IMG/VR virus record: IMGVR_UViG_3300027759_006101 | Coordinates: 294,270 to 358,269 of that record | Reading direction: 5' to 3' (one strand) | DNA: 64,000 nt | Shown here: in pieces, positions 1 to 64,000 of the stretch | How the letters are laid out: every line of letters begins with the position of its first letter | Numbering within the stretch: position 1 is the first letter of the stretch | The notes under the pieces: generated by a model | What the model was told of the DNA's origin: nothing | Database searches by the model: none | What the model saw: the letters and a program-made list of their open reading frames with translations, nothing else | Position numbers and translations under genes: made by a program

Positions 1-1
1 T

Positions 2-3000
2 ATCTATACTGTTTCTGCAATAGGAAATTCTCAAAAACAAATTTTTAATTACGAAAATGCTTTGTCTAGCTGGACATTTGATATCTTTGAATCTGTTCTT
101 TCTGAAGGACCTGCGGGAAGTCACAATGTATCACCAAACTTTAAGAAACAAATCAAAGGTATCTATCAAATAGCATCAATTGCATCAACTGAAACTGGTC
201 AAATATTTGTACCTGAAATTTCATTCCCATCTTTTCAAAATTATGAAAATTTCTTTGGGTCAGAGGGTAAAGGCAGTTCTTTATTACAAGATCTAGATAT
301 TGATTGGTATAAACAAGATTTTCAAAAATACTCTGTCAAAGCAGTTTTAAATGTTGCTGATGTATCATTAATACCTACTACATCAGGCACAGCTATATCG
401 AGTTTGGTACGCTCTCATTCTGGATTAGGCAATACTATCTTACAATCAAATGATAGTGTTCTGATTTTTGTAGGCTCAGGCTCAAGTTCGTCATCAGCCT
501 TAAATGGTATCTACAGACCTTCATTTACAGGCATAGGTAGTGTCTATTTTACCCAACACGAAGATTTTTATTTTGATACTAAATTTGAATCAACAACCGA
601 CAAAAAATCTCTTGCTTCACCTTATGAAAGGCCATCAGTCGTATCAGTAGAGCAAGGTTATATGGGCGTTGGTACAACATTCCAGAGCAAATATGTCTAT
701 ATGCAAGGTGAAGTAGCAATTCGAGCTAATACATTTAGCTCTGATTACTCTACAGAGGACCTTGAAAAATATTTACACACAGGAACTGAAACTTTTAAGA
801 TTGGTTCTGAAATAAGATTAAATACAAATACACAAGATTTAGATAAATTTCCAAGATTAGCTCCAATTCAACATACTCTTTTAGCAGACTTAGCTCTAGA
901 CACTGTATCTAATGACATCTTGATAGTCAAAAGAAATGGCAATCAATTATATAGCTTAGTAAGTGGAGATCCGTCACTATTTTACTTCCAAATAAATGAT
1001 AGAGTGTTCTATTACGCTACTGATGAGGATATTTATAATTCAAGCATTAGAAAATCGACTAGCGGCATTTATCAAATAATTTATATTGACACTAATTTTA
1101 ATTACTACTTAAGAAAAGTCAAAAATAATTCAGTAAATGGGCATCTTGATTATTCAAAAAGATTAGTTGCTCAATCTTCAATTGGTGGAACAATTTTTTA
1201 TCTTGCACGTCCAGAAACTTCTACGACAGTGTTCACTTGGACTAATTCAAATTATCCAGTTTCTTTATCTGACGTTTATTTAGTTTCAACTGGTAACACA
1301 GTTATTCCAAAAACTTACTCAACTGATTACACAATAAACCCAAGTAATGGTCAAATCAGTGTTGTAGGTTCTGGCTGGACTGGGACATTGTATGTACATC
1401 TTTATGCAGATAATACAGTCCCTTCTTATGACGCAGAACCGAAACAAATACTAAATAGATATTATTACATCCCACGAGTAACCAAAGACAGATTTATTTT
1501 TACTTCCGGAGTTGCTTTAGGTTCATCTACTTGGCAAATTGATTCTGAGCATTTTCAAGTAGTAAACAGCATTGGAACTGCTACTACTACTGAAATTAAA
1601 TTTAATAGAGATAGAAGTTCTTGGCTTGCAGATTATGACACAAGCAAGAATTATAGCTCAGTAGCTCAACACATTTTAAGTAGCGACTCAGTATCAAATT
1701 ATTTCTTCACAGACAGATTGTCATCAGATGGGTATTATTTTAAAACTGGATTAGGGAATTCGAGTGTTTTCAACGACACAAATCTTATTGATCCAATTAC
1801 TCTTAATAAAATTGGCTTATTCACTGGTGATTTCTATTTAGAAAAGTTAATAAATTCAGGAATTGGAGCTACTCTTACAGACTGGTACGCTGGTTTGGGA
1901 TTGACTGTTGATGCTAATGTACTAATTTTAACTAATAAAACCACACCAGATTATAGCGACAAAATAATAGATTCTTCATATCAATCTTCTTATTATGATG
2001 ATTTGAATAGATTAATTCTGCAAGATAAAACTGGTAAACGATACCAGAAAGTTTACACATTCAAAAGAAATGAATATCAAACTGTCAACTTAGATTATCA
2101 TTCAGCTTTCGGAGTTACATTATCACCGATTCAAGCAATTTTGACTAATTCTGCCGGAAGTGGAACATTTGTTTTATATTACGATCCCGCTAATACAAAC
2201 AGAAACACAAGCAATCGTTCTTGGATTGATGTTGCTACAAGATCTAGCTTCTTGTGTGCAACAGGTAACACAGGTAGTGTTCCAGATTTCAATGATATAA
2301 CTTATGTTCCTGTGATAGGGCCTTTGAGTTCACCATCTGGGTCAGGTAACACAGCGCAGTTCGATGGTTACGTAGTTGGCACTGGCGATACTATTATGAT
2401 TAGAAATCAATCAGATAGTACTAAAAATGGCATCTATACTTCAGTTGTTAGAAACAAATACACTTTAGTGAGAGCTACTGATTTAAATGCAACTTCAGAA
2501 TTATATGAGTTAGGTAGAGTTTCATTTGGTAATAGAATTTTTGAATTAAATCTGCCAGATGATAATTCTTCATATAACTTAGGAGCGTCAGCGTTAAATA
2601 CTCCGCTTATATGGAAAAATTTGGGTTCTGAGTATGTCATCGATGTTGTCGGTTTAGGACATACTAATTTTTCAAATCTAAACGCACTTCCTGATTATAT
2701 CAATGGAAGAGAAATTAGTGAAGGAAATAAAGTTTTCTTTTTTGGACAAACTACAAATTCTGAAAAAATAGTTGCAAGATTTAGAAAAAAAGTAATGCCT
2801 AATCTAACAAGAGTAGGTAATGGATCAAGTACAACTCAATTCCAAATTTCAAGTTTGTACGTAAATGATGCAAATAGAAATATAAACTATGAATTGTATT
2901 ATGATCCCTCATTGACTTCAGTTGGAACACATCCCGTACAATGGTTTAGACAAAATTTTATATCAAATTTTTCACCAGTTTCTTTTGGAAGCACTATCCC

Positions 3001-3892
3001 GTTAAGTGTCAATAATTTTATTATATTAAATGCACAAAAAGGAGATAGAATTTTACTTTTCAATCAAACAAATGAAACTGAAAATGGCATCTATTATTAC
3101 GACATTGTGAGAAACTTCTATCTGTCAAGAGATGAATTTTTAGATTCTGATGATGAAATTTCTGTTGACAAAAAAGTATATGTTTCATCTGGTTTTGCAA
3201 ACACAGGATATTACGGCTTAAGCTTTGATGAAGACGTAGTAAGTCCAGGAATTGGTATTACTCCAATATATTGGACAAAAATTAGAGAAAACACAACATT
3301 GACTGACGCTAGAGTTGCATCAATTGCAAATATAAATCTAACAAATCCTCCATCGAAAGTTGATGAAATTACTTTAAGAAAATTTGATAGAATTTTACTT
3401 AAAAATCAAACATCACAAACTGAAAATGGAGTCTATATAGTTTCAAGCATAGGTAATTCAAATGTTTGGACCAGAGCCACAGATTTAGATTCAAGTTCAG
3501 AACTAATACCTCAACTTTCTGTCAATGTTGGATACGGCACTACTAATTCTAATAAAAACTTTAGAATTAAATTGCCAGTTCCAAGAACAATCACTAATAC
3601 ACAAACAACTGCTTACATATTAAACACCGATAACATTAATTGGATTGACACATCTTCATCTGAGTTATATGAATCAAGCCCTGAATTATGGCAAAACTTA
3701 AAAGCAGGGTATGAAAATGCTGTTTTTCTTGGGACAGCAAAAATGGGTGTAGAGTCAACAGCTTCTAGTCGTAGTTTTGGAATTGCAGTAAGAACACCAA
3801 ATTCTACTATTTTATCAGGTTTTGGAATCACACAAAATGGTAAAGTAAGAGGATTAAATTTCAAAGTAGAATATAAAATTACAAAGGACTAA
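2..3892 (+). CDS. Large tail-fibre/virion structural protein, 5'-partial (>=1296 aa)
   Basis: The frame is open from nt 2 (IYTVSAIGNSQKQIFNYENALSSW...), so the ORF-track TTG at 62 is not the true start. S/T/N-rich beta protein with several copies of the phage fibre module [IL]DG...GDRILLKNQT...NG[IV]Y...W.RATDLD (e.g. 2360-2510, 3030-3230, 3307-3540). Confidence 0.75.
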   Translation: MYTVSAIGNSQKQIFNYENALSSWTFDIFESVLSEGPAGSHNVSPNFKKQIKGIYQIASIASTETGQIFVPEISFPSFQNYENFFGSEGKGSSLLQDLDIDWYKQDFQKYSVKAVLNVADVSLIPTTSGTAISSLVRSHSGLGNTILQSNDSVLIFVGSGSSSSSALNGIYRPSFTGIGSVYFTQHEDFYFDTKFESTTDKKSLASPYERPSVVSVEQGYMGVGTTFQSKYVYMQGEVAIRANTFSSDYSTEDLEKYLHTGTETFKIGSEIRLNTNTQDLDKFPRLAPIQHTLLADLALDTVSNDILIVKRNGNQLYSLVSGDPSLFYFQINDRVFYYATDEDIYNSSIRKSTSGIYQIIYIDTNFNYYLRKVKNNSVNGHLDYSKRLVAQSSIGGTIFYLARPETSTTVFTWTNSNYPVSLSDVYLVSTGNTVIPKTYSTDYTINPSNGQISVVGSGWTGTLYVHLYADNTVPSYDAEPKQILNRYYYIPRVTKDRFIFTSGVALGSSTWQIDSEHFQVVNSIGTATTTEIKFNRDRSSWLADYDTSKNYSSVAQHILSSDSVSNYFFTDRLSSDGYYFKTGLGNSSVFNDTNLIDPITLNKIGLFTGDFYLEKLINSGIGATLTDWYAGLGLTVDANVLILTNKTTPDYSDKIIDSSYQSSYYDDLNRLILQDKTGKRYQKVYTFKRNEYQTVNLDYHSAFGVTLSPIQAILTNSAGSGTFVLYYDPANTNRNTSNRSWIDVATRSSFLCATGNTGSVPDFNDITYVPVIGPLSSPSGSGNTAQFDGYVVGTGDTIMIRNQSDSTKNGIYTSVVRNKYTLVRATDLNATSELYELGRVSFGNRIFELNLPDDNSSYNLGASALNTPLIWKNLGSEYVIDVVGLGHTNFSNLNALPDYINGREISEGNKVFFFGQTTNSEKIVARFRKKVMPNLTRVGNGSSTTQFQISSLYVNDANRNINYELYYDPSLTSVGTHPVQWFRQNFISNFSPVSFGSTIPLSVNNFIILNAQKGDRILLFNQTNETENGIYYYDIVRNFYLSRDEFLDSDDEISVDKKVYVSSGFANTGYYGLSFDEDVVSPGIGITPIYWTKIRENTTLTDARVASIANINLTNPPSKVDEITLRKFDRILLKNQTSQTENGVYIVSSIGNSNVWTRATDLDSSSELIPQLSVNVGYGTTNSNKNFRIKLPVPRTITNTQTTAYILNTDNINWIDTSSSELYESSPELWQNLKAGYENAVFLGTAKMGVESTASSRSFGIAVRTPNSTILSGFGITQNGKVRGLNFKVEYKITKD

Positions 3893-3924
3893 AGGTATTG
3901 TTACTCCCCATAAAAAAATATAGT
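3893..3924 (+). promoter_or_regulatory. Candidate phage promoter motif AGGTATTG-N18-TATAGT
   Basis: AGGTATTG at 3893-3900 and AAAAAAATATAGT ending at 3924. A near-identical arrangement occurs at 10153-10185. Confidence 0.3.
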
Positions 3925-3952
3925 AATAACAATTTATCAAGAGAGATAAAAT

Positions 3953-4432
3953 ATGCATAATTTAGAATCAGGCCTTCACATTATTTTAGATGATATAGCT
4001 CCCAATATTCACTCCTTAGAAGAGCAAGCTAAAATTATCGCTTTAGCTTCGTCAATCATAAATAAAAAATTCAATTCTGTAAGATTATCTAAAACAGATT
4101 CTAAAACTGTAGAAGCTAAAATGACCGAAGCCATTCTGATTTCTATGAGTTCACTCAGCAATTGGGATGATGAAGATGATGAAAATGATTACATTGACGG
4201 ACGTGGATTGTCTGCTAATCAATTAGTCAGAAAAGTAGCTAATACTAAACCTTCCTGGGGCAAGATGGACATTATTGATCCTGATGTTTTAGATGATGTA
4301 TTTTCTTTTGAAGAAGAAGACGTAAAAGATGAAGAAAATTTCTTTGAAAATGGACAACAGACTACAGAAGTCTTTGACACCAAAGGCAGAGGAAGACATC
4401 GTTCAGATTTTAATTTTATGCCAGTAAAATAA
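3953..4432 (+). CDS. Hypothetical acidic protein (159 aa)
   Basis: ATG start, fills the gap between neighbours, D/E-rich. No recognisable family. Confidence 0.75.
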   Translation: MHNLESGLHIILDDIAPNIHSLEEQAKIIALASSIINKKFNSVRLSKTDSKTVEAKMTEAILISMSSLSNWDDEDDENDYIDGRGLSANQLVRKVANTKPSWGKMDIIDPDVLDDVFSFEEEDVKDEENFFENGQQTTEVFDTKGRGRHRSDFNFMPVK

Positions 4433-4433
4433 T

Positions 4434-5015
4434 ATGAAAAAAACAATTTTATCTCAAATGATGCCACCAATGGGAGATCCAATGGCTGCTATGGGTATGC
4501 CACCACCAGTAGCTCCTGCAGCTGGTCCGGGTATGGCTGGGGGTAATGCTGAAAAAATTATCAGAATTCCACTTTCAAATTTAGGTTTAATTTTAGCAGA
4601 TGTTGAAGTTGAAAAAAAATTGATGGAAGATTTTGAAGACAACGAACTTGAACTTGCCAATGAAATTTGGATTATGTATGGTGGCACAGAAGATGGTGGA
4701 GTTGTTCAGTCAAGAGTTGGCAAAAGAATGGAAAATCAAGATGTTAGTGATGAAGAAATTGAAAATACTAACAAATCTCGTTGGGAAAGACTTCCTGATG
4801 GAGAAAATTTGGATGATTTAGAAATTGAACTTTCTGATTTTGCTAATGCTATAAAATATCTTTCATTCGGCTTTTCTAAGAATAAAGCAAAAGAACAGCC
4901 AGCTCCTGGCGGAGGAATGCCAGGTATGGCATCAAGAAAGCTTGAAAATATGGTAAAATTAGCACGAAATTTGGATAAATTTGGCCTTTATCGTATAGCT
5001 GATCGATTAATGTAA
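4434..5015 (+). CDS. Hypothetical protein with Pro/Met/Gly-rich ends and acidic core (193 aa)
   Basis: ATG 1 nt after the upstream stop. MMPPMGDPMAAMGMPPP N-terminus; C-terminal helix KLARNLDKFGLYRIADRL. Confidence 0.75.
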   Translation: MKKTILSQMMPPMGDPMAAMGMPPPVAPAAGPGMAGGNAEKIIRIPLSNLGLILADVEVEKKLMEDFEDNELELANEIWIMYGGTEDGGVVQSRVGKRMENQDVSDEEIENTNKSRWERLPDGENLDDLEIELSDFANAIKYLSFGFSKNKAKEQPAPGGGMPGMASRKLENMVKLARNLDKFGLYRIADRLM

Positions 5016-5031
5016 TTATTTCAAATTTGGC

Positions 5032-5074
5032 TTGTTTTTCGTATAATGCTATGGTATAAAAATCATAGCATTAT
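5032..5074 (+). promoter_or_regulatory. sigma70-like promoter of gyrB embedded in an 11-bp inverted repeat
   Basis: TTGTTT (5032-5037), 17 nt, then TATAAA (5055-5060) preceded by TGG (extended -10). Arms ATAATGCTATG (5043-5053) and CATAGCATTAT (5064-5074). SD AAGGA at 5085-5089. Confidence 0.5.
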
Positions 5075-5095
5075 TTTTTTGCTCAAGGAAAACAA

Positions 5096-7222
5096 ATGGC
5101 AAGTCAATACAATGAAAATTCCATACAGATCTTGGAAAGCCAAGAAGCTGTAAGGACACGACCAGCAATGTACATCGGTGACACTGGTAAGAGAGGTCTT
5201 CATCATTTAGTCTGGGAAATTTTGGATAACTCAGTTGACGAGCATATGGCTGGTCACTGTACTAAAATTGATGTCATTGTTTCTAAAGACAACCGTTCAG
5301 TTACAGTTATTGATAATGGAAGAGGCATTCCTGTAGCCGTAAAGCAAGAAGATCCAAAGAAACGATCTACTCTTGAGATTGTACTTACTGAACTTCACGC
5401 TGGTGGTAAGTTCGGCGATGATGGCTCTGGCTATGAAGCATCAGGTGGACTTCACGGTGTAGGAGCTTCTTGTGTAAACTTTCTTTCATTAAGGTTAGAT
5501 GTAGAAGTTTGCAGAGACAAGAAGAAGTATCAACTTAGCTTTGATCGTGGAATTCCTGCGTCTCAAGTGACCGAAATTGGAAATTCATCCTCTACTGGTA
5601 CAAAAATTACTTTCTCTCCTGACTATAATATTTTTGGTCAATTTGCAGTAGAAGATGCTTTTCGTGAAGTTCTCTTGGATGATTTTGACATTGATGAGAA
5701 ATTTGCAGAATGTTCTGGCAAATGGCGCAAAGCACTAATCAATGGCCCTGTTAATCTTGAAGTATTCAACCAATGTTTTGGATATATGAACTATGCAGAG
5801 GAAATATTAACAAAAGCCTTTGATTCTTGGTTCAACCATTCTTGGAAAAATATTCATTTTGATGAGTCAGTTATAATCCGCAGATTGCGTGAAACTGCTT
5901 ATCTTAACGGCGGACTGAAGATTGTTTACAAAAATGAGCACACTGGTACCAAAGAAGAATTTTTCTTTGAAGGCGGAATTGCTGATTACGTAAGTTATCT
6001 TGCGTTTTCTCGGACAGGGGTGTATCCACTCAAGCCATTCTTCTTTGATAACAAAAGTGGCAAAGTCAATGTTCAAGTTGCATTTCAATACAGTGAAGAT
6101 GATGAAGAAACAATTTATACCTATGCAAATAATATTTTTACCACTGACGGTGGCACTCATCTTAGTGGCTTCAAAACATCTATCACAAGAGTAGTAAATC
6201 AATTTGCACGTTCTTCAGGTGTTCTTAAGGAAAAAGAGCCAAACCTTTCCGGAGAAGATATCCGAGAAGGCATTATTGCCATAGTTTCTGTCCGCCTACC
6301 ACAACCTCAATTTGAAGGACAAACTAAAGGCAAACTTGGTTCTCAAGAAGTTGAAGGTGTTGTAAATAGGCTCTTTTCAGAGGCAATCACAGAATATTTT
6401 GAAAAAAATCCTTCTGTAGTCAAGAATATTGCAGAAAAAGCTTTGAGAGCAGCAAAGGCACGAGCAGCAGCAAAGAGAGCATCTGAAAATATCAAGAGGC
6501 AAGGTTTTCTTGGTCGTTCAGGTTCTCTTCCTGGAAAGTTATCTGATTGTAATTCGGAAGATGCAATGTCTACTGAACTTTACATTGTTGAAGGTGACTC
6601 TGCAGCTGGAAGTTGCAAGGGTGGTCGTGACCCAGAATATCAAGCAGTTATGCCTATTCGTGGAAAGATTATCAATCCAGAGAAGAACGATTATGCCAAA
6701 CTTATGCAAAATGAAGAAGTTGGTGCAATCATTTCAGCTGTTGGTACTGGAATAAAAGATGATTTCAATATTAAGGATCTTCGATATGGCAAGATTGTAA
6801 TTATGACTGACGCTGATGATGATGGTGCTCATATTGCAACTCTTTTGATGACATTCTTTTATAGATTTATGCGCCCTCTCATAACAGAAGGTCATTTATT
6901 TATTGCTAAGCCACCACTTTATCGAGTCAATTACAAGAATGATAAATTTTACATTCATACTGAAGCTGAACTTGATGGGTACAGAAAGAAGTATGGTGAT
7001 AAAATAGAAGTCACAAGATTCAAAGGTTTGGGTGAAATGGATGCTGATGAACTTGGCACAACTACTATGGAAATTGGCAAACGTCAAATTATCAAAGTAA
7101 ATGTCGAAGATGTTGAAGAAGCATCAAGAATCCTAAATGTTCTGATGGGCAGTAATGTTGCTCCTCGCAAAGAACATATCATCGAAAAGTCTGCTGCAAG
7201 GATATTAGAAAACAATGGCTAG
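5096..7222 (+). CDS. gyrB: DNA gyrase subunit B (708 aa) with a ~70-aa insertion in the ATPase domain
   Basis: Motifs AVRTRPAMYIG, EILDNSVDE, DNGRGIP, LHAGGKF, GGLHGVG, GGTHLSG, EGQTKGKL, VEGDSAAGS, PIRGKIIN, MTDADDDG, RFKGLGEM. Lacks the long E. coli-type TOPRIM insertion. Confidence 0.97.
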   Translation: MASQYNENSIQILESQEAVRTRPAMYIGDTGKRGLHHLVWEILDNSVDEHMAGHCTKIDVIVSKDNRSVTVIDNGRGIPVAVKQEDPKKRSTLEIVLTELHAGGKFGDDGSGYEASGGLHGVGASCVNFLSLRLDVEVCRDKKKYQLSFDRGIPASQVTEIGNSSSTGTKITFSPDYNIFGQFAVEDAFREVLLDDFDIDEKFAECSGKWRKALINGPVNLEVFNQCFGYMNYAEEILTKAFDSWFNHSWKNIHFDESVIIRRLRETAYLNGGLKIVYKNEHTGTKEEFFFEGGIADYVSYLAFSRTGVYPLKPFFFDNKSGKVNVQVAFQYSEDDEETIYTYANNIFTTDGGTHLSGFKTSITRVVNQFARSSGVLKEKEPNLSGEDIREGIIAIVSVRLPQPQFEGQTKGKLGSQEVEGVVNRLFSEAITEYFEKNPSVVKNIAEKALRAAKARAAAKRASENIKRQGFLGRSGSLPGKLSDCNSEDAMSTELYIVEGDSAAGSCKGGRDPEYQAVMPIRGKIINPEKNDYAKLMQNEEVGAIISAVGTGIKDDFNIKDLRYGKIVIMTDADDDGAHIATLLMTFFYRFMRPLITEGHLFIAKPPLYRVNYKNDKFYIHTEAELDGYRKKYGDKIEVTRFKGLGEMDADELGTTTMEIGKRQIIKVNVEDVEEASRILNVLMGSNVAPRKEHIIEKSAARILENNG

Positions 7223-9734
7223 AAGACCAAAGGTTGAAGATACAACAACAATTATTGATAAAGAAGACCACATTATCAACAAAGAGTTCATCGAACTCTT
7301 AGATGATCGGTTTACCAATTACGCTTTTGCAGTAATGGAAGATCGTGCTCTGCCTGATGCAAGGGATGGTTTAAAGCCATCCCAACGCAGAACTCTTGTC
7401 GCAATGAATGACTTGAATTTGCGTTCATCTGGTAAGACTAAAAAATGTGCAAAGATCTGTGGTGATGTTTCAGGTAACTACCATCCTCACGGAGAAGCGG
7501 TTGTCTATCCAACACTTGTTCGTATGGCACAAGTTTGGTCTTTGCGCTACCCATTGATTTCCCCTCAAGGAAACTTTGGCTCACCAGCACCAGAAGACAA
7601 GCCTGCTGCTATGCGTTACACCGAAGCGAAATTTTCTGCTTTTGGTGATCAAATGGTTGCTGAGCTTTCAAATCAAGTTGTAGATTATGTATCTAACTAC
7701 AATGATGAGTTGATGGAACCAACTGTTATGCCTTCCCTGATTCCAAACCTATTAATCAATGGGTGTTCTGGAATTGCTGTTGGCTGGGCGACAAATATGG
7801 CACCTCATAACTTGCGTGAAGTGGCTAATTTGATTGACGCTTATATCAAAAATCCTGAAATTACAGTAGATGAAATTTTAGAGATTGTTCCAGGCCCAGA
7901 TTTCCCTCTACCTTGTAAGATTCTCGGAACTAATGGAGTGAAGAGTTACTTTACAACTGGAAGGGGCTCTATTCAATTGGAAGGCTACCATACAATTGAA
8001 TCTGAGAAGAACGGTCAGCTTTACATTAAGGTCACTGCACTTCCATACGGTGGTTCTGCTGAAGGCTTTTGTCGTGAAATCAAAGAACTTGTTGAATCTA
8101 AGAAAATTGAAGGCATCACAAACCTCAAGAATCTTACAAACAAGAAGGGTATGGATGTCAGGATTTGGATCCATAAATCAGCAAATTCAAATGTTGTTTT
8201 AAATCTAATTCTCAAGCATACTTCTTTGCGAACAAATTTCTCTGTTAACTCAACAGTACTTATGGGTGGCAAGAAAGTTGTTGAAAATGTTCCTATTATC
8301 AAACTTGTAGAAACATTTGTAGAACACCGCAAAGATGTTTTAACTAGAAAATTTAATGCAGAACTTGATAAAAATAATCGAAGACTCCATATCCTTGATG
8401 GTCTCATTGGCATTACCGCTAAAATTGATTCGGTTATTAAGCTCATCCGTCAAGCTGATGATAGGAATGTGGCACAACAAGAACTCATTGCCCAAGGATT
8501 TGTAAAGTCTCCTGAGCAGGCTGATGCAGTTTTGAAGATTACTTTGGGAAATCTTACTAAACTTGATGTCAACTCTATGACTGATGAGTTCTCAAAGCTC
8601 ACACACCGAAATGAGTGGCTTGTTGAACAGCTTTCTTCAGAAAAGAAAATGCTCAGGCTAATTTCTAAAGAGCAACTTGATCTTGCTGCAAAGATTGGCG
8701 ATGATAGACGGTCAGAAATTGTACCTTCCATAGAAGATTTCAATTATGAAGACTTGATTAAAGAAGAGCAAATCATCGTATCTCTTACAAAAGATGGCTA
8801 CATCAAGCGTGTTCCATTGGATACTTTCAAGACACAAAATCGTGGTGGAAAAGGTGTCATTGGCGTAAAGTCTCGTGAAGAAGATGAGGCTTCAGACTTC
8901 TTTTCAGGCACGACTCACGATTTGTTCTTGTTCTTTACAAATCAAGGTAATTTGCTGAAGAAAAAGGGCTATGAAATTCCATTAGCAACAAGAACTTCCA
9001 AGGGTGTTCATCTTAACAATCTTTTGAACTTGACTGAAGCAGAATCAGTATCATCAACAATTACACTCAAAAGTTTAGATGTTGATGGCAACTTTGTTAT
9101 GGTCACTAAGAAAGGTCTCATCAAGAGGTCTGAGATTAGAGACTACAACACCAGTCTTCGTAAAAGAGGACTAAAGGCCATCTCATTAACTGAAAATGAT
9201 GAGTTAGCATTTGTAATGCAAACAGATGGTACTCAAGATGTTATGATTGTCACAGCAATGGGAATGGCTGTAAGGTATTCAGAAAATCTTGTACGGTGTA
9301 TTGGCAAAAATGGGCAAGGTAGTCGCTCAATGCTTCTAAAAGCAGAAGATACAATTGCTGCAGTTCTAGCAATTGATGCTGATGCTGATCCTTCAATTCT
9401 GGTAATTACTGAATTTGGTAAGGGTAAGAAGACTTTTGCTTCTGAATACCGTTCTACTGCTGGTAGAGCAGTCAAAGGCCAAAGAACAATCAACACTCTT
9501 AAGAGAGAAGCTTCTGGAAAAATTGTAAGTGCAGTGGCATTATCAGATAATGATGAAATATTAGTGCTTACAAACAAGGGCAAAATGATGAGATGTAATC
9601 TTGACTCTCTTCGAAATAAATCCAAAGTCACACAAGCAAATAACATTGTGTCCCTTGATGACGGAGACACTGTGCAAACTGTTAGTGTAGTTCCAACTTC
9701 AAATAAGGACTTTGAAGAGGAGTTTACAGAATAA
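7215..9734 (+). CDS. gyrA: DNA gyrase subunit A (839 aa)
   Basis: RALPDARDGLKP, YHPHGE, catalytic AAMRYTE, GIAVGWATNMAPHNL, GyrA-box QNRGGKG and C-terminal pinwheel repeats. Overlaps the gyrB stop by 8 nt. Confidence 0.97.
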   Translation: MARRPKVEDTTTIIDKEDHIINKEFIELLDDRFTNYAFAVMEDRALPDARDGLKPSQRRTLVAMNDLNLRSSGKTKKCAKICGDVSGNYHPHGEAVVYPTLVRMAQVWSLRYPLISPQGNFGSPAPEDKPAAMRYTEAKFSAFGDQMVAELSNQVVDYVSNYNDELMEPTVMPSLIPNLLINGCSGIAVGWATNMAPHNLREVANLIDAYIKNPEITVDEILEIVPGPDFPLPCKILGTNGVKSYFTTGRGSIQLEGYHTIESEKNGQLYIKVTALPYGGSAEGFCREIKELVESKKIEGITNLKNLTNKKGMDVRIWIHKSANSNVVLNLILKHTSLRTNFSVNSTVLMGGKKVVENVPIIKLVETFVEHRKDVLTRKFNAELDKNNRRLHILDGLIGITAKIDSVIKLIRQADDRNVAQQELIAQGFVKSPEQADAVLKITLGNLTKLDVNSMTDEFSKLTHRNEWLVEQLSSEKKMLRLISKEQLDLAAKIGDDRRSEIVPSIEDFNYEDLIKEEQIIVSLTKDGYIKRVPLDTFKTQNRGGKGVIGVKSREEDEASDFFSGTTHDLFLFFTNQGNLLKKKGYEIPLATRTSKGVHLNNLLNLTEAESVSSTITLKSLDVDGNFVMVTKKGLIKRSEIRDYNTSLRKRGLKAISLTENDELAFVMQTDGTQDVMIVTAMGMAVRYSENLVRCIGKNGQGSRSMLLKAEDTIAAVLAIDADADPSILVITEFGKGKKTFASEYRSTAGRAVKGQRTINTLKREASGKIVSAVALSDNDEILVLTNKGKMMRCNLDSLRNKSKVTQANNIVSLDDGDTVQTVSVVPTSNKDFEEEFTE

Positions 9735-9741
9735 AATAATT

Positions 9742-10128
9742 ATGGCTAATTCGTTGTATGACAGTGGTAGAGATGGATTCCTCAAGGGTGAATTCAACTG
9801 GAGTTCTGATACTTTCAAAGTAATTTTACTTTCGTCAGCATATTCAGTAAATCTATCAAGTCATACAACGACAGCAAATATTGGTGGAACAGTTGCTATC
9901 TCAGGTGGTTTATCAACATTAGTCCCTGGTGCTGGTGTAGCAGATGCTAATGACATTACATTATCAAGCGTAGCTGGAACAACTGTAACGCAATTTGTAA
10001 TTTTCCATGATTCTTCAAAAAAACTTGTAGCTCACATTAATGACTCAACAAACTTACCTTTTACGCCTAGTGGAGGAAATGTAACTTTGCAATGGGATAA
10101 TGGAGTAAATAAAATTTTCAAGCTGTAG
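9742..10128 (+). CDS. Conserved small phage virion-type protein (128 aa)
   Basis: Start re-called to ATG 9742 (the ORF-track start at 9712 lies inside gyrA). MANSLYDSGRDGFL...NWSSDTFKV...GVADANDIT...LPFTPSGGNVTLQWDNGVNKIFKL resembles, from memory, a widespread minor virion protein family. Confidence 0.75.
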   Translation: MANSLYDSGRDGFLKGEFNWSSDTFKVILLSSAYSVNLSSHTTTANIGGTVAISGGLSTLVPGAGVADANDITLSSVAGTTVTQFVIFHDSSKKLVAHINDSTNLPFTPSGGNVTLQWDNGVNKIFKL

Positions 10129-10150
10129 AACTCAATCTACAGCTTTTTTT
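10120..10150 (+). terminator. Rho-independent terminator
   Basis: Stem AAGCTGTAG (10120-10128) / CTACAGCTT (10137-10145), 8-nt loop, followed by a T run to 10150. Confidence 0.8.
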
Positions 10151-10152
10151 AT

Positions 10153-10185
10153 AGGTATTGCAGGTGTTTATTGGAAAAATATAAT
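10153..10185 (+). promoter_or_regulatory. Candidate phage promoter motif AGGTATTG-N19-TATAAT
   Basis: Lies immediately after the terminator. AGGTATTG 10153-10160; AAAAATATAAT ending at 10185, 11 nt before ATG 10197. Confidence 0.35.
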
Positions 10186-10196
10186 TAGGACTTGCA

Positions 10197-11027
10197 ATGG
10201 AAAACTATACAATAGAATCTTGGATACATAAAAAGTATTATTTTGACTCTTCAAAAAATGGAGTTGTCATCCCACCAGCTTATGATTCTGGGGGGACTGG
10301 TGGCACAGATGGCGGTGGTGGAGGCGGTGGTGGTGAGTCTGGTTCAGGTTCAACCACTTTCTTAAGCACCACCGACTTGATACTTAATTTAAGAGCTTCA
10401 GATACTGATTCATATCCTGGCACTGGATTATACTGGTACGACTTAACATCGTATGGAAATAACGGTATTTTTTACAATGGGGCGGCTGTAACAGGCACAG
10501 GTAATTCAAAAGCATTTATATTTGATGGTACTGACACATACTTTGGAATTGGAAGAAATATTACTCAAAACACAACTAATGTAAGTATGTCTGCCTGGGT
10601 TAAGACTTCTAACAACCTAATAGCTGGTCAGATGATTGTATACAACGGTAGTGAAGCTAGACTAAATGGTTATGGCTTTTCCATAAATAGAGATGGTATT
10701 ACATCTGGAAATATTTACGTAAGATATGGAGATAGCCAATGGTTTAACACAGGAATTGCCATTACAAGCAATCATTGGCATTATATTACTTTGAACATTT
10801 TATCAGACAGAAGACCTCAAGTATTTGTTAATGGTGCTATAGGATACACAGGTTCAGCTGCAAGAATCAACACTCCAACAAACTACACTGAAGTTGGACG
10901 AAGTGATTATCCTGTTTCAAGATACTTCTACGGATACATTGCTCAAGTTCACGCTTATAAAAAGGCACTTACATCTACTGAAATTCAAGGAAATTTCAAC
11001 AGCACTAAAACACCTTATGGGTATTGA
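10197..11027 (+). CDS. LamG/concanavalin-A-like domain protein (276 aa)
   Basis: LILNLRASDTDSYPGTGLYWYDL...FDGTDTY...SMSAWVK...WHYITL...VFVNG...FYGYIAQVHAYKKALTSTEI follows the LamG-like jelly-roll pattern. Poly-Gly linker near 10290-10350. Confidence 0.85.
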   Translation: MENYTIESWIHKKYYFDSSKNGVVIPPAYDSGGTGGTDGGGGGGGGESGSGSTTFLSTTDLILNLRASDTDSYPGTGLYWYDLTSYGNNGIFYNGAAVTGTGNSKAFIFDGTDTYFGIGRNITQNTTNVSMSAWVKTSNNLIAGQMIVYNGSEARLNGYGFSINRDGITSGNIYVRYGDSQWFNTGIAITSNHWHYITLNILSDRRPQVFVNGAIGYTGSAARINTPTNYTEVGRSDYPVSRYFYGYIAQVHAYKKALTSTEIQGNFNSTKTPYGY

Positions 11028-11041
11028 TAAGGAATTAAAAT

Positions 11042-11359
11042 ATGCTTAATAACGAATTCTTAACAGGTACAACTCTTAATATTTATGCTGAATTAAAAGA
11101 TGAAAGTGGATATGGAGTTACAACTACTGGTTTAACCTTTTATATGACTGAACCAGGGGGAATTGGCTATACTTATTATTTTGGGTCAGGTTCAGGTAGC
11201 GGAAACTCAGAGCCTGTTCAAGCTGGTATTGCGACTGGCATATATTATAAACAATGGACTCCAAGCAGAACAGGTGTACATAAATATTCCTGGAAGGCAT
11301 CAGGAAGTATTCAAGCTACATTCAAGAGCTTTTTTGATGTCAAGAGTGGTGAGTGGTAA
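11042..11359 (+). CDS. Small Ig-like beta protein, probably virion-associated (105 aa)
   Basis: SD-like TAAGGA upstream. TGIYYKQWTP..TGVHKYSW pattern. Stop overlaps the next ATG (TAATG). Confidence 0.65.
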   Translation: MLNNEFLTGTTLNIYAELKDESGYGVTTTGLTFYMTEPGGIGYTYYFGSGSGSGNSEPVQAGIATGIYYKQWTPSRTGVHKYSWKASGSIQATFKSFFDVKSGEW

Positions 11360-12315
11360 TGGCTTTTCCTGGAATTCTTTCAAGAGCTGAGCTTTCTTCT
11401 GGTCTTAACACAAAAAGTATATGTGTTAATGGAAATTACCTTATTGTCGAGCAATGCAACATCAATCAAGAACAAGAGCATAATGTAAATAATTACATTC
11501 AAGGTGGTCCTGCCTATGCTATCTACAATCTAGGTGCTAGAAAGCATGTGGGTAATTTTTCATTTCCTTTACGTGTAGATCAAAATGGTAATTTAGAAGA
11601 AGCAGCAAAAGTAATTTTACGTCACGCAGCAAAGCCTATGACTTCCTTGAGAATAGACACTCACAACGTTCTTTCTTCATTTTCAACCACTGTAGTTAAT
11701 CCAGGCACAGATGATAACAAAAATTTATCTCTAGATTCTTGTGTTATAAGTAATCTTAAAATTACTGTCAGTGAAGGTGGAGACGTTAATGCAAGTGTTG
11801 ATTTTATAGGAATGCTTGACATAGAAACGGAATCTACATTTGATTTTTCGTCTGATTATCTTATGGGAAGAAGGCTAAATTTTGCTGATTGTAATGCATT
11901 TAGAAAAGAATCATCAATGAGAGGCACATCTTCAATAACAATCAATATTGAAAATGAAGTGGTAACACCAGTATTTCTTATGCCTTATTATTCAAATAAA
12001 TTTGTTGGTTCTGGAGTTACTGAACAAAAAGATCAGATTGAGCTTCTAGCAGTTCAATCTACTAAGTGGTCTGGAGAATTTACAGAAGTTATCAGAAACG
12101 GTCTTGATTTATATACTTTCATCCACGGTGGTTTGATGCATGATGAAAACTTAACTTTAGACATTGGAAACTTAAGAACCACTTTTTATAACCCAGTTTT
12201 CAAAATTGCTCAATCTCCATTAACAACACAAGTAATAAGGAGAACTACAGAGTGGGTTGGAATTAATAAACCAGATGATTCTATGTTGGATGATCGACTG
12301 TTTACTTTTTTATAA
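11359..12315 (+). CDS. Putative tail-tube-like protein, paralog 1 (318 aa)
   Basis: Start re-called to ATG 11359 (TAATG coupling). Two-lobed beta pattern (IVEQCNINQEQ...GNFSFPL; SCVISNLKITVSEGGDVNASVDF). Aligns by eye with 12404-13423. Confidence 0.55.
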   Translation: MAFPGILSRAELSSGLNTKSICVNGNYLIVEQCNINQEQEHNVNNYIQGGPAYAIYNLGARKHVGNFSFPLRVDQNGNLEEAAKVILRHAAKPMTSLRIDTHNVLSSFSTTVVNPGTDDNKNLSLDSCVISNLKITVSEGGDVNASVDFIGMLDIETESTFDFSSDYLMGRRLNFADCNAFRKESSMRGTSSITINIENEVVTPVFLMPYYSNKFVGSGVTEQKDQIELLAVQSTKWSGEFTEVIRNGLDLYTFIHGGLMHDENLTLDIGNLRTTFYNPVFKIAQSPLTTQVIRRTTEWVGINKPDDSMLDDRLFTFL

Positions 12316-12403
12316 AGGTAAACCAAATTAATTATAAGAATAAATTGAATAGCCTAAAAAAACAAAAGAATTAAAGAAATCTTTTGAAAGTGAGTTGAAA
12401 AAA

Positions 12404-13423
12404 ATGCCTATTAATAACGACATTCTTGGTATTTATAAGCAAGTATACGTATTAACATCTGGTACAGCAATTTCATACATTGTTGAAAGTGCTAACAGAA
12501 ATGTTTCAATCGATGCGCAGCCAAAAGTTCTGATTGCTGGTAGCCCTAAGACAAGAATTATGGATATCGGTGGTGTAACAGAAACTATTTCTATTACTGC
12601 GCCTATGCTTATTGGTGGTGGTGCGGCCTATGACGGTAGAGCTCTTGTTGGTAATAAAATTACTGAAATTTTGAATCCAGCTACAGCAACTCTACCAATT
12701 TTAAAATCAGCATCATATTCGATTAGTGAAGGTGGTGGATCTGTTTCTGTCACATTAGAGTCAGATGGTAACGCAGCTTCAGGTAACTCTGGTTTCTATC
12801 TTGTAAACTCAACAACACCTCACCCATCATTAAATCCAGTTGGTACTGGTGGTTCTGGTACTACAGCTTTTGGCCCTACAAGAGTTGCAAGATTCTATGA
12901 CTTCCGTGCTAAAATCGGCGGAAGACAATATTTCATTCAAGAAGCTAATGTAGACGTAAACGTCGAAACTTCAAAAGCTTACTTTATCAACCCATACGAC
13001 TTTACTAATCCTAACGATGGTTACAGATATTCTGGTGGCGGTGGTACTGTAATCCCATCAGTTCTTGGTGGATTTGGTATTTCTTGGGCATATGGTAGCC
13101 AGTTCCCACATATCGGTGTTAATGGAATTACCATTTCTGGTAAGGGCAAAGGCGCTGTTGTTGTAGGTTCAACCTATGCTTCTGAAACTACTGCTGGAAT
13201 TACTACTCAAACAGCTGGTAAGACAATCTTAGCATCTACAGAAGATGTTACTTTTGCTCTTGAGATTGCTGGTGGCACTGGAGGAAATCCTGGTGTAGTA
13301 GCAACATGGCAAGATCTTATTGCTGGTATTGGTCTTTCAAAATCAATTATCAATGCAACAGCGTTCTCAGTCAGCACAGGTATCTTGACAGTTGAATTTG
13401 ACTTTATGTGTTATGTCGTCTAA
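12404..13423 (+). CDS. Putative major tail-tube-like protein, paralog 2 (339 aa)
   Basis: ATG 12404 follows an SD-like AAAGTGAG. G/T/A/S-rich, with codon usage (GGT, GCT, ACT, TTC, AAC, ATC) that suggests high expression. Internally duplicated YIVESANRNV / YFIQEANVDV strands. Confidence 0.55.
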   Translation: MPINNDILGIYKQVYVLTSGTAISYIVESANRNVSIDAQPKVLIAGSPKTRIMDIGGVTETISITAPMLIGGGAAYDGRALVGNKITEILNPATATLPILKSASYSISEGGGSVSVTLESDGNAASGNSGFYLVNSTTPHPSLNPVGTGGSGTTAFGPTRVARFYDFRAKIGGRQYFIQEANVDVNVETSKAYFINPYDFTNPNDGYRYSGGGGTVIPSVLGGFGISWAYGSQFPHIGVNGITISGKGKGAVVVGSTYASETTAGITTQTAGKTILASTEDVTFALEIAGGTGGNPGVVATWQDLIAGIGLSKSIINATAFSVSTGILTVEFDFMCYVV

Positions 13424-13915
13424 TCAGTCGGTATCGTCAGACATATAAGTTTCAAAATCCCAGTCTTCATCCAACTCATCCATATTGTCCCATACATTTC
13501 GTAAAACAAATAAATTTGTATGGGATAATATGGATAAAATTAAACTATCAACAAGAGAACAAACAGAAAAATAATTATTTTTCTTATAATCAGTGAATTT
13601 TACAGATGCATATATGACATCTCCTACTCTGTTCTCTATACAAATACTTTCAACACTTGAATTATAATGATTCAGTAAACGCAAAAACATTTGATGTATG
13701 ATCATAACGTGAGCGTTTAAGTGATAATCCTTAATAACAAAATTCAACAAACTAGCTTCGTACGGAGCAATCTCACAGGCCACTTTTTTCAACCCATCAC
13801 TCAGTAATATAAAAACTCTGGTTTCAGAGTCTACTATTACTTTTTCTAAAAGGATAGGAATAGTTTCATAACGATCATCATTGTGAATATTATTTCTATC
13901 TATTTTTTTTGGCAT
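13424..13915 (-). CDS. Divergent bifunctional nuclease (BFN/DUF151)-like protein (163 aa)
   Basis: EIAPYEASLL ~ IGPFEAQAI; IHQMFLRLLNHYNSSVESICIENRVGDVIYASV ~ THDLL...VERVVI......FYA; SLVDSLILS...LFVLRNVWD ~ RPSDAIALA...IYV.EEV. Acidic tail. Confidence 0.65.
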   Translation of the reverse strand: MPKKIDRNNIHNDDRYETIPILLEKVIVDSETRVFILLSDGLKKVACEIAPYEASLLNFVIKDYHLNAHVMIIHQMFLRLLNHYNSSVESICIENRVGDVIYASVKFTDYKKNNYFSVCSLVDSLILSILSHTNLFVLRNVWDNMDELDEDWDFETYMSDDTD

Positions 13916-14301
13916 TTTGAATTTCCTGTATTACACACTCTGCAAAGTTTGCAAATTTTATTGTTTAATATATTTGAAAATATAAGCATCAATGAACCAA
14001 TAATCATTAAGTAATTTATTTCTTTATGATCGGAATGCTTGTGTTCATTTAAAAAATAACCTGCAAATGTTATGATAATTCCTAAAGAGAAAAACCATAA
14101 TATATTGTAATTTTTGTGAGTTTTGATTCCAAAGCAAACATTATAAATATTTATTGCGCAAGATATAAATAATAAAATAAATTCTATTTTTGAATCAAGC
14201 ATCAAGTAAAGAGCTGAAGTAGGCAAAAATATCATAAATAAAGGTAATATCGTGCAGTGCAAAACACAAACAATACTAGCTATATTTGCGAATTTTATCA
14301 T
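13900..14301 (-). CDS. MerC-domain membrane protein (133 aa)
   Basis: N-terminal ASIVCVLHCTILP matches the MerC-family S..CAIHC...P motif. Four hydrophobic segments, a HKHSDH loop and a Cys-rich C-terminus (CKLCRVC...C). ATGA-coupled to dnaK. Confidence 0.8.
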   Translation of the reverse strand: MIKFANIASIVCVLHCTILPLFMIFLPTSALYLMLDSKIEFILLFISCAINIYNVCFGIKTHKNYNILWFFSLGIIITFAGYFLNEHKHSDHKEINYLMIIGSLMLIFSNILNNKICKLCRVCNTGNSKCQKK

Positions 14302-15992
14302 AGATTGACTTTCTTTTTTGCTATGTCATGAACTTTTAGAGAGATTTCTTTAATAGTTTCTTTTGCACTTTCTAAGAGACTTGAAAGTAACTCAATATTG
14401 TGACTTTTGCCATCTTGTTCTATTGATTTCTTGAGATCTAGTAATTCATTAACATCAAGTTTATCTAAAACATTAGTTCTAAGTAATTCTTCAATTTGAA
14501 TTTCACAATCATAAAGAAGATCGTGCATATTTGTAATCTTTCTAAAGTGCTCATCTTCGTCTTTGTGTTGTTGTGCTTCATCAATAATTTTTGATATTTC
14601 TTGACTTGATAACGACGATCTGCCTGTAATCTCAATGTCTTTTTCTATTCCATTATCCAAACTTGTGGCTTTGACTGAAAGAATTCCATTTGGATCAATT
14701 TGAAACGTGACTTCAAGTTTTGGCAATCCTCTTGGTTTTTCTTCTACCCCATCAAGTTTAAATTCCCCAAGCAACAAATTATCTACTGTTTTGGGTCTCT
14801 CTCCTTGATAAATCTTTACATCAACTTCTGTTTGATTATCATATGCAGTTGTAAAGATTTCCTTAACAACTGAGGGTACTTGAGTATTTCTGGGAATTAA
14901 GATACTCATAATCCCACCTTGTGTCTCTATACCTAAAGAAAGTGGTGTAACATCAAGCAAATAAACTTCTCTGCTTGATTTTCCTGTCAAAACTGATGCT
15001 TGAATAGCTGCACCGACAGAAACAGCTTCGTCAGGATTAATTGACTTATTGGGCTTTTTTCCGAACTTTTCTTCTATTACTCTTTCTATTAGTGGAATTC
15101 TTGTACTGCCACCAACAAAAACAATTTCATCAATTTTGTCAGTTTTTAAATTAGCGTCTCGTAATGCATCATTGACACAGAGCATTGTTTTATCAATGTA
15201 TGTCTTGATAGATTCTTCAAATTCTTCACGATTAATCTTGAGTGGCTCTTTTCCAACCATTACATTAGCCACAGTCATATGAGAAAGCATCTTTTTAGTC
15301 TTCTCAGAGATATTTCTTAAATCAATCTGATCTAAAGTAACATTAGTTTTGCTAAGAATTACTTTTCCAAGTGCTTCATCAAAATCAACACCACCAAGAG
15401 ATGTATTACCAGATGTAGATTGAACGTGGAAGTCAACACCGTCCATAAGCTTAAGCAAGGTGACATCAAATGTTCCTCCGCCTAAGTCATATACTAAAAT
15501 CGTTGCATCATTTTTCTTATCTAGACCATATGCCAAAGATGCTGCAGTAGGTTCATTGATGATACGTAATACTTTAAGACCAGCTAATTCTCCAGCTGTT
15601 TTAGTAGATTGCCTTTGGTCGTTGTTGAAATATGCAGGGACAGTAATTACAGCTTCAGTTACTTCTTTGCCCAAATGCCTCTCTGCGCAATTTTTAAGAT
15701 ACTTTAGGATGTATGATGAAACTTCTTCTGGGCTGTAGGATTTGCTATTTATTTCAAATCTCTTATTAGTCCCCATTTGCCTCTTTACAACACGTATAGT
15801 ATGAGAAAAGGGCAAATGCTGCTCCATATCAACAGCATATTGCCCTACATAAATCTCATCACCAAAACTGACTACGCTGGGAGTAATTCTTTCACCTAAA
15901 TCATTTGGGATAACTTCTGGCTGATCTTTGTCATTTACATAAGAAACTACACTAAAAGTACTTCCTAAATCAATTCCAATTGCGTAACTCAT
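14298..15992 (-). CDS. dnaK: Hsp70/DnaK-family chaperone, compact (564 aa)
   Basis: GIDLGST, TPSVV, AVITVPAYFN, RIINEPTAA, YDLGGGTFD, VGGSTRIP, NPDEAV..GAAIQA, LLDVTPLSLGIET, IYQGER, FQIDPNGIL. Confidence 0.95.
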   Translation of the reverse strand: MSYAIGIDLGSTFSVVSYVNDKDQPEVIPNDLGERITPSVVSFGDEIYVGQYAVDMEQHLPFSHTIRVVKRQMGTNKRFEINSKSYSPEEVSSYILKYLKNCAERHLGKEVTEAVITVPAYFNNDQRQSTKTAGELAGLKVLRIINEPTAASLAYGLDKKNDATILVYDLGGGTFDVTLLKLMDGVDFHVQSTSGNTSLGGVDFDEALGKVILSKTNVTLDQIDLRNISEKTKKMLSHMTVANVMVGKEPLKINREEFEESIKTYIDKTMLCVNDALRDANLKTDKIDEIVFVGGSTRIPLIERVIEEKFGKKPNKSINPDEAVSVGAAIQASVLTGKSSREVYLLDVTPLSLGIETQGGIMSILIPRNTQVPSVVKEIFTTAYDNQTEVDVKIYQGERPKTVDNLLLGEFKLDGVEEKPRGLPKLEVTFQIDPNGILSVKATSLDNGIEKDIEITGRSSLSSQEISKIIDEAQQHKDEDEHFRKITNMHDLLYDCEIQIEELLRTNVLDKLDVNELLDLKKSIEQDGKSHNIELLSSLLESAKETIKEISLKVHDIAKKKVNL

Positions 15993-16008
15993 AATAAAGG
16001 ATTATACA

Positions 16009-16362
16009 TTATTCAGGTTCTTCTGGTAATACAGTTCCTCCAGGCACATATCCTTCCATCAATTCTTTGAGAGCATCTTTATTTTCAAGCTTTTTTCTAA
16101 ACTCAAGACTTTCATTTTTTGTTATTGGCCCTATCGCTATATTTTTATCTTTGTCTTTTGGTAAATTGTCTTTATACTCGTGAGCCATTGACATTAATTG
16201 TATTATTGCAAAAGTATCTTTACATTTTGAACAACGCATAATAGCGTAAACTTCTACTTCTGACTTAGGCAACCAACCCAAGTGAGATAATTTTGTAAAT
16301 TGAGTTTTACAATTTCTATTAAGACAACACTTCGGTTTGCCGATGATAGTTTGATGGAACAT
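16009..16362 (-). CDS. Small Cys-rich putative Zn-binding protein (117 aa)
   Basis: Start re-called to ATG 16362, 4 nt after SD GGAGGTG. Contains CCLNRNC and CSKC Cys clusters and a PITKNE..EF..KL helix. Confidence 0.7.
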   Translation of the reverse strand: MFHQTIIGKPKCCLNRNCKTQFTKLSHLGWLPKSEVEVYAIMRCSKCKDTFAIIQLMSMAHEYKDNLPKDKDKNIAIGPITKNESLEFRKKLENKDALKELMEGYVPGGTVLPEEPE

Positions 16363-16473
16363 AGCACACCTCCAATGCACAAATGAGCAATTTAATATTC
16401 CTGTTAGAACAAAGCTTGACTTTTATTAAGAACCATTAATAGGACAAAATAAACTTGATATTGTATACTATTA

Positions 16474-16509
16474 TAGTCCACTGGCGGATAAATTGAGGCC
16501 AGTGGATAT
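16474..16509 (+). promoter_or_regulatory. GC-rich hairpin upstream of the small ORF
   Basis: TCCACTGGC (16477-16485) / GCCAGTGGA (16498-16506), 12-nt loop, followed by TATTTTT. A possible AGGACA-17-TATACT promoter at 16441-16469 would start transcription at the stem base. Confidence 0.55.
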
Positions 16510-16533
16510 TTTTATGTAAGGAGGAAAATGATT

Positions 16534-16605
16534 ATGAAGATTTTTGAACAACTTGAAGAAATGATGAATCAAGTAATTTCAGCATTATTCAACGTAGAAT
16601 TGTAA
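16534..16605 (+). CDS. Unannotated 23-aa small protein MKIFEQLEEMMNQVISALFNVEL
   Basis: Perfect SD TAAGGAGG at 16517-16524, 9 nt before ATG 16534 (alternative ATG 16528 gives 25 aa). Flanked by a 5' hairpin and a 3' terminator. Below the ORF-track size cut-off. Confidence 0.65.
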   Translation: MKIFEQLEEMMNQVISALFNVEL

Positions 16606-16613
16606 GGTAACTT

Positions 16614-16640
16614 ATAATCTACAGCGTCGTAGATTATTTT
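16614..16640 (+). terminator. Terminator-like hairpin after the small ORF
   Basis: ATAATCTAC (16614-16622) / GTAGATTAT (16629-16637), 6-nt loop, T-rich 3' side. Overlaps the stop of the convergent helicase gene. Confidence 0.6.
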
Positions 16641-18400
16641 AATTCAAACATTTTCCAAGCTCGTTCATTCTTATAAACTTTCTTTCTCATATTTACGTGA
16701 GATCTCAAATTCTTATGACTTGAGGCAAAATCAATAATAATAGCTTCAGGTTTTCCATTCTTTATAGAATCTTCAACATCTTTGCCTACACATCTTAAGA
16801 CTCTTCCAACTTGCTGATAAGTTGTGACTGGTGATGAACTAGTCCCAGCAAGAATTAGACAAGAGATTTTAGGAGCATCAACACCAACATTTGCCCACTG
16901 TGTTGCAATCAAGACTATTTCATTATTCTCAACTGCATTAAGCATTCTTCGACGATAATTCTTTTCCTCATCGCTTGGGTCTATTTCGCCTTTATCGCCA
17001 CCAGGTACAAATACTGCGTCCTCTATCATTCCTTCAAGAATATTGCCGTGTTCCATCCTTTCAACAAGAATAAGAGTAGGAGTACCCTTTTTTTTCATAG
17101 CTTCGGCAAATTGTTTTATTCTAAAATTTCTTTCCCAGCAATTAACAATATTTAAATTGTAAACTTCATGATAAGTTTGGCCAGGTTCTACAGTATCTAT
17201 ATTTACTACAAAGATTTTGGGTGGAACTAAGTACCCTCTCTCCACGAGATCACTGGCACTTACTTCGCATACTTTACCGCCCAAAGTACCTTCTATCCTG
17301 ATTTCTTGATTATCGGTACGAAAGGGAGTTGCAGATAAACCCAATCTGTAATATGCATTCTTTGCTTGATTACCAATTTCTTCAGTAACAACAGCTGCTA
17401 AATGTGCTTCGTCTATAATCAAAGCATTACAGTTCTTGATTACATCTCTGACTTGAGATTTTTGAAATAATATATTCTGCCTATTGTCCCAAGCTGATTG
17501 AGCTTTCTTATAATCTGACAATTCTTTTTTTACTAAGATTGACAATTCACGATCATACTGTTTTCGTAATTGAATTAAGTTTTTTGCAGAACTTTCTTCA
17601 GCTTTTTCAACTTTCTCATACAAGTCTGAAAGTTTTCCTGAAGCCACATGAGTTGCTTTTTTGTAGTTTGATAGAGCTACTTCTAATTCTTTTTGAAGAA
17701 AAGCAGTTGGTTTACTTCCTTCCCCATTATCGTCAACAATTTTGCTGTTTGTTTCAACATATTTTCTATCAAAAGCTATCAAAGCTGTCTGATATGTAAT
17801 GACGTTGATGCCTTCCATATTTAAGTCGCATAATCCGCCACCGGCAATTCCAACTTTGACTTGATTGCCATTGAACCTTAAATACTTTTCAAATTCTTTT
17901 TGCGTCTGTTTTAATAATTCAATTGCTGGGACTATAAATACAACTGGCTTGACTTTCAATTTTTGAAAGATATAACATGAAGTCATAGTTTTACCAGCAC
18001 CAGTAGCTAAAGCAAGCATTCCTCGTTGATTTTTCAAGGCTAAATCGCCTGAAAAAACTTGATAATCTCTAAGTTCTTTACCCATAAAATCACAAGTCAG
18101 CTCGTAATCTCTTGTAGGCTTGACTCTTTTGTCAATAAATTTATAATTTATTTTCAATTCATCAAAAAGTTTAGCTACACGCATAGTAAGGCCAGTAGGA
18201 AAAGATTGATTCCGCTTTACATAAAGAGAAATTTTCCCATCCCATTGTCCAGTCTTAAACTTTGCAGACCATTCTGAATCAGGAACTTTGTAGGACAACT
18301 CATTCCTCAAAGCTTCTTGAATTGGGTATGATAATTTACCAAAACTATCGTCAGTGTTAATTAGCACACTACGGTCATTGTAAACTTCAATCTCAACCAT
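16634..18400 (-). CDS. Superfamily 2 DNA helicase (UvsW/ResIII-like, DEAH) with a coiled-coil insertion (588 aa)
   Basis: Q-motif LRDYQ, Walker A ATGAGKT, DEAH, motif III SAT, motif V GVDAP, motif VI QQVGRVLR. Confidence 0.92.
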   Translation of the reverse strand: MVEIEVYNDRSVLINTDDSFGKLSYPIQEALRNELSYKVPDSEWSAKFKTGQWDGKISLYVKRNQSFPTGLTMRVAKLFDELKINYKFIDKRVKPTRDYELTCDFMGKELRDYQVFSGDLALKNQRGMLALATGAGKTMTSCYIFQKLKVKPVVFIVPAIELLKQTQKEFEKYLRFNGNQVKVGIAGGGLCDLNMEGINVITYQTALIAFDRKYVETNSKIVDDNGEGSKPTAFLQKELEVALSNYKKATHVASGKLSDLYEKVEKAEESSAKNLIQLRKQYDRELSILVKKELSDYKKAQSAWDNRQNILFQKSQVRDVIKNCNALIIDEAHLAAVVTEEIGNQAKNAYYRLGLSATPFRTDNQEIRIEGTLGGKVCEVSASDLVERGYLVPPKIFVVNIDTVEPGQTYHEVYNLNIVNCWERNFRIKQFAEAMKKKGTPTLILVERMEHGNILEGMIEDAVFVPGGDKGEIDPSDEEKNYRRRMLNAVENNEIVLIATQWANVGVDAPKISCLILAGTSSSPVTTYQQVGRVLRCVGKDVEDSIKNGKPEAIIIDFASSHKNLRSHVNMRKKVYKNERAWKMFELK

Positions 18401-18407
18401 AATTATT

Positions 18408-18416
18408 AGTATACCA
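18408..18416 (-). promoter_or_regulatory. Extended -10 promoter (TGGTATACT) 7 nt before the helicase ATG; probably leaderless
   Basis: Minus strand reads TTTG-TGG-TATACT-AATAATT-ATG. No SD. Lies directly after a strong terminator. Confidence 0.55.
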
Positions 18417-18417
18417 C

Positions 18418-18457
18418 AAAGAAAACAACCATTTTGTTGCTGCCAACAAAATGGTTG
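18418..18457 (-). terminator. Rho-independent terminator, perfect 14-bp stem
   Basis: CAACCATTTTGTTG (18426-18439) / CAACAAAATGGTTG (18444-18457), 4-nt loop, followed on the minus strand by TTTTCTTT. Confidence 0.88.
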
Positions 18458-18477
18458 AGTACTTAAATTAAATTTAT

Positions 18478-18903
18478 TTACTTGTTATTCATTGCATTGA
18501 ATTTATTTACTGCAATATTAATTTGTTTTGGTTTCTTGGAGACAAATTTTTCAAGAGTTGTAAGAACCAGCAATTCAATCTTTTCAGTATCTTCTTCACT
18601 TAGCTCAACGCCTTTTTGAACAGCACCAAGCTTAATAAATCTTACAAATTGATCAACTGCGTCTTCACTTGAAAATTCACCATCTTCAATCTTTTTCAAG
18701 CCTTCGATCCAAATGTCAAGGATTGCTTCGCCTTTCTGTCCAAGTGCATTTGAAAGAAAAACCTTAACCAGCTCGAGTGATGATATAGTGTCTGATATAG
18801 GTGCTTTAGTTCTGGCATAAAAAAATAATACTGCAGAACCAAAAACAAAACAAATTATTAATAAAATAATATCATTTTGAACTGCACTTAAAATTTTGTC
18901 CAT
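18478..18903 (-). CDS. Single-TM membrane protein, possibly holin-like (141 aa)
   Basis: N-terminal hydrophobic segment IILLIICFVFGSAVLFFY, then helical soluble region. GVELSEED..KIE.LV loosely recalls LL-H-type holins (weak). Confidence 0.6.
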   Translation of the reverse strand: MDKILSAVQNDIILLIICFVFGSAVLFFYARTKAPISDTISSLELVKVFLSNALGQKGEAILDIWIEGLKKIEDGEFSSEDAVDQFVRFIKLGAVQKGVELSEEDTEKIELLVLTTLEKFVSKKPKQINIAVNKFNAMNNK

Positions 18904-18904
18904 A

Positions 18905-19126
18905 TTAGCAATCCTTTGCTATTACCGAATCATCTTCATTTGATGAATTTGGATCTAAATCCATATCTGTAGTCAAAGGAATTACCAATTCGTCCTTGAT
19001 AGCTACTACTTCATCTTTATTTTCTTTTTCATCCGCCCAGACTACCGAATTATCAACTTCTACTTCTTCGCCTTCTGCATTAGTAAAGTTTTCGATTTTG
19101 CCTGTTGCTCTCTTAATCATACTCAT
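18905..19126 (-). CDS. Small acidic hypothetical protein (73 aa)
   Basis: ATGA-coupled to dnaJ and 1 nt from the next gene; D/E-rich. Confidence 0.7.
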
Positions 19127-20103
19127 AACATTTTTCTTCCTTTTCTTGATTCAATATAAGACTTCAAAGCGTCAGTTTCAACTTCATTTAAGTCGTTAGG
19201 TATATTATACTTGAATTTTATATGCAAATCAGAATAATTATTTTCGTCTACTGGTATTCCTTTATTCTTGATGATGTGAACATAATCATTTCTAATAGAT
19301 TTAGAAAATTTGAAATTTAAAATATTTCCATTAATATGTTTGTATTTGAAATTTGGTTCTACTATGCATAGGATAGGATCTATTTCAAACTCGTGTAACA
19401 TATTTAGGTTACTATCAAAATCAAACGAATCTTGCTTTTTCACATTAATTTCTATCATCAAAGGGCCTGGAGCTTGATGTTTATCACCGAAGTTGCCACG
19501 ATTAGGTAACATAACACTCTTGAAGCATTGACCTTTCTTGATTGTAAGATCAAACATTTCTTTTGCAATCACGTAGCCTTTACCCGAACACTTGTTGCAA
19601 AGTGATTCTGGTCTTTCTCCTCGACCTTGACAAGTTTGACAGGGGCCAGCATAATTTCTTATATGGAAGAAACCAACGTTTTGAACAACATAATGTTCTC
19701 CACTTCCCATACAATCAGTGCACAAATTGATTTTGCCAAAACCACCATCACCACTACAATCACGACAAGGCATCATTCTCTCATAAAATATCGGTTTTAT
19801 CGCATCACTGAAACATTCTTTAATCGAAAGTTCTATCTTTAACAAAACAGGGACATTGAGATTGCGGCGAAAAGCATTTAAGTGAGTTTTCCTAAATGGA
19901 TTATCAGGAAAAGGCATGTGATTCTGAGGCTTGGGGTTTAAGACATCCTCATAGGCCTGAGAAATTTCCTTAAACTTTTCCTCAGCATCAGATTGTTTAT
20001 TTACGTCTGGATGATATTCTTTGGCTAACTTTCTGTAAGCTTTTTTAGCATCATCTACGCTAGAATTCTCTGGTATTCCTAAAACTTCATAGGGACTAGG
20101 CAT
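19123..20103 (-). CDS. dnaJ: DnaJ/Hsp40 co-chaperone, class A-like (326 aa)
   Basis: J-domain with [16 protein letters not shown] (HPD). Four CxxCxGxG motifs ([32 protein letters not shown]) and a C-terminal domain. G/F region nearly absent. Confidence 0.95.
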
Positions 20104-20110
20104 AAACTCA

Positions 20111-20782
20111 TTATACTAATTTAGATAGCATATTCTGTATTTTATTAGACGGGCAGACAGAACTTTCACCAACACCAATATCTGCGTGTTGTCCAGTTAC
20201 TCCCATAATAGTTCCGTATATCAAATTATCAACACCAATTACCATTCCACCAGATGAACCTTCTAATATGTCAGCATCAATAAAAATTATGTCATTCCAA
20301 GCTGGCATATTTGAATCTGCGATGCTTTGATGAATATTTGACACTCTACCAACAGTTGCAGTGTCGTGAAATCCCTCAGGAGCACTTATAACTGCTATAA
20401 TATCTCCAACTTCTAAAGCATCACTATTGCCAAATCTCAAGGGAGCAACATTAGGATCAAACTCTAATCTTACTGCTCCCGAGTCAATAGAGGGATCGGA
20501 AACTAAAAATGATGCAGCAATGTATTTTTTGCCATCAAATGTACACATAATTTCAGTAAGTGTTTGATCATTAGGAACTACGTGGCCAGCAGTGACAACA
20601 ATATTATTTCCAATATAAAAGCCACTACCTGACCAGTTTTTTTTACCAGATCTTACATAAATAGTACAGGAAGAGCCTAATCCTGTTTGTATTGTTTTTT
20701 TCACAGGATCATTGACTAAATCTGTTGTTTGCGAAGTCTTTACTAATGACTCCAATAAATTACAGTCTATCTTAAAATTCAT
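20111..20782 (-). CDS. Trypsin-like (S1, HtrA-type catalytic domain) serine protease without PDZ (223 aa)
   Basis: [12 protein letters not shown] (His), DSGAVRL (Asp), [11 protein letters not shown] (Ser), [14 protein letters not shown]. No signal peptide. Confidence 0.88.
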
Positions 20783-21243
20783 TTTATAACTTTGTAGATA
20801 ATTTCATCTTTTTTTATAGGACCGAATCTTCTACTGTCGTCAGAGTTATTCAAGTTATCTCCAACAACAAAATAAGAATCTTCACCTAACTTATACTCTT
20901 GAACTGCATCTCCGTAGTTTGCTTTAGCTTCAAGAATAGATCTGAAAGAGTTATCAAGTAAAAAAACCATTTGAAACTTTTGGGAATCTAATATGTAGTA
21001 ATAATAATCCCCAGGAGTAAAAATAATTCTTTTTACTATAATAGCATCTTCACTAGTATCATTTATTACTACAATATCTCCTCTATTGTATTTGTTTTCT
21101 CTCTTGGCTAAAACAATTTGTCCATTACGTAATGTTGGCATCATAGATTGTCCAACAATTACTATCAACTTATAAGGTTGTAAATAAAAAGATAGACATA
21201 TCAATAAACTAACAAAGCAAGAAACTATAAATTTCTTATCCAT
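20779..21243 (-). CDS. lepB: Signal peptidase I (S26 family), ~154 aa
   Basis: TM anchor, VGQSMMPTL (catalytic Ser), RGDIVV, IVKRII (catalytic Lys), GDN..NSDDSRRFG. Start chosen at ATG 21243 after SD GAGGTG (the ORF track starts at 21279). Confidence 0.88.
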   Translation of the reverse strand: MDKKFIVSCFVSLLICLSFYLQPYKLIVIVGQSMMPTLRNGQIVLAKRENKYNRGDIVVINDTSEDAIIVKRIIFTPGDYYYYILDSQKFQMVFLLDNSFRSILEAKANYGDAVQEYKLGEDSYFVVGDNLNNSDDSRRFGPIKKDEIIYKVIK

Positions 21244-21307
21244 ACTCCACCTCACTGGTATGTTATGAGTTAGAGTCATTTTTGTTTTTTTGCTTGCTCT
21301 TTTAGAA

Positions 21308-22309
21308 TTACTTTTTAATTAAAATAGTGTTCCAGTCAACATTTGCTAATTTAGGAACACCAGGACCCCAATTTTTTTCTTCTCCCGAATCAACAACAGT
21401 ATTTTCCATAGAACAGATATTATGTAATGCAACCATCATATCTGCTTGGCAAAATTGGTTTCCAAACTCCTGCAATAAATTTAATTTTTTCAATGCAGAC
21501 TTTATCAATGCACAAATTCCAGCAACAAATGGTGATGCTTGACTTGTACCTGACATTTTACAATATTCATTTCTTAAGAAAGTTGAATATATATCTACTC
21601 CTGGAGCAACAATATCTACAGTTTCATCTTTTGATGTAAATGTTGCAAGTCTTCCGCCTGAATCTAATGCAGCAACAGCAATTACTTCATCATATCTAGC
21701 CGGGTAATTAACACTTTTGGAATCATTGCCAGCAGCTGCAATAACAACAATACCTTTTGACACTGCTTCTAAAATCAAATCATGAATAAACTTTGGTGGC
21801 TCAGAAGATGAACCTAAAGACATATTGATTATGTCAACATTTAATTCAATAGCTTTTTTTAATCCAGCGGCAATAGTTTCAAAACTACCAGAGCCATCAT
21901 CATTTAAAACTTTTATTGGAATAACTTTGCAATTTGGAGCAACTCCTACAACACCAAAGTCATTATCACTTCCAGCTATAATTCCGGCAACGTGTGTCCC
22001 GTGTCCAGAAGACTTATCTTCCCAGGAATCACTATCCGAACAATTAAAGACAGATTCTTTTGTCCAGCATTCTGATAAGTCAACGTGTTCTGCAATTCCA
22101 GTATCTAAAATTGCTACAACAACATCTTCTCCTTTAGTTAATTGCCAAACATTTTGTATTGAAGATAGTCCCAAACCCCAGTTTTGAGTTTGAGAAAGAG
22201 CACTGAAAGGTACAGGTGTAACTTCTAAATCTTCAATTGGAATGAATTGAATATTTTCAGACAATTCTTCCACAACTTCGACAGAGATTTCATTATTATT
22301 TTCGGACAT
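21308..22309 (-). CDS. Subtilisin-like S8 serine protease (333 aa)
   Basis: VAILDTG (Asp), HGTHVAGII (His), AAAGN (oxyanion), SGTSQASP (Ser). Short acidic N-terminal pro-segment, no signal peptide, SD GAGGT. Confidence 0.95.
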   Translation of the reverse strand: MSENNNEISVEVVEELSENIQFIPIEDLEVTPVPFSALSQTQNWGLGLSSIQNVWQLTKGEDVVVAILDTGIAEHVDLSECWTKESVFNCSDSDSWEDKSSGHGTHVAGIIAGSDNDFGVVGVAPNCKVIPIKVLNDDGSGSFETIAAGLKKAIELNVDIINMSLGSSSEPPKFIHDLILEAVSKGIVVIAAAGNDSKSVNYPARYDEVIAVAALDSGGRLATFTSKDETVDIVAPGVDIYSTFLRNEYCKMSGTSQASPFVAGICALIKSALKKLNLLQEFGNQFCQADMMVALHNICSMENTVVDSGEEKNWGPGVPKLANVDWNTILIKK

Positions 22310-22320
22310 TTTTTTACCTC

Positions 22321-22344
22321 AAATATAATATTATAATTATATTT
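22321..22344 (-). promoter_or_regulatory. Palindrome with a TATAAT hexamer in its loop, upstream of the S8 gene
   Basis: Minus strand reads AAATATAAT-TATAAT-ATTATATTT (9-bp arms). Confidence 0.4.
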
Positions 22345-22358
22345 TCTGGATCTCCTCT

Positions 22359-25300
22359 TTAAATAATGTGTACTATTTGACTATCTTGTGGGACTCCATA
22401 AAACTGTCCGTCATATGGCGTAACTGTGAAAGAGATTGCTTTATTTTTAAGAACCAGTGAAGAATTTAAGACACTTCCTTCTGCAATTTTAAAACTTACA
22501 CCATTAGTCCACTCAAACCATTCAACTCTGGATAAATCATTTGTTGTGCTAAAATAATAATATGCTTGTAAATCATTATTTGATTGAATATTATTATTTG
22601 TAATTTCAACAACTGACTTAATTTTTACATCAGATACATAAGGAGCTGTTTGACTCTTGAGTATTACAGGGCTTGAAGTATAAGATATTCCATAATCAAA
22701 GTTATCGTAAGGTTCAACAACTACATACACTTGATCGTTTTCTATAAAGTAATTATTTGCAGAATTCAAATCTGATTTATTTTGTAATAATTTATTTCTG
22801 TAATTAGGTGATGAATCAAGCTCAGATACAGTAGTTCCACCACCAGATGTTCTAACTCTATACCATTTAGACTTGGGCCTATATTCTTCATTATCAGAGA
22901 TATATTCATAAGATGTGAAAAACCTTTCACTTAATGAAACTTCTGAAGTAGAACCAGCTGAAACTTTAAAGGCTCTAGAATCTATTTGCAAAGACTCTGA
23001 TGTTAATGATGGAATTGGAGTATTTACATATCGAGAGTAGACATCTTTATTTGGGACAGTATTATTAGTAAATTCAAAATTAATTGTTTCGCTTGCGTTT
23101 GAATTAAATTTTTCTAACTTTAATCCAATTCTATACGAAGTATTACCAGCTATAAATAGAGTAACAATGTCGGATGAACTTCTTCTTACGTTAAAAATAA
23201 TTCTGCCATTTACTCTATCTAATTTATATCCGCCTCTAACTATTTCATTGTTCACTAAAACAACGATTTTACTATCTCCGGGCCATCTACCATTTACAGC
23301 GTAATAACTTACATAATCTGCAGATATCGTTCCTTCACCTAAAGCTTCATATCTTTCGTTTCCAGTGACAATTGTTGCTCTTACATTATTGACATCTACA
23401 ATATCAGAGGTAAAAGTAATTGTGCCGTTTACATTATTCGAGGTGTAAAGAGTTGTATCGACAAGAGTATCATTTATGAAGACTGAAATAGAGTCTGATA
23501 AATTCCAAGTGTATCTAGTGCCATTTTCATAAACAAAGAAAGTTCTGCTATTGTTTGGGGATTTCAAGCAAATTAATTTTTCTTTTATTACTTGTTGTGT
23601 AAATTTATAAGATTTTTGTCTTGATGCAAAAACACCATTTTTACCAGATAAGATTTCTTCAAAGTCTTCCCAATTAGTACTATTTCCCTTGCAAACACCC
23701 CAGGTTAATTTGGCGAGAGAAGTGTCTGAATAGTTTGTTGAAAGAATATACTCAAAAATATCTTCAGCAGTTGTCAAAACATCACTAAACAAATAATCTA
23801 CACTTGGGGCAACTTCTGTGTAGTAAAGAGTTTGCACATATGGAGTAACCTTTGATTGAGTTGCGTTATTCCAACCCTCTGTCAATGTAATCTTAAAATC
23901 AATATTTGTAATTTCTTTATTTATAGGAGTAGTTGACGCAAAAGAAGCCCAACTGCTAAAGTTTTTTCTATCTTTAGAATATCTATACTCAACTAAACAA
24001 GAACTATCTACGCTTTGCCCTGTAGAAGCTACATAAGAAGTAGTAATCGATTTTATATATTTTGGGTCTGAAAATTCTAAGTTTTTTGACCAAGTGCCAG
24101 AGAATAAATTGTTACTTCCGCCGTGAATTAAATCATTGCTTAGATTTGTCCAATAAGTATCTGAACTTGCATCAAAAACCAAACCTTGAGTTTCTTGATT
24201 TACCTTTCTGATAAAACCAGTATTAGCATTTTCATCAATGTCAAAAGATAAAACTTTAGTTCCTTGATTATTCCAAGAGTAATTTATTCTTTCAATCAAT
24301 TTAGTTTGATTTATAGTTTCATCACTATCGAAATCACTTACAATATTGACTAAAGGAATAAATGATTTGCCCCATCTTTCCATCATATATTCAGAAACTG
24401 TTGTGTTAGAAGGTATAGATGTATGTGTGCCGTCCCAATCTTTTCTGAAATATATCTCTATTTCATCAGTTGAAACAATCGGAGTACTAAAAGTTATTTG
24501 ACCTGTGCTTGGGCTAGTTGTAAATCCCGAACTAAGAATTGAGGAATTTTTTACTATTTCAACATATGGATATTCTGAAATACTCCAAGTAAAAGTATTA
24601 GTTCCATCTGAAGAAATTGTTATTGTGGTTCCTATGCTACCAGTCACAGGAATAATATTAAGTTGTTTTTGACTCTCGTTTTTATATCTGGTCTTTAAGT
24701 CAACAATCCTAAGAAGATTATTACTATATAAATAATCTCTTACGGCAGTTATTTCTGTTGTATTTGAAATGCCTGATATAGCGCTTGGTTGCTGTCCAAT
24801 TAAAGCGTATTCTAAACACTCGTACAAATTGCTGCTATCACCGTCAAAAGCTAAGTCAGAAATTATATTTGTAATTGCTGTGCCAGAATTTGTAAAACCA
24901 GCAGAACTTCTGTGCTTGATTTCTGAACCTAAAGTCCAAAGATCTTGGTAAGTCCTTCCTGCTGTTCTAGTGAAAAGTGAAGTAAGGTATGAATTAAATT
25001 TACTTTTTGGATTATAAGCTCTATTTACAGAATTAGAACTATCAAAAACATTGGAAACTAAAAACTTTGAATCTAAAACTAAATGACCACTATCATTAGC
25101 TAGAACACCTTTGAAAACACCAGTTTCCCAATTTACTTCAGAATTATCATAATTTCCAACAGATACAATAGTGTCTGTGGGTGATGAGTTAATATCATAA
25201 TGAACTTTATAGAAAAAATCTTGATTTAGTTGTTCGTACCAAGTAGAACCATTCACACTTGTAAATGCAGCGCCGGAAACGGGATTTACTTGAGTTGATT

Positions 25301-28300
25301 TTCTCCAATTGAACAAAGGAACTGAACTTGATGTTTCCTTAATAACAATTGCCAAGGTAGTGACACCAGAACCAGGAATGTCTAAGTCTGAAGTTAAGTC
25401 AAAAGTAGTAAATCCATCTCGCCTTACACTTAAGGAAGTTATGGACGTAGACGAAGCTAATTGTGTTTGAGGCTTACTATTCGAGTCAACTGAATAAACA
25501 TATGCGATCAATGATGAATTCGTAACACTATCATTATAAGATGCATTTGAAAGACTATCTTGGTCTCTTACAGTCACATATGCAGACACCTTAGTAATTG
25601 TGTTAGCCGTTGAAGCTGTAGTAAATGTTTGTGCCAGGTATCCCACAGTGTTTGAATCATTAGCGACAAACTTTATCTGACTTGCTGGTTTAGACTCAAA
25701 TAATACTGGAGAATATCCTTCACTAGTATTTTCTCCAGTCCTGTACCAATTGTCTCCATCATCTAAAGTATACCAAAGACCATTATTGGTTGCAGCTAAT
25801 AAAACATTTTGAGTTAATGAATTGAAAGAAGATAAAAATATTTTCAAATCAAATACTGAAGATGGATTTGTTCCCATAAATTCAGTTTTATGAAAAGAAT
25901 TGCCCTCATCAAACGATCTATAAACACCCTTGTTTGTCCCAATAAATATTTTAGATTTTCCTGGAGTTGACCCAATAGCAGTGTCAGTATCGATAGCGTA
26001 ACAGAGACATTCAATATTACGTAAATATCTCTGGTCAACTACATAATCTGAAGAACCAAGATTATCAGGATAAGAATACTTCCAGTTTTTTACTTTGATT
26101 AACCCATCATTGGTAAGAATAAATAATGGATTTGCATAAAGACTATTTGCAGAAGATGTTGGAACAGAATATGCTTGAAAGGAATTATAGAATCTTGTAA
26201 CTCCATCTGGATTTCCTGATGCAAACATTTTTCTTGGATTTATAAATTGACCAAAAGATGAATTATTTGCTTGATAGCCTAAAACATAATATCCATCATC
26301 TCCTGAAGCGTGTAAAGATTCATAAATTTGAGTAGTGCCAGAACCAATCTTGATGTACTGCCCCTTGAAGAAACCGTTTATATTAGAGCTTGTTAATTTC
26401 AAGAAATCAGATGTAAAAGTTCCATTTTCATAAATCTTGATTGATAAGCCGTCTGATTTACCAAAAGCTTCAAACAAAAGACCGTTCCAAAAACCTTTCA
26501 GATAGCAATTTTGTTTTTTATCATCAACTTTTGTCCAAGTAGTATTGTATTTCCATAAGCCATTTGTTGCTCCGACTAAAATGTCTAACTCAGGATTTTG
26601 AACAATATATGCAGTGTCTGAAGCATTATCAAGAATAGAGTCTAAAGCCCATTTATTATTGACACATTTCCAAACACCTAAATCAGTAGCAATTTTAGTA
26701 TTTTCACCAGTTTTTTCAGGACTTAAGATTGCTCTAATCATAACAGGATCACTTTCTGGATCTGTTATAGAGGGGACTAATTCTGTTCTTTTCTTGTATG
26801 AAGAGTTGTCAGGGTCTAAAGTACTGGAAGATAGGAAATTACTTACTAAAAGGGTATTTTTAAGGCCTCTTGTATCAGTTTGTGATACTACTGGAGCTAC
26901 AAAGTCAAATACTGTAGATATGCCAGCTTTAAGACTTCTGGCTAATTCTTGGATGTTTTGATTATTAGAAGAATCTAAATAATATTTTTGTTTTGATTTC
27001 AGGACATAAATATCATCTTCTAATCCAGATACAACATCATCAGCAACTCCATAGACTTCAGTGTTTTTCAAAAATGAAATTCCACTTGATGATCTTGCAG
27101 ATATTAGCACAACCTCTATAGGAAATACTGTATTGTCTATTGACTTGACTATAACAAGTTCTGAAGTTGTTTCGTTTTTTAACAGTAACAAATCATAAGA
27201 CGAAATTCTTTGATTAAGTAGAAGAGTTGTATCTGAGTTGATATTGTCCTTCCAAAGTTTTGCTATTGGTAAACTTGTTCTTGATATAGGTACGAATGTT
27301 GAGCTGTGAGGTTTAGTACCGGAATTTGTAATTGCTGGATTTTCACTCACAACAGAAAGTGTTATATTTTCTAAATCATCTTTTGAAACTGACTGCAAGA
27401 AAGTAACTGTACCTTCTAGAGAATTTGTAAAAAATGGTATTGAACTTGGCTTATTATTTATATAAACCATATTTCGAGTTTGTGTATTTGAATGTACACT
27501 CCAAGGATCCGTATTAAAAGTAGTGAAATTGTTTTCGTAATAAAGCTGCTCGCCTGAAACGTAAGACGTACCTGTTGAAACTAGTTGATAATTATAAATT
27601 AAGCTTAAATCGTTTATAGCTTGATAGTCTGAATTGTAAACTACAAAATTAGGTTCTATTGCTCCAAAAGTATCATTTGGTCTTTTCCATTTATATCCAG
27701 AAAGAATAAAAGAATAATTGCTCGTATCATCTTCCCAAAGTAAATCAGAGCTTATGAATATACCATTTGTAGTGCCAGCGTATAATTTGCCACTATTAGT
27801 TCCATCATCATAACTAAATAGAGTATTTACACTTCCTTGAAACAATGGTTCCCAATACAATTCTGATGCTGAAATTGTTGTATTGTCTACAGAAAAATCT
27901 TTTATTCTTGCAACACCATTTGAATGTCCAATAAAATATTCATTAAAAAATCTAAAGCTTTTTCTTTCTGTTGCACAAGTAATGATGGATCTTGCACTTG
28001 CGCCAGAGGGAGTGTTAGTAGAATAAACTTTTAACTTATAAACATCCCATTCTAAATTTGACGTTCCTAAATTAAAAGAGTCATTAGGTTTCAAAAACCA
28101 AACGCTTGATCCAAAAACAGTGCCATTAGTAACATTAATTTTTTTATAGCTTACAAATTCTGAAGAAACATCCAAATCTGTAGCTCTTGACCAGCCACCA
28201 GAAGCAGCAAGATAAATTCCATTAGTTCTCTTGTCGGTTTGGTCTTTTACTAAAACTCTATCTAATGCAGAAAGAGTATATCCATCAATGGTTTGCAATC

Positions 28301-30929
28301 CAGATAGGTTAATGTTTGATGATGTGGCAACGGCAGCAGAAGTGTAAGAAGCAGAAGAATCATTGAAAGGCAAAATCCAATATTTTCCAGTTGCATCTTC
28401 TATATATCTTGCAGCGTGTGTAAGATATAAATCGTAATCATTCCACCAAAGCATATTGTTTTTGTAATCATTATTTTGGATTACATAAATACCATTTACT
28501 TTCTCAGAATAAATTTGAGATATTTGACTTTGATCGCCTACGTAAATACCTTTATCAGTATTATCATTATTAGCAACATAAATAAAATGATCGTAAGTTA
28601 TTTCATCAGGCTTGTTTTCAACATATGTAATTCTTTTAGGATTTATCTCTTTAATATCAGAGATACCGTTCAATGTTGTTATAGCAGTCCCAGAAGAATC
28701 GTAGTAATTTGAAATTTCTATCCAATCCCAATTTTGTACAGCTTCATTTTCAGGAATGACTGCATAAAATATTTTATCAGAAGTAGTTGAATAGTAATAA
28801 GTTTGATAACTTTCGTCCACTAGTTTGTCGCTAGAAACGATAAATTTATTAATAGAATAACTTTGAAAAGTACTATTCTTAGGATATTTTATTTCAGTCC
28901 ATTTATCAGTAACATCTTTGTAAAAAACTCTATTATTTGATGTGACTGCATAAAGATTATTGAAGTAATTTTCATCAGGCAAAATATTATCTTGTAAAGA
29001 AACTATTTTTCCATAATCATTTTTCCAAGATGTAAAATCAGATGCTAAATTACTATTTATGTTGAAAGAAAACAGTCCTCTAGAAGAAGCTGCAAAAAAT
29101 TGTGGGATATTACTAATAATATTTTGGCTTTCAAGAAAAACTGTAATATCATCATAATATTGAATTTTTGAATTAGTATTGTGAGGATAAAAATAACTTT
29201 TGCCAATACCAGTAACTAAAAATTTATTTGGAGTGAAAGTTAAGTTTACTTTGTGTAAATTATCTGAATAGTGATTGAGAATTAAATTTTTGATACTCAC
29301 TTTACCAGACAGTACAGAATTTGCTGATATATTACTTATTCTTTCATTCGGCAAAGAATTAGTAACTTCTTCAACATTTTCGCTTACAGTAATTGACAAA
29401 TCTTCAAATGTGTAATCATCATAATTTGGAAATGATTTATTGAGATAAATTGTTCCAGAAGTAGGATTTATTCTATAATGAATAGGATCAATTGTAACAT
29501 TGTTTATTTTTACAATTGAATCTCTGTAATCAAAATTTGACCAAGAAAATAATTCATATATATCAGTAATTGAACCATCATCATTTACTTGCTGTGTAAT
29601 TATTCCATTACTTAATTTTTTATATGATTGCAAAACTAAAGCTGATGTAAGTAGTTGTTGACTTGAATCAACTACATACAATTTTAAAGATTTAGCTATT
29701 GGTAAATACACTTTGAGAGCTGAAGTTTGTTTTATAGAATATGTTAAGAATAGTTTATACGAATTGCCAGATTTGTATATATTGTAATCTTGTGCAGCTA
29801 ATGTTTGTCCATCAAGTTTTACTATAGCTTCGCCATATCCAGCAATATCATCAGAGAATATTTCACCGCTTGTTCTTCTTAGAAGGAAAATATTTGTATT
29901 ACTGTATGTATTAGACTCATCGTAATTGCTTGCATTTAGTACTAGGTAATTTCTTAAATTAATTTTGGATGCAGAATTTTTATCACCCAAATGTTTGTGC
30001 TTCAGATAAGACAAGTTTAGATTAGTTTGAAAATCGCCTAGTGTCTCGTTAAATTGTTTTCTTTTAGTGGAATATTTTATTTCTGAAACGATATTGTAGT
30101 TAGCATAGGTTGTATCTGATTCAACTACTATTTCTGCTAAATATAAAGCGCTAGAATATGAATCGTAATTTTTATCTGGATTTTGAGGAGATACTATTTC
30201 GCAAAATTCATCTTGCAAAGTTGATATTCCAGGTTCAGCCCAAACATAAAATGTATTATTTACGGTGTATCTGAAATAATAAGATTTTTCTGTTATAGCA
30301 GCATATTTATCTAGTATGCCTCTTCCTGAACTTACTTTGACGCATTGTTTGAAAGCATTATCAAAATATAGATTAGTTGAACCTAATGCAAAATTTGTTG
30401 CTGAAACTGCTCCTAGCCAAAGTGTTTGTTCGTTGTCGTCACCACTTTCAACGTAGACAACATAATTACTTGTATAGTCTGAAGATGAATTTAATGATGA
30501 GTGTCTGGACCAAGCGCCTGAAGCAACAGTATAAACACCATTTTGTGATGCAGTGGATTGGTTTTTTACAAGAACAATATTTCCAGCAACAACAGATATA
30601 CCATCTATTGTTTGAGCACCAGTAAGAGTAATATTTGAAGTTGTTGCAGTTTTTGCAGTTACAGAAAATGCTAAATCTAATAAATCTAATTTGTATCCAT
30701 ATTCTGAAGTTGTGCTTTCTACATATCCATCTAAAAGCAACAGTTGATCTGCTCTATTGTCAGTTAGTTTTTCTACTTGCCAGCCAGAAATTATACTAGG
30801 TGCAAAGAATGAATATACACCTTGAAATTGAGATTCAACACTAAGCATATTCTCGTAGTCATAACCTGGATACCAAATATCACCAAATTGAGAATATAAA
30901 AACTTATAAATAGAAGTTCGACTTGACAT
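22359..30929 (-). CDS. Giant multidomain virion (tail/baseplate fibre) protein (2856 aa)
   Basis: N-terminal domain is paralogous to the 1221-aa protein. Two fibre modules (TIDG...VLVKNQ/DQ...NG.Y....WSR), Asp-box motifs GVYRSFDEGNSF and GLWYTLDDGDNW, a YLAQTFTT jelly-roll, repeated V..N....Y..NP..G.ITF modules and two C-terminal Ig-like repeats ending VTPYDG. No signal peptide. Confidence 0.8.
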   Translation of the reverse strand: MSSRTSIYKFLYSQFGDIWYPGYDYENMLSVESQFQGVYSFFAPSIISGWQVEKLTDNRADQLLLLDGYVESTTSEYGYKLDLLDLAFSVTAKTATTSNITLTGAQTIDGISVVAGNIVLVKNQSTASQNGVYTVASGAWSRHSSLNSSSDYTSNYVVYVESGDDNEQTLWLGAVSATNFALGSTNLYFDNAFKQCVKVSSGRGILDKYAAITEKSYYFRYTVNNTFYVWAEPGISTLQDEFCEIVSPQNPDKNYDSYSSALYLAEIVVESDTTYANYNIVSEIKYSTKRKQFNETLGDFQTNLNLSYLKHKHLGDKNSASKINLRNYLVLNASNYDESNTYSNTNIFLLRRTSGEIFSDDIAGYGEAIVKLDGQTLAAQDYNIYKSGNSYKLFLTYSIKQTSALKVYLPIAKSLKLYVVDSSQQLLTSALVLQSYKKLSNGIITQQVNDDGSITDIYELFSWSNFDYRDSIVKINNVTIDPIHYRINPTSGTIYLNKSFPNYDDYTFEDLSITVSENVEEVTNSLPNERISNISANSVLSGKVSIKNLILNHYSDNLHKVNLTFTPNKFLVTGIGKSYFYPHNTNSKIQYYDDITVFLESQNIISNIPQFFAASSRGLFSFNINSNLASDFTSWKNDYGKIVSLQDNILPDENYFNNLYAVTSNNRVFYKDVTDKWTEIKYPKNSTFQSYSINKFIVSSDKLVDESYQTYYYSTTSDKIFYAVIPENEAVQNWDWIEISNYYDSSGTAITTLNGISDIKEINPKRITYVENKPDEITYDHFIYVANNDNTDKGIYVGDQSQISQIYSEKVNGIYVIQNNDYKNNMLWWNDYDLYLTHAARYIEDATGKYWILPFNDSSASYTSAAVATSSNINLSGLQTIDGYTLSALDRVLVKDQTDKRTNGIYLAASGGWSRATDLDVSSEFVSYKKINVTNGTVFGSSVWFLKPNDSFNLGTSNLEWDVYKLKVYSTNTPSGASARSIITCATERKSFRFFNEYFIGHSNGVARIKDFSVDNTTISASELYWEPLFQGSVNTLFSYDDGTNSGKLYAGTTNGIFISSDLLWEDDTSNYSFILSGYKWKRPNDTFGAIEPNFVVYNSDYQAINDLSLIYNYQLVSTGTSYVSGEQLYYENNFTTFNTDPWSVHSNTQTRNMVYINNKPSSIPFFTNSLEGTVTFLQSVSKDDLENITLSVVSENPAITNSGTKPHSSTFVPISRTSLPIAKLWKDNINSDTTLLLNQRISSYDLLLLKNETTSELVIVKSIDNTVFPIEVVLISARSSSGISFLKNTEVYGVADDVVSGLEDDIYVLKSKQKYYLDSSNNQNIQELARSLKAGISTVFDFVAPVVSQTDTRGLKNTLLVSNFLSSSTLDPDNSSYKKRTELVPSITDPESDPVMIRAILSPEKTGENTKIATDLGVWKCVNNKWALDSILDNASDTAYIVQNPELDILVGATNGLWKYNTTWTKVDDKKQNCYLKGFWNGLLFEAFGKSDGLSIKIYENGTFTSDFLKLTSSNINGFFKGQYIKIGSGTTQIYESLHASGDDGYYVLGYQANNSSFGQFINPRKMFASGNPDGVTRFYNSFQAYSVPTSSANSLYANPLFILTNDGLIKVKNWKYSYPDNLGSSDYVVDQRYLRNIECLCYAIDTDTAIGSTPGKSKIFIGTNKGVYRSFDEGNSFHKTEFMGTNPSSVFDLKIFLSSFNSLTQNVLLAATNNGLWYTLDDGDNWYRTGENTSEGYSPVLFESKPASQIKFVANDSNTVGYLAQTFTTASTANTITKVSAYVTVRDQDSLSNASYNDSVTNSSLIAYVYSVDSNSKPQTQLASSTSITSLSVRRDGFTTFDLTSDLDIPGSGVTTLAIVIKETSSSVPLFNWRKSTQVNPVSGAAFTSVNGSTWYEQLNQDFFYKVHYDINSSPTDTIVSVGNYDNSEVNWETGVFKGVLANDSGHLVLDSKFLVSNVFDSSNSVNRAYNPKSKFNSYLTSLFTRTAGRTYQDLWTLGSEIKHRSSAGFTNSGTAITNIISDLAFDGDSSNLYECLEYALIGQQPSAISGISNTTEITAVRDYLYSNNLLRIVDLKTRYKNESQKQLNIIPVTGSIGTTITISSDGTNTFTWSISEYPYVEIVKNSSILSSGFTTSPSTGQITFSTPIVSTDEIEIYFRKDWDGTHTSIPSNTTVSEYMMERWGKSFIPLVNIVSDFDSDETINQTKLIERINYSWNNQGTKVLSFDIDENANTGFIRKVNQETQGLVFDASSDTYWTNLSNDLIHGGSNNLFSGTWSKNLEFSDPKYIKSITTSYVASTGQSVDSSCLVEYRYSKDRKNFSSWASFASTTPINKEITNIDFKITLTEGWNNATQSKVTPYVQTLYYTEVAPSVDYLFSDVLTTAEDIFEYILSTNYSDTSLAKLTWGVCKGNSTNWEDFEEILSGKNGVFASRQKSYKFTQQVIKEKLICLKSPNNSRTFFVYENGTRYTWNLSDSISVFINDTLVDTTLYTSNNVNGTITFTSDIVDVNNVRATIVTGNERYEALGEGTISADYVSYYAVNGRWPGDSKIVVLVNNEIVRGGYKLDRVNGRIIFNVRRSSSDIVTLFIAGNTSYRIGLKLEKFNSNASETINFEFTNNTVPNKDVYSRYVNTPIPSLTSESLQIDSRAFKVSAGSTSEVSLSERFFTSYEYISDNEEYRPKSKWYRVRTSGGGTTVSELDSSPNYRNKLLQNKSDLNSANNYFIENDQVYVVVEPYDNFDYGISYTSSPVILKSQTAPYVSDVKIKSVVEITNNNIQSNNDLQAYYYFSTTNDLSRVEWFEWTNGVSFKIAEGSVLNSSLVLKNKAISFTVTPYDGQFYGVPQDSQIVHII

Positions 30930-30935
30930 TTTACC

Positions 30936-33900
30936 CTATGGAGCAGGATTGAATTTTATTGAAGCATCTCCTATATCGAGTTGTACGGCAAAATCATAGA
31001 CCATTGCAGGCACAACCCCAGTAGAAGTAAGGAATATTCCAAATCTTATAGTTTTAGACGCTTCTGGTAATTCGAATGTGGTATTTGGTGTAATAATATT
31101 GAAATTTTCAAAATTATATGTTTCGTTTGAATCTTCAGAAATTGTATATCCGTAAACTATGCTTCCATTATTTTTTAACTCATTTGATGTAAGCAATCCT
31201 CTTTTAATCAATGGAGCATCAGAATCATAATCTGTTGTGTCAAACATCTTTGTGAAGAAATAACTTCCAGATGACGATGTGTATGTAAGAGTTAATGAAA
31301 GTAACTCTGGAGTCACATTAGGGGTAGCAGAAACTAATTCTATTTTATATTGTATCCATTTACCAGAATAAGGCGATAAGTCTACAGTTAAGGATTGAGT
31401 AGTAGTAATTGCTGTAGGCTCATTGATCGATGAAAGTGTAGTAGCATCACTGTAATTTGATGCCAAACACTCAGATCTAGTGTTGCCTGTCTTGATATAT
31501 ATATTTACTTCAGTTCCAAAATCTAAACTTGAATCTGTTGTTGTTGGATATTTATTTAAAATTAAAGCAACTAATTCAGTCCAAGTAATTAAGGTTGGTA
31601 CGTAAATTGGCTGAGGTTCATAAAGACCATATTCTCTAACTTTTCTGTCTGGTGCAAAAATTGAATATTCTCTTGAATTTGGAACATAAATACCTTTTCT
31701 TGTTAAACTGTTATCTGCATTTTTCTGAATTTGATATATAACACCAGAATTATTTGTTGTAGATAGATTTTGATTATTTGTATTGTTTACTATAGTATTT
31801 GTAGGTGTTGTGTTTGCATCAGTTTGATTTTGAGTGGGATTATTTGTTTGATTATTTTGAGTATTTCCAGTGACAGGATTGATAGTAGTATTTGTATTGC
31901 TTACTACTGTGGTGGATGAATACTGAATGAAAGAATTAGGATTGTTTCCAACATTAGAAGTTTGAACCATCTTATCATTTATAATTTCAAATCCTGAAGA
32001 ATTGGCTGGAAGAGCTACTCCTTGAATATTGCCAGCTTCATCCTTTAGTCTTACATATATTTTTCTTTCATTGTTCTCATAAGGTGTTTGAGTAAATTGA
32101 TATATGCTGCCATCAACACCTGCTCCATAAAAAGTGTTGCCTATGCTTGTAACAGATTTTATTCTTGACACACCTAAGAACTGTTCTGCTGGGACAATTT
32201 CAAACGATTCGTCTGTAGATCTTTGCCAATACAGCTTGAGTGTAGTCCCTGTCCCAACATTATTTGTAGTCTGTAACTTAAGCTTTAAGATATCTCCCTC
32301 TGTGACAGTAAATGCATTAGTAGAATATTTTGTTGTTACTGCCGCTGAAGTATTGTAGTTGCTAATTTGCAAAGAATCATTAATAAATAAATTATAACCT
32401 ACACTGGAATCTATTCTAAAGGAAAGATTGCCTGTTTTAGAAGACAGCAATGCTCCTTCATAAGTTAAAGAAGAATTTGTAAAGCCTGCCGGAACAGAAA
32501 CTGAAGTTGCAAAACCACCATTGTAATTTATGGTAGAAGTTTGATTATTGAATGCTATAAAATTATAACTTTCAATATCACCAATATCAGTCCAAGTTAT
32601 TCCAGCGCCTGTATACGATCTCCAAATAACATTTAAATGTTCCGTAAGATAATTGTGTGAAACAATTTTTTTGAAGCCATTAACAGATTTGAAATATCCA
32701 TAAATACCATTGTCTGCAGATATATAGATGTACGAACCATTTGGATCATCGTAAGTAAAGTAAACGTGATCTGCATAAGTATCGAAAATTTTTGACCAAG
32801 TTTTGGGTGTTGAACCAATGTAAGACAATTCCCAAACTTGACCGCCCCTAAAAACTGCAATTAAAGAATTTCTTGTTACGCTTTTTGTAAGTGTTTCAAC
32901 ATTGTCAAAATTTGAAGAAAGTGTTTGAGTCCAAGTAGAGTTGTAATAGCTGTAAACTGCTGAAAGTTTGCTTCCATAGTCTCCACCCAAAGCTGCAAAC
33001 AAAGTAAATTCTTTAGCAGCTAATGCGCTTACTTTATCAAATGCAGAAAAGGTTTTAATTTCTGATAGTTTCTTGCCATCGTATTTGTAAATTGAGCATT
33101 CAGTAGTTGTGCCCTTTGATGTACCTACAAACAAGTCATTACCAAGAGATGTCAAACACAATATTGGTTTTATCAACTTGTAATTTGTCAAGCTTAATGG
33201 ATCTTTTGCATTAACAACTGACCAAAATTCACCGTTAAAAGATGCGAATAATAAGCCATAGTTTGTCCCAGCGTAAGCTTTTCCATTATGAACGTGCAAA
33301 CAAGTTATCTGGTATTTCTCTGTCACTAGAGACTCGTTTAATATTTCGTAAACTTCGCCATTGAAATACACAAACATTTTATTATTTGATGCAATTAAAA
33401 TCTTTTCATTGAATGATGTTATTGCTGTAATTTCAGATGTTGCATTCCCAGTTTTTTTGCTCCATAGATATGCAGCATTTGTCAAGTCTACATTTTGGAA
33501 AGTTGTTTCTCCAGCTGAAAAATCAATAAAGCCTTTTGAGTCAGCATTTGGAAAATTAGTTGCATCTCTAAAATCTTCAAATCTTGAAATTTGAGCAGAA
33601 ACAACATCGGAAAATTCATCATAAGCAGCTATGGTTACTTCAGCTCTTTGATCGATAGTAAAATAATCACCGTGATAAGCTAATCTTGCAGCATATAAAG
33701 AAGTGGGCGTGTCAAAAGTAAAATTTAAATAATCTAATGTTTCTTGATCTGCAATATTTTCAAACAAATCTACCCAATCAGAAGTTCTTGTTGTTTTTAT
33801 TTGACATTTGTAGATTTTTGTATTTTTTGCAGTTGCACCCACAACCAAGTTTGTTATTGTTGGATAAATATTATTTGAACTATTAGACTCATCAACTACT

Positions 33901-36311
33901 ACAGGATCGAATTTTTTATAAATATAATTTGATTGTTCATTTCCTATAACTTCAAACTTAGATAAATCAGAACTTCCGCCATATACGTCCACACTTTTGA
34001 TAGGAGATTCAAAGATATCAAGTAAATAGTCAGTTGATGGTAATTCAGACGAAGCAGTGTTAAATGCAGTTAGCTTGTTATATGCAGTCTTGTCAGCCAG
34101 TCTTACCCAAGACAGCTCGGTATCATCATAATAAGCAATTTCATTATCTGTAGATGTAAATGTAGCTAAATCTATTTTTACTGTACCCGTTACTGCAATT
34201 GGAAGATTGTCTAATGTAATATCTATCCAATATTCTGTATCTTCTGAAAGAGAGATTCCGGTGTTTGAAAAAGTATATTCTTCATACGATGTTGTAAGAT
34301 CATTGAATTGTATACTAGAAAAAGTACCTAATAATGTTGACGGAGAGTCGGTAACAGAATCATTGGTGTATAGGGCAACATTTACTTTGTCACCAAGGTT
34401 CAGAATTGTTCCAGACTTTTTAAGTTTTAGATAGATAGTTGATATGTTCTGATTTCTTGGTGAGGTAATTTTCACTGCTGTTCTGAGACTAGTAAATGAA
34501 AAATCAGATAATGTGTTACTTTGTGTTTCAGTTATAGAAGAATATCCAAGCCCTGAAAAATAGTGGACTTTAATGCCAGGATCAACATCATCTGCATTTC
34601 TATTTAATATAACTATTCCTTTAGGAGGATGAGTATCATAAATTACACTTGCTGTAGGATAAAAATCAGATTTTACAAAGATGTCAACATTTTGATCTTC
34701 AATTTTAAAATCAAATGTTTGGACATTATTTAATGCATCATTCCAATATCTTGTATCGAAAAAACCATTCAAATCATAAGATGAATTATTTTGAATTAAA
34801 ACTGGTTCAAAGTTTCTAACAGTACCGTATCCTGAACCACCATAAAGTTGAAGATTTCCATTTTGAAGAGAAATTTCAACAGAACTTCCAAAAGCAACTT
34901 TGTTATATAAAGTCAACTTTACATTGTGGTCTGAACCTGTTGAACCTGATGATGCAGTCTTGACGGGAGAATATTGGCCATCAATAAAAACTTGAAAGCC
35001 ACTTATTCCTGTGCCTGGAAGTGCTGGGTAAGACTTATTTAAATTAAAATCTAAAAATATTTCCGAACCATTTGTTGATACATAACTTGTAGTAGCTGCT
35101 GTTGCACTATATGTACCACTTGGAGAAAGTGGTAGAACACCTCTCCTTCTGTTAATAATTGCTCTGTTTGAAAAATTTGCAAGTTCATTTAAGTTTGTAC
35201 TTTGGTCAGTTATAAAGTTGGAACTTTGCTTTGAATAACTTAATGTTATTATATCTGTAGGACTGATTCCAGCTGTTATTAATAAATCATATTGCGTAAC
35301 ATCTAAGCCATTATAGGTAGTTGGAAAATCAGTAACAGATGCTATAGGCTTGTATTGCCCCAAAACAACATCGTAAACACTGAAACCTGTTGCTGATGAG
35401 CCAGGTTGTGTTAGTTCAGACATTACAACCTGAACAAAAGCTAAACCGCCTACACTAGTTTGAGTATTGACTACGACAGGTCTAGTTGTTTCTGACGAAA
35501 GATTTGTAACTGCCACTCCAGATAATGCTGAAGCATATGTCAATCCAGTTCCTGTGCTATCTCTAATTTTGAAAACATCAGATGATGGAGGATTGTATGT
35601 CAATGTGACTGGATTTGTACCGTCGTTTAGGGAAATTTTTGATTGAAGTTGGAGTACAACAATTTTCCCTAAAGTTGCACTTGTCGGATCTAAAACATAG
35701 GCATTAGTAATTGCTATGCCTGCGTTATTTTGTGATACTGCAAAACCAGCTATAGATGAAACTGGAAGAATTGGTGGTGTAGCTTCTGTGTAATACACAA
35801 ATACTTTTGAACCATCTGTACTTGTGGTTGAATAATTATAAAGCGGTGGTCTTGCTTCCTTTGTAAGGTTTGTAATACCAACACCAATGAAAGATGATAC
35901 AAATGACTTTTGCGTATCATTATCTGATAGTTTTGGAACTGTAGTTCCAAAAGATGAAGCATTATAAGAAACAAAAACAGTTTGAGCTGTTAGAGCAATC
36001 CCAGAGCCATCATACGAACTATCTACTAATCTGTCAGAACTTGAAAGTATAAGCTCAAGTGTTTTTGGAGTTCTTGAATCAATAAATGTTGCAGTTGGAG
36101 TTACTGTACCTGCTATAGAGCTTCCAAATTTTTTAGTAACTGAAAATCTTAATTGAAGTCCAGAAGATGGTTCAAGACCAGAGCTATCTATGTCATCAAA
36201 GTTTAAATAAATTCTTTGACCGTCATATGAAGTATAAGACAAGTTTGTCAAACTTGTAGATATTCCAGGACTTGCCCCGCTAAAAGCAATAAAATTGTTG
36301 TTTATTTCCAT
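30936..36311 (-). CDS. Giant virion protein with SwmB-like repeats, beta-propeller and PA14-like domain (1791 aa)
   Basis: Four N-terminal ~120-aa repeats (DG..V...F/Y.E...GF.V...V.L.L...VTLTY...I.D...V.N). Propeller blades (ITAITSFN, ITCLHVHNG, ILCLTSLG). PA14-like FRIDSSVGYNLFIND...LKLYWQ...EIVP. Confidence 0.8.
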   Translation of the reverse strand: MEINNNFIAFSGASPGISTSLTNLSYTSYDGQRIYLNFDDIDSSGLEPSSGLQLRFSVTKKFGSSIAGTVTPTATFIDSRTPKTLELILSSSDRLVDSSYDGSGIALTAQTVFVSYNASSFGTTVPKLSDNDTQKSFVSSFIGVGITNLTKEARPPLYNYSTTSTDGSKVFVYYTEATPPILPVSSIAGFAVSQNNAGIAITNAYVLDPTSATLGKIVVLQLQSKISLNDGTNPVTLTYNPPSSDVFKIRDSTGTGLTYASALSGVAVTNLSSETTRPVVVNTQTSVGGLAFVQVVMSELTQPGSSATGFSVYDVVLGQYKPIASVTDFPTTYNGLDVTQYDLLITAGISPTDIITLSYSKQSSNFITDQSTNLNELANFSNRAIINRRRGVLPLSPSGTYSATAATTSYVSTNGSEIFLDFNLNKSYPALPGTGISGFQVFIDGQYSPVKTASSGSTGSDHNVKLTLYNKVAFGSSVEISLQNGNLQLYGGSGYGTVRNFEPVLIQNNSSYDLNGFFDTRYWNDALNNVQTFDFKIEDQNVDIFVKSDFYPTASVIYDTHPPKGIVILNRNADDVDPGIKVHYFSGLGYSSITETQSNTLSDFSFTSLRTAVKITSPRNQNISTIYLKLKKSGTILNLGDKVNVALYTNDSVTDSPSTLLGTFSSIQFNDLTTSYEEYTFSNTGISLSEDTEYWIDITLDNLPIAVTGTVKIDLATFTSTDNEIAYYDDTELSWVRLADKTAYNKLTAFNTASSELPSTDYLLDIFESPIKSVDVYGGSSDLSKFEVIGNEQSNYIYKKFDPVVVDESNSSNNIYPTITNLVVGATAKNTKIYKCQIKTTRTSDWVDLFENIADQETLDYLNFTFDTPTSLYAARLAYHGDYFTIDQRAEVTIAAYDEFSDVVSAQISRFEDFRDATNFPNADSKGFIDFSAGETTFQNVDLTNAAYLWSKKTGNATSEITAITSFNEKILIASNNKMFVYFNGEVYEILNESLVTEKYQITCLHVHNGKAYAGTNYGLLFASFNGEFWSVVNAKDPLSLTNYKLIKPILCLTSLGNDLFVGTSKGTTTECSIYKYDGKKLSEIKTFSAFDKVSALAAKEFTLFAALGGDYGSKLSAVYSYYNSTWTQTLSSNFDNVETLTKSVTRNSLIAVFRGGQVWELSYIGSTPKTWSKIFDTYADHVYFTYDDPNGSYIYISADNGIYGYFKSVNGFKKIVSHNYLTEHLNVIWRSYTGAGITWTDIGDIESYNFIAFNNQTSTINYNGGFATSVSVPAGFTNSSLTYEGALLSSKTGNLSFRIDSSVGYNLFINDSLQISNYNTSAAVTTKYSTNAFTVTEGDILKLKLQTTNNVGTGTTLKLYWQRSTDESFEIVPAEQFLGVSRIKSVTSIGNTFYGAGVDGSIYQFTQTPYENNERKIYVRLKDEAGNIQGVALPANSSGFEIINDKMVQTSNVGNNPNSFIQYSSTTVVSNTNTTINPVTGNTQNNQTNNPTQNQTDANTTPTNTIVNNTNNQNLSTTNNSGVIYQIQKNADNSLTRKGIYVPNSREYSIFAPDRKVREYGLYEPQPIYVPTLITWTELVALILNKYPTTTDSSLDFGTEVNIYIKTGNTRSECLASNYSDATTLSSINEPTAITTTQSLTVDLSPYSGKWIQYKIELVSATPNVTPELLSLTLTYTSSSGSYFFTKMFDTTDYDSDAPLIKRGLLTSNELKNNGSIVYGYTISEDSNETYNFENFNIITPNTTFELPEASKTIRFGIFLTSTGVVPAMVYDFAVQLDIGDASIKFNPAP

Positions 36312-36317
36312 ATTTTA

Positions 36318-39287
36318 TTATTTTATACTTCCATAATGACCACTTAAGAATAAATTTCCTTTATATGAAATAGATGTCAATGGTCTAACTATGCCTAGTA
36401 GATCGTAGTTGCCAGATGAATCAAATATTTTTTTTCTTTCAAAAGCAACTTCTTCATTAAACCAAGATTCAGCATCAGATTTGTAATAAAATAACTTTGA
36501 TTGTCTATCGTTTGGATTATCAGAAATTTTGTCACTTACATATCCATCAGTGGCACAATATAGTGTTCCATCGTGGTAGGTAAATAACCTGATGCCTCCT
36601 GTAGATGGGAGAACGGCAGATAAGTTAAAATCAATTATTTTATTATCAACAGGAGCGTACTTTTGCCCAATTATGAATGAAATTTTTGAAAATCCAACCA
36701 AAGAATCACTCGCATCATTTCTTAATTTACCAAACTGAATGAATGGATGGTCGTGATCCCAAGAATTAGCTTCGGAATCAATATATTTAGGATTGTAAGT
36801 GTCAAGTTTGATAAAATTTTTCTTTTCTAAAAAAGGATCATTTTGTAGGCCAAGATAAATTTTAATATCTCTATCTTCTACTATGACTCTTATTTTTGAA
36901 AGTGAATTATTTATATCAAAAACATTTTCATCACTAATTATTTGTATCAAATCAATACAAATAATTTCAGGTCTTTGATTGTTCTCAGGCAATCCTACAA
37001 ATTCAATTGAAAGCTTACCAACTTTTCCTTGCCATATTGGCTTGATCGTGTAGTCAATATACTCATCAGATGTATGTATATTTGTTTCTGCATATTTATT
37101 GAATCCACCAGCGTTGAATGCCCAATAAGCTCTGATTTTGCCCAAATCTAATGACTGAGATTTGTTCTTTATCTTAATTCTAAGTTTTATTACTGTATTT
37201 AAGTCAACATTTAGATTTAAATTATCTATATCAATTGATGGATTTCCAGTAAGTGAAGGTGTAACTTTTAATATATATTTGTCATAAGCATTATTAAAAA
37301 TGTCATAATTTGTCTCTGTTTCAGCATCAAGTGATTCAATGAAATTTCTTGCAGTCCAAGATTGGGTATCAGCAGAAGCTATGCCTGAAGAAACAGCATA
37401 AAATTGCCAATTTTTTATAAGTCCTGTAGTAGTAAGATTTTTTGATACAGAATTATTACCAGAACTTAACACAAGTGTGTCTGTATTAAATTCAATAGAA
37501 TATTGACCATAAACATCAGCTATCTTAAACCCTTGATATCCTGAATGTGAATTGACTAAAATTTGTTCAGCACTATTCAGTCCTGGTTCATTTTTTAAAT
37601 CAGTAGAATCGTAAACTTCACTTTTTGAAAGATTGATAACTTCAGATTCGAAAGTGTATGATGGCTTGTAAAAATTATAATATCCTGTTGAAAGGAGATC
37701 GGTGTAATTGAGCAAATATCGATTGCCTAAGTTGACATAACCATTCTGGATATAAAAACCAATCTTTTCACTTCCAGAAAGAACATATCTATTTATGTTT
37801 ATGAGTGTTGGATCGTTATTAGCCCCATTGTAAACATAAATGCCATTTTGTATGCCATTTGTACCAGCACTTGTTTGGTCTTTCAACATAAATAAATCAT
37901 TCAAGACAAAGTCATATCCGTCTAATGATTCAAAATTATTCCAACTTGTAATTGCCTCAAAACTTGCTGCTTGAACATCAATGAAATCTTGGTCAGGCAA
38001 AATCTCTGCTAAGAGTTGCTCCCAATCTGATCCTTCTGAAATTTCAAAAAGTCTTGAGCCATATGCTGTTGATCCCGTACTAGTTTGTGTTGTGCCTTTT
38101 ATAACTAAGAAATCATCAAAACCCTTAGCATTGAGAAAATTAGGGAATCTTGCTATTGCTAAATTGTCATCATTTCTACTCAATGTATTATTATCATATG
38201 AATAGAATTGGGCAGGGGCTGGATCGTTTAAGAAAACTTCATCAAAATAAAAAGTTGTCCAATTTTCATTTAATGTAGGATTTGAAATTGGTATTTCAGA
38301 GTAAGACCAAACTTCAGATTTTTTATCGATACCAGCAAAGACTTGATTTTTTCCTACAGACAAACATCTAATTCCAAAATTAACAGGTTCGTAATCAGAA
38401 ATATTATTTGATATCAGATTTGTTGTTGACAATGATTCTACTTCAGTTTCCTTAACTATAACTTCTTCAGTAATCAAGTTAGTAGGTTGTGATAATGAAA
38501 CTGTTTTGGTTCTGCTGTACTTGTGAATTTTTTTGTCTAAACAACCTAAGAATAATTTATTGTATGCAGAAACCATAGACAAGATTCCACCTGAAGAAGA
38601 GGCTAATTCTCCTTGCGGGTAGACTTGCTCCCATTCTGATCCATTATAAGCAGTTGATAATTTAGCTCTAAATAATCTAGGTTTTGTATCTGATGCAACA
38701 TAAATATACTCTTCAGATTCGTGTTCAAACTTGTGTGAAACCATACAAGATGAACTTATATCGCTCGAATTATCTTGCAAAATAAAAATAGGGCCTCTTA
38801 CATATTCACCATCATAAAACCAAATTTTTCCTGAAATTCCAGCCAAATAAATTCCGTCGGTAGTTGAAACCATAGAAGTTATTGCTCTTTCATTTAGTTT
38901 TTCTAAATCAATAAGCTTATTAAATGAAATTAAGTTTGATGTATGGACACTTGCATAATACTTTTCAATTGTGACTGAAACATTTGTATTAGTTATTGCT
39001 GTATCAAAGACGAGATAACCATTATAATCATCAACACCATAAGATACATCTGAAGAGACATTTATTGTTATTTCATCCTGAGTTGATAATTTGTAAACTC
39101 TTCCTAAATCGTCCGAATTTGTACCAACAAGTTTAAATGCTGTTCCAGTAGCATATGATGAATCAAGACTGTCAACCAAAGAAACATTTGTAAATTTCTT
39201 TTTTGAAACACCAGAAAAATAAATTTTTTCTTCGGAATCATTTGGGCCTTTCCACAGACAGCTTGCAGTAAATAATGTTGCTATCAT
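36318..39287 (-). CDS. Virion protein with split beta-propeller and fibre module (989 aa)
   Basis: Blades AITSMVSTTDGIYLAG, ILSMVSAYNKLFLG, IRCLSVGKNQVFAG, then GIRLFTYHDGTLY near the C-terminus. Also LDGYDF...LKDQT...NGIY. ATGA-type overlap with the upstream gene. Confidence 0.78.
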   Translation of the reverse strand: MIATLFTASCLWKGPNDSEEKIYFSGVSKKKFTNVSLVDSLDSSYATGTAFKLVGTNSDDLGRVYKLSTQDEITINVSSDVSYGVDDYNGYLVFDTAITNTNVSVTIEKYYASVHTSNLISFNKLIDLEKLNERAITSMVSTTDGIYLAGISGKIWFYDGEYVRGPIFILQDNSSDISSSCMVSHKFEHESEEYIYVASDTKPRLFRAKLSTAYNGSEWEQVYPQGELASSSGGILSMVSAYNKLFLGCLDKKIHKYSRTKTVSLSQPTNLITEEVIVKETEVESLSTTNLISNNISDYEPVNFGIRCLSVGKNQVFAGIDKKSEVWSYSEIPISNPTLNENWTTFYFDEVFLNDPAPAQFYSYDNNTLSRNDDNLAIARFPNFLNAKGFDDFLVIKGTTQTSTGSTAYGSRLFEISEGSDWEQLLAEILPDQDFIDVQAASFEAITSWNNFESLDGYDFVLNDLFMLKDQTSAGTNGIQNGIYVYNGANNDPTLININRYVLSGSEKIGFYIQNGYVNLGNRYLLNYTDLLSTGYYNFYKPSYTFESEVINLSKSEVYDSTDLKNEPGLNSAEQILVNSHSGYQGFKIADVYGQYSIEFNTDTLVLSSGNNSVSKNLTTTGLIKNWQFYAVSSGIASADTQSWTARNFIESLDAETETNYDIFNNAYDKYILKVTPSLTGNPSIDIDNLNLNVDLNTVIKLRIKIKNKSQSLDLGKIRAYWAFNAGGFNKYAETNIHTSDEYIDYTIKPIWQGKVGKLSIEFVGLPENNQRPEIICIDLIQIISDENVFDINNSLSKIRVIVEDRDIKIYLGLQNDPFLEKKNFIKLDTYNPKYIDSEANSWDHDHPFIQFGKLRNDASDSLVGFSKISFIIGQKYAPVDNKIIDFNLSAVLPSTGGIRLFTYHDGTLYCATDGYVSDKISDNPNDRQSKLFYYKSDAESWFNEEVAFERKKIFDSSGNYDLLGIVRPLTSISYKGNLFLSGHYGSIK

Positions 39288-42200
39288 ACTTTAGGTCTCC
39301 TAATAACATCCCATTTATTTTCAGGCTGAGTAATATTATTTCCGAAATCTCTAAATTTTATTTCTATTTTTTTCACACCATCTGATTCACCTTCAAAAAT
39401 TACTGAAGCATAAGGAGTATAAGGTGTCCATTCTGACCATTCACCAGGTCCAGAGTCTAAAAGTCTTCTCACTGAAAAATCTTTGATTCCACTTACCAAA
39501 TCATAGCAATTCATTTTCAACCAAGCTTCTGGCAGATTGGTTATATTAGTTAATTGATTAGTTTTTGGATCATAAAAATCAGCGCCTCCAATTGGTGGCT
39601 GCGTGTCTACTAAAGCTTGAGAAGTTGCTACAAATGTTAATGGATTTGATTCACTGATATTACCCATATAATCCATAAGCTGTATCCAAACTTTTCTTTG
39701 TCCAGAATATCCAGATGTTTGTTTGATAAATGAAGTATGTTCAGGACCTAGAGGATAATAATTCAAATGTCCGTACAAATAAATAAAATATTTATTTTCT
39801 TCAGCAACAATAAATTTAGACCAAGGAAGCCAAGGAGTATAATTTATGAATGAATTATCAATTTCTTTTCCAACTCTAAAAGCTAAAATTCCACTTCCCA
39901 AATCTGTTGCTTGAATTGATATTTGAACCATTCTTAGCGTTGACTCTGTAGCGACTAAAGCTGTTGGATCAGAATTGCTATCTTGCGGTGCAGTAATATC
40001 TACTATTGCAACATCAGAATTTTTTGTTGCAAAGCTTGATATGTCATTATGTGATACAGAACGCACTCTGAAGTGCTGTGCATTTTTATCAGTTTGGTTT
40101 AGTTCTTTTTCTACATATCTACAATGAAGCTTGTGCCATAAATTTTTAGCCAATCTATGGCCTGATAAATCTCCATTGGTAATAAAATCATTCTCTTCAG
40201 TTTGTATACCGAAAGCTTTGCCTAATGAAGTACTGAATGGAAGTGTTATCCCAACCCAAATCTCATCACCTTGAGATAAAGAGCTCGACCAAGAATTTTC
40301 TGAAAGTTTTACTTGTACTAATTCGTTGTTGGTATTTATGTCAAATCCAGCAACATATGGATTGTAATTTACTGACAGCCAATCAGTGAGTGGATTGTCA
40401 TAATCTGCAACATCGCCATTGTTCTCAAAAAATCTCAAACGTACTTCATCATACTTGAAAGGCTTTTGATAATCTTTCCAATGCATTTTAAATTCAAACA
40501 GTTGGGGCTTAATTGATGAAACGAAACTAGAAATTTGTCCAACAGTTAATTTAGTAAAAAAAGTTGTCGAAAGAAATTTTTGAACTATTTCATCACCATC
40601 AGCAATATTAATCTTATGCCAATTTGTATTTTCGTTTATAGTTCCGCTTGAGCATCTAAATGGTACTCCCACGTCATAAGATTGCAGTGACCATCCAGAT
40701 ACAGATTTTTTGTAAACTCCATTTTCTTCTGCATTATATTGGTCTTTGACAAGCACAAGACTATTAATAGACAAATCTGGCAAACTAATTCCATCAATTG
40801 ACGATGTTGCAATATTTTCTATATCTAAATTTGCACCAGTTGTAACTGCTGATAAAACTGTAGGTGTAACACTAGTCTTACTAAAAGTTATTCCTGTAGA
40901 ACCTAAAATCATTGGGTCTGGCGTAATTAAATTCCAAGAAGTGCTAGCATTAGAACTACCCAGTGCAACTCTTACCAAGCTTCCATTATATAAATCTGCG
41001 CTTGAATCCATCTCTGAAACTCTCGCAAGTCTCCAAGATGTGGTAGCAGTTCCAACTCTGGAAAGTTGATACACACCATTTTGGATTGGATTTAATTGAT
41101 CTTTTACTAAAATATAATCTGACAATGATGTTATAGAACTACCATCTACGAACAATGTTGTTGCAGAACCGCTTGTTAAAACATTTGATGAATAACTAGG
41201 ACTATTAGGTAAAGTTGTCCCTGTTCCATAAGAAGCATCCAAAGTTAATTTTGGAATGTTCAACAAAGATGAATAGCTAAAAGATTCAAAATCTGTTGAA
41301 CCACTCAAGAGTTTTTGTCCAAGATAATGTTTATTGTTAGCAATGGCTTCATCTGATAACAAAAATGTTTTTACTGAAGAATCATTGTCAAATTGCTCTT
41401 TATAAAAATTTGGAATACCAGAATATTTAATAGAATAAATTTTGTTTGAAATATTTGTAAAAGAACTCTCTCTAACACCAACAGATGCAAAGTAACCTAA
41501 ACCTGAAGAATTCTGATCCATTGACAAATAAAGATTAGAAACACCTACAACATTTATTCCAGAGCCTGAAAGTTCCTTGACAACTAAATATGTAGCGTTA
41601 TTAGTTTGTTGCTTATATCTTCCAGCAAAAGAAGATGGTACTTGATCTGTAATTTCTATAAGATATTTAACTTTAGAGCTTGTTGGTTGATATGACCTAA
41701 GTATTTGCTTTCTTAGTTTATTATCAGAAGTTCTGTAGTAAACAGATATTTCTTTTTTATCACCACTAAAATTAACCAATACTGTAGGTGCATCAATAGG
41801 AGCATCTGTATAAATTGAACCTTCTTCACATCTACAAGCTAAAGGTCTGTCCCATAAAACAGTGAGATTATTTTCATTGTGTGAACGATAAGAAGACACT
41901 GTGCTGAATGCAACATAAAAATCATCAGAACCGTGCACAAAAGAAACTTCTAAGGCTGTTCTATTACTGAAGGATGGCTTATACATTTGAAGCTCATAAG
42001 TTGCCGGTATTGTGTAAGCGCTAGTCGCATCTAATTTTTGAATTTCAATATATTCAGTGTAGGCTGTTTTGCTTACAGTCAAACCATTTTGAGCATCAGT
42101 AAGGTAAATAAACTCTTCATTTTCATAATCTGTCCACGAGTAATTTATGTCAACTACTGGGGCATTGACCACAGACACATCATCAAAAGTACAATCACCC

Positions 42201-43636
42201 AAATCAACAGATAACTTTGATTTTCCTTGAGCTAAAAATAATTCATCTAAAATTATTCCACCATTATATGTACTGCCTGTAGCTTGAGATATCTGATATC
42301 CAAAAGCGCTTCCTACAGATGAACTGCCAAAAGAAGTTAAGAGTGAATTACCCAGCAAGTAACTTTTTCTAGATTCTTGTGATTGGTCTGTGTTTGGCGT
42401 GTAATAAGCTTCGACAAAACATAAATTTGTACTTCCCAAAGAAGAATAGTACATTTCCATCACACCACCAGACTGTAATAGTGGAAGTAAACTATGAGGA
42501 AGATTCGTTATTTGTTTAGAAGCGCTATCACTTCCATTTTGCCTTGTATATAAATATGAGATTGGACGAGAATTATTAGGTATATCAATTCGGCAAACTA
42601 TTTCATTTCCGTTTGCGCTAGTATCAGGTGCTGCATAAAGTTTTAGATAAGCTTGGGATGTAACAGCTATTCCACTTGTAGTAAATGAAAATCCAGCTTG
42701 AGTGTAAAAATCTGTTTTGCCCGAAGAAGGAATCAATTTAGTTTTTGAATATGCTATAATTCCTCTGCTATACTCAAACCCTGTTAAACCAACACTGGCT
42801 CCAAGAGTTATGGAGAAAGCACTGTAATTTCCATCGTACTGCTTATAGGTTGTAAGAGAAGTAGAAGCAATTGAGGCTGTTGGTATTAAATTTCTTCTTA
42901 CGGTTGAATTTGCAGTGTAGGCATCAGAAGTCCCACCTGTATTAGAAATTTCATAAATTGAGCCTAAATATCGAGCAATTCCTGGTTTTTCAGTTTGCGT
43001 AGATACTTGATTACCAGATACAAATGTAAGTAATGTATTTTTGCCAGTATATCCAATTTTACCACTAGTTATCTCTGGAAAATCTGGATTTACAGGTAGT
43101 TGTCCTTCCCATAAAATTTGATCAAAGATTCCATAACCCATAGGATATTCAATGTCACTTCCATTTGGGCCCTCTAGAATAGCTTTCATATACACAGTAG
43201 AAAGACCACCATTGGCACTTAACGGCCAATTGTAAATCTTAAATAAGCCTGTGCCTCCAGCAGTTGGATTTGACATTGTGCCTTGTGTCAGGGTGTTGTC
43301 AAAGAAAAAAAGCGGATTGAAAGTATATTCATAATCATATTCTGGATCAAACACATATGATGATGAAGGAAAATTATTGATAGCAATTGTTGTGGCTGGA
43401 TCAAATTCTTTATCATTTGACAGATAGAGAATTTTGATTCTTCTTGGGAACACGATTTGCCTTGAAGCACTATCACGCACTTCAAATCCAAATACCAATG
43501 TGTTTTTATTGTTATCTAGATTTGGGTCTTTAGAAAAGGAGTTATTGGTGTAAGTTTGACCAGAATTAATGAATTCAGATTGTAAATATCCGCTTGTTAA
43601 ATTGTCAGGTAAAATTACTGATACGTTATATGGCAC
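39284..43636 (-). CDS. Large virion protein with two fibre modules and C-terminal Ig-like repeats (1450 aa)
   Basis: GTG start after GTGGTGGA. Two VKDQ...NGVY modules (about 40610-41160). C-terminal D.TAP/DTQPP...A.D..SG....W.PW/Y...D..GN repeats. Confidence 0.78.
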   Translation of the reverse strand: MPYNVSVILPDNLTSGYLQSEFINSGQTYTNNSFSKDPNLDNNKNTLVFGFEVRDSASRQIVFPRRIKILYLSNDKEFDPATTIAINNFPSSSYVFDPEYDYEYTFNPLFFFDNTLTQGTMSNPTAGGTGLFKIYNWPLSANGGLSTVYMKAILEGPNGSDIEYPMGYGIFDQILWEGQLPVNPDFPEITSGKIGYTGKNTLLTFVSGNQVSTQTEKPGIARYLGSIYEISNTGGTSDAYTANSTVRRNLIPTASIASTSLTTYKQYDGNYSAFSITLGASVGLTGFEYSRGIIAYSKTKLIPSSGKTDFYTQAGFSFTTSGIAVTSQAYLKLYAAPDTSANGNEIVCRIDIPNNSRPISYLYTRQNGSDSASKQITNLPHSLLPLLQSGGVMEMYYSSLGSTNLCFVEAYYTPNTDQSQESRKSYLLGNSLLTSFGSSSVGSAFGYQISQATGSTYNGGIILDELFLAQGKSKLSVDLGDCTFDDVSVVNAPVVDINYSWTDYENEEFIYLTDAQNGLTVSKTAYTEYIEIQKLDATSAYTIPATYELQMYKPSFSNRTALEVSFVHGSDDFYVAFSTVSSYRSHNENNLTVLWDRPLACRCEEGSIYTDAPIDAPTVLVNFSGDKKEISVYYRTSDNKLRKQILRSYQPTSSKVKYLIEITDQVPSSFAGRYKQQTNNATYLVVKELSGSGINVVGVSNLYLSMDQNSSGLGYFASVGVRESSFTNISNKIYSIKYSGIPNFYKEQFDNDSSVKTFLLSDEAIANNKHYLGQKLLSGSTDFESFSYSSLLNIPKLTLDASYGTGTTLPNSPSYSSNVLTSGSATTLFVDGSSITSLSDYILVKDQLNPIQNGVYQLSRVGTATTSWRLARVSEMDSSADLYNGSLVRVALGSSNASTSWNLITPDPMILGSTGITFSKTSVTPTVLSAVTTGANLDIENIATSSIDGISLPDLSINSLVLVKDQYNAEENGVYKKSVSGWSLQSYDVGVPFRCSSGTINENTNWHKINIADGDEIVQKFLSTTFFTKLTVGQISSFVSSIKPQLFEFKMHWKDYQKPFKYDEVRLRFFENNGDVADYDNPLTDWLSVNYNPYVAGFDINTNNELVQVKLSENSWSSSLSQGDEIWVGITLPFSTSLGKAFGIQTEENDFITNGDLSGHRLAKNLWHKLHCRYVEKELNQTDKNAQHFRVRSVSHNDISSFATKNSDVAIVDITAPQDSNSDPTALVATESTLRMVQISIQATDLGSGILAFRVGKEIDNSFINYTPWLPWSKFIVAEENKYFIYLYGHLNYYPLGPEHTSFIKQTSGYSGQRKVWIQLMDYMGNISESNPLTFVATSQALVDTQPPIGGADFYDPKTNQLTNITNLPEAWLKMNCYDLVSGIKDFSVRRLLDSGPGEWSEWTPYTPYASVIFEGESDGVKKIEIKFRDFGNNITQPENKWDVIRRPKV

Positions 43637-43696
43637 CTTGATCCACCACTGTCAGAGATTACTTAAAATATTCTTATCCAGCAGCTCAATAACCTA

Positions 43697-44659
43697 TTAT
43701 ATTGAAAAATCAAACTGGAAAGGTAATGATTTTTGTACAGTTAATGGACAATGAATGTCAAAGTACATAAAACCATCAACATAATCAATGTTATTGTAAG
43801 TGCCTTGTCTATAAAAAGTATACGAGCCTGAGTAGACAGATATGTTATTAGTCGTGTCTTTTGACACAAAATATATATCTTCATAAGAAGCAACTTTAAC
43901 TGTGTCTAAACCATTTGGCAAATAAACTTTCAATTGTAAATTAGTTGACAAATCACCTGAAGACAATGCGCTTTCAAGTATTTGATTGCAAATTATTTTG
44001 AAATAAATTGTTTTAGAATCTGGACCATTTCCTGAATTATAGTAGTCAATGTCATCTGCAGTAGAATTATCATTTACAACAGATGGCACAGTAGATATAA
44101 TAGGATTTCCCTGTCTAATTGGCCTCGGTGTAGAAAATTCTGCATCATCGAAAATACCGATTGAGAATTCTGGCATTTTTGAAGTTTCATCTATCAGAAA
44201 TGGATTTGTTATATTAAATGCTTCAAAGCTTTTAGATTTAAATTGTCTGTCAAAATTTTCATTCTTATATAATTTTATAGAATGATATCCTTCTGAAAGA
44301 GCAACTATAATTTTACTTGAAGAATCAAAGCTAAAACTTGTATTGATGAAATCAAGAACATAGATACCATCTCCAGCAGTGAAGCGTAAGTAATCTTTTT
44401 CAATATCAAAAATTGACTCTACTTTTAATTCAAAAGTAATAAATTGTAAATATTTAGCTGCTTTTGTAAAATTGATTTCAAGTTTATCTAATTGAGAATT
44501 TATTGAAACTTCTGCATTTTTAAATAATTTGAAAGCAACAGTTTCAGAATTTTCACTTATGAGAAAATTTTTATCTGATGAAAAAAATTCTAATGAAAAA
44601 ATATTTTCATTATCTTGGATTTTTACTTGAGCTTTATTTTCTACTACACTTATGTTCAT
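43697..44659 (-). CDS. Hypothetical beta-rich protein in the virion block (320 aa)
   Basis: ATG 3 nt from the upstream stop; beta-strand pattern; no family recognised. Confidence 0.7.
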   Translation of the reverse strand: MNISVVENKAQVKIQDNENIFSLEFFSSDKNFLISENSETVAFKLFKNAEVSINSQLDKLEINFTKAAKYLQFITFELKVESIFDIEKDYLRFTAGDGIYVLDFINTSFSFDSSSKIIVALSEGYHSIKLYKNENFDRQFKSKSFEAFNITNPFLIDETSKMPEFSIGIFDDAEFSTPRPIRQGNPIISTVPSVVNDNSTADDIDYYNSGNGPDSKTIYFKIICNQILESALSSGDLSTNLQLKVYLPNGLDTVKVASYEDIYFVSKDTTNNISVYSGSYTFYRQGTYNNIDYVDGFMYFDIHCPLTVQKSLPFQFDFSI

Positions 44660-44662
44660 AAT

Positions 44663-47600
44663 TTATTCCGAAATCAAAATAGTATCATTTCCAGCAATTC
44701 TTAATCCTTTAGGGTGAAACAACTCATTGTTATCTCCCCAAGTTGCCAAAATTGTTCCAGATGTATTTACTAAATGCAGACGTGAATTTGCTCCAAAACT
44801 TATTACATCATCAGTCAATACATAAAAGTTTGAATAATCTGTTGAAGGACCAGGTAACGCCTTAACAACATCATTATTGAATGTCAACTTAGTTTCTATA
44901 AAGCCATTTGTAATATTATAAACTTGAAGCTTTCCTGTATCATTACTGTCAACTGCAGGACTGCCTAATAAAACTTTATTGCTACCCATTTGATAGGCAG
45001 AACCAACCTTATTATCATAGTACTTCACAATGTCTGAAGTAATAGCCCAATTTAAATCCAAATCATCATTGTCTACCAACGATAAAACTGAATCTGAATG
45101 AGGTTGTGATAAGACTATATGATTGTCATTTTCTACATACTGAACAGACAATGGATTATAAATATTCTTATAATAAATCGGTCCTTTTAGCAAATCAAGT
45201 TGAATATCATCTTCTTGATTATTTGGACCATACATCTTAGTAAGAGAAACTTCTCCGTCACCATTGTAGTCAGTTACTGAAGAAACTGTTTGAGAGGTTG
45301 AACTTATTCCTATCGCTGTAGTCACAGTCCCACTGAAAGATGTTGAAATTCCAGCATAAAATTGCTGAGTTCTGTTAATATCTGAAACTGTTGACTGAGG
45401 AATAGTTGCACTCAAAATATCTGTGGAATTTATAGACGGGCCAGAATTAGTAAAGCTTCCTCTGTCTAATCTAATTTTTCTTAAACTTGAATTAGCTAAA
45501 GCAGATGAAAGAGTTCTGCCTTCTACTGTATTCTGAATATTTATTACAAATGTAGAGCTATTTCCAGAAATAGGTTCTACATATTCAGTTGTCAATCTTG
45601 TATCATCGGCTCTTACAGTTATGTTGTCATAGACTATAAATATTTTTGTCAAATCTTCAAAAGATATATTTTGAGAAAAAGCAATAAATATTTTTCTAGT
45701 GACAGGATTGAAAGTTGCGGATAAAGCTACAAAATCTCTAGACTGTAATCGCAATCTAATATTTCCCTGAATGACTTTAGTAAAATTACCATTTATATCA
45801 GTAATTACAATTCTGTCATTAAGTGTGTCACAAATTACATTACCACCATTATTCAAGGCTTGATAGTCTTTAGGAGTATTGAAGCCGTAAGAAGTGGATT
45901 TATTGAATATTTGCACAGGAGTTAAATATCCAGCCAATGTAGAGTTATCAATTCCATCTTCTACTGTAGTTTCAACTCTAAGATTTGTGGCTGAAATAAG
46001 TGTATTATTTCTAAGATAAACCCAATTTCCAACCTTGCTTGTATCATAAATTGACAGATAATTTGTATTGTCAGGATTTGTAGTACCATATCCGATGTTT
46101 TTAACGCTATATGCATCAGATACCCAACCAAATTTATTTATGCTTGTGTCTGTTAAGTTTCTGTCATAAATTCTAGATGTTGCAGTACCTACAGCAGAAT
46201 AATTTACTCTTATATTACTAAAAGTTGGAGTAAGGTTTTGGTTTTCATTTGAATAAACTGAAAAAAGCAAATCAAAATATCTACCAACACTACTGTTGGT
46301 GTTAGGAGTAACTGTTATAACATCAGATTCATTGACTGTTCTGACATTATAAAATACTTCTGAACTTGTATTAGTTCTTGACTTTAAAGTATACTTTGTA
46401 CCTGAAGGAAGGTCTACTTCATAAGAAACTTGGTTATATTGTGTCGTGACATCACCTGAATCAAATCTAAATAAGAAATTTGCATTTTTATATGTATACA
46501 AATCATTCCAAGTAAATAAAGAAGAAGTTGTTCCAAGTGCAGAACGTCTTGACTCAATCAAGTTATCTAAATTATTGTCTGGATTTATTTGTGACTCGCT
46601 TGGAGTGAGCAATTCAAACTTAACTTGTTTATCAGCTGTCCAACCCTGATCAGTTGCAAAATAAAAACCATAACCTAAAACAGATTTTATTAAGCTATTA
46701 TCGCCGAAATCAGATAAATTAAAGCTTTGGTATGTTGCTGTTGAACCAGATGAACCATATGTCTCATCATCAAATATTTTCTTGTTTGTTACTGGAGAAA
46801 TGTATATTGATGTTGTTGCTGTTCCAGTGTTAGGGGCAAATTCAATTTTCTCATCTGTAGATAGATTTGGATCAGAAGCTCCAGTTCCTACAACCAAATA
46901 CATATAAATTTTTCCTAAAGCTGCTCCTGTTTCTCCAAGCCCAGCTGAAAACCCTATACCAATTTTTGAGTTGTATTCTAGTGAGACAGGACTATCAAAA
47001 AGCTTAAATGCATATAAGCCAGTATCTACTTTTAGTTTGTTGGAATCGTATGAGTTTGTAAATATCAAACCAGTACTCCAGCTATCGGTGGTGCTGAAAA
47101 TACTAGCTGAAGGGACAGCCAAAGTTCGATAATTTATGGGAGTGTCAATACTAAAACTACCAGTTGTAGCTGACCCAGCAATTGCCACATTATTATAGTA
47201 TGAATATAAAGTAGAACCTATAGAAGAGGCTATGATTCTAGCTTGATTGAGTTCTGTCAATGTTACATATGTTTTGTCAGACACAAAAGTGCTTGTAGAA
47301 ACACTGTTGCTTATTCCATTACCAGAAGCCCAAGGAGCATTATTGTATACAGTAGCAAGAGCATATTTACTAGGTGCGCCAGTTGTTATTGCAAAACCTG
47401 CGCTGTTACCAGTTGACGAATTGCCATTGTTATTTGGAAATATACCTGGTACATATACAATAGTATTGATTTGGGTTGAATCTATATGTGAATATCCCGT
47501 TCCAGACTGTTTCTTTAAAGCTATAAGCATTTGTAATCTATTTGCTATAGAAAGTTCTGACAGTGTGTTTGATGAACTGTCAGAAGTATAATTAAGCAAT

Positions 47601-48328
47601 AAAGATTCAATTTGTTCGTGAGATAAATTACCTTTTTGATTTAATGAGTTGTGATTTATATCAGGCAATCTGGCGGAATCTATTGTTCCAGTAGTGATTT
47701 TACTAGCATCAATATGCGAAATATTTTCAGAAGTTATTTGATTTTGAACTTCTGAAGAAAGATCGATAGGAGATGGATTGCCATTACCTCCTATGTGTTT
47801 ATGATTTTTTATAGAATACGACAAAGAAGAAAATAGAGTTATATCTTGTCGTGTAGATTCATCAAGAGATATAGAACCTAAGTTGATATCAATATCAAGA
47901 AATCCCAATAGTATATAATTTACAGAATCATTTATTTGCGTCAACGATGAAATAAAATCAACATCTCCCGATACAGCAGTTTGTTCATTTTCATATGCAT
48001 AAACAAAAATTCTAGTTGTTGAAGCATTTGTTGGGATAATAGGTAAACTTATATCTTTTGGGGATGTAGTTCTTGCAGCTTTATATGAGACAAAACCTTG
48101 ACCAGAGGTTATAGATAATTTTGAAAACTTAAAGTCATTAGAATAAGTTTGAATTCTCCAAGATGGAGTATTAGGATCTGATTCTATAATTCCATTTTTA
48201 AAAATTTGATACAGATTGTACATCTGATTTTCAATCGCTCTAAAACGCAATTCATCTAAATCAATGTTTTCTGACAGGTCTTGATTTGGTTCAATGTATC
48301 CAAATCCATATATTGGTGTATTTCCCAT
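44663..48328 (-). CDS. Tail/baseplate-associated protein with paralogous N-terminal domain and NHL-like C-terminal propeller (1221 aa)
   Basis: MGNTPIYGFGY...RFRAIENQ...ITSGQG...KNHKHIG...IDASKITTGTIDSARLP at the N-terminus. VICDTLNDRIVITD and LFHPKGLRI blades at the C-terminus. TAATG coupling. Confidence 0.78.
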   Translation of the reverse strand: MGNTPIYGFGYIEPNQDLSENIDLDELRFRAIENQMYNLYQIFKNGIIESDPNTPSWRIQTYSNDFKFSKLSITSGQGFVSYKAARTTSPKDISLPIIPTNASTTRIFVYAYENEQTAVSGDVDFISSLTQINDSVNYILLGFLDIDINLGSISLDESTRQDITLFSSLSYSIKNHKHIGGNGNPSPIDLSSEVQNQITSENISHIDASKITTGTIDSARLPDINHNSLNQKGNLSHEQIESLLLNYTSDSSSNTLSELSIANRLQMLIALKKQSGTGYSHIDSTQINTIVYVPGIFPNNNGNSSTGNSAGFAITTGAPSKYALATVYNNAPWASGNGISNSVSTSTFVSDKTYVTLTELNQARIIASSIGSTLYSYYNNVAIAGSATTGSFSIDTPINYRTLAVPSASIFSTTDSWSTGLIFTNSYDSNKLKVDTGLYAFKLFDSPVSLEYNSKIGIGFSAGLGETGAALGKIYMYLVVGTGASDPNLSTDEKIEFAPNTGTATTSIYISPVTNKKIFDDETYGSSGSTATYQSFNLSDFGDNSLIKSVLGYGFYFATDQGWTADKQVKFELLTPSESQINPDNNLDNLIESRRSALGTTSSLFTWNDLYTYKNANFLFRFDSGDVTTQYNQVSYEVDLPSGTKYTLKSRTNTSSEVFYNVRTVNESDVITVTPNTNSSVGRYFDLLFSVYSNENQNLTPTFSNIRVNYSAVGTATSRIYDRNLTDTSINKFGWVSDAYSVKNIGYGTTNPDNTNYLSIYDTSKVGNWVYLRNNTLISATNLRVETTVEDGIDNSTLAGYLTPVQIFNKSTSYGFNTPKDYQALNNGGNVICDTLNDRIVITDINGNFTKVIQGNIRLRLQSRDFVALSATFNPVTRKIFIAFSQNISFEDLTKIFIVYDNITVRADDTRLTTEYVEPISGNSSTFVINIQNTVEGRTLSSALANSSLRKIRLDRGSFTNSGPSINSTDILSATIPQSTVSDINRTQQFYAGISTSFSGTVTTAIGISSTSQTVSSVTDYNGDGEVSLTKMYGPNNQEDDIQLDLLKGPIYYKNIYNPLSVQYVENDNHIVLSQPHSDSVLSLVDNDDLDLNWAITSDIVKYYDNKVGSAYQMGSNKVLLGSPAVDSNDTGKLQVYNITNGFIETKLTFNNDVVKALPGPSTDYSNFYVLTDDVISFGANSRLHLVNTSGTILATWGDNNELFHPKGLRIAGNDTILISE

Positions 48329-48570
48329 TATCTTTTTTCTCTTGGTTTATATTCTGCTGTAACTTTTTGTAGTCCCCAGTTAGAATATCCCCATCGCAGT
48401 ACATCTTCAGTTTGTAAGGTGTCTGTATTTGTAAGATTGACCATTTGCATTTGTTGTGCGACAGGGCTTCTTAAAGAAACGTTGTTGCTCTCAACTGCGT
48501 CTTTGAATCTAATTTGCTCTGAAATAATAAAAGATAGGGAATTGAAAGATGCCATAATACTAAATATCAT
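48328..48570 (-). CDS. Small hypothetical protein (75-80 aa)
   Basis: Bridges the hub-like and 1221-aa genes with overlapping start/stop; contains RWGYSNWG. The start could be the second ATG (48555). Confidence 0.6.
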   Translation of the reverse strand: MIFSIMASFNSLSFIISEQIRFKDAVESNNVSLRSPVAQQMQMVNLTNTDTLQTEDVLRWGYSNWGLQKVTAEYKPREKR

Positions 48571-51484
48571 TTATAAGGAATGGGATGTTAATTCCTGTAA
48601 CATTTGCTGTAATAACATTTTGAGATTTATCAAAGACATAATTTATTCTCTCATAAATATATTTATCAGTATAATCGACTGTCTTGGGATCTACTACAAA
48701 CACTTGAATTACAAATGTTCCGTGAAATTTTAAAGGCTTTGTTACATAACAACTAAATGAGACTTCGCTTTGAGGAGTTGCAATAACTTTTTCTAATTCA
48801 TCAGTAATTCTCTCTAAAGTTCTTTGGTCTGGAATAGTATTTCTTTGTTCAGATGAAACTTTATATTTTCTAAATCCTATGTAAGGTTTTGCAAATGGAT
48901 TTTGTTCTACATTTAATAAATCTTTTTTAGCTGAGAGTTTATCAAGAAGTGTTTCACCCAAATAATCTCTTGGATCTGCAGGGTAAAATCCTGGGTTATA
49001 TCTTTCGTCTGCTAAAAAGCCAGTAATAGATGATGCAAAAGCTTTTACACCAGCAGCTAATGATTTCATATCAGTAGATATTGTAAATGAATCTGTTATA
49101 AGTCCGTGCCAACCTGGGTCACTTAAAGGAACATTCTGATTGACTAATGCATTCTGATTATAATTGATTATAGATACATTAGCTGCTGGATCTGAAACTA
49201 TACCAGTAAACCTCAAGTCGTTATCAATAGTGTCATCTCTGTATCTTCCGGATAAGACAAATCCAAAGTTTTCAGCCCACCTCATTACTGGAAGCCCACC
49301 AACTCTATTTAATCTTTCTAAAATAGATTTTATTTTTGGATAAATAGTCTGAGTAGGAGAACATTTTATTAAATCTTGGTTATTGACCGACTGCGAGTTT
49401 AATCTTAAATCAATGTCTCTTATGTTAGTATTGTCTCTATAGTAATATGACCAAAATCCAGAAGCAGCAATTAAACTATCAATTGCAAAATCGTGTCTCA
49501 TACCAGCAATAATCATATTTTTTTCAAAATAAATATTATCCAAAGTATATGACATAATGTCAACACAAGTAAGCGTAAATGTGCTGTCAGAACCTGTTCT
49601 TTGATATTCTACGTTTGTTATAAATCCTTGAAAATAACAATATCCAGGACCATTTAAGTAACCTGCATCTATAGTTATGCAAATCAAATTATTTTCTATA
49701 GCATTTATAACTTTATATCCTTTGAGGGAAGTATCTAGATTTTTTAAAGTTACAGTTGCTGTCTTCTTAATTATGCAGCTATTTCCACCATCATTTTGAC
49801 AACTTACATTCCAAGTAAGCAAAAACTCAGATATATCAGCTACTGGAATAAAAAGATCTTGAACTGGTGGATTTATAAAACCATACCCTGATTCAGCATT
49901 ACTTTTACCGCTTATATTCTTGAATGTAGTGCTACTTTCAGCACTGCGGTTAGGACTAGCTGCCAAAACTCCGGGATGTGGCATCTCTACCTGTAAAAAT
50001 GCTGGTCCTTCAATTGTTGTGTTATAAAATAGCTTAAATACATAATCATATCTCGGAAAATTTTTCTCTTTACTGTTTCTTTGTTTAGTTTCTATAAACT
50101 GAGAATTAAATTGAGCATTAGAGAGTCTATGGTCTGCATAGTAAGATATATTTTTATCTAAAGGATTTTTATCTTTATGAAATCCTGTATTTCCAGGGGT
50201 TGGGTTAATTCTGTAAGATGCAGCTTCAAAAGAAGTGACAATATCTTCTAGTGTGTCAATGTTTGCTAAATTTTGTGGCAATATAAATTGAGATATAATT
50301 TGATTATTAGTAAATTCATCCTGATCGTTATTAAAATTATTAAAAATAATTGCTGAATATCTAAACTTTAGGTTTAAGTTCGAAACTCCTAAAGATATTT
50401 TTGTACTAGGAGGACACCAACATTCTCTTGAGTCAGATGGAACTATTGAATTCCATTTTGTAATATCAGAAGTAAATCCTATGAGTACAACTGGGCCAAC
50501 AAAATGCACAAAAATATCATATGAATGCATATTATTTTTGTCAAATATTGGAGCTTCTGAAGTTGTTATTACTTTATAGTCTGAAATTGAAGGATCATAA
50601 AACTTAATTATTGGCTTTTTGTCTATTTTGAATTGTATTTCAAAGTCATTATAATATCTATCGTCTGGAACTACTGGAGCAAAATAAACTGAGAGTGCGG
50701 AATCACTTTGATTAACATTGCTTGCAGAAAAATTGATATGAAAACCATTGCCTCCATTATCTCCTCTAGCATTGATAGGATAATCATTTCCATCAGGATT
50801 AAATATTCTTGCTTCTTTTTGATATACAGCGTCAAAAGAAGTGGCAAATATTCTTTCGACATAGGTAATTTGATCGATAGAACTTATTTCAACTGATGAA
50901 CCACCATTAGGATCATTTATAGTTTTCAAAGTACCTGAGTTAGTATTTTGTTTGTAAGGGCCAATGTATTTTATAGCTTGGGTGCCACTATTTACAATAT
51001 TCCAAATATTGTATGTTGTTAACACATTGCCTTTGTCGCTAAAAGGAATCTGTGGAAGATGTAATGCTTTTGAAGAACTTATTTTTTTTGTTCTTTTTGT
51101 TGATGTTACTCTTGGATCATCAACAAACTCAACATTGTATGCGGGGCCTTTGAGTTTATTGAAATTTGGATGAACTTCATTTGGTACGATTCCACCAAAT
51201 GCAAAAGTACAGGATGAGGCACTTACGGATGTATTTACTTCAGGAATTCTAGCGCTTTGCAATGAGTTTAATTTCTGTAATCTAGAACTAAACTTTTTCT
51301 CCACAATACCGTCAGGATTTGTATACAAAGGCTCAAAATCGTAATTTAAGACATTGGTGTTTTCTGCAGGCTTAGCTTGAGACGTTGCAGAGTATTCGCC
51401 CGTGAAAAAACCACTTTCTGGAGCGTTTATAATCGAAAGTTTAATAGTAGAAACTAACTGTCTTGAGTCGGGAAGTAAATTCAT
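48560..51484 (-). CDS. Putative tail hub/baseplate-type protein (974 aa)
   Basis: C-terminal half has the hub/late-control-like pattern ATVTLKN...ITIDAGY...FQGFITNVEYQR...FTLTCVD. Confidence 0.55.
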   Translation of the reverse strand: MNLLPDSRQLVSTIKLSIINAPESGFFTGEYSATSQAKPAENTNVLNYDFEPLYTNPDGIVEKKFSSRLQKLNSLQSARIPEVNTSVSASSCTFAFGGIVPNEVHPNFNKLKGPAYNVEFVDDPRVTSTKRTKKISSSKALHLPQIPFSDKGNVLTTYNIWNIVNSGTQAIKYIGPYKQNTNSGTLKTINDPNGGSSVEISSIDQITYVERIFATSFDAVYQKEARIFNPDGNDYPINARGDNGGNGFHINFSASNVNQSDSALSVYFAPVVPDDRYYNDFEIQFKIDKKPIIKFYDPSISDYKVITTSEAPIFDKNNMHSYDIFVHFVGPVVLIGFTSDITKWNSIVPSDSRECWCPPSTKISLGVSNLNLKFRYSAIIFNNFNNDQDEFTNNQIISQFILPQNLANIDTLEDIVTSFEAASYRINPTPGNTGFHKDKNPLDKNISYYADHRLSNAQFNSQFIETKQRNSKEKNFPRYDYVFKLFYNTTIEGPAFLQVEMPHPGVLAASPNRSAESSTTFKNISGKSNAESGYGFINPPVQDLFIPVADISEFLLTWNVSCQNDGGNSCIIKKTATVTLKNLDTSLKGYKVINAIENNLICITIDAGYLNGPGYCYFQGFITNVEYQRTGSDSTFTLTCVDIMSYTLDNIYFEKNMIIAGMRHDFAIDSLIAASGFWSYYYRDNTNIRDIDLRLNSQSVNNQDLIKCSPTQTIYPKIKSILERLNRVGGLPVMRWAENFGFVLSGRYRDDTIDNDLRFTGIVSDPAANVSIINYNQNALVNQNVPLSDPGWHGLITDSFTISTDMKSLAAGVKAFASSITGFLADERYNPGFYPADPRDYLGETLLDKLSAKKDLLNVEQNPFAKPYIGFRKYKVSSEQRNTIPDQRTLERITDELEKVIATPQSEVSFSCYVTKPLKFHGTFVIQVFVVDPKTVDYTDKYIYERINYVFDKSQNVITANVTGINIPFLINDI

Positions 51485-51521
51485 ATATTTTAATTATAAA
51501 TAAGTTAAAAAGTAATATCCT

Positions 51522-54500
51522 TTATTGTGCAGACTGCTCAGTTGGATACACTGTCAGAACGTCAGGATTTGGATACCCTCCAGTTCTGACAAATGTAAAA
51601 GTATTAGTTGATGGTTTAGCAGATGAAGCAATCAGCAATGAATGAAATCCTCCAGCAGAAATATCAGTTGGATTTGCAATATCGACAACCGAAGATATTT
51701 CACCGGGAAATCTTCCATTTTTTGAGTTTTCAGATAAAGTATCTTTATAACTTGATGCAAAGCCTAATTCACCATCTAAATTAACACCCCAAGGCCAATA
51801 ATAATTTTCTGACAAAGCCAAATATCCGAAGTTACTCACAGATATTTTTTGAAAAGTTTCTGCTTTAGGATCGCCTGGTAAAAAGTTTTGGTTTTCTGCT
51901 GCTGTCCCAGGACTTATCAAGAAAGCTGGAATTTCATTTGCGTTTGTGAATCCATAGAAGTATATTGCTCTGTTGAAATAAGGGTCAGTATCAGCCAATA
52001 ATACTCCAATCCTGTTCTCATATGTTGATATATCATACGCATAACCCCATCCTCTCAAATTAGTTTTTCCAGCAAACCAAACAATTTGGTTGTCCGGATC
52101 GAATGCGATACCAGTAACATAGCCTATAAAATCGTTTGGGCTAGTTGGATCGAAAAATCCTATTTCTATTTTGAACGGCATCATAGGAGTTGTCAAAAAT
52201 AAATCAGGGTTTTGTCGGACATCAATACCAATAAATCCAATTTCATTTACAAATCCAGTTGAAGAATAATTATGTTTTCCGGCAACCCATACTTTTTTAT
52301 TATCAGCAAAAGCAGTAATATGTTGGCAGGTTGAAACATCTAAAAGTGCATCATTGTTTGAAAAATTAAGAGGACTATTAGATAAATTTCTTTCTAGAAT
52401 TGATTTAAATCCATATATGTTACTCTTAGGTAATGCTTGCCCGAAAGTCCCCAAATTATTATCGCCACAAACTAGCAAGACTTTTTTATTCAATACAGTA
52501 TCTTCAACAATAATTGCTGAAGTTCTATCTCCTGCTGATACTTTGACTACCTTGAATTTAGAATTTAATGGAATTTTTGTCAAAACATTTACTTTGCTTA
52601 TATTGCTCGGCAAACCCAATTGTCCATAAGTATTGTCGCCACTTCCATATAGTGTGCCAAGATCATCAACTGCAAATGAATGTTTCAATCCTGATTCAAT
52701 TATGACGTACTTTTTAGTATCATCTACTAACTCGTAACCATATCTGTTAGGTTCATAAGCTCCACTTGCAATTGCTCCATTAATTGACTGTCCAGTAGTA
52801 AACAACTTGTTTGCATCAACTTTGGGAACTGGAGAAACATTTACTGGCACATTTAATCTTCTACCTAAATTTGTCAGCAATGAAGATTTTAAATTCTGAG
52901 TGTCTGCTACTACTAATGAAACAAGGAACAACCCTACTGTATTAAATGAGTAAGATAATTGTGAAGCAGTTCTAACTAAAACACCATCTAAATACCACTC
53001 AAAAGTGATGTTATTTAAGTCTTCTGGATCATAAGAAAGTAAGCCATCAAACGTATAAGTATCTCCTACTTTAAGCTCAATATTACCTGATAATTCTGGC
53101 TCATTGCTTATCACAGCAATAGGGTTTTTATTTGGTGGTGGAGGTGGAGGAGTTCTAACAACAAATATTGTTTTATTTACTGGAATACTTTCTAATCCAA
53201 AATTGTCAAACACACTTAATGTCACAGTATGATTGCCTGTACTTGTGAAAATAAAAGAAATTTCTGGTGTGTTTAAATTTTGATTAATTCCATCCACTAA
53301 CCATTTGTAACCACTTATGAATTGATTAATATCAGAATCGTTACTACCATCCGATGTAAATGTGACGCTTGTATTAATTTCAACTTGTGTAATACCTGGA
53401 GGTACTGTATTCAAGACTGCAATTGGCTGATTGTTTCTAACTATATAACTTAATGTTTCAGTGCTTGATCCATCTTGATTGTCTATGACTTTTAGTGAAA
53501 CATTGTAAGTACCAGGCTGTGTGTATCTTGTTACAGCAATTTGTTCAAAAGAAGTCTGTCCATTACCAAAATCCCAGTAATAAGCTAATGGACCACCTAT
53601 ATTGTCAGGATCATAACTGCCTGCTCCTGAAAAAGTAACATCTAATGGTGCAAAACTTGTATTTGACACAGGGTTAGCTGTTATTCGAGCAACTGGAGGC
53701 TGATTAGGAGGATTTACCTTGACAGCAACAGTTACAGTATTGCTCCAAAAACCATCATTATCCCTTACTCTATGAGAAACTGTGTATGGTACAAATCTTG
53801 GCGTATTAAACGTGTAAATGAAAGATTTTGTAGTTATTGGGGTAATTTGCAAACCAGATATTGTCCACTCATAATCAGATATACTTCCATCTAAATCAAA
53901 CGCTAGTGAATCGAAAATGACTGTGAATGGAGCAAATCCTGTAATTACTTTATTTACGTCTGTCGGATTTGTAGAAATAACTGCCACAGGTATTCTGTTG
54001 CTGACAAAAATGTTTTTTGTAATGGAATTTGATAAATTGAATTTATCATAAACTGTCAATGTAACTGAATAAGTTTTATTGCCGAAAGCATACTGGTGTT
54101 GTGGAGATTTTTTGTTAGCATCAGAAGTTACAAAACTATTTTGATCTCCAAAATTCCACTCCCATCTTACTAAATCATTTTCTGGATCAGTAGATGAATC
54201 TATAAAATTAATTGTTTGTAATGTTTGTGGATTTGTAGGGTTGAATGAAAAATTTGCGCTTGGAGGTTGATTTATAATTGTGATTTGCTGATTACTTGGT
54301 AAACTTCTTCCATTTCTATTATCAGTGACTACCAAACTTGCATTATAAATACCAACACTTTTGTAAATATGAGATATGTTTGCTGGATTCACAAATGAAG
54401 TTGTATTTCCATCTCCAAAATCTATTTCGTAAAAAGTGATAAACCCATCTGGATCTTTTGAACTTGCAACATCAAAATTAAACAAATCATTTACTAAGCC

Positions 54501-57500
54501 AGTGTTTTTATCAACCAATAAAATAGCATTTGGTAAAATATTGTCTGCAGGACTAACATTGACTACAACCTGTGTTGAATTACTATCACCAAAATCATCA
54601 GTAACAGTCAAAGTTACAGTATATGAACCTTCTGACGTAAATTGAAATGTTGGATTCTGTAAACTTGATACTTGCCCATTACTTACAACCCAAGCATAAG
54701 ATACTATATTTCCGTCTTCATCAAAAGAATTTTGTCCAGAGAATAATAAGGAACCTGGTGCCTTTACAATTAATGAAGTGTATGAAATTCTTGCAGTTGG
54801 TTTTCTATTATTTACTGTTAGTGTTTTTTGGCTAATGTTACTAGCACCAAAATTATCTATGACTTCAAGTGAAATTGTATATAAACCAGGCCTATTATAA
54901 ATATGACTTACATTAGGAGATGCATTATCTTGTCTTACAGTATCACCGAAATCCCAATTGTAACTTACTATAGTACCGTCAGAATCAAAAGATTTTGATC
55001 CATCAAAATTTGCTGATTCTTTAGAATTTATTGGATTAGGAGAAATTGTAAATATAGAATTAGGCAAAGAATTATTAACAATAATATCAAAAGTAGCAGT
55101 GTTGCTTAAGCCATTATTGTCAGTAACCGTAAGCTTTACTGTATATAATCCAGATTTTGTAAAAACATAACTTATTGTTTTTCTGTAATTTTGCAAGTTA
55201 AATTCTACGAAAGAATTATTTTCAAGTTCCCAAAGCCACTTTACAATAAATCCATCTGTATCTGTAGATGTATCAGTGAAATTTACTGCAAGCGGAGCAA
55301 AATTGTTATTATTATCAACAGTAAAAGAAGCTTGTGGAGGTTTGTTAGCTGGAGGAGCAAAAACTTCTATCTGTAAAGATTTCTGTGAAGATTTCTTATT
55401 TGTTCCATCAAAAAGTCCGTTATCTGTCACTGTCAAAGTTACATCATAAACTCCAGGCGAAACATACTGATGGGTTGGATTTTTGCTTAGGGATGATGTG
55501 GTTGAATAAATATCAGAACCATCTCCAAAATTCCATTCCCATTTAATAATATATCCATCAATATCTGAGGATTCTTCTGTGAACTTTACAATAATTGGTT
55601 CAAAACTTGTTTGGGTTGCATTAATAAGGTTTATTACTGGAGGTTGGTTGGTTATTTCAGATACAGTAATGGTCTTGACTTCAATATCTGTATTTCCGAA
55701 ACTATCTGTAACTTCAAGTGAAACTGTGTAACTACCAAATGTGGAGTAATTGAACACTGGGTTTTGAATATTAGAAGTCAATGACAAATTATTAGCATCA
55801 AATAACCACTTCCAATTTACTATTTGTCCTTCTGACGTATCAAGAAAATTAACAGTATATGTTTTATCAACTTGTGAATATGAAAAGTTTGCTATTGGAT
55901 TATTATTTCCTTGACCTGACACAGATACACTATAATTTATAGAATTAGTATCATTAGAACTATTAGTAACCGTAAGTTTAACATCGTATACACCTGGTAA
56001 ATCATAAAAATGTTCTGGATTTTGAGAGTATGAAGTTTGTCCATCACCAAAATCCCAAGCCCAAGACGTAACTATATTTGCTGGAGTAGATTTATCAGTG
56101 AACTTTACATTAAATACGGGACCAAAAGATGTTTGTTTCCAAGAAAAATCTGCTTTTGGTGTTAATGATACTACAATGTTAGGGCCTGTAAATAAATCAC
56201 TCTTTCTACTAAAATTATCTTCAACATAAAGTGTTGGTTTATAAGTACCAGAAATTGTGTAATCGTATATCAAGTCATCATTATTTGAAAAACTTGATAA
56301 CTGACCATTTCCTAAAAAATCCCAAACATAAGTAGCTATTACAGATCCATCTTTTACGGGAAAAGATTGGTTTGTGAAAAGGACACTAAGTGTTGCTGGT
56401 CCAGATGTAGGACTAGCGCTAAACTTTGCTGTGGGTTTTAAGTCAGTTACTTTTGGATAAACTGTAATTTTCAAAGTTGTTGGATTAGACTTTACTCCAT
56501 TACTGTTTGTAACTATCAATGTGACAGTAAATTCTTTATCAACATTTGTAGAGTTTACAAAAGTATGAGTTGGATTTGTTTCTATTGAACTAGTGCCATC
56601 ACCAAAGTCCCATTCATAAGTTAATTCACTTCCAGAAAAATCAAATGAATCATTAGAAAAAACTACAAATAAATCAGTAATTCCAGAAGTTGGATTTGCG
56701 GTAAATAAAGCTTGAGGTTTTATATTATTAGTGTCTGTTGTCACGTCAGCTGAAGAGACGCATTCTATTGGGTAATCAACATATGTACAAGCTATTCCAG
56801 TTATATTATCAAATGTGTTAGAATACGGGTTGAATTTAACAGCTCTTAGGTTACAATTACCAGTATCGTAAACAACAATTACATCACTAGAGTAATTCAT
56901 ATGTTTGCAGCTTATTATTGCAGGTTTATGTTTTGAAACTACACTTGAAAGTTCTGAGTTTGAATCATAGTAAGTAACCATACTTTCTCTTTGAATCAAA
57001 TTAACTGCGAAGTCAGAATTTACATTACCAGCTATCAAATGTAATTTTGGAATTACTGAAGTGCCAAAACTGCTCGAAGATACAGGGACTTCATAATAAA
57101 CTATTGAGCCACTACTAAAGAATACGTTTCTTTGAACATTTAAGCGATTATCGTAAACTGATGTCAACCCAAAAATATTACTTTCTTCCGATAAAGTTTG
57201 GCCAGAAATATCATCAAGATTTATTAATTCAAATTTATCAGAAAGCTCGTAATTAGAAATAAATTTACCATTGATTATTCGCAAATTTTCTTTTAGAACG
57301 TAAGAAACTAAATACTCCTGTGAGTTTATAATTGAAACAGTAGGGTGAACAGGAGCAGCTATGCCTTCGAGCATTAGTGTGTCTAGAAGTCTAAATTCAG
57401 ATATGTATGTTGGAGCTTTACCAGCTACTAGAATATTTTGGTCAGTAACTGGAGCAACAGTTCCGCTTGTATTAAGTGGAATTGTTCTAAAAATTACAGA

Positions 57501-60500
57501 ACCATCATCTGCATAGCCAATGTTAGCAAGTAATGGAGACTCATTTGATATAGCATAAGAATTAAATCTCATTTTATTGAAAGCTATAGAATTTGTAGAA
57601 AAATTTGCATCACTTTTTGATTCTCCAAATATGTGTGGGAACCAAGAAAACTTATTTCTCATATTAGTGTTTGAACTAATCAGAGAATTATAATTATTTG
57701 TGCTTTGAGATTTTAATAAACTTGTATGTTCTGTCAGTAAAAATGTATGGACATTTCTTGAATTTTTAATTAATTCTGACGAAAGTAAAAAGGGATATTC
57801 GCCTGGTAAAGAAACCCCATTCCCACTTTGAACATTAGGATACCCAACACAATAATTTTCATAAACTCCAGAGTAAAATGAGTCGGTCTGAATGATAGAT
57901 GTATATTTTATATCTTTTTCTTTAGTTGTTGGTACAGTGTAAGCAATCACAATAGAATTTTCAAAACCTGATTCACAAGCTGTTATATCAGTAGCTAATT
58001 CTTTTCCGCCCTTAAATGAAGCTCTTTCTCTTTTTGCTTGTGATAAGTTTCTAGTTGAACTCTTGAAAGATTCTGGATTTGCAAATTGTTTTGATTTCTC
58101 TAACTGAATAAAGTGATCAATTTTATTTTTACCAAATGGAGTTTCTGTTTGATAAAAGCCAAAATCATTAGATTCTGATGAACCTGCCGCTGCTCCAGTA
58201 GATGTTTCAATCAAATTAGCTTTTCTAATGTTATCGTCTGTACTCTTTTGCGGAGGTAAAATTAATCCATTAGCTAGTCCACGAGCTATAATTCCACCAC
58301 GTAAATGCAATACAGAAGTTTGCTGAGTGCCATCTGAATTTTTAAGCGAAGTGTTTCCGAAAAGATCAGGTAAACCTGGCGGAAAATTTCCATTTATTCT
58401 ATGAAATATTGTTTGCGCAAGAAGAGTCTTGAGTTCATTAAAGCTTATATCAATTGCTTTGACATATGAGGTACCACTACCGCTATTTTTTCCGCTTGGT
58501 AATGCTAAAATTCCACCGCCATAAACCCAAGTTGCGTAACCAGTGTCAGAATTTAAATATTCAGGATCTAAGTCTATTGTGTAAATCCTGTCTCCAGTAA
58601 TTGGATCTGTCGGATATGACTTTAATATTTTTTGAGCTAACCATCCAGGATGTCTTACTACTTTAGACGATGGATTATTAACGTTGAGCCACTGCGGGGC
58701 TACATATTCATCTATTTTGTTTATATCATCACAAAGTCCAGAAATTGATTTAGGAAATAACTGCCAATTGTTTAATCTTGAGGACTTTGTTAATTGCCAT
58801 TCAATATCTCCTTCTTCCTCGTCTCTGCTGTCAGTGTTCTGTTGCCAAAATCTTCTTGTGAAATATTGAGTTTCTGTAGGTATTTCAGTCGTATTTGCAT
58901 TTTCAGAAACTGTAAATTTTGTTTTAGATTCGAAAGTGTTATTATTTCCAGAGTAAACAAAATTAGAAAGAGAATTTATTCTTTGAAGCTTAACATTCTT
59001 AAGTTCTAATAAATCATTATCAACTTGAAGTTTAGTAATTCTACTCACTCCATAATAAGGTCCATTACTAGCTTCATCTTCTGGATAGTCATCAATTGCG
59101 TTAACTTCATTTTCTGATGGATCTTTTGAAAGTATATTTGTATTTAGTATTGTATTTTTTGGAAACGTAAATTCAACCAGCCTTGGATCCTTAACAGTTA
59201 TGATTGGAGCATTTGGGTTGAATACAGTTTCTATACCATTTATAGTTGGAGGTATGCCATCATAATTTGGTTCTGAATTTTTATCAAGCTTAGAATATTC
59301 AATATTCCCTCTATACTTATTTTCTTCTACCTTATCAATAGAAGAAAATTTTAAGACAATTGATGCAAATCTATCATCACTCCTTGAAAAAGTAAGTTTT
59401 ATTGAACTGCCTACTGGAAATTGTAAATTTGAGTTTGCATCATTTGGCACTTCTATTGAAAAATAAGAAGTTTCTTCTGCTTGTGAATTTACGTACTGAA
59501 TTATTTTGTATGTTTTTTTAATTTTTAACGTAGAATTTTCGATCTCCACTGAATCATAGGGATTGTTCAAGAATACAGCATTATGCTCAACTTTGATAAT
59601 TTGATTACCATCTACAAAAAGACCAGTTGTTTTTGATAAATTACCTGTAATGTCAGGAAAGCCTGGATTATAATCATAAATTTCAAATTCTTCGGGATAT
59701 TTGCCATCTTTGTCTTTGAGCAAAATACCATCAACAGTATTGTCTTTCGTTAAATCATTTTGAACTTTATAAAAATAAATCTCTTTGAAATAATCTGGAA
59801 TGATATTAATTCTTTTTCCTGTGTCGTCATATGTGTATCCATCAGCAGCAATAAATGGCTTAGCAAGTTTTATTTTTCCGTTAGCAATTCTGGGTCTTCC
59901 AAAAATGTAATTTGTTCCTACACCAGATTTTGGAAAAGCTGAAGTATTTACATCAAAATAATCTACATTTTTAGAAACGGGATCGGTAAGATAAATGACT
60001 CCTGAATCTTGAATTATTTTTTTAATTTCACCAGTAATCCAAATGTTAGATTCACTTCCATCAATAGGCCCAGTGAATAAAAAATTATCTTTCGGTTTGT
60101 TTTCAGCTGCCAATAAACCAAGAGGGCTTAAACTAACAGGTTTTGATGTTGTATATGCATTGAGTCTAGGATATGGTGAATCCTGATTATCAACATTGTC
60201 ATTTTTATTATCAGGATTGCACAAATCAACTATAATATTTTGAAATTTATTTGTACTTGATCTTATCTTCCAATACTTAGTATCTTCTGTCTGACTATTG
60301 TTTGATTTTGTAAAACCTTTTGACGTTTCCGTAATATTAATCAAACTGTTTTGCAAATCATTATTTAACGAACGAACTTCAAGGTTTAAATATCTATAAC
60401 CTGATAAATTTTGATCACCATAGTAATGAGGTTCACCCTGATCACCTACATAATTTCTCGTGTTTCCTTCACCAGGAATAATATATTCTTTATCCTGTTT

Positions 60501-61961
60501 TAAGGTCATTGCATTGAACTTCCATCCTCTTAAGGGAATAGGAATAGATGCACTCCCACTCGGCAGTTCATCTTCACCAATTGTAAGTTCTTGATTTAAA
60601 AAATTAATATTTTCACAACCATCAGCGCCACGAATATATTTATCAGGATAGTCCATATTATCTGTTGGACTTTCCAAATCATCAAAAATTTCATTAGAAT
60701 GAATACCATCAATCATTCCATAAATCCATCTTTGAGTATTATCAAATCTAAGGTTTTTTGAATCAGATTCGGCTTGAGGTAAATCTTGTATTGCATCTAA
60801 AAAACCAGAATATCTTTGATAATCTTGAGACGCACTAATGTTCCCGCTGTTAGTTTCAACAGTCAAGAATTGAGCTTGATTGTAAGTGATAGTTTTGTAT
60901 CTCTTTGGGATATAAATACTACCAAAACCAACTAAATAAGCTTTAAGTGGATTTGTGTGATTTTTGTTCCAATCATATACATTTGCATCAAATGTAACTG
61001 TCCTCGTTGGGTCCGTAATCAAATTTATTCTTGCTTCAGCTTTTCCTCTTATTTCCTTAACATACGTTGAGTTTGGATCTGTGTAACCTTTTATAGAAAA
61101 GTTTTCTGTATCTACTGTTACTAAAGAAGTTTTTGCTTGTGAATTTGATTTAAGATCAGGAGTAGTACCATAAATGCTTACATATCCACTATTACCTGAA
61201 TTAGCAGTATAGGCTGTGATTTTTTTTCCAGCACTATATGAAATTCTTCTGGCTAAAGTAAAGTTAAGTGTTTGAAATCTACTGAACTTATTGACTTTGC
61301 CTTTCGAATCAATTGCAGTAATTTCAATTCCAACTCTGCTTGAAGTATTAGGCTTGATCATTTCAAACCAATTTAATGTTGTGTATCTAGGAAACTGTCT
61401 GACAGTGTCTTTGTTTAAATCTTTAATTACAACAATTTCATCATCACCACAACCTGATGCTGAAGGTTTTGTTTTTATTTCAGATGGCAAAAATTCATCA
61501 ATTCCAACATATTCTTCAAGTGGTGTACCAAAATATACTGTGCCTTCAATAGAGCCTGAAAAAGATTTTAGAGTTTTTGTAGCTACATTTTTATCAAAAT
61601 CAACTAATTCCAAAACAAAACTATCAGAAATATTTACAGCATTTAGACCTTGGCTGATTCCAGCTATAAATTGAAAATTTAGCTTAATTTTGTATTTTTT
61701 GGAACTTTCTACATATTCGGGTTCCAAAAAAACTGTATCTCTTCCAAATGTATTTGATACTGTTAAGTTTGGTTCTCCTACCCTGCAAACAAAACTACAA
61801 TCAGTAGAACTAAAAACAACTTCAGCATTTGTAGGATACGACTTTACAAATATTGGAAATGAAAAATTCTTAATTGGATTGCCCAAAAGCACTTCATAGT
61901 TAAACTTGAATTTGCCAATAAAACTAGTTGTTCTTGATCTATTTGTTCGATAAATGGCCAT
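51522..61961 (-). CDS. Giant tail-tip/fibre protein with 14 tandem PKD domains and a C-terminal RCC1-like propeller (3479 aa)
   Basis: About 1740-aa unique N-terminal part, then 14 repeats carrying P.A.F/I...F.D.S.D.DG.I..W.WDFGDG...H.Y...G.Y.V.L.V.D. C-terminal HSFAVDDLGTLYGSGDNTYGQLG, VSAGDRTS, GVNLDGELG, ISAGGFHSL (RCC1/BLIP-II). No signal peptide. Confidence 0.88.
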   Translation of the reverse strand: MAIYRTNRSRTTSFIGKFKFNYEVLLGNPIKNFSFPIFVKSYPTNAEVVFSSTDCSFVCRVGEPNLTVSNTFGRDTVFLEPEYVESSKKYKIKLNFQFIAGISQGLNAVNISDSFVLELVDFDKNVATKTLKSFSGSIEGTVYFGTPLEEYVGIDEFLPSEIKTKPSASGCGDDEIVVIKDLNKDTVRQFPRYTTLNWFEMIKPNTSSRVGIEITAIDSKGKVNKFSRFQTLNFTLARRISYSAGKKITAYTANSGNSGYVSIYGTTPDLKSNSQAKTSLVTVDTENFSIKGYTDPNSTYVKEIRGKAEARINLITDPTRTVTFDANVYDWNKNHTNPLKAYLVGFGSIYIPKRYKTITYNQAQFLTVETNSGNISASQDYQRYSGFLDAIQDLPQAESDSKNLRFDNTQRWIYGMIDGIHSNEIFDDLESPTDNMDYPDKYIRGADGCENINFLNQELTIGEDELPSGSASIPIPLRGWKFNAMTLKQDKEYIIPGEGNTRNYVGDQGEPHYYGDQNLSGYRYLNLEVRSLNNDLQNSLINITETSKGFTKSNNSQTEDTKYWKIRSSTNKFQNIIVDLCNPDNKNDNVDNQDSPYPRLNAYTTSKPVSLSPLGLLAAENKPKDNFLFTGPIDGSESNIWITGEIKKIIQDSGVIYLTDPVSKNVDYFDVNTSAFPKSGVGTNYIFGRPRIANGKIKLAKPFIAADGYTYDDTGKRINIIPDYFKEIYFYKVQNDLTKDNTVDGILLKDKDGKYPEEFEIYDYNPGFPDITGNLSKTTGLFVDGNQIIKVEHNAVFLNNPYDSVEIENSTLKIKKTYKIIQYVNSQAEETSYFSIEVPNDANSNLQFPVGSSIKLTFSRSDDRFASIVLKFSSIDKVEENKYRGNIEYSKLDKNSEPNYDGIPPTINGIETVFNPNAPIITVKDPRLVEFTFPKNTILNTNILSKDPSENEVNAIDDYPEDEASNGPYYGVSRITKLQVDNDLLELKNVKLQRINSLSNFVYSGNNNTFESKTKFTVSENANTTEIPTETQYFTRRFWQQNTDSRDEEEGDIEWQLTKSSRLNNWQLFPKSISGLCDDINKIDEYVAPQWLNVNNPSSKVVRHPGWLAQKILKSYPTDPITGDRIYTIDLDPEYLNSDTGYATWVYGGGILALPSGKNSGSGTSYVKAIDISFNELKTLLAQTIFHRINGNFPPGLPDLFGNTSLKNSDGTQQTSVLHLRGGIIARGLANGLILPPQKSTDDNIRKANLIETSTGAAAGSSESNDFGFYQTETPFGKNKIDHFIQLEKSKQFANPESFKSSTRNLSQAKRERASFKGGKELATDITACESGFENSIVIAYTVPTTKEKDIKYTSIIQTDSFYSGVYENYCVGYPNVQSGNGVSLPGEYPFLLSSELIKNSRNVHTFLLTEHTSLLKSQSTNNYNSLISSNTNMRNKFSWFPHIFGESKSDANFSTNSIAFNKMRFNSYAISNESPLLANIGYADDGSVIFRTIPLNTSGTVAPVTDQNILVAGKAPTYISEFRLLDTLMLEGIAAPVHPTVSIINSQEYLVSYVLKENLRIINGKFISNYELSDKFELINLDDISGQTLSEESNIFGLTSVYDNRLNVQRNVFFSSGSIVYYEVPVSSSSFGTSVIPKLHLIAGNVNSDFAVNLIQRESMVTYYDSNSELSSVVSKHKPAIISCKHMNYSSDVIVVYDTGNCNLRAVKFNPYSNTFDNITGIACTYVDYPIECVSSADVTTDTNNIKPQALFTANPTSGITDLFVVFSNDSFDFSGSELTYEWDFGDGTSSIETNPTHTFVNSTNVDKEFTVTLIVTNSNGVKSNPTTLKITVYPKVTDLKPTAKFSASPTSGPATLSVLFTNQSFPVKDGSVIATYVWDFLGNGQLSSFSNNDDLIYDYTISGTYKPTLYVEDNFSRKSDLFTGPNIVVSLTPKADFSWKQTSFGPVFNVKFTDKSTPANIVTSWAWDFGDGQTSYSQNPEHFYDLPGVYDVKLTVTNSSNDTNSINYSVSVSGQGNNNPIANFSYSQVDKTYTVNFLDTSEGQIVNWKWLFDANNLSLTSNIQNPVFNYSTFGSYTVSLEVTDSFGNTDIEVKTITVSEITNQPPVINLINATQTSFEPIIVKFTEESSDIDGYIIKWEWNFGDGSDIYSTTSSLSKNPTHQYVSPGVYDVTLTVTDNGLFDGTNKKSSQKSLQIEVFAPPANKPPQASFTVDNNNNFAPLAVNFTDTSTDTDGFIVKWLWELENNSFVEFNLQNYRKTISYVFTKSGLYTVKLTVTDNNGLSNTATFDIIVNNSLPNSIFTISPNPINSKESANFDGSKSFDSDGTIVSYNWDFGDTVRQDNASPNVSHIYNRPGLYTISLEVIDNFGASNISQKTLTVNNRKPTARISYTSLIVKAPGSLLFSGQNSFDEDGNIVSYAWVVSNGQVSSLQNPTFQFTSEGSYTVTLTVTDDFGDSNSTQVVVNVSPADNILPNAILLVDKNTGLVNDLFNFDVASSKDPDGFITFYEIDFGDGNTTSFVNPANISHIYKSVGIYNASLVVTDNRNGRSLPSNQQITIINQPPSANFSFNPTNPQTLQTINFIDSSTDPENDLVRWEWNFGDQNSFVTSDANKKSPQHQYAFGNKTYSVTLTVYDKFNLSNSITKNIFVSNRIPVAVISTNPTDVNKVITGFAPFTVIFDSLAFDLDGSISDYEWTISGLQITPITTKSFIYTFNTPRFVPYTVSHRVRDNDGFWSNTVTVAVKVNPPNQPPVARITANPVSNTSFAPLDVTFSGAGSYDPDNIGGPLAYYWDFGNGQTSFEQIAVTRYTQPGTYNVSLKVIDNQDGSSTETLSYIVRNNQPIAVLNTVPPGITQVEINTSVTFTSDGSNDSDINQFISGYKWLVDGINQNLNTPEISFIFTSTGNHTVTLSVFDNFGLESIPVNKTIFVVRTPPPPPPNKNPIAVISNEPELSGNIELKVGDTYTFDGLLSYDPEDLNNITFEWYLDGVLVRTASQLSYSFNTVGLFLVSLVVADTQNLKSSLLTNLGRRLNVPVNVSPVPKVDANKLFTTGQSINGAIASGAYEPNRYGYELVDDTKKYVIIESGLKHSFAVDDLGTLYGSGDNTYGQLGLPSNISKVNVLTKIPLNSKFKVVKVSAGDRTSAIIVEDTVLNKKVLLVCGDNNLGTFGQALPKSNIYGFKSILERNLSNSPLNFSNNDALLDVSTCQHITAFADNKKVWVAGKHNYSSTGFVNEIGFIGIDVRQNPDLFLTTPMMPFKIEIGFFDPTSPNDFIGYVTGIAFDPDNQIVWFAGKTNLRGWGYAYDISTYENRIGVLLADTDPYFNRAIYFYGFTNANEIPAFLISPGTAAENQNFLPGDPKAETFQKISVSNFGYLALSENYYWPWGVNLDGELGFASSYKDTLSENSKNGRFPGEISSVVDIANPTDISAGGFHSLLIASSAKPSTNTFTFVRTGGYPNPDVLTVYPTEQSAQ
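52870..56725 (-). repeat. Array of 14 PKD (Ig-like) protein repeats
   Basis: Counted by eye from KPQALFTANP (near 56720) to NKNPIAVISN...VADTQNLKSS (near 52880). The repeats are diverged at nucleotide level. Confidence 0.85.
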
Positions 61962-61964
61962 AGC

Positions 61965-63998
61965 TTAACTCTTAAGGAATTGACTTAACATATTTTGTAC
62001 TGTTTGTCTAGTCTCTTGTTTGATTGCTAAAATTTTCTGATCGTATTTTTCTTCTACCTTGAAAATTTCACGGATAATTTCTTGTTTAATATTGTTTATT
62101 TCTTGTTTTGTAATAACATTGTTTGTTATGTTATTAGTGACATTTTGAATCTTTTTTACAAGTAATTCTTCAACCTTATTTTCTATTACTTTTTCCTGAG
62201 CTTCCTTTTCCTGTTTTTCTTGATAATATGATTTTTTCTCAAACTTACTAATGTTCTCAACTTTGTAGTAGTTTTGATTTTTTTGTTTGTGGATATCTAT
62301 TTTTACTCTTTCATTATTTTGTGTAATTCTGTATGTGTCAGTATTTTTAGTAAGTTTTATTTTTTGCTTAATTTGTTCATTGTTTACTTTGACTAAATTT
62401 AAAGTTTGAAAGAAATTTTTAATTTCTTTTTTAGTGCTTGTTTTTTTCGTTCCAGAATAGTCGCTAAAATTCACTAAGTCAAAGAAAGATTGCTCAGCTT
62501 TAGATGCTTTACTATCAACTCTTTCACTCATTTTGTAAAGTCTATCTATTTGTTTATTTATGGATGAGAAAGTTTTTTCAGTCTTCTTCTCAGATTTTAT
62601 TAAAGAAGTTATATTTAATTCAGAAAATAAATTTGTAATGTTTTTCTTGTTTGAGTCAAAACTATATCTGTTGACAAAGTTCAAGTTTTTTTCATTTTTA
62701 ATAAGGTTTATATTTTCGAAAAATTCAGATACTTTTTTTATTTCACTGTATGAATTATTAATTCTAGTGATAGGTGCTACTTTTGATATGGATTCAACAA
62801 AGTCAAGTGTTTTTAAAGTTTCTTGAATTTTGACTTTTTCTGAATATGTCTTGATCTGTCTTTCAAGTTTAACAACATTTAAAATATCATTTTTAGTTAA
62901 ATTGATATTTGAAATTTCTGAAAGGTTTTTGATATTTGATGTTTTGTTTATTACATTTTGAAAATTTGTTACTCCTAAGTTATTTATGCTTTGAATAACT
63001 TTTTCAACTTGTTCTAAATTATTATATTTATTAACTGTCAATGGAGATATAGAATTTATTACATTAAGAACAGATGTAATATTTTTTTCTTCTAATTTTT
63101 TTAGCTCTGTAAAAGTTCTTGCATCAAGCTTAGTATTTTGCAATAACTCTATAAATTTATTAACTTGTGAGTTATTTGAAATCTTAAATACATTTTGGTT
63201 ATCTAACTTATTTTGATTTAAGATAGAGAAGTTTTCACTAAACTCATTAAAATTATCAATATTTTTTATCTGTCTAATTTTCTTGATATTTTGTTTTATT
63301 TTATTATCAGTAAATATATTAATCAAATCCAAGAAACTACTGTTTTCTATTTTTGAAAGTTTTATAATTTTTTGAATTTTTGTTTCATCAATTTTTATTT
63401 GAGCAACTTGTTTTATCGTGTTGCTTATTTGCTCAACACTTGAAAAATTTGAAGTTTTTAAGATACTTTGCGATATTAAATTAAAATTTTTAGACACTTG
63501 AGAAAAATTAGAGATTGCATAATTTTTTGATAATGATTCTGTCAAAGATAGCAAATTTTTTACATTAGAAATTTTTTCAGAGCTCAACTTTACTGATGAT
63601 ATATTATTATTTTTAGTTACATTAATAATTTCAGAAATTTGCTTGATGTTTGCAGTACTGGAGTTACTTTGACGTACTAGCGTTGTCAAAGAGTTTAAAG
63701 TTTCTTCATTGTTTACTACAGATAATAATTTTTTTATTTGAGTATTATTGGAAATGTTACTTATCTTATTTAAAACAATATTTGAATATTCATCAGACAA
63801 TTCTTTATTATTCAGAATATTTTTTATATCATTTGAAATCTTATTTTCAGTCTTGTAATTCAATACTGAAACTTTTTGGTTATCTAACTTATTTTGATTT
63901 AAGATAGAGAAGTTTTCACTAAACTCATTAAAATTATCAATATTTTTTATCTGTCTAATTTTCTTGATATTTTGTTTTATTTTATTATCAGTAAATAT
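61965..63998 (-). CDS. Low-complexity N/K/I/S-rich helical protein, 5'-partial (>=677 aa)
   Basis: The frame stays open beyond the ORF-track TTG (63863) to the window edge (...NKLDNQKVSVLNYKTENK...). Extremely AT-rich, no Trp or Cys seen, coiled-coil-like C-terminus. Confidence 0.7.
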   Translation of the reverse strand: MFTDNKIKQNIKKIRQIKNIDNFNEFSENFSILNQNKLDNQKVSVLNYKTENKISNDIKNILNNKELSDEYSNIVLNKISNISNNTQIKKLLSVVNNEETLNSLTTLVRQSNSSTANIKQISEIINVTKNNNISSVKLSSEKISNVKNLLSLTESLSKNYAISNFSQVSKNFNLISQSILKTSNFSSVEQISNTIKQVAQIKIDETKIQKIIKLSKIENSSFLDLINIFTDNKIKQNIKKIRQIKNIDNFNEFSENFSILNQNKLDNQNVFKISNNSQVNKFIELLQNTKLDARTFTELKKLEEKNITSVLNVINSISPLTVNKYNNLEQVEKVIQSINNLGVTNFQNVINKTSNIKNLSEISNINLTKNDILNVVKLERQIKTYSEKVKIQETLKTLDFVESISKVAPITRINNSYSEIKKVSEFFENINLIKNEKNLNFVNRYSFDSNKKNITNLFSELNITSLIKSEKKTEKTFSSINKQIDRLYKMSERVDSKASKAEQSFFDLVNFSDYSGTKKTSTKKEIKNFFQTLNLVKVNNEQIKQKIKLTKNTDTYRITQNNERVKIDIHKQKNQNYYKVENISKFEKKSYYQEKQEKEAQEKVIENKVEELLVKKIQNVTNNITNNVITKQEINNIKQEIIREIFKVEEKYDQKILAIKQETRQTVQNMLSQFLKS
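63193..63319. repeat. 127-bp perfect direct repeat, copy 1
   Basis: Identical base-for-base to 63874-64000; offset 681 nt (227 codons, in frame). Confidence 0.95.
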
Positions 63999-64000
63999 AT
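63874..64000. repeat. 127-bp perfect direct repeat, copy 2 (runs off the window edge)
   Basis: Identical to 63193-63319. Confidence 0.95.

What the first reader, a model, noticed from the sequence alone, without database searches (positions are those of the whole stretch)
13424..22309. Phage-encoded proteostasis module: DnaK, DnaJ and three unrelated proteases next to the giant virion genes
Seen: directly downstream of about 13,000 aa of giant virion-type proteins, on the same strand, lie S8 subtilisin, S26 signal peptidase, PDZ-less S1 protease and DnaJ (several ATGA-coupled or abutting), with DnaK 3 kb further on. All catalytic residues are intact. Known: jumbo phages often carry GroEL-like chaperonins, and single DnaJ or protease genes occur. 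Inference: a DnaK/DnaJ pair together with three mechanistically distinct serine proteases may form a dedicated folding and maturation system for 1-3.5 kaa fibre proteins. I do not know of such a module being characterised.
Basis: partly seen in the sequence, partly recalled or inferred. Interest (0 to 1): 0.72.

Follow-up and report, generated by a model that had tools for sequence, protein, structure and literature searches.

The report
Phage chaperone and protease core genes
A huge freshwater phage really does carry DnaK, DnaJ and three intact serine proteases next to its giant virion genes, but relatives show that subtilisin, trypsin-like protease, DnaJ, helicase and DnaK form an old core gene backbone that exists without giant genes, so a fibre-only role is unlikely.

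Summary
The window is the last 64 kb of a 358-kb IMG/VR phage record from lake metagenomes. On the minus strand, downstream of 13,712 aa of large ORFs, lie S8, S26, S1, DnaJ, two small ORFs, UvsW, a zinc-ribbon ORF, DnaK, MerC and a BFN-like ORF. All catalytic motifs are intact.

- A positionally conserved terminator splits the stretch into three units: giant ORFs to orf141, UvsW alone, and orf123 to the BFN-like ORF.
- The order S8, S1, DnaJ, small ORF, TM ORF, UvsW-like helicase recurs in distant phage contigs (GC 31-58%). One of them also keeps the orf123-like ORF and DnaK.
- In the three distant contigs with readable upstream sequence, transferase genes or ordinary-sized ORFs flank S8, not giant ORFs.
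- S26 is membrane-anchored, should face outward, and sits elsewhere in a complete 441-kb relative, as does DnaK.
- The genome has a separate head-maturation protease domain beside its portal gene.

Best reading: a general phage-encoded proteostasis set, which also includes GroEL, ClpP and a second J-protein. DnaK plus DnaJ in freshwater jumbo phages is already published. I found no description of the S8-S1-DnaJ cassette. Protease substrates remain unknown.

The parts
21308..22309 (-). S8 subtilisin-type serine protease, 333 aa. It has no signal peptide and no I9 prodomain. A short N-terminal extension carries a conserved F-I/L-P ... ALS..WG motif.
   Evidence: Pfam PF00082, E 6e-60. D69, H103, N195 and S256 align to subtilisin and are invariant in 8 homologues. 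It ranks 18th in conservation between G000 and the 441-kb relative. In L079 and L085 an intein sits in its catalytic His motif.
20779..21279 (-). S26 signal peptidase I, 166 aa, with one N-terminal membrane anchor. The catalytic domain is predicted to lie outside the cytoplasm.
   Evidence: Pfam PF10502, E 2e-24. The Ser (SMMPT), Lys (VKRII) and GDN..S.DSR boxes align to solved signal peptidases and are kept in relatives. The hydrophobic segment is at residues 15-33. The gene sits at a different site in G001.
20111..20782 (-). S1 chymotrypsin-fold serine protease, HtrA-like, 223 aa, without PDZ domain or signal peptide. It belongs to a small subfamily known so far only from metagenomes; every member whose gene context could be read lies on a phage-like contig.
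   Evidence: Pfam PF13365. H67, D100 and S177 are invariant and align to DegP/HtrA. Only 12 clusters at 50% identity reach E <= 1e-30 among 1.8 billion representatives. It ranks 13th in conservation against G001.
19123..20103 (-). DnaJ, 326 aa: a J domain with HPD, a 30-aa linker that is not G/F-rich, four CxxCxGxG zinc-finger motifs and a C-terminal substrate-binding domain.
   Evidence: Pfam PF00226, PF00684 and PF01556. Motifs counted. Collinear in all relatives.
18905..19126 (-). orf73, a small acidic protein whose start overlaps the DnaJ stop (ATGA). Its N-terminus MSMIKR recurs in the ORF after DnaJ in distant lineages (MSMIKRG, MPMVKRG, MMIKKG).
   Evidence: MSMIKR is otherwise found in G000 only at the start of the major head protein.
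18478..18903 (-). orf141, with an N-terminal transmembrane segment and a helical domain of about 110 aa. It is the last gene of the unit. ORFs of similar size and architecture follow in distant lineages.
   Evidence: Identity to the distant ones is only 17-20%, so homology is likely but not proven.
18426..18457 (-). Intrinsic terminator: a 14-bp stem, a 4-nt loop and a T-run. A -10 box of TGnTATAAT type (GGTATACT) follows, ahead of UvsW.
   Evidence: A hairpin plus T-run lies at the same position in nine relatives, with four different stem sequences.
16634..18400 (-). UvsW-type SF2 helicase, 588 aa, set between two hairpins as its own unit.
   Evidence: Pfam ResIII, DEAD, UvsW_N and Helicase_C. 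PHROG DNA helicase. It is part of the collinear backbone in all lineages.
16009..16380 (-). orf123, a zinc-ribbon protein 16 nt upstream of DnaK. It stays with UvsW in G001 and precedes HSP70 in L084.
14298..15992 (-). DnaK/Hsp70, 564 aa: a full nucleotide-binding and substrate-binding domain with a short C-terminal lid. Cellular DnaKs found here have open frames of about 630-690 aa.
   Evidence: Pfam PF00012, E 1e-159. It is 45-51% identical to cellular DnaKs of three phyla. It is 48-88% identical within the phage clade and 49% to L084.
13900..14301 (-). MerC-family membrane protein with 4 transmembrane segments. Its start overlaps the DnaK stop (ATGA).
   Evidence: Pfam PF03203, E 1e-18. Transmembrane segments. 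Kept after DnaK in relatives at 28-41% identity.
13424..13915 (-). 163-aa ORF with a weak bifunctional-nuclease-domain match, below the Pfam cut-off. It is the last gene of the DnaK unit and abuts the convergent tail-tube-side genes.
22359..63863 (-). Nine ORFs of 320-3479 aa, 13,712 aa in all, nearly without gaps. They are the giant genes upstream of S8 in this clade.
   Evidence: The order is kept in G001.

Best explanation
The stretch holds core genes of a lineage of huge freshwater phages (358 to 441 kb). Together they give the phage its own protein-folding and protein-cutting equipment.

Shown:
- There are three transcription units. Unit 1 runs from the giant ORFs through S8, S26, S1, DnaJ and orf73 to orf141. 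Unit 2 is UvsW. Unit 3 is orf123, DnaK, MerC and the BFN-like ORF.
- The order S8, S1, DnaJ, small ORF, TM ORF, UvsW is conserved across phage contigs that share nothing else locally. One contig, L084, also keeps the orf123-like ORF and DnaK.
- The same genome also carries GroEL, ClpP and a second J-domain protein. No GrpE or GroES was found.

Inferred mechanism:
- DnaJ binds unfolded or nascent phage polypeptides and hands them to the phage DnaK. Nucleotide exchange would depend on host GrpE.
- S8 and S1 lack export signals, so they should work in the cytoplasm. S8 has the build of an intracellular subtilisin, which is held inactive by a short N-terminal peptide until it processes itself.
- Their likeliest job is to trim or clear phage or host proteins during a long infection that must produce very large amounts of very large proteins.
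- S26 was added in one branch. It sits in the membrane and cuts signal peptides from exported proteins. The phage encodes at least five candidates.
- In this clade the giant proteins are co-expressed clients at most. They are not the reason the cassette exists.
For: - Domains and catalytic residues.
- Phage identity and lake origin.
- Unit structure.
- RNA-library contigs bridge every gene junction from the 2856-aa ORF to orf141 and stop at 18491. None lies on the 5' part of UvsW. This is weak evidence.
- Clade-wide collinearity down to 32% identity of the giant ORF.
- Backbone in distant contigs (L079, L082, L084, L086, plus S8-S1 pairs in L032, L080, L085). Identities to G000 are S8 41-48%, S1 34-43%, DnaJ 24-29% and helicase 28-33%.
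- Only 97 of 379 ORFs are shared with the complete relative G001, yet DnaK, UvsW, S1 and S8 rank 8th, 10th, 13th and 18th in conservation.
- Inteins sit in the S8 catalytic His motif in two lineages.
- Proteostasis inventory of the genome.
- ORFs with signal peptides.
- In some relatives peptide deformylase, Thg1 and IF3 are inserted inside the cassette, which fits a theme of protein synthesis and maturation.
Against: - No substrate is known for any of the three proteases.
- Conserved order may be inherited synteny of unrelated core genes. The replication helicase UvsW sits in the middle of the backbone.
- The cassette is co-transcribed with virion genes in this clade, which would also fit a morphogenetic role.
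- The intracellular-subtilisin motif [LVI]-[IFLV]-P-[YFH] is matched exactly only in two relatives (LIPF, LFPY). The window copy has FIPI.
- The S8 model is unreliable at its N-terminus.
- The S8-S1 complex prediction gave no answer.
- Signal peptides and topology come from a simple hydropathy script, not a trained predictor.
Confidence: 0.5

Rival explanations
1. First reader's view. The chaperones and three proteases are a dedicated folding and maturation line for the 1-3.5 kaa fibre proteins encoded just upstream.
For: - S8 to orf141 follow the 2856-aa ORF with a 49-nt gap and no terminator. This adjacency holds through the whole clade, including G001.
- A second J-domain protein lies 1.5 kb upstream of another giant ORF of 1942 aa.
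- Three giant ORFs carry tail-fibre-type domains.
Against: - The cassette occurs without flanking giant ORFs in three distant lineages with readable upstream sequence.
- The S26 active site should face outward, and the giant ORFs lack signal peptides.
- DnaK and S26 move away in G001.
- DnaK is a separate transcription unit.
- A second giant-gene block at 242-279 kb of the genome has no detected copy of S8, S1, DnaJ or HSP70 nearby.
Confidence: 0.15
2. S8 and S1 are morphogenetic proteases that process head or tail proteins during assembly, with DnaJ as an assembly chaperone. The cassette would then be part of virion morphogenesis in general.
For: - S8 and S1 have core-gene status and are strongly conserved.
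- They sit at the end of a structural operon.
- orf73 and the major head protein are the only two ORFs in the genome that begin MSMIKR, which could be a shared recognition or targeting signal.
- Iyer et al. argue that well-conserved jumbo-phage peptidases usually serve maturation (PMC7824862).
Against: - The head module has its own head-maturation-protease domain, in the 1379-aa ORF next to the portal (phrog_18299, E 4e-20).
- That module lies about 255 kb from the cassette.
- In other lineages the cassette lies among transferase and nucleotide-metabolism genes.
Confidence: 0.15
3. The set serves host takeover. The proteases degrade host proteins for amino acids or to disable defence and regulators. 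DnaJ and DnaK redirect or replace host chaperones that some defence systems and sigma-32 control depend on.
For: - Intracellular subtilisins recycle protein in stationary-phase bacteria (PMC6220982).
- The J-protein Rki of phage RB43 acts on host DnaK and sigma-32, and DnaJ is needed by a bacterial NLR-like defence. Both are cited in PMC12619734.
- Standalone S8 genes in Bacillus and Moorella phages lie among replication and early-type genes, not virion genes.
Against: - Host-directed phage genes are usually patchy, whereas these are core genes and collinear.
- They are co-transcribed with late-type structural genes in this clade.
Confidence: 0.12
4. There is no functional link. The genes are unrelated core genes kept side by side by the conservative genome order of this phage family.
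For: - The flanking tail-tube-side genes, gyrase and UvsW are equally collinear across the clade.
- A DNA helicase sits inside the backbone.
- Unrelated genes are freely inserted between S1 and DnaJ.
Against: - S8 and S1 stay adjacent, or within three genes, in every lineage seen, often with overlapping stop and start codons.
- The same order survives where every other detectable similarity in 10-20 kb is lost.
Confidence: 0.1

Closest known systems
DnaK and DnaJ of 'moraphages', freshwater jumbo phages (Perez-Hernandez et al. 2025, PMC12619734)
   Same: Large lake phages that encode both an Hsp70 and a DnaJ, noted as unusual. Proposed roles are folding of viral proteins or counter-defence.
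   Different: - Most moraphage DnaKs nest inside Flavobacteriaceae, which points to recent transfer. This DnaK is equally distant (45-51%) from Bacteroidota, Firmicutes and Planctomycetes.
- Moraphage genomes are 200-307 kb with T4-type virion genes. This lineage is 358-441 kb, and Pfam finds no Gp23 or T4 portal, although the controls for those searches were silent.
- No subtilisin, trypsin-like protease or signal peptidase is discussed there.
J-domain co-chaperones of jumbo phages (Iyer et al. 2021, PMC7824862) and Rki of phage RB43
   Same: A phage-encoded J domain with HPD that is predicted, or for Rki shown, to act on an Hsp70.
   Different: Those phages carry a J-protein alone and are thought to recruit host DnaK. 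This phage also has its own DnaK, a full class I-type DnaJ with zinc finger and C-terminal domain, and a second J-protein.
Intracellular subtilisin proteases (ISPs) of Bacillus and Planococcus (PDB 2X8J, 6F9M; PMC6220982)
   Same: An S8 catalytic domain with intact triad, no signal peptide and no large prodomain. There is a short N-terminal extension with a hydrophobic-Pro motif. ISPs are among the strong PDB matches (7xr8 E 5e-46, 2wv7 E 2e-41).
   Different: - The window copy has FIPI rather than LIPY/F.
- True secreted subtilisins score slightly higher than ISPs.
- Docking of the propeptide and dimer formation could not be tested.
Standalone S8 proteases of large Bacillus and Moorella phages (Tsamsa gp173, MTATph1 CDS0070; PHROG 3677)
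   Same: Phage-encoded subtilases of about 290-330 aa without export signals, 38-44% identical to this one.
   Different: They lie among replication and nucleotide-metabolism genes and have no S1 or DnaJ neighbour.
HtrA/DegP family (S1C)
   Same: A chymotrypsin fold with the His-Asp-Ser triad. The best PDB matches are DegP, HtrA and DegQ.
   Different: There is no PDZ domain and no signal peptide, so it is predicted to be cytoplasmic. It forms a small subfamily known so far only from metagenomes.
Bacterial type I signal peptidase (LepB/SipS, S26A)
   Same: A Ser-Lys dyad, conserved boxes and one N-terminal anchor, like the short Gram-positive enzymes (PDB 4nv4, 4me8).
   Different: It is encoded by a phage. 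Among 50,697 GenBank phage records only 17 match, all at 35% identity or less, and most are unannotated Enterococcus- or Listeria-labelled fragments or faecal contigs. My reading is that many of these are host-derived.

Membership tests
Hsp70/DnaK | Full nucleotide-binding plus substrate-binding domains | tested here: met
   PF00012 matches residues 4-551 to profile positions 1-594 of 599, E 1e-159.
Hsp70/DnaK | Cognate nucleotide-exchange factor GrpE in the same genome | tested here: not met
   PF01025 is not found in the 358-kb record, while 13 of 14 control genomes ring. The record is 89% complete. The phage DnaK may use host GrpE.
Class I (type A) DnaJ | J domain with HPD | tested here: met
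   PF00226, E 5e-19. HPD is present in the window copy and in six homologues.
Class I (type A) DnaJ | Gly/Phe-rich linker after the J domain | tested here: not met
   Residues 58-88 ([28 protein letters not shown]...) contain no glycine.
Class I (type A) DnaJ | Four CxxCxGxG zinc-finger motifs and a C-terminal peptide-binding domain | tested here: met
   PF00684 and PF01556 match. The window copy has four motifs and relatives have three or four.
Subtilase S8A | Asp-His-Ser triad and oxyanion Asn in the canonical order | tested here: met
   D69, H103, N195 and S256 align to subtilisin DY and Carlsberg and are invariant in 8 sequences.
Intracellular subtilisin protease (ISP) | No signal peptide and no I9 prodomain | tested here: met
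   The mature-subtilisin alignment starts at residue 40. Pfam finds only PF00082. The N-terminus is acidic.
Intracellular subtilisin protease (ISP) | N-terminal propeptide motif [LVI]-[IFLV]-P-[YFH] (PMC6220982) | tested here: inconclusive
   The window copy has F-I-P-I, which fails positions 1 and 4. L082 (LIPF) and L084 (LFPY) match exactly. An aromatic-hydrophobic-Pro core is seen in most lineages but only the Phe is invariant, and L032 has no Pro there.
Intracellular subtilisin protease (ISP) | Propeptide lies across the active site; homodimer | tested here: inconclusive
   In the AlphaFold2 model residues 1-54 have pLDDT below 50, and the alignment has only 8 rows. The dimer was not tested.
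Signal peptidase I (S26A) | Ser-Lys dyad in conserved boxes B and D, plus box E | tested here: met
   GQSMMPT, VKRII and GDNLNNSDDSR align to PDB 4nv4 and 4me8 and are kept in four relatives.
Signal peptidase I (S26A) | N-terminal membrane anchor with the catalytic domain outside | tested here: met
   Hydropathy finds one transmembrane segment at residues 15-33, preceded by R and K residues. The topology is inferred from the positive-inside rule, not measured.
HtrA/DegP (S1C) | Chymotrypsin-fold protease domain with His-Asp-Ser | tested here: met
   PF13365 matches. H67, D100 and S177 are invariant. The best PDB matches are DegP and HtrA.
HtrA/DegP (S1C) | One or two C-terminal PDZ domains and export to the periplasm | tested here: not met
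   The protein ends 40 residues after the catalytic Ser. There is no PDZ hit and no signal peptide. It is therefore not filed as HtrA proper.
Moraphage lineage (PMC12619734) | T4-type major capsid and portal proteins; DnaK nested in Flavobacteriaceae | tested here: inconclusive
   Pfam Gp23 and Portal_T4 give no hit, but the controls were silent or nearly so. The major head protein matches phrog_2522. DnaK is 45-51% identical to 60 Bacteroidota genomes and close to none of them. No moraphage sequence was available for comparison.
Prohead (head-maturation) protease role for S8 or S1 | Absence of another head protease, and a position in the head module | tested here: not met
   Next to the portal, a 1379-aa ORF carries a head-maturation-protease domain (phrog_18299, E 4e-20). 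S8 and S1 lie about 255 kb away.

The most novel reading that the evidence does not exclude
S8, S1, DnaJ and the two small ORFs after DnaJ form an ancient, essential phage machine. A self-inhibited cytoplasmic subtilisin and a PDZ-less trypsin-like protease would work with a J-protein, which feeds them or Hsp70 with chosen clients. The clients might be marked by the MSMIKR-type N-terminus that orf73 shares with the major head protein. That would be a virus-encoded triage system for protein folding or degradation in huge phages, with no described counterpart.
Probability: 0.2. Interest if true: 0.7.

Novelty: new variant of a known kind. Interest (0 to 1): 0.5.

Why it matters
Huge phages must fold and assemble proteins far larger than most host proteins, and how they manage this is unknown. 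This work shows that one widespread lake lineage carries a conserved core set: its own Hsp70, two J-proteins, GroEL, ClpP and two cytoplasmic serine proteases.

It also gives a concrete cassette (S8-S1-DnaJ) and a defined S1 subfamily that can be used as markers to find such phages. It separates what is ancient from what was added later (signal peptidase, adjacency to giant genes). If the proteases and DnaJ work together, that would be a new kind of virus-encoded proteostasis control. If they do not, the finding is an extension of the already published presence of DnaK and DnaJ in freshwater jumbo phages.

Tried and rejected
- **S8-S1 complex prediction.** The result was 'no answer' (score 0.00, controls not run). 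It counts neither for nor against binding.
- **AlphaFold2 model of S8,** made to see whether the N-terminal motif docks on the active site. The N-terminus has pLDDT below 50, so the model cannot be used for this.
- **PDB searches with the S8 N-terminus alone and with a profile.** The intracellular-subtilisin propeptide was never aligned.
- **S8 or S1 as the prohead protease.** S77, S78 and S78_2 are absent by Pfam, although the S77 control was silent. I rejected this as the leading idea once the head module with its own protease domain was found.
- **Recent host origin of DnaK.** Rejected: identity to cellular DnaKs is flat at 45-51%. The genome-contig scan found only six loci because of its exact-word patterns. 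A 'Kapaibacterium' MAG holds copies at 57-60% identity on small contigs, most likely binned phage DNA.
- **Cassette next to DnaJ in other phages.** Huge-phage DnaK-DnaJ pairs elsewhere in IMG/VR (L003-L016) have no S8 or S1 beside them.
- Viral-contig scans with two distant S1 proteins found nothing.
- **Promoter scan.** It is not informative in this AT-rich DNA: 57 sites found against 41 expected. An 8-mer count upstream of genes gave no clear late-promoter motif.

Full report
**1. What is in the sequence**

The window is bases 294,270-358,269 of a 358,269-bp IMG/VR virus record, linear and 89% complete by CheckV. Near-identical DNA is held by many lake and freshwater metagenomes. From 63,863 down to 13,424 every large ORF is on the minus strand.

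- S8 at 21308-22309
- S26 at 20779-21279
- Trypsin_2 at 20111-20782
- a full DnaJ at 19123-20103
- HSP70 at 14298-15992

Between DnaJ and DnaK lie orf73, orf141 (one transmembrane segment), a UvsW-type helicase and a zinc-ribbon ORF (orf123). After DnaK come a MerC-family membrane protein and a 163-aa ORF with a weak nuclease-domain match.

Catalytic residues are intact:
- S8: D69, H103, N195 and S256 align to subtilisin.
- S26: the Ser and Lys boxes align to solved signal peptidases.
- S1: H67, D100 and S177 are invariant in 15 homologues.
- DnaJ: HPD and four zinc-finger motifs are present.

Stop-start overlaps (ATGA) join S26/S1, DnaJ/orf73 and DnaK/MerC.

The upstream ORFs total 13,712 aa. 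Three giant ORFs share a domain of about 100 aa with tail-fibre, head-decoration and virion-structural PHROGs. Two belong to this run (2856 and 1450 aa). The third is the plus-strand ORF cut by the window start (1942 aa in the genome). The 1791-aa ORF has a PA14 domain, and the remaining large ORFs have no match.

**2. It is a phage, and the genes are not recent host copies**

The genome has a large terminase, a portal, a major head protein and a 1379-aa ORF with a head-maturation-protease domain. All of these lie at 40-60 kb of the record.

The DnaK is 45-51% identical to DnaK of 60 Bacteroidota genomes. It is 46-48% identical to DnaK of Firmicutes and Planctomycetes genomes. Within the phage clade identity is 48-88%. 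It is also about 70-120 residues shorter at the C-terminus than the cellular open frames.

The S1 protease belongs to a small subfamily. Among 1.84 billion cluster representatives, only 12 reach E <= 1e-30. No GenBank phage record has a match above 32% identity.

**3. Transcription units**

A 14-bp hairpin followed by a T-run lies between orf141 and UvsW, at 18457-18426. Every relative examined has a hairpin plus T-run at this position. Four different stem sequences occur, and each is followed by a box of TGnTATAAT type. A conserved position with divergent sequence argues for a working terminator.

The 253-nt gap between UvsW and orf123 holds a second conserved hairpin and a TATAAT-like box.

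No terminator-like site lies between the 2856-aa ORF and S8. However, the 49-nt spacer holds a conserved AATA(A/T)TAT element, which may be an internal promoter.

The stretch is therefore three units:
- giant ORFs, S8, S26, S1, DnaJ, orf73, orf141
- UvsW
- orf123, DnaK, MerC, BFN-like ORF

Contigs from a lake RNA library bridge each junction from the 2856-aa ORF to orf141 and end at 18491. Only a short piece lies on UvsW. The tool warns that DNA may be present in such libraries, so I count this as weak support for expression.

**4. Conservation in the close clade**

More than 500 proteins in public data match the S1 protease, many at 75-100% identity on contigs of up to 186 kb. IMG/VR relatives with S1 identity of 50-88% keep the whole block in order, from the giant ORF to the BFN-like ORF. 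So do the flanking tail-tube-side genes and gyrase. Within the clade, synteny therefore says little about function.

The most distant IMG/VR relative is G001 (441,498 bp, 100% complete by CheckV, S1 identity 43%). It keeps the giant ORFs, S8, S1, DnaJ, two or three small ORFs, UvsW and the orf123-like ORF in order. Its DnaK lies about 40 kb away, still beside the BFN-like ORF, the tube-side genes and gyrase. Its S26 lies about 177 kb away, among unrelated genes.

All five gene families are thus retained, but DnaK and S26 are not tied to the site. Only 97 of 379 ORFs of the window's genome have a match in G001. Ranked by score per residue, DnaK is 8th, UvsW 10th, S1 13th and S8 18th.

**5. Conservation far beyond the clade**

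I looked up the contigs that carry more distant members of the S1 subfamily (34-43% identity).

| Contig | GC | Gene order |
|---|---|---|
| L079 (113 kb) | 35% | S8 with an intein, two ORFs, S1, Thg1, peptide deformylase, DnaJ, small zinc-ribbon ORF starting MSMIKRG, further ORFs including a 148-aa TM ORF, UvsW-like helicase |
| L084 (110 kb) | 31% | S8, three ORFs, S1, Thg1, peptide deformylase, DnaJ, small ORF starting MMIKKG, 146-aa TM ORF, IF3, helicase, three ORFs (the last resembles orf123), HSP70 49% identical to the window's DnaK |
| L086 | 39% | S8 and S1 overlapping, four ORFs, topoisomerase, methylase, thymidylate synthase, DnaJ, 61-aa ORF, 153-aa TM ORF, helicase |
| L082 | 58% | S8, S1, several ORFs, DnaJ, small ORF starting MPMVKRG, a 75-aa ORF, 144-aa TM ORF, a 146-aa ORF, helicase |
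| L032, L080, L085 | 31-41% | short contigs that show S8 next to S1; L032 has a small ORF and S26 between them |

In the longer loci, apart from a few methyltransferase- or sugar-enzyme-type hits, the backbone genes are the only ones with detectable similarity to the window's genome.

Upstream of S8, three loci carry methyltransferase, glycosyltransferase or sugar-nucleotide genes, and L084 has two ordinary-sized ORFs on the other strand. None has a giant ORF there. In L082 the contig starts just before S8.

In L079 and L085, inteins sit exactly in the catalytic His motif of S8 (GHG|T). From general knowledge, inteins favour conserved active-site motifs of important proteins.

The ancient unit is therefore the ordered set S8, S1, DnaJ, small ORF, TM ORF, helicase and, in at least one far lineage, orf123-like ORF plus DnaK. 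The signal peptidase and the giant-gene neighbourhood are additions of one branch.

**6. Where the proteins should act**

S8 and S1 have no signal peptide or membrane segment.

S8 starts its mature-subtilisin alignment at residue 40 and has no I9 prodomain. Its short N-terminal extension carries a conserved F-I/L-P ... ALS..WG motif. Intracellular subtilisins are kept inactive by an N-terminal peptide of 16-20 residues with the motif [LVI]-[IFLV]-P-[YFH] (PMC6220982). Two relatives match that pattern exactly (LIPF, LFPY). The window copy (FIPI) does not. The structural test failed for lack of confidence.

S26 has positive residues and then one hydrophobic segment at residues 15-33, so its catalytic domain should face outward. 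A simple hydropathy and AXA script finds at least five phage ORFs with classical signal peptides, for example ...SFA|QS and ...AFA|AD, plus a large lipoprotein-like ORF. None of the giant ORFs qualifies.

**7. The wider proteostasis inventory**

The genome also encodes:
- GroEL, but no GroES
- ClpP
- a second J-domain protein with HPD and an unknown C-terminal domain, next to a PhoH-like gene and the 1942-aa ORF

It has no detectable GrpE or peptide deformylase.

**8. Comparison with what is known**

J-domain proteins are sporadic in jumbo phages and are thought to recruit host Hsp70 (PMC7824862). DnaK plus DnaJ was reported in 2025 for 'moraphages', freshwater jumbo phages of 200-307 kb. Most of their DnaKs nest within Flavobacteriaceae (PMC12619734). 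I could not show that the present lineage belongs to that group, and its DnaK does not behave that way.

Small S8 proteases occur in large Bacillus and Moorella phages, among replication genes.

Full-text searches found no paper that links subtilisin with jumbo-phage genomes, and none on a phage-encoded signal peptidase I.

**9. Verdict**

There is a conserved chaperone and protease gene set. Its core is S8-S1-DnaJ(-UvsW-DnaK). It predates and outlives the link to giant genes. DnaK is a separate unit. The signal peptidase works in another compartment.

The likeliest function is general phage proteostasis. The protease substrates remain unknown.

Noticed in passing
window 18905-19126 (orf73) and genome 40446-41300 (major head protein; L055:2446-3300): These are the only two ORFs in the 358-kb genome that begin MSMIKR. 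The ORF after DnaJ in distant lineages begins MSMIKRG, MPMVKRG or MMIKKG. In G001 the head protein begins MSSMIRN and the orf73-like ORF has MMIRRG. This may be a shared targeting or cleavage signal, a translation-start effect, or chance.
   Followed up: partly
L079:6399-8870 and L085:4823-7102: The S8 genes of two distant phage lineages carry an intein with a LAGLIDADG endonuclease, inserted in the catalytic His motif (GHG|T).
   Followed up: partly
window 13900-14301: A MerC-family (mercury transporter type) membrane protein with 4 transmembrane segments starts at the DnaK stop (ATGA). It is kept after DnaK across the clade at 28-41% identity. Its role in a phage is unexplained.
   Followed up: no
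genome 142190-143086 (L060:9190-10086, minus): A phage ORF has a type IV pilin N-terminal methylation motif plus DUF1559. From my own knowledge that pairing is typical of Planctomycetota and Verrucomicrobiota, so it hints at such a host. G001 has a homologue.
   Followed up: partly
window 62-3892: The first large ORF of the window is cut by the window start. In the genome it is 1942 aa (292333-298161, plus strand) and carries the same fibre-type domain as the minus-strand giants.
   Followed up: yes
genome 242133-278557 (L065-L067): There is a second block of giant ORFs (1803, 1513, 1056, 2722, 799 and 997 aa). With it comes a run of about eight paralogous ORFs of about 220 aa that begin MG...GP...DGLV.YLDA.N.RSY. 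No copy of S8, S1, DnaJ or HSP70 was detected beside it.
   Followed up: no
window 5096-9734: The phage encodes full GyrB and GyrA. They are collinear with the tube-side genes and DnaK in G001.
   Followed up: no
genome 215042-216547 and 206392-206925: GroEL is present without a detectable GroES, next to a RuvB-like ATPase. A standalone ClpP lies among small non-structural ORFs.
   Followed up: partly
L084:10956-12417 and 15697-16239; L079:11133-12382: In distant relatives the cassette holds inserted Thg1 (tRNA-His guanylyltransferase), peptide deformylase and, in L084, translation initiation factor IF3. These are translation and nascent-chain functions beside the proteases and DnaJ.
   Followed up: no
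G008 contigs C12:199-1911 and C39:4771-5694: A MAG labelled 'Candidatus Kapaibacterium sp.' holds DnaK copies 57-60% identical to the phage DnaK on small contigs. It also holds more ordinary DnaK fragments. This is probably phage DNA binned into the MAG, and possibly a host hint.
   Followed up: no
genome 43855-47994 (L055:5855-9994, minus): A 1379-aa ORF next to the portal carries a head-maturation-protease domain in its first 250 residues or so. The long remainder has no match.
   Followed up: no

What the first reader, a model, noticed from the sequence alone, without database searches (positions are those of the whole stretch)
15228..15850. DnaK has the structural signature of a GrpE-independent, fast-exchanging Hsp70
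Seen (by-eye alignment to E. coli DnaK): subdomain IIB is about 19 aa shorter. The FD...EAAE helix is 27 vs 36 aa and the S274-R302 loop is 19 vs 29 aa. The cleft salt-bridge residues are lost: K55/R56 align to V/D in QYAVDM and E264 aligns to N. Known: this loop and the K55-E267/R56-E264 bridges slow ADP release and confer GrpE dependence in DnaK, and HscA lacks them and is GrpE-independent. No grpE is present in the window. Inference: the phage evolved a two-component DnaK/DnaJ machine uncoupled from host GrpE.
Basis: partly seen in the sequence, partly recalled or inferred. Interest (0 to 1): 0.62.

Follow-up and report, generated by a model that had tools for sequence, protein, structure and literature searches.

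The report
Phage Hsp70 stripped of GrpE docking
A 358-kb lake phage encodes its own Hsp70 chaperone that has lost the latch, loop and contact residues through which bacterial DnaK is controlled by the exchange factor GrpE, so it probably runs with only its own DnaJ partner; this has not been measured.

Summary
The gene at window 14298-15992 (-) encodes a 564-aa Hsp70. Its subdomain IIB is 19 aa shorter than in DnaK: 9 aa at the helix-turn-helix tip and 10 aa in the hairpin loop. K55/R56 are replaced by V54/D55, and E264 by N227. E267 is kept.

Eighty cellular DnaKs and 76 other viral DnaKs keep all these features almost without exception. Only 3 of 20 GrpE-contact residues survive here. No grpE is detectable in the 358-kb record or in a complete 379-kb relative. 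Four other huge phages with canonical DnaK do carry grpE.

- The V/D swap is ancestral to a large clade of freshwater jumbo-phage Hsp70s (about 220 clusters).
- The truncated IIB is a later, single-origin cassette under purifying selection. Its distribution conflicts with the tree of the rest of the gene, which points to recombination.

Lack of a phage grpE alone is not diagnostic, because most DnaK-bearing phage contigs lack one.

GrpE independence is the best-supported reading. It remains an inference until ADP release is measured. I class this as a new variant of a known kind (HscA/HscC-like tuning, arrived at convergently).

The parts
14298..15992 (-). Phage Hsp70 gene, 564 aa (P0001): NBD, linker, SBD-beta and helical lid.
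   Evidence: ORF and translation. Pfam HSP70 533 bits. AF2 pLDDT 88.2 and DnaK fold by Foldseek.
14973..15992 (-). Nucleotide-binding domain, residues 1-340. Catalytic D8, K70, E147, D169, T174 and D176 are intact.
   Evidence: Residue mapping to E. coli DnaK D8, K70, E171, D194, T199 and D201. These are invariant in 220 clade members.
15828..15833 (-). V54-D55 in subdomain IB, aligned to DnaK K55-R56. These are the basic halves of both cleft salt bridges, and R56 is also a GrpE contact.
   Evidence: In the whole phage clade the residues are V/I/A and D/E. In cellular DnaK, position 55 is K/R in 80/80 and position 56 is R in 74/80.
15210..15395 (-). Truncated subdomain IIB, residues 200-261: 63 aa over the span that is 82 aa in DnaK. 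This is the short cassette.
   Evidence: IIB-only tree: one clade at 99 SH-aLRT. dN/dS 0.156.
15330..15347 (-). Shortened helix-turn-helix tip of IIB (T216-D221 loop). Nine residues are missing relative to DnaK 246-257, including the GrpE contacts L257, Q260 and R261.
15303..15314 (-). N227 aligns to DnaK E264 (acid lost). E230 aligns to DnaK E267 (acid kept, but its K55 partner is gone).
15249..15254 (-). G247-K248, a two-residue turn that replaces the 10-aa exposed 'GrpE signature' loop of the IIB beta-hairpin. The gap is the same one seen in HscA.
   Evidence: The review PMC8215388 states that the signature loop is deleted in HscA and absent in HscC.
14301..14972 (-). Linker (VYLLDVTP), DnaK-type SBD-beta and a short lid without the acidic C-terminal tail. 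A383 and V390 match DnaK A429 and V436. Q358 sits at arch position 404.
   Evidence: There is no HscC-type insertion in loop L1,2.
19123..20103 (-). Phage DnaJ, 326 aa (P0008): J domain with HPD, four CxxCxGxG zinc-finger motifs and a DnaJ C-terminal domain, with no G/F-rich region. It is the presumed partner.
   Evidence: Conserved synteny in all relatives, including the 53%-identity one.
16009..16362 (-). Conserved 117-aa zinc-ribbon ORF, 16 nt upstream of hsp70. Function unknown; listed as a candidate cofactor only.
   Evidence: C13, C18, C44 and C47 are invariant, with 54-80% identity across relatives. No Pfam or PHROG match. The complex prediction gave no answer.
13900..14301 (-). MerC-like membrane protein gene whose start overlaps the hsp70 stop by 4 nt.
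   Evidence: Pfam MerC 68 bits. The overlap and order are conserved.
16634..18400 (-). UvsW-like SF2 helicase lying between hsp70 and dnaJ. It is part of the conserved gene block.
   Evidence: Pfam ResIII, DEAD, UvsW_N and Helicase_C. Synteny.

Best explanation
This is a phage-specific Hsp70 of the DnaK type. It has a DnaK-like substrate pocket, linker and catalytic centre. Its nucleotide-binding cleft has lost the elements that hold ADP in DnaK and that dock GrpE.

The proposed history has two steps.
1. In the ancestor of a large freshwater jumbo-phage clade, the IB residues K55/R56 became V/D. That removed the basic halves of both cleft salt bridges.
2. In one sublineage the distal tip of subdomain IIB was cut back by 19 aa. 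This removed the GrpE-signature loop, the Q260/R261 contacts and E264, and further contacts such as E31 were replaced.

The inferred result is an Hsp70 that releases ADP spontaneously and fast, as HscA does. It would cycle with only the co-encoded DnaJ (window 19123-20103) and perhaps a second J-protein just upstream of the window. It would be insensitive to host GrpE and probably to host ClpB, which also docks on IIB. Its likely job is folding or assembling phage proteins, and the window carries eight ORFs of 974-3479 aa.

Shown here: the sequence and predicted-fold features, how unusual they are, purifying selection, the absence of grpE, synteny with dnaJ, and the cassette-like inheritance of IIB.

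Inferred: fast exchange, GrpE independence and the clients.
For: Basic observation:
- IIB is 19 aa shorter and the V54/D55/N227 substitutions are present.
- AF2 models show that the helix hairpin and the beta-hairpin are both shaved at the same distal end.

Rarity:
- 80 cellular DnaKs keep the KR/EE residues and the 23/29-aa segments.
- Of the 80 viral loci, 76 lie outside this clade; of these, 69 are fully canonical, 1 has KRAE with full-length segments, and 7 have K55 with N/S at 56, T/S at 264 and a 25-aa loop.

GrpE contacts:
- Of the 20 DnaK residues that touch GrpE in 1DKG (PMC2940730 Table S1), only E128, L131 and G132 are identical here.
- E31, Q57, V59, Q260, R261, P284 and Y/F285 are 95-100% conserved in cellular DnaK. 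All are replaced or deleted in the 118 short-form clusters.

Literature: HscA and HscC lack the same loop and bridges. HscA releases ADP 700-fold faster and needs no NEF (PMC8215388).

No grpE:
- Pfam search of the 358-kb record.
- HMM built from 56 GrpEs with hmmsearch --max, best E 1.7.
- The complete 379-kb relative G001.

Contrast: LR756502, LR745206, LR756504 and Lak-A2 have canonical DnaK and their own GrpE at 69-141 bits. In 52 of 80 cellular loci grpE lies within 3 kb of dnaK.

The gene is functional, not decaying:
- Catalytic residues, R167, Q378, the linker, V436 and A429 are invariant.
- dN/dS is 0.055 for the NBD outside IIB and 0.156 for IIB.
- More than 120 clusters share 77-100% identity, on contigs up to 380 kb.
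- The gene occurs in at least 18 lake and freshwater runs.

Partner: dnaJ is conserved in the same block as far as the 53%-identity relative.
Against: - No kinetics, binding or genetic data exist. Everything rests on analogy with E. coli DnaK, HscA and Hsc70.
- E267 is retained. D55 could form a charge-swapped bridge with R226 or K231 in IIB. I could not measure distances because the tool does not expose model coordinates.
- The record is 89% complete, so about 40 kb is unseen.
- Absence of a phage grpE is also true of phages with a canonical DnaK, so it adds little on its own.
- The host is unknown, and its GrpE could have a compensating surface.
- Long-IIB relatives with the same V/D swap still keep E31, R261 and P284. 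The V/D change alone therefore did not release all constraint on the GrpE surface. This may mean that those forms still use GrpE.
Confidence: 0.6

Rival explanations
1. The phage Hsp70 still depends on host GrpE. It would bind through the retained IA contacts (E128, L131, G132, and G33 at the dnaK756 position) and a co-adapted host GrpE surface. On this view the IIB changes tune exchange rather than abolish it.
For: - G32, E128, L131 and G132 are conserved.
- Long-form relatives keep E31, R261 and P284.
- Most DnaK-bearing phages have no grpE and presumably borrow the host's.
Against: - 17 of the 20 1DKG contacts are changed or deleted, including the charge reversal R56D and the loss of Q260/R261, which are 99-100% conserved in cells.
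- The signature loop, whose absence marks the GrpE-independent HscA and HscC, is gone.
Confidence: 0.12
2. GrpE has been replaced by an unrecognised phage-encoded cofactor, either an exchange factor or an escort protein, that binds the remodelled IIB/IB surface. Candidates are the conserved 117-aa zinc-ribbon ORF immediately upstream of hsp70 and the genes translationally coupled downstream.
For: - The zinc-ribbon ORF is 16 nt from hsp70, is as conserved as Hsp70 itself (54% identity in the relative where Hsp70 is 53%), and has four invariant cysteines.
- From general knowledge: mitochondrial and plastid Hsp70s use small zinc-ribbon escort proteins (Hep1/Zim17).
- IIB is under purifying selection, as expected for a surface that still binds something.
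Against: - No family match to zf-DNL or any other Pfam or PHROG family.
- The Atlas returned only hypothetical viral clusters.
- The complex prediction gave no answer, which counts neither way.
- Adjacency alone is weak evidence.
Confidence: 0.15
3. The IIB remodelling is driven mainly by escape from host factors that dock on IIB, such as the ClpB M-domain, regulators or a defence sensor. Altered nucleotide exchange would then be a side effect. The two IIB alleles would be maintained by host-dependent selection.
For: - IIB behaves as a discrete two-allele cassette on a shared background. Long and short forms are 81% identical outside IIB and 40% inside. The rest-of-gene tree rejects a single short clade (AU p 0.0019). 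The IIB-only tree unites the short forms at 99.
- PMC8215388 notes that the ClpB-contact residues of DnaK are not conserved in HscC. That these contacts lie on subdomain IIB is from general knowledge.
Against: - No host factor has been identified.
- The IB changes (V/D) are clade-wide and lie on the cleft, not only on the outer face.
- The short allele dominates: about 118 clusters against 7 long-form representatives in the same subclade, which looks more like a sweep than balancing selection.
Confidence: 0.1
4. The protein is a degenerate or non-cycling Hsp70 acting as a holdase or scaffold, and the IIB loss reflects decay.
For: - Scores fall below the NCBIfam DnaK and HscA equivalog cut-offs.
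- IIB evolves about three times faster than the rest of the NBD.
Against: - All catalytic and allosteric residues and the linker are invariant.
- dN/dS is 0.055-0.16 in every domain.
- The models are confident and show a complete fold.
- The conserved DnaJ has an intact HPD motif.
Confidence: 0.03

Closest known systems
Canonical bacterial DnaK (E. coli DnaK; Geobacillus kaustophilus DnaK, PDB 2v7y/4ani)
   Same: - Best sequence and fold matches: 42-49% identity, E 1e-134 to 2v7y, Foldseek E 1e-60 or better.
- DnaK-type substrate pocket (F426, A429, V436), VLLLDVTPLSLG-type linker, R167 and Q378 for J-domain coupling.
- Lacks the lobe-I segment 76-101, as Gram-positive-type DnaKs do.
- A type-I-like DnaJ is encoded nearby.
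   Different: - No K55/R56, no E264, no GrpE-signature loop, and IIB is 19 aa shorter.
- 17 of 20 GrpE contacts are changed.
- No acidic C-terminal tail (564 aa against about 610-640).
- Q rather than M/L at arch position 404.
- No grpE in the genome.
- Below the NCBIfam DnaK cut-offs.
HscA (Fe-S cluster Hsp70; GrpE-independent, 700-fold faster ADP release)
   Same: - The same 10-aa gap in the IIB hairpin loop.
- Both cleft salt bridges are broken.
- Equal overall identity (42%).
- Proposed to work the same way, with intrinsic fast exchange and no NEF.
   Different: - No N-terminal extension.
- The pocket is DnaK-like (A and V where HscA has F426 and M433).
- The partner is a zinc-finger DnaJ, not HscB, and there is no HSCB_C domain in the genome.
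- HscA loses E267 and keeps a basic residue at 55. Here it is the reverse.
- The losses are therefore convergent, not inherited.
HscC (E. coli YbeW) with DjlB/DjlC
   Same: - Length of 550-580 aa, deletion of lobe-I residues 76-101, GrpE signature absent, V at position 55 and E at 267.
- Genomic association with a membrane protein. Here it is a MerC-like gene overlapping the stop codon; for HscC the J-partners are membrane-anchored.
   Different: - Only 31% identical.
- No 4-8-aa insertion in SBD loop L1,2 and no nine-residue lid helix-B deletion.
- E. coli HscC falls far outside the phage clade in the tree.
- The J-partner is soluble and DnaJ-like.
DnaK genes of other huge phages (LR756502, LR745206, LR756504, Lak phages) and of moraphages (PMC12619734)
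   Same: Hsp70 and DnaJ genes carried by jumbo phages, including freshwater ones.
   Different: - Those are canonical DnaKs (KR/EE, full IIB, contact residues E31, Q57, V/I59, Q260, R261, N282, P284, Y/F285 largely intact; Lak-A2 deviates at three of the eight).
- Four of the six checked also encode GrpE.
- The moraphage genes nest within Flavobacteriaceae.
- The present clade is at most 47% identical to any cellular DnaK sampled, and has the eroded interface.

Membership tests
Hsp70 superfamily (Pfam PF00012) | Full-length match above the gathering score, with NBD, linker, SBD-beta and lid architecture. | tested here: met
   533 bits against a cut-off of 20.6, covering residues 4-551. The AF2 model has all domains, and Foldseek finds DnaK structures at E 1e-60 or better.
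Hsp70 superfamily (Pfam PF00012) | ATPase catalytic residues D8, K70, E171, D194, T199 and D201. | tested here: met
   All present in P0001 and invariant in 220 clade members.
Canonical DnaK (NCBIfam NF001413 / TIGR02350 equivalogs) | Score above the curated equivalog cut-off. | tested here: not met
   563.4 against 648, and 548.5 against 822.55.
Canonical DnaK (GrpE-dependent type of Brehmer 2001) | Cleft salt bridges K55-E267 and R56-E264. | tested here: not met
   V54, D55 and N227 replace them; only E230 (DnaK E267) remains. Cellular DnaK keeps all four in 74-80 of 80.
Canonical DnaK (GrpE-dependent type of Brehmer 2001) | Long exposed IIB loop carrying the GrpE signature. | tested here: not met
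   The S274-R302 equivalent is 19 aa against 29. The modelled hairpin has a 2-residue turn.
Canonical DnaK | Conserved GrpE-contact residues (1DKG list). | tested here: not met
   3 of 20 are identical. E31, R56, Q57, V59, Q260, R261, E264, N282, P284 and Y285 are changed or deleted.
Canonical DnaK | DnaK-type substrate pocket and arch (F426, A429, V436; M/L404). | tested here: inconclusive
   F, A and V are kept. Position 404 is Q in all short forms.
Canonical DnaK | Slow intrinsic ADP release stimulated by GrpE. | not testable with these tools
   Needs stopped-flow kinetics with purified proteins.
HscA | Score above the TIGR01991 / NF003520 cut-offs, and an N-terminal extension of about 17 aa. 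| tested here: not met
   490 against 708.55, and 486 against 620. There is no extension.
HscA | F at the A429 position and M at the V436 position (shallow, proline-specific pocket), with HscB as partner. | tested here: not met
   A383 and V390. No HSCB_C domain in the record.
HscA | GrpE-signature loop deleted and cleft bridges absent. | tested here: met
   The same 10-aa gap. The bridges are broken, although by different residues.
HscC | Insertion of 4-8 aa in SBD loop L1,2 and a 9-aa deletion in lid helix B. | tested here: not met
   No L1,2 insertion; the lid has a 4-aa gap only.
HscC | Length 550-580 aa, lobe-I 76-101 deleted, GrpE signature absent. | tested here: met
   564 aa, with 7 aa in place of DnaK 74-104. 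However, identity is only 31% and HscC is a distant outgroup in the tree.

The most novel reading that the evidence does not exclude
Subdomain IIB is the docking site for the exchange factor and for ClpB. In these phages it may be a mobile, two-allele cassette. On this reading a truncated, GrpE-blind version arose once, on a long branch, and has been moved by homologous recombination across closely related lake jumbo phages. It now outnumbers the full-length allele. That would be a natural, ongoing selective replacement of co-chaperone coupling in an Hsp70. It also offers a graded series for testing the Brehmer/Mayer model of nucleotide-exchange tuning: canonical phage DnaK with grpE, then V/D with long IIB, then V/D with short IIB.
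Probability: 0.3. Interest if true: 0.7.

Novelty: new variant of a known kind. Interest (0 to 1): 0.55.

Why it matters
NEF-independent Hsp70s are known only from the specialised bacterial HscA and HscC. If this reading is right, a virus reached the same solution independently on a DnaK-type scaffold with a generalist pocket. That would show that GrpE dependence can be dropped without narrowing the substrate site.

The clade supplies natural intermediates. One group has lost the salt bridges but keeps an intact IIB. Another has lost the bridges and has a truncated IIB. Both sit on backgrounds that are 81-90% identical outside IIB. These are close to ready-made constructs for measuring what each element contributes to ADP release and to GrpE and ClpB binding.

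For phage biology, it suggests that some jumbo phages run a self-contained folding machine (Hsp70, two J-proteins and Hsp20) insulated from host co-chaperone control.

Tried and rejected
- **Complex prediction.** Hsp70 NBD (residues 1-345) with the neighbouring 117-aa zinc-ribbon ORF scored 0.31 against a mark of 0.32. The verdict was 'no answer', so I do not use it either way.
- **GrpE docking not attempted.** I did not dock GrpE on the NBD. Only one job was allowed. Without DnaK (positive) and HscA (negative) calibrations, a pass could reflect fold memory, and a fail is uninformative.
- **Weak Pfam GrpE hit in relative G002.** The hit (11 bits, E 0.02) is a coiled-coil ORF that matches only the long-helix part of the model and has no GrpE match in hmmscan. 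Rejected.
- **HscC membership.** Considered because of length, the lobe-I deletion and V55. Rejected on SBD features, 31% identity and tree position.
- **Moraphage lineage (PMC12619734).** Considered and rejected. Those genomes reach at most 307 kb, and their DnaK nests within Flavobacteriaceae.
- **GrpE search of the 380,750-bp NCBI contig.** This contig carries an 86%-identical short form, but the record is not held.
- **Expression.** Metatranscriptome contigs from two runs overlap hsp70 and dnaJ at 90-99% identity. They come from relatives, and DNA carry-over cannot be excluded, so this is not counted as proof of transcription.
- **tRNAs as a host clue.** There are none in the window. The host remains unknown.
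Full report
**What is there.** The window is the last 64 kb of a 358,269-bp linear IMG/VR virus record that CheckV rates 89% complete. The DNA recurs in at least 18 freshwater and lake metagenome runs. The ORF at 14298-15992 (-) encodes a 564-aa protein, P0001. It matches Pfam HSP70 end to end at 533 bits. It scores below the NCBIfam equivalog cut-offs for both DnaK (563 against 648; 548 against 822) and HscA (490 against 708). Its best solved relative is the Gram-positive-type DnaK of Geobacillus (2v7y, E 9e-134). Foldseek of the AF2 model (pLDDT 88.2) returns DnaK structures only.

**Checking the observation.** Several alignments give the same picture: MAFFT against E. coli DnaK, HscA and HscC, two family-wide alignments, an alignment with 80 cellular DnaKs and the HMMER alignment to 2v7y.
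- The stretch equivalent to DnaK 240-262 is 14 aa instead of 23.
- The stretch equivalent to S274-R302 is 19 aa instead of 29. The 10-aa gap is the same one seen in HscA.
- K55/R56 align without nearby gaps to V54/D55 in QYAVDM, and E264 aligns to N227.

The AF2 models make the alignment structural. In a 76%-identical long-form relative (P0131), IIB has helices 201-220 and 228-245 and a hairpin with strands 250-261 and 264-273. In P0001 the helices are 201-215 and 222-236, and the strands are 241-246 and 249-254, joined by a two-residue turn. Both deletions therefore shave the same distal tip of IIB.

**Is it unusual?** Yes.
- In 80 cellular DnaKs from many bacterial and archaeal phyla, with or without the lobe-I insertion, position 55 is K/R in 80, position 56 is R in 74, position 264 is E/D in 80 and position 267 is E in 80. 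The two IIB segments are 23 and 29-31 aa in 79.
- Of 80 Hsp70 loci sampled from IMG/VR, 76 lie outside this clade. Of these, 69 are fully canonical, 1 has A at position 264 with full-length segments, and 7 have K55 with N/S at 56, T/S at 264 and a 25-aa loop.
- I took the 20 DnaK residues that contact GrpE in 1DKG from PMC2940730 Table S1. P0001 is identical at only E128, L131 and G132.
- E31, Q57, V59, Q260, R261, P284 and Y/F285 are 95-100% conserved in the cellular set. In P0001 and all 118 short-form clusters they are L, M, Q, deleted, deleted, G/E/D and K.

**What the literature says these elements do.** According to the review PMC8215388, which cites Brehmer et al. 2001:
- The K55-E267 and R56-E264 bridges close the DnaK cleft.
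- HscA lacks them and the GrpE-signature loop, and releases ADP 700-fold faster.
- HscC also lacks them.
- Neither HscA nor HscC is expected to use GrpE.

That is the basis of the functional inference. It is an analogy, not a measurement.

**grpE.** Pfam GrpE finds nothing at E<=10 in the 358-kb record. I built an HMM from 4 phage and 52 cellular GrpEs and ran it with --max over all 1032 ORFs of 50 aa or more. The best E-value was 1.7. A 378,848-bp relative rated 100% complete, which carries the long form, also has none. A weak hit in a third relative is a coiled-coil ORF, not GrpE.

As a contrast, I looked at six other huge phages that carry a DnaK. All six DnaKs are canonical (KR/EE, 23/29-aa segments). 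Their GrpE contacts are intact, except in Lak-A2, where three of the eight conserved ones differ. Four of the six encode a clear GrpE at 69-141 bits. However, none of 18 IMG/VR records of 70 kb or more with Hsp70 has grpE. That set includes two complete genomes with a canonical DnaK. Missing phage grpE alone therefore proves little. The clade-specific erosion of the interface is the stronger argument.

**Evolutionary context.** Word searches returned about 220 clusters of this phage-type Hsp70 (563-606 aa, apart from two outliers), on contigs up to 446 kb. The nearest cellular DnaKs are only 41-47% identical and come from unrelated phyla.

The V/I/A-D/E pair at positions 55/56 is present throughout the clade. 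The 10-aa loop deletion occurs only in a subclade of 118 clusters. A few lineages have only a shortened helix tip.

Within that subclade, full-length and truncated IIB versions coexist.
- Outside IIB, long-short pairs are as similar as short-short pairs (median 81% against 82.5%, up to 90%).
- Inside IIB, long-short pairs drop to 40%, against 64% for short-short and 68.5% for long-long.
- Nucleotide identity falls from about 0.8 to about 0.5 across IIB only.
- A tree built without the IIB columns interleaves the two forms. None of 200 bootstrap trees unites the short forms, and the AU test rejects their monophyly (p 0.0019).
- A tree of IIB alone unites all short forms at 99 SH-aLRT, on a stem of 0.76 changes per column.

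The simplest reading is one origin of the short cassette followed by spread through recombination among related phages. Chimeric metagenome assemblies could mimic this. Against that, both alleles are seen in many independent assemblies.

**Is it functional?** The evidence points that way.
- Catalytic residues, R167, Q378, the linker and the DnaK-type pocket (F426, A429, V436) are invariant.
- Among six short-form genes, dN/dS is 0.055 for the NBD outside IIB, 0.156 for IIB, 0.116 for SBD-beta and 0.138 for the lid.
- A 326-aa DnaJ lies at 19123-20103 (-). It has an HPD motif, four CxxCxGxG motifs and a C-terminal domain, but no G/F region.
- The gene block is conserved down to the 53%-identity relative. 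Its order is DnaJ, UvsW-like helicase, zinc-ribbon ORF, Hsp70, MerC-like gene, 163-aa ORF.
- Elsewhere the record also encodes a second J-protein, an Hsp20 and possibly a Clp-like AAA+ protein.

**Mechanism proposed.** With no basic residues on IB to latch IIB, and with the IIB tip removed, the cleft should open spontaneously. ADP would then leave without a catalyst. The J-protein would trigger hydrolysis on client binding, and rebinding of ATP would reset the cycle. That makes a two-component machine.

Loss of the GrpE surface, and probably of the ClpB surface, would insulate it from host co-chaperones. That ClpB docks on IIB is general knowledge and was not tested here. Likely clients are the phage's own very large proteins. 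The window alone has eight ORFs of 974-3479 aa, including one with PKD and RCC1 repeats and one with a PA14 domain.

I put 0.6 on this reading. The rivals are continued use of host GrpE (0.12), an unrecognised phage cofactor such as the adjacent zinc-ribbon protein (0.15), IIB change driven by escape from host IIB-binding factors (0.10) and a non-cycling protein (0.03).

**Comparison with known kinds.** It works like HscA and HscC but is a member of neither.
- It lacks HscA's extension, the F/M pocket and HscB.
- It lacks HscC's L1,2 insertion and is only 31% identical to it.
- It is a DnaK-type Hsp70 that fails the DnaK-defining tests for GrpE coupling.

Phage DnaK genes have been reported. 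I found no paper describing a GrpE-uncoupled phage Hsp70. I class it as a new variant of a known kind, with interest 0.55.

**Limits.**
- There is no biochemistry.
- The host is unknown.
- The exhaustive protein search was not run.
- The only complex job gave no answer.

Noticed in passing
window 16009-16362 (-): A 117-aa zinc-ribbon ORF sits 16 nt upstream of hsp70. C13, C18, C44 and C47 are invariant. It is 54-80% identical in all relatives, which makes it as conserved as the Hsp70. It has no Pfam or PHROG family, and the Atlas gives only hypothetical viral clusters. It may be an Hsp70 cofactor.
   Followed up: partly
window 13900-14301 (-) and 13424-13915 (-): A MerC-like four-helix membrane protein gene overlaps the hsp70 stop by 4 nt. 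It is followed by an overlapping 163-aa ORF with a weak bifunctional-nuclease-domain hit. The order is conserved in every relative, which hints at a membrane-proximal role.
   Followed up: partly
window 20111-22309 (-): Three protease genes lie in a row directly beyond dnaJ: Trypsin_2-like, S26 signal peptidase and S8 subtilase. The arrangement is conserved in a relative on a 380-kb contig.
   Followed up: partly
window 62-3892, 22359-61961: There is an unusual density of giant ORFs: 1276, 2856, 1791, 989, 1450, 1221, 974 and 3479 aa. The 3479-aa ORF has about 10 PKD domains plus RCC1-like repeats. The 1791-aa ORF has a PA14 domain. The 2856-aa ORF has no Pfam match. These are plausible chaperone clients.
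   Followed up: partly
G000:C1:289885-290877 (L002:1456-2448), about 3.4 kb upstream of the window start: A second J-domain protein of 330 aa. It has an HPD motif and a C-terminal region of unknown family.
   Followed up: partly
G000:C1:207818-208138 and 286373-286522: The same phage record also encodes an Hsp20 (48 bits). A 459-aa ORF has a sub-threshold ClpB_D2-small hit and may be a Clp-like AAA+ protein.
   Followed up: no
L014:2408-5470: In the complete 379-kb relative, the UvsW-like helicase match is split by about 1.2 kb of inserted sequence between residues 356 and 357. This may be an intein or a homing-endonuclease insertion.
   Followed up: no
window 15241-15378: One low-depth contig from a lake metatranscriptome library matches both flanks of IIB but not the 136 nt between them. 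This is what a relative with the other IIB cassette would give. The evidence is weak: depth 2.6 and only 26 nt on one side.
   Followed up: no
window 5096-9734 (+): Phage-encoded DNA gyrase B and A subunits (708 and 839 aa) lie next to the chaperone block. They are conserved in relatives.
   Followed up: no
window 15954-15962 (-), residues 11-13: The phosphate-1 loop reads GSTFS instead of GTTNS (T11S, N13F). This holds in all short forms and in about two thirds of long forms. An aromatic residue at this position is the eukaryotic Hsp70 state.
   Followed up: no

What the first reader, a model, noticed from the sequence alone, without database searches (positions are those of the whole stretch)
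51522..56725. 3479-aa protein ending in 14 tandem PKD domains capped by an RCC1-like propeller
Seen: a contiguous array of 14 diverged PKD repeats, a poly-Pro hinge (RTPPPPPPNKNP) before the last, then an RCC1/BLIP-II propeller. There is no export signal or cell-wall anchor. Known: long PKD arrays are typical of archaeal and bacterial surface proteins and form extended rods, while phage Ig-like domains usually occur in 1-3 copies. Inference: a monomeric beads-on-a-string tail appendage (tens of nm if about 4 nm per domain) presenting a propeller adhesin, which would be an unusual receptor-search device for penetrating thick capsules or S-layers.
Basis: partly seen in the sequence, partly recalled or inferred. 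Interest (0 to 1): 0.65.

Follow-up and report, generated by a model that had tools for sequence, protein, structure and literature searches.

The report
Giant phage tail adhesin on tether
A 3,479-residue protein of an uncultivated ~360-kb lake phage is a conserved tail-end protein that already ends in a lectin-like propeller and has gained a string of 14 PKD domains and a second, RCC1-type propeller. It is an extreme but recognisable form of phage adhesin fibre.

Summary
ORF 51522..61961 (-) encodes 3,479 aa. It holds exactly 14 diverged PKD repeats (aa 1759-3047), a Pro-rich linker before the last repeat, and a C-terminal seven-bladed RCC1-like propeller (AF2 pLDDT 86.6; Foldseek to human RCC1, E 1e-17). 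There is no signal peptide or anchor.

New points:
- **Source.** The contig is an IMG/VR virus record of 358 kb from lake water.
- **Core.** The unannotated N-terminal 1,750 aa is a conserved core. Part of it is homologous to the last tail gene, just before the lysis genes, of ~34-kb siphophage-like contigs.
- **Second propeller.** The core ends in a six-bladed sialidase/fucose-lectin-like propeller (aa 1321-1733, Z 25) that lacks sialidase motifs.
- **Add-on.** Positional orthologues in related large phages (1,210 and 1,401 aa) stop after that propeller. The PKD array plus RCC1 propeller is therefore a clade-specific extension.
- **Fixed count.** About 70 metagenomic clusters carry the protein. 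The 14 repeats are positionally orthologous and their number is almost invariant down to 40% identity. The exceptions are one three-repeat deletion and one clade with 11 repeats and no propeller.

Best reading: a distal-tail protein carrying a roughly 50-60 nm tether with an adhesin tip. Virion location, oligomeric state and host remain untested. I rate it a new variant of a known kind.

The parts
51522..61961 (-). Whole gene: 3,479 aa, 385.6 kDa, no signal peptide
   Evidence: The start codon lies 3 nt after the stop of the upstream gene, and the N-terminus is conserved in 40 orthologues.
60603..61961 (-). aa 1-453: N-terminal region, the least conserved part (mean pairwise identity 0.41); fold unknown
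   Evidence: No Pfam, PHROG, PDB or Atlas match.
60159..60602 (-). aa 454-601: conserved region I, shared with a 999-aa siphophage-like tail-end protein and with the 1,210-aa orthologue
   Evidence: BLASTP E 6e-17 to P0095 and E 1e-14 to P0093.
59088..60158 (-). aa 602-958: insertion relative to the shorter homologues, in which regions I and II adjoin
   Evidence: alignment coordinates; mean pairwise identity 0.50.
58113..59087 (-). aa 959-1283: module A, the most conserved domain (0.69); unannotated; AF2 confidence low
   Evidence: Profile search hits of E 5e-69 and weaker to proteins of ~960-1030 aa; BLASTP E 4e-42 to P0095; alignment A5; pLDDT below 50 over much of it.
56763..58001 (-). aa 1321-1733: six-bladed beta-propeller, sialidase / fucose-lectin-like fold. 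It is the C-terminal domain in PKD-less orthologues.
   Evidence: AF2 pLDDT 75-95. VIA Z 25, rmsd about 3 A over about 285 residues to GH33 sialidases and AAL/RSL lectins. Foldseek hits to PLL/PHL lectins at E 1e-8. Atlas PLL-like propellers. No Asp-box, RIP motif or conserved Arg triad.
52821..56687 (-). aa 1759-3047: 14 tandem PKD domains
   Evidence: The repeats are positionally orthologous across the family. Each repeat is 0.61-0.71 conserved.
53121..53156 (-). aa 2936-2947: Pro-rich linker between PKD13 and PKD14
   Evidence: A Pro-rich linker is present in all 56 full-length relatives.
51525..52814 (-). aa 3050-3479: seven-bladed RCC1-like beta-propeller. The distal half (0.56) is less conserved than the first half (0.67).
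61965..63998 (-). Upstream neighbour: C-terminal half of a ~1,300-aa Asn/Lys/Ile-rich low-complexity protein. Its N-terminal half lies at the other end of the virus record.
   Evidence: No family hit.
48560..51484 (-). Downstream neighbour, 974 aa. Conserved in all relatives, including the PKD-less ones. Weak baseplate-hub hit.
   Evidence: phrog_196 E 3e-4. Orthologues at 30-49% identity. No PDB match to its profile.
39284..48570 (-). Rest of the conserved synteny block: genes of 80 aa, 1,221 aa, 320 aa and 1,450 aa (the last with an Ig-like domain)

Best explanation
The protein is a structural protein of the distal tail (tail tip or baseplate periphery) of an uncultivated freshwater jumbo phage.

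Its first ~1,730 residues are the ancestral protein. They comprise an anchoring and assembly part (regions I and II, shared with the last tail gene of small siphophage-like phages) followed by a six-bladed lectin-like propeller. That propeller is the C-terminal head in shorter orthologues.

The ancestor of this clade appended 14 PKD domains and a seven-bladed RCC1-like propeller. I infer that the PKD string is an extended tether of roughly 50-60 nm that holds the RCC1-like propeller away from the tail for first, reversible contact with the host surface. The inner propeller would then be available for a second, close-range contact.

Shown here: the domain architecture, the homology, the synteny, the add-on nature of the extension and the conservation of its domain count. 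Inferred: virion location, extension length, binding function and the order of binding.
For: 1. Viral origin. The source is an IMG/VR record of 358,269 bp with CheckV completeness 89%. No relative was found in 185,579 species-representative genomes. Eight further IMG/VR contigs carry the gene.

2. Tail link. A profile of aa 560-1755 finds proteins of ~960-1030 aa (E down to 5e-69). One of them, P0095, lies after genes matching Neck1 (E 1.5e-5), tail terminator (E 8e-5) and major tail protein (E 2e-3), and after a 708-aa protein with tape-measure-like features. A 60-aa ORF and a CHAP endolysin follow it directly. BLASTP of P0001 against P0095 gives E 4e-42 and E 6e-17.

3. Add-on. P0093 (1,210 aa) and P0109 (1,401 aa) occupy the same position before orthologues of the 974-, 80-, 1,221-, 320- and 1,450-aa genes, at 30-53% identity. 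Both end after the six-bladed propeller.

4. Neighbours are adhesin-like or tail-like: a weak baseplate-hub hit, tail-fibre and Ig PHROGs at E 1e-48 in the 2,856-aa protein, and PA14 in the 1,791-aa protein.

5. The tip is the modular part. One clade replaces PKD13-14 plus the propeller with a Thr/Gly-rich tail. The distal half of the RCC1 propeller is less conserved (0.56) than the PKD domains (0.61-0.71).

6. RCC1-type propellers occur in phage proteins annotated as tail fibre or Ig-like.

7. There is no export signal.
Against: - No virion proteomics or imaging exists for this phage.
- Pfam models for sheath, T4 tube, Baseplate_J, gp25, terminase, HK97 capsid and T4 portal find nothing in the record. 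Tail morphology is therefore unknown.
- The hub hit of the neighbour is weak (E 3e-4) and its profile matches no solved structure.
- The PHROG hits that place P0095 in a tail module are also weak (E 1e-5 to 2e-3).
- The N-terminal 450 aa, where fibres usually dock, is the least conserved part.
- Every PKD repeat is individually conserved and positionally orthologous. That is more than a passive spacer needs.
- The oligomeric state is unknown.
Confidence: 0.6

Rival explanations
1. The PKD array is itself the working part. It would be a multivalent, weakly glycan-binding strip, Hoc-like in the sense of the 'adherence to mucus' model. It would keep the virion on polysaccharide-rich particles, sheaths or host capsules, with each repeat tuned for a ligand. 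The propeller would be only one of 15 binding units.
For: Each of the 14 repeats is conserved at 0.61-0.71 and is positionally orthologous over the whole family. The count is almost invariant. PKD domains are among the commonest Ig-like domains of experimentally adherent gut phages, and T4 Hoc carries two of them (PMC13370021).
Against: No ligand is known. The conservation could equally reflect folding and inter-domain packing. The propeller is retained in about 60 of 70 clusters. This reading is not exclusive of the best explanation.
Confidence: 0.2
2. The six-bladed propeller is an active glycosidase (sialidase-like depolymerase). The protein would then be an enzyme-bearing tail spike that digests capsule, with the PKD-propeller arm targeting it.
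For: The best structural matches include many GH33 sialidases (Z 22-25) and phage phi92 endosialidase (Z 17.8). The ~1000-aa homologue P0095 has a sub-threshold BNR_2 hit.
Against: There is no Asp-box, no RIP motif and no Arg conserved across the deeper alignment. Non-catalytic six-bladed fucose lectins (AAL, RSL, SapL1) and PLL-type lectins score equally well. Sequence identity to all matches is 4-10%.
Confidence: 0.1
3. It is a head or neck decoration fibre (Hoc-, whisker- or head-fibre-like), not a tail protein.
For: Ig-like strings on phages are best known from capsid decoration proteins. Several PHROG hits of neighbouring giant proteins are labelled 'head decoration'.
Against: Those PHROG hits are to one shared Ig-like domain that is equally labelled 'tail fiber'. 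The core's homologues sit at the end of a tail module, next to the lysis genes. The protein has no similarity to Hoc-type capsid-binding domains in PHROGs or Pfam.
Confidence: 0.07
4. It is not a virion protein. It would be released at lysis or act inside or on the infected cell, or the contig would be cellular.
For: No hallmark virion genes were recognised by Pfam in the record. The window encodes a signal peptidase and other proteases.
Against: IMG/VR and CheckV call the record viral. There is no relative in species-representative cellular genomes. The protein has no signal peptide. It has homologues in small phage tail modules.
Confidence: 0.03

Closest known systems
T4 Hoc and the modular Ig-like/PKD adhesins of gut phages (PMC10385173; PMC13370021)
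   Same: Strings of PKD/Ig-like domains are displayed on a virion without a secretion signal and are thought to bind glycans. Hoc carries two PKD domains plus one Ig-like domain on a binding domain.
   Different: Hoc has three Ig-like domains on a small capsid-binding domain. Here 14 PKD domains hang from a 1,750-aa tail-type core and end in a propeller. There is no sequence relationship outside the PKD fold.
RCC1-repeat proteins of tailed phages in BFVD (uncultured Caudovirales A0A6J5KT19 and A0A6J5KKT8; Pseudomonas phage Littlefix 'tail fiber protein'; Salmonella phage PVP-SE1 gp40; E. coli phage ECP26 'Ig-like domain protein')
   Same: An RCC1-type seven-bladed propeller sits in phage proteins of 600-1,400 aa, some annotated as tail fibre or carrying Ig-like domains (Foldseek E 1e-16 to 4e-9).
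   Different: Identity is 11-14% and tblastn finds no match in 50,697 phage records. None was shown here to have a long PKD array.
Six-bladed propeller lectins and sialidases (AAL, RSL, SapL1, PLL/PHL; GH33; phage phi92 endosialidase)
   Same: They share the fold of aa 1321-1733 (Z 18-25). A propeller at the end of a phage receptor-binding protein is a known arrangement; the staphylococcal phage phi11/80alpha RBP 'platform' is an example from my own knowledge.
   Different: No catalytic or Asp-box motifs are present. Identity is 4-10%. In this family the propeller is internal and is followed by 1,750 further residues.
Long PKD arrays of bacterial and archaeal surface proteins
   Different: Those proteins are secreted and anchored. 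This one has no signal or anchor, is viral and has no relative in species-representative cellular genomes.

Membership tests
PKD domain (Pfam PF00801 / PF18911) | Match to the family HMM above the gathering score; unit of about 85 aa with the W-x-F-G-D-G core | tested here: met
   PKD_4 scores 487.8 bits (cut-off 27) and PKD 336.4 bits (cut-off 23.5). There are 14 units of 82-97 aa. The motif is visible in the repeat alignment.
RCC1-like domain (PF00415 / PF13540 / PF25390) | Sequence match to RCC1 repeats above the curated cut-off | tested here: met
   RCC1 scores 42.8 bits (cut-off 21.7) and RCC1_2 29.9 (cut-off 22). The whole-domain model WD40_RLD scores only 73.9 against 150.
RCC1-like domain (PF00415 / PF13540 / PF25390) | Seven-bladed propeller fold | tested here: met
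   AF2 pLDDT 86.6. The top 20 PDB matches are all RCC1/RLD proteins, with E 1e-17 to 5e-14 and TM by target 0.50-0.72, most at 0.61 or above. The blade count was read from 26 strands in DSSP, not from coordinates.
BLIP-II | Closest structural relative among RCC1-like propellers | tested here: not met
BLIP-II is not among the 50 best Foldseek PDB matches.
Phage tail fibre / receptor-binding protein | Encoded in the tail module, after the tail tube and tape-measure genes | tested here: inconclusive
   This holds for the small-phage homologue P0095 (weak E-values). In the jumbo phage the block is conserved, but only a weak hub hit and domain-level tail-fibre PHROGs mark it as tail.
Phage tail fibre / receptor-binding protein | Conserved proximal part with an exchangeable distal part | tested here: met
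   The core is shared with PKD-less orthologues and with small-phage proteins. The C-terminus is in turn a six-bladed propeller only, 11 PKD plus a Thr/Gly tail, or 14 PKD plus an RCC1 propeller.
Phage tail fibre / receptor-binding protein | Present in virions; binds a host receptor; usually a homotrimer | not testable with these tools
   The trimer prediction of module A returned no verdict. No proteomics is available.
GH33 sialidase | Six-bladed propeller with Asp-boxes, an R-I-P motif, an Arg triad and a Tyr/Glu nucleophile pair | tested here: not met
   The fold is met (Z 25). There are no Asp-box or RIP motifs and no Arg conserved through the deep alignment.
Hoc-type capsid decoration protein | Small capsid-binding domain plus 3-4 Ig-like domains; PHROG or Pfam match | tested here: not met
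   No PHROG family matches either half of the protein. The architecture is different.
Siphophage Dit / Tal or myophage hub and wedge families | Sequence match to the known distal-tail families | tested here: not met
   There is no Pfam, PHROG or PDB match for aa 1-1755 or for its remote homologues. Structural similarity of aa 1-940 was not tested.

The most novel reading that the evidence does not exclude
The fixed number (14) and fixed identity of the PKD domains, kept over ~60% sequence divergence, would mean the array is a ruler-like, position-specific structure and not a loose string. One version is a two-stage 'cast and reel' device: a distal RCC1 propeller and a proximal lectin-like propeller are separated by a defined distance matched to the host envelope. 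Another version is an arm that packs along another tail component, such as the co-expanded ~1,300-aa low-complexity protein encoded just upstream. Module A would then define a new, unannotated family of distal-tail proteins shared by small siphophage-like and jumbo phages.
Probability: 0.15. Interest if true: 0.7.

Novelty: new variant of a known kind. Interest (0 to 1): 0.5.

Why it matters
- **Function for a dark protein.** It gives a testable function and domain map to a 385-kDa protein annotated only as 'PKD repeat protein'. The protein recurs in lake metagenomes of at least 14 studies.
- **Evolution by accretion.** It shows how a jumbo phage built a giant adsorption organelle: a small-phage tail-end protein, then a propeller head, then a PKD tether with a second propeller.
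- **A new family.** It exposes a conserved distal-tail domain (module A) that no Pfam, PHROG or PDB entry covers.
- **A clean comparison.** The near-invariant repeat number, set against natural variants with 0, 11 and 14 repeats, allows a direct test of whether fibre length matters for adsorption.

Tried and rejected
**Searches on the target protein that found nothing**
- PHROGs on both halves of the protein.
- PDB profile search and Atlas feature search of aa 1-1755.
- tblastn of the N-terminus, the core, the RCC1 propeller and P0095 against 50,697 phage records: no match. The PKD array matched only 4 records, none with a long array.
- Word-pattern scan of IMG/VR with the propeller alone.
- Paralogues of the core in the phage's own genome.
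- Pfam and PHROGs on eight remote homologues: nothing except a sub-threshold BNR_2 hit.
- Names for P0095 relatives: all 'hypothetical'.

**Attempts to identify the phage's tail and head genes**
- Pfam sheath (two models), T4 tube, Baseplate_J, gp25, Terminase_6N and 6C, HK97 capsid and T4 portal in the whole record: none found.
- PDB searches of the neighbours of 974 aa (alone and as a profile), 1,221 aa, 832 aa and 303 aa: nothing.

**Ideas tested and dropped**
- Homotrimer prediction of module A (complex prediction): 'no answer', score 0.00, the fold itself uncertain. This counts neither for nor against.
- Upstream ~1,300-aa protein as the tape measure: dropped. Its counterpart in L021 has only 339 aa and shares just the two ends. 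A different upstream protein in L024 has the hydrophobic and coiled-coil look of a tape measure.
- Length of that upstream protein tracking the PKD number: not supported. Lengths are 1,290 aa with 11 PKD plus propeller, 1,184 aa with a full-length array, and 1,215 and 1,237 aa with 11 PKD.
- Repeat-number polymorphism in populations: the 'joints' in laid contigs all have sides of 20-29 letters, which the tool itself flags as unreliable. One contig from a 2025 run spans the whole 5.2 kb without an indel.
- The tree could not say whether the 11-PKD clade is a loss or an earlier state; the base is a polytomy.

**Other**
- Two paper searches for RCC1 in phage fibres gave nothing usable.

Full report
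**The object**

The window's largest ORF runs from 61961 down to 51522 on the minus strand and encodes 3,479 residues, 385.6 kDa. The finding's coordinates cover its C-terminal half. The standard bacterial code was used throughout and the frame is open under it.

**Check of the observation**

Pfam reports PKD_4 (E 7e-150) and PKD (E 1e-102). It also reports RCC1 (42.8 bits, cut-off 21.7), RCC1_2, and a sub-threshold whole-domain RLD match over aa 3050-3238.

An HMM grown from the protein's own repeats finds exactly 14 head-to-tail units, aa 1759-3047, and nothing significant elsewhere. The units are 14-49% identical to one another, mean 31%.

The hexaproline stretch lies between units 13 and 14.

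AlphaFold2 on aa 2960-3479 with 64 homologues gave pLDDT 86.6. The model shows one beta-sandwich followed by about 26 strands. All top PDB matches are RCC1-like domains: RCC1 at E 1e-17, then WBSCR16, HERC2 and RPGR.

No hydrophobic N-terminus or membrane segment exists.

**Where it comes from**

The window is the last 64 kb of an IMG/VR virus record of 358,269 bp, 34% G+C, CheckV completeness 89%. The window also encodes GyrB/GyrA, UvsW-like helicase, Hsp70, DnaJ, a tail-tube-like protein, and an S8, an S26 and a trypsin-like protease.

Thirty-one-mers of the finding's 5.2 kb are held at 70% or more by freshwater and lake metagenomes of at least 14 further studies, 2017-2025. This is a widespread lake phage.

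A pattern scan of 185,579 species-representative bacterial and archaeal genomes found no relative.

Pfam models for sheath, tube, baseplate, terminase, capsid and portal find nothing in the record. The hallmark genes are too diverged for them, and the tail type is unknown.

**The family**

A word search with aa 1-1750 returned 73 clusters. All are metagenomic and are named at most 'PKD repeat protein'. About 50 of them measure 3,455-3,546 aa.

Counted with the same HMM, nearly all full-length members have 14 repeats, down to 40% identity in the core. Repeat i of one protein is most similar to repeat i of another. The array is therefore old and has not been homogenised.

The exceptions are informative:
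- P0024 lacks repeats 3-5.
- One monophyletic clade (support 100) has 11 repeats and lacks repeats 13 and 14 and the propeller. It ends instead in a Thr/Gly/Pro-rich stretch and a short conserved C-terminal peptide.

A contig from an independent 2025 run spans the whole stretch with 35 substitutions and no indel.

Mean pairwise identity over 56 full-length members:

| Region | Identity |
|---|---|
| N-terminal 450 aa | 0.41 |
| aa 602-958 | 0.50 |
| Module A | 0.69 |
| Inner propeller | 0.63 |
| Single PKD units | 0.61-0.71 |
| RCC1 propeller, first half | 0.67 |
| RCC1 propeller, second half | 0.56 |

The linker before unit 14 is Pro-rich in every member.

**The N-terminal 1,750 residues**

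Pfam, PHROGs, a PDB profile search and the Atlas feature search give nothing.

A profile of aa 560-1755 run against 1.84 billion representatives found 77 proteins. Beyond the family itself there are three kinds:
- Proteins of ~960-1,030 aa that match aa ~957-1283 (module A).
- Proteins of ~1,330-1,444 aa that match aa ~1310-1720 at their very end.
- P0093 (1,210 aa), which matches both.

None is a paralogue in this genome, and none has a Pfam or PHROG family.

Their contexts settle what they are. P0093 and P0109 are followed by clear orthologues of the window's 974-, 80-, 1,221-, 320- and 1,450-aa genes, at 30-53% identity. They are positional orthologues of the 3,479-aa protein, and they stop where its PKD array begins.

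P0095 (999 aa) lies on ~34-kb contigs in this order:
1. Neck1-like, tail-terminator-like and major-tail-like genes.
2. Two small genes.
3. A 708-aa protein with the N-terminus and hydrophobic segments typical of tape measures.
4. A 762-aa protein.
5. P0095.
6. A 60-aa ORF.
7. A CHAP endolysin.

That is the place of the last distal-tail or receptor-binding gene of a siphophage. P0095 aligns to aa 454-601 and aa 959-1283 of the target (E 6e-17 and 4e-42). It is 54% identical to P0093.

**A second propeller**

AlphaFold2 on aa 940-1740, with 59 sequences including the remote ones, was poor for module A (pLDDT below 50). It was good for aa ~1230-1740 (pLDDT 75-95).

An exhaustive structural comparison places aa 1321-1733 with six-bladed propellers. 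GH33 sialidases and the fucose lectins AAL, RSL and SapL1 tie at Z 24-25, with rmsd about 3 A over about 285 residues. Phage phi92 endosialidase scores Z 17.8. Foldseek and the Atlas add PLL-type lectins.

There are no Asp-boxes, no RIP motif and no arginine conserved through the deep alignment. I read it as a lectin-like or structural propeller, not a sialidase.

The ancestral protein thus already ended in a propeller head. The clade studied here added 14 PKD domains and a second propeller of a different family.

**Mechanism**

Shown:
- The architecture.
- Its homology to tail-end proteins.
- The conserved gene block.
- The add-on nature and modular replacement of the C-terminal part.

Inferred:
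- The core is built into the distal tail.
- The PKD string extends about 50-60 nm. This uses about 4 nm per Ig-like domain. Hoc's four domains span 18 nm according to the abstract of PMC10385173.
- The RCC1-like propeller makes the first contact.
- The inner propeller makes a closer one.

What speaks against a merely passive spacer is that every PKD unit is individually conserved and the count is fixed. The array may have partners or ligands of its own; this is rival 1 and the novel case.

The claim 'monomeric' could not be tested. The single oligomer job returned no verdict.

**Comparison with what is known**

PKD and Ig-like strings on virions (Hoc, gut-phage modular adhesins; PMC13370021) and propeller heads on phage receptor-binding proteins are established kinds.

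RCC1-type propellers occur in phage proteins annotated as tail fibre. Among 50,697 deposited phage records only four show any tblastn similarity to the array, and none has a long one.

New here are the scale, the two different propellers in one chain, the strict conservation of 14 positionally distinct PKD units, and an unannotated distal-tail domain (module A) shared between small and jumbo phages. I therefore rate it a new variant of a known kind, of moderate interest.

**Limits**

- The PHROG evidence for the tail context of P0095 and for the hub-like neighbour is weak.
- The host is unknown.

Noticed in passing
window 61965-63998 (-) and the start of the virus record (G000 1-2009, -): Both ends of the 358-kb record lie inside one gene, a ~1,300-aa Asn/Lys/Ile-rich low-complexity protein. 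The record is therefore a nearly closed genome broken in this gene. Joining the ends directly does not restore one frame, so a short piece is missing. In relative L021 the protein at this position has 339 aa and shares only the first ~100 and last ~75 residues. The central ~1,000 aa is thus an expansion in the same lineage that gained the PKD array.
   Followed up: partly
proteins P0049, P0050, P0052, P0053, P0055, P0060-P0062 (e.g. L026 10001-18805): A monophyletic subfamily has 11 PKD repeats and no RCC1 propeller. It ends in a Thr/Gly/Pro-rich low-complexity stretch of 60-120 aa plus a conserved ~25-aa C-terminal peptide. That peptide may be a docking site for another protein or a glycosylated tip. 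No separate propeller gene lies next to it.
   Followed up: partly
window 20111-22309 (-): Three protease genes stand in a row directly after the block of giant genes: subtilase S8 (333 aa), signal peptidase S26-like (166 aa) and trypsin-like (223 aa). A phage-encoded signal peptidase is unusual. These enzymes might process the giant proteins.
   Followed up: no
window 14298-15992 (-) and 19123-20103 (-): Full-length Hsp70 (E 1e-159) and DnaJ (J domain, zinc-finger domain and C-terminal domain) are encoded by the phage. The Hsp70 is about 42% identical to those of the 480-735-kb 'uncultured phage' records LR7565xx.
   Followed up: no
window 22359-43636 (-) and 62-3892 (+): Further giant genes lie here: 2,856 aa (two Ig-like domains hitting tail-fibre and head-decoration PHROGs at E 1e-48), 1,791 aa (PA14 domain), 989 aa and 1,450 aa. 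A 1,942-aa ORF runs into the window's start and carries the same Ig-like domain. The phage devotes more than 45 kb to adhesin-like proteins.
   Followed up: partly
window 13900-14301 (-): A MerC-like membrane protein (PF03203, E 1e-18) is encoded in a phage genome.
   Followed up: no
window 48328-48570 (-): An 80-aa ORF lies between the 974-aa and 1,221-aa genes. It is conserved as a 71-75-aa gene at the same place in every relative examined, including the PKD-less ones.
   Followed up: no
P0024 (L035 6001-15537): One lineage carries a clean deletion of PKD repeats 3-5 (3,178 aa) and is otherwise intact. This is a natural length variant of the tether.
   Followed up: partly
window 5096-9734 (+): The phage encodes complete GyrB and GyrA, the latter with the C-terminal beta-pinwheel repeats.
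   Followed up: no
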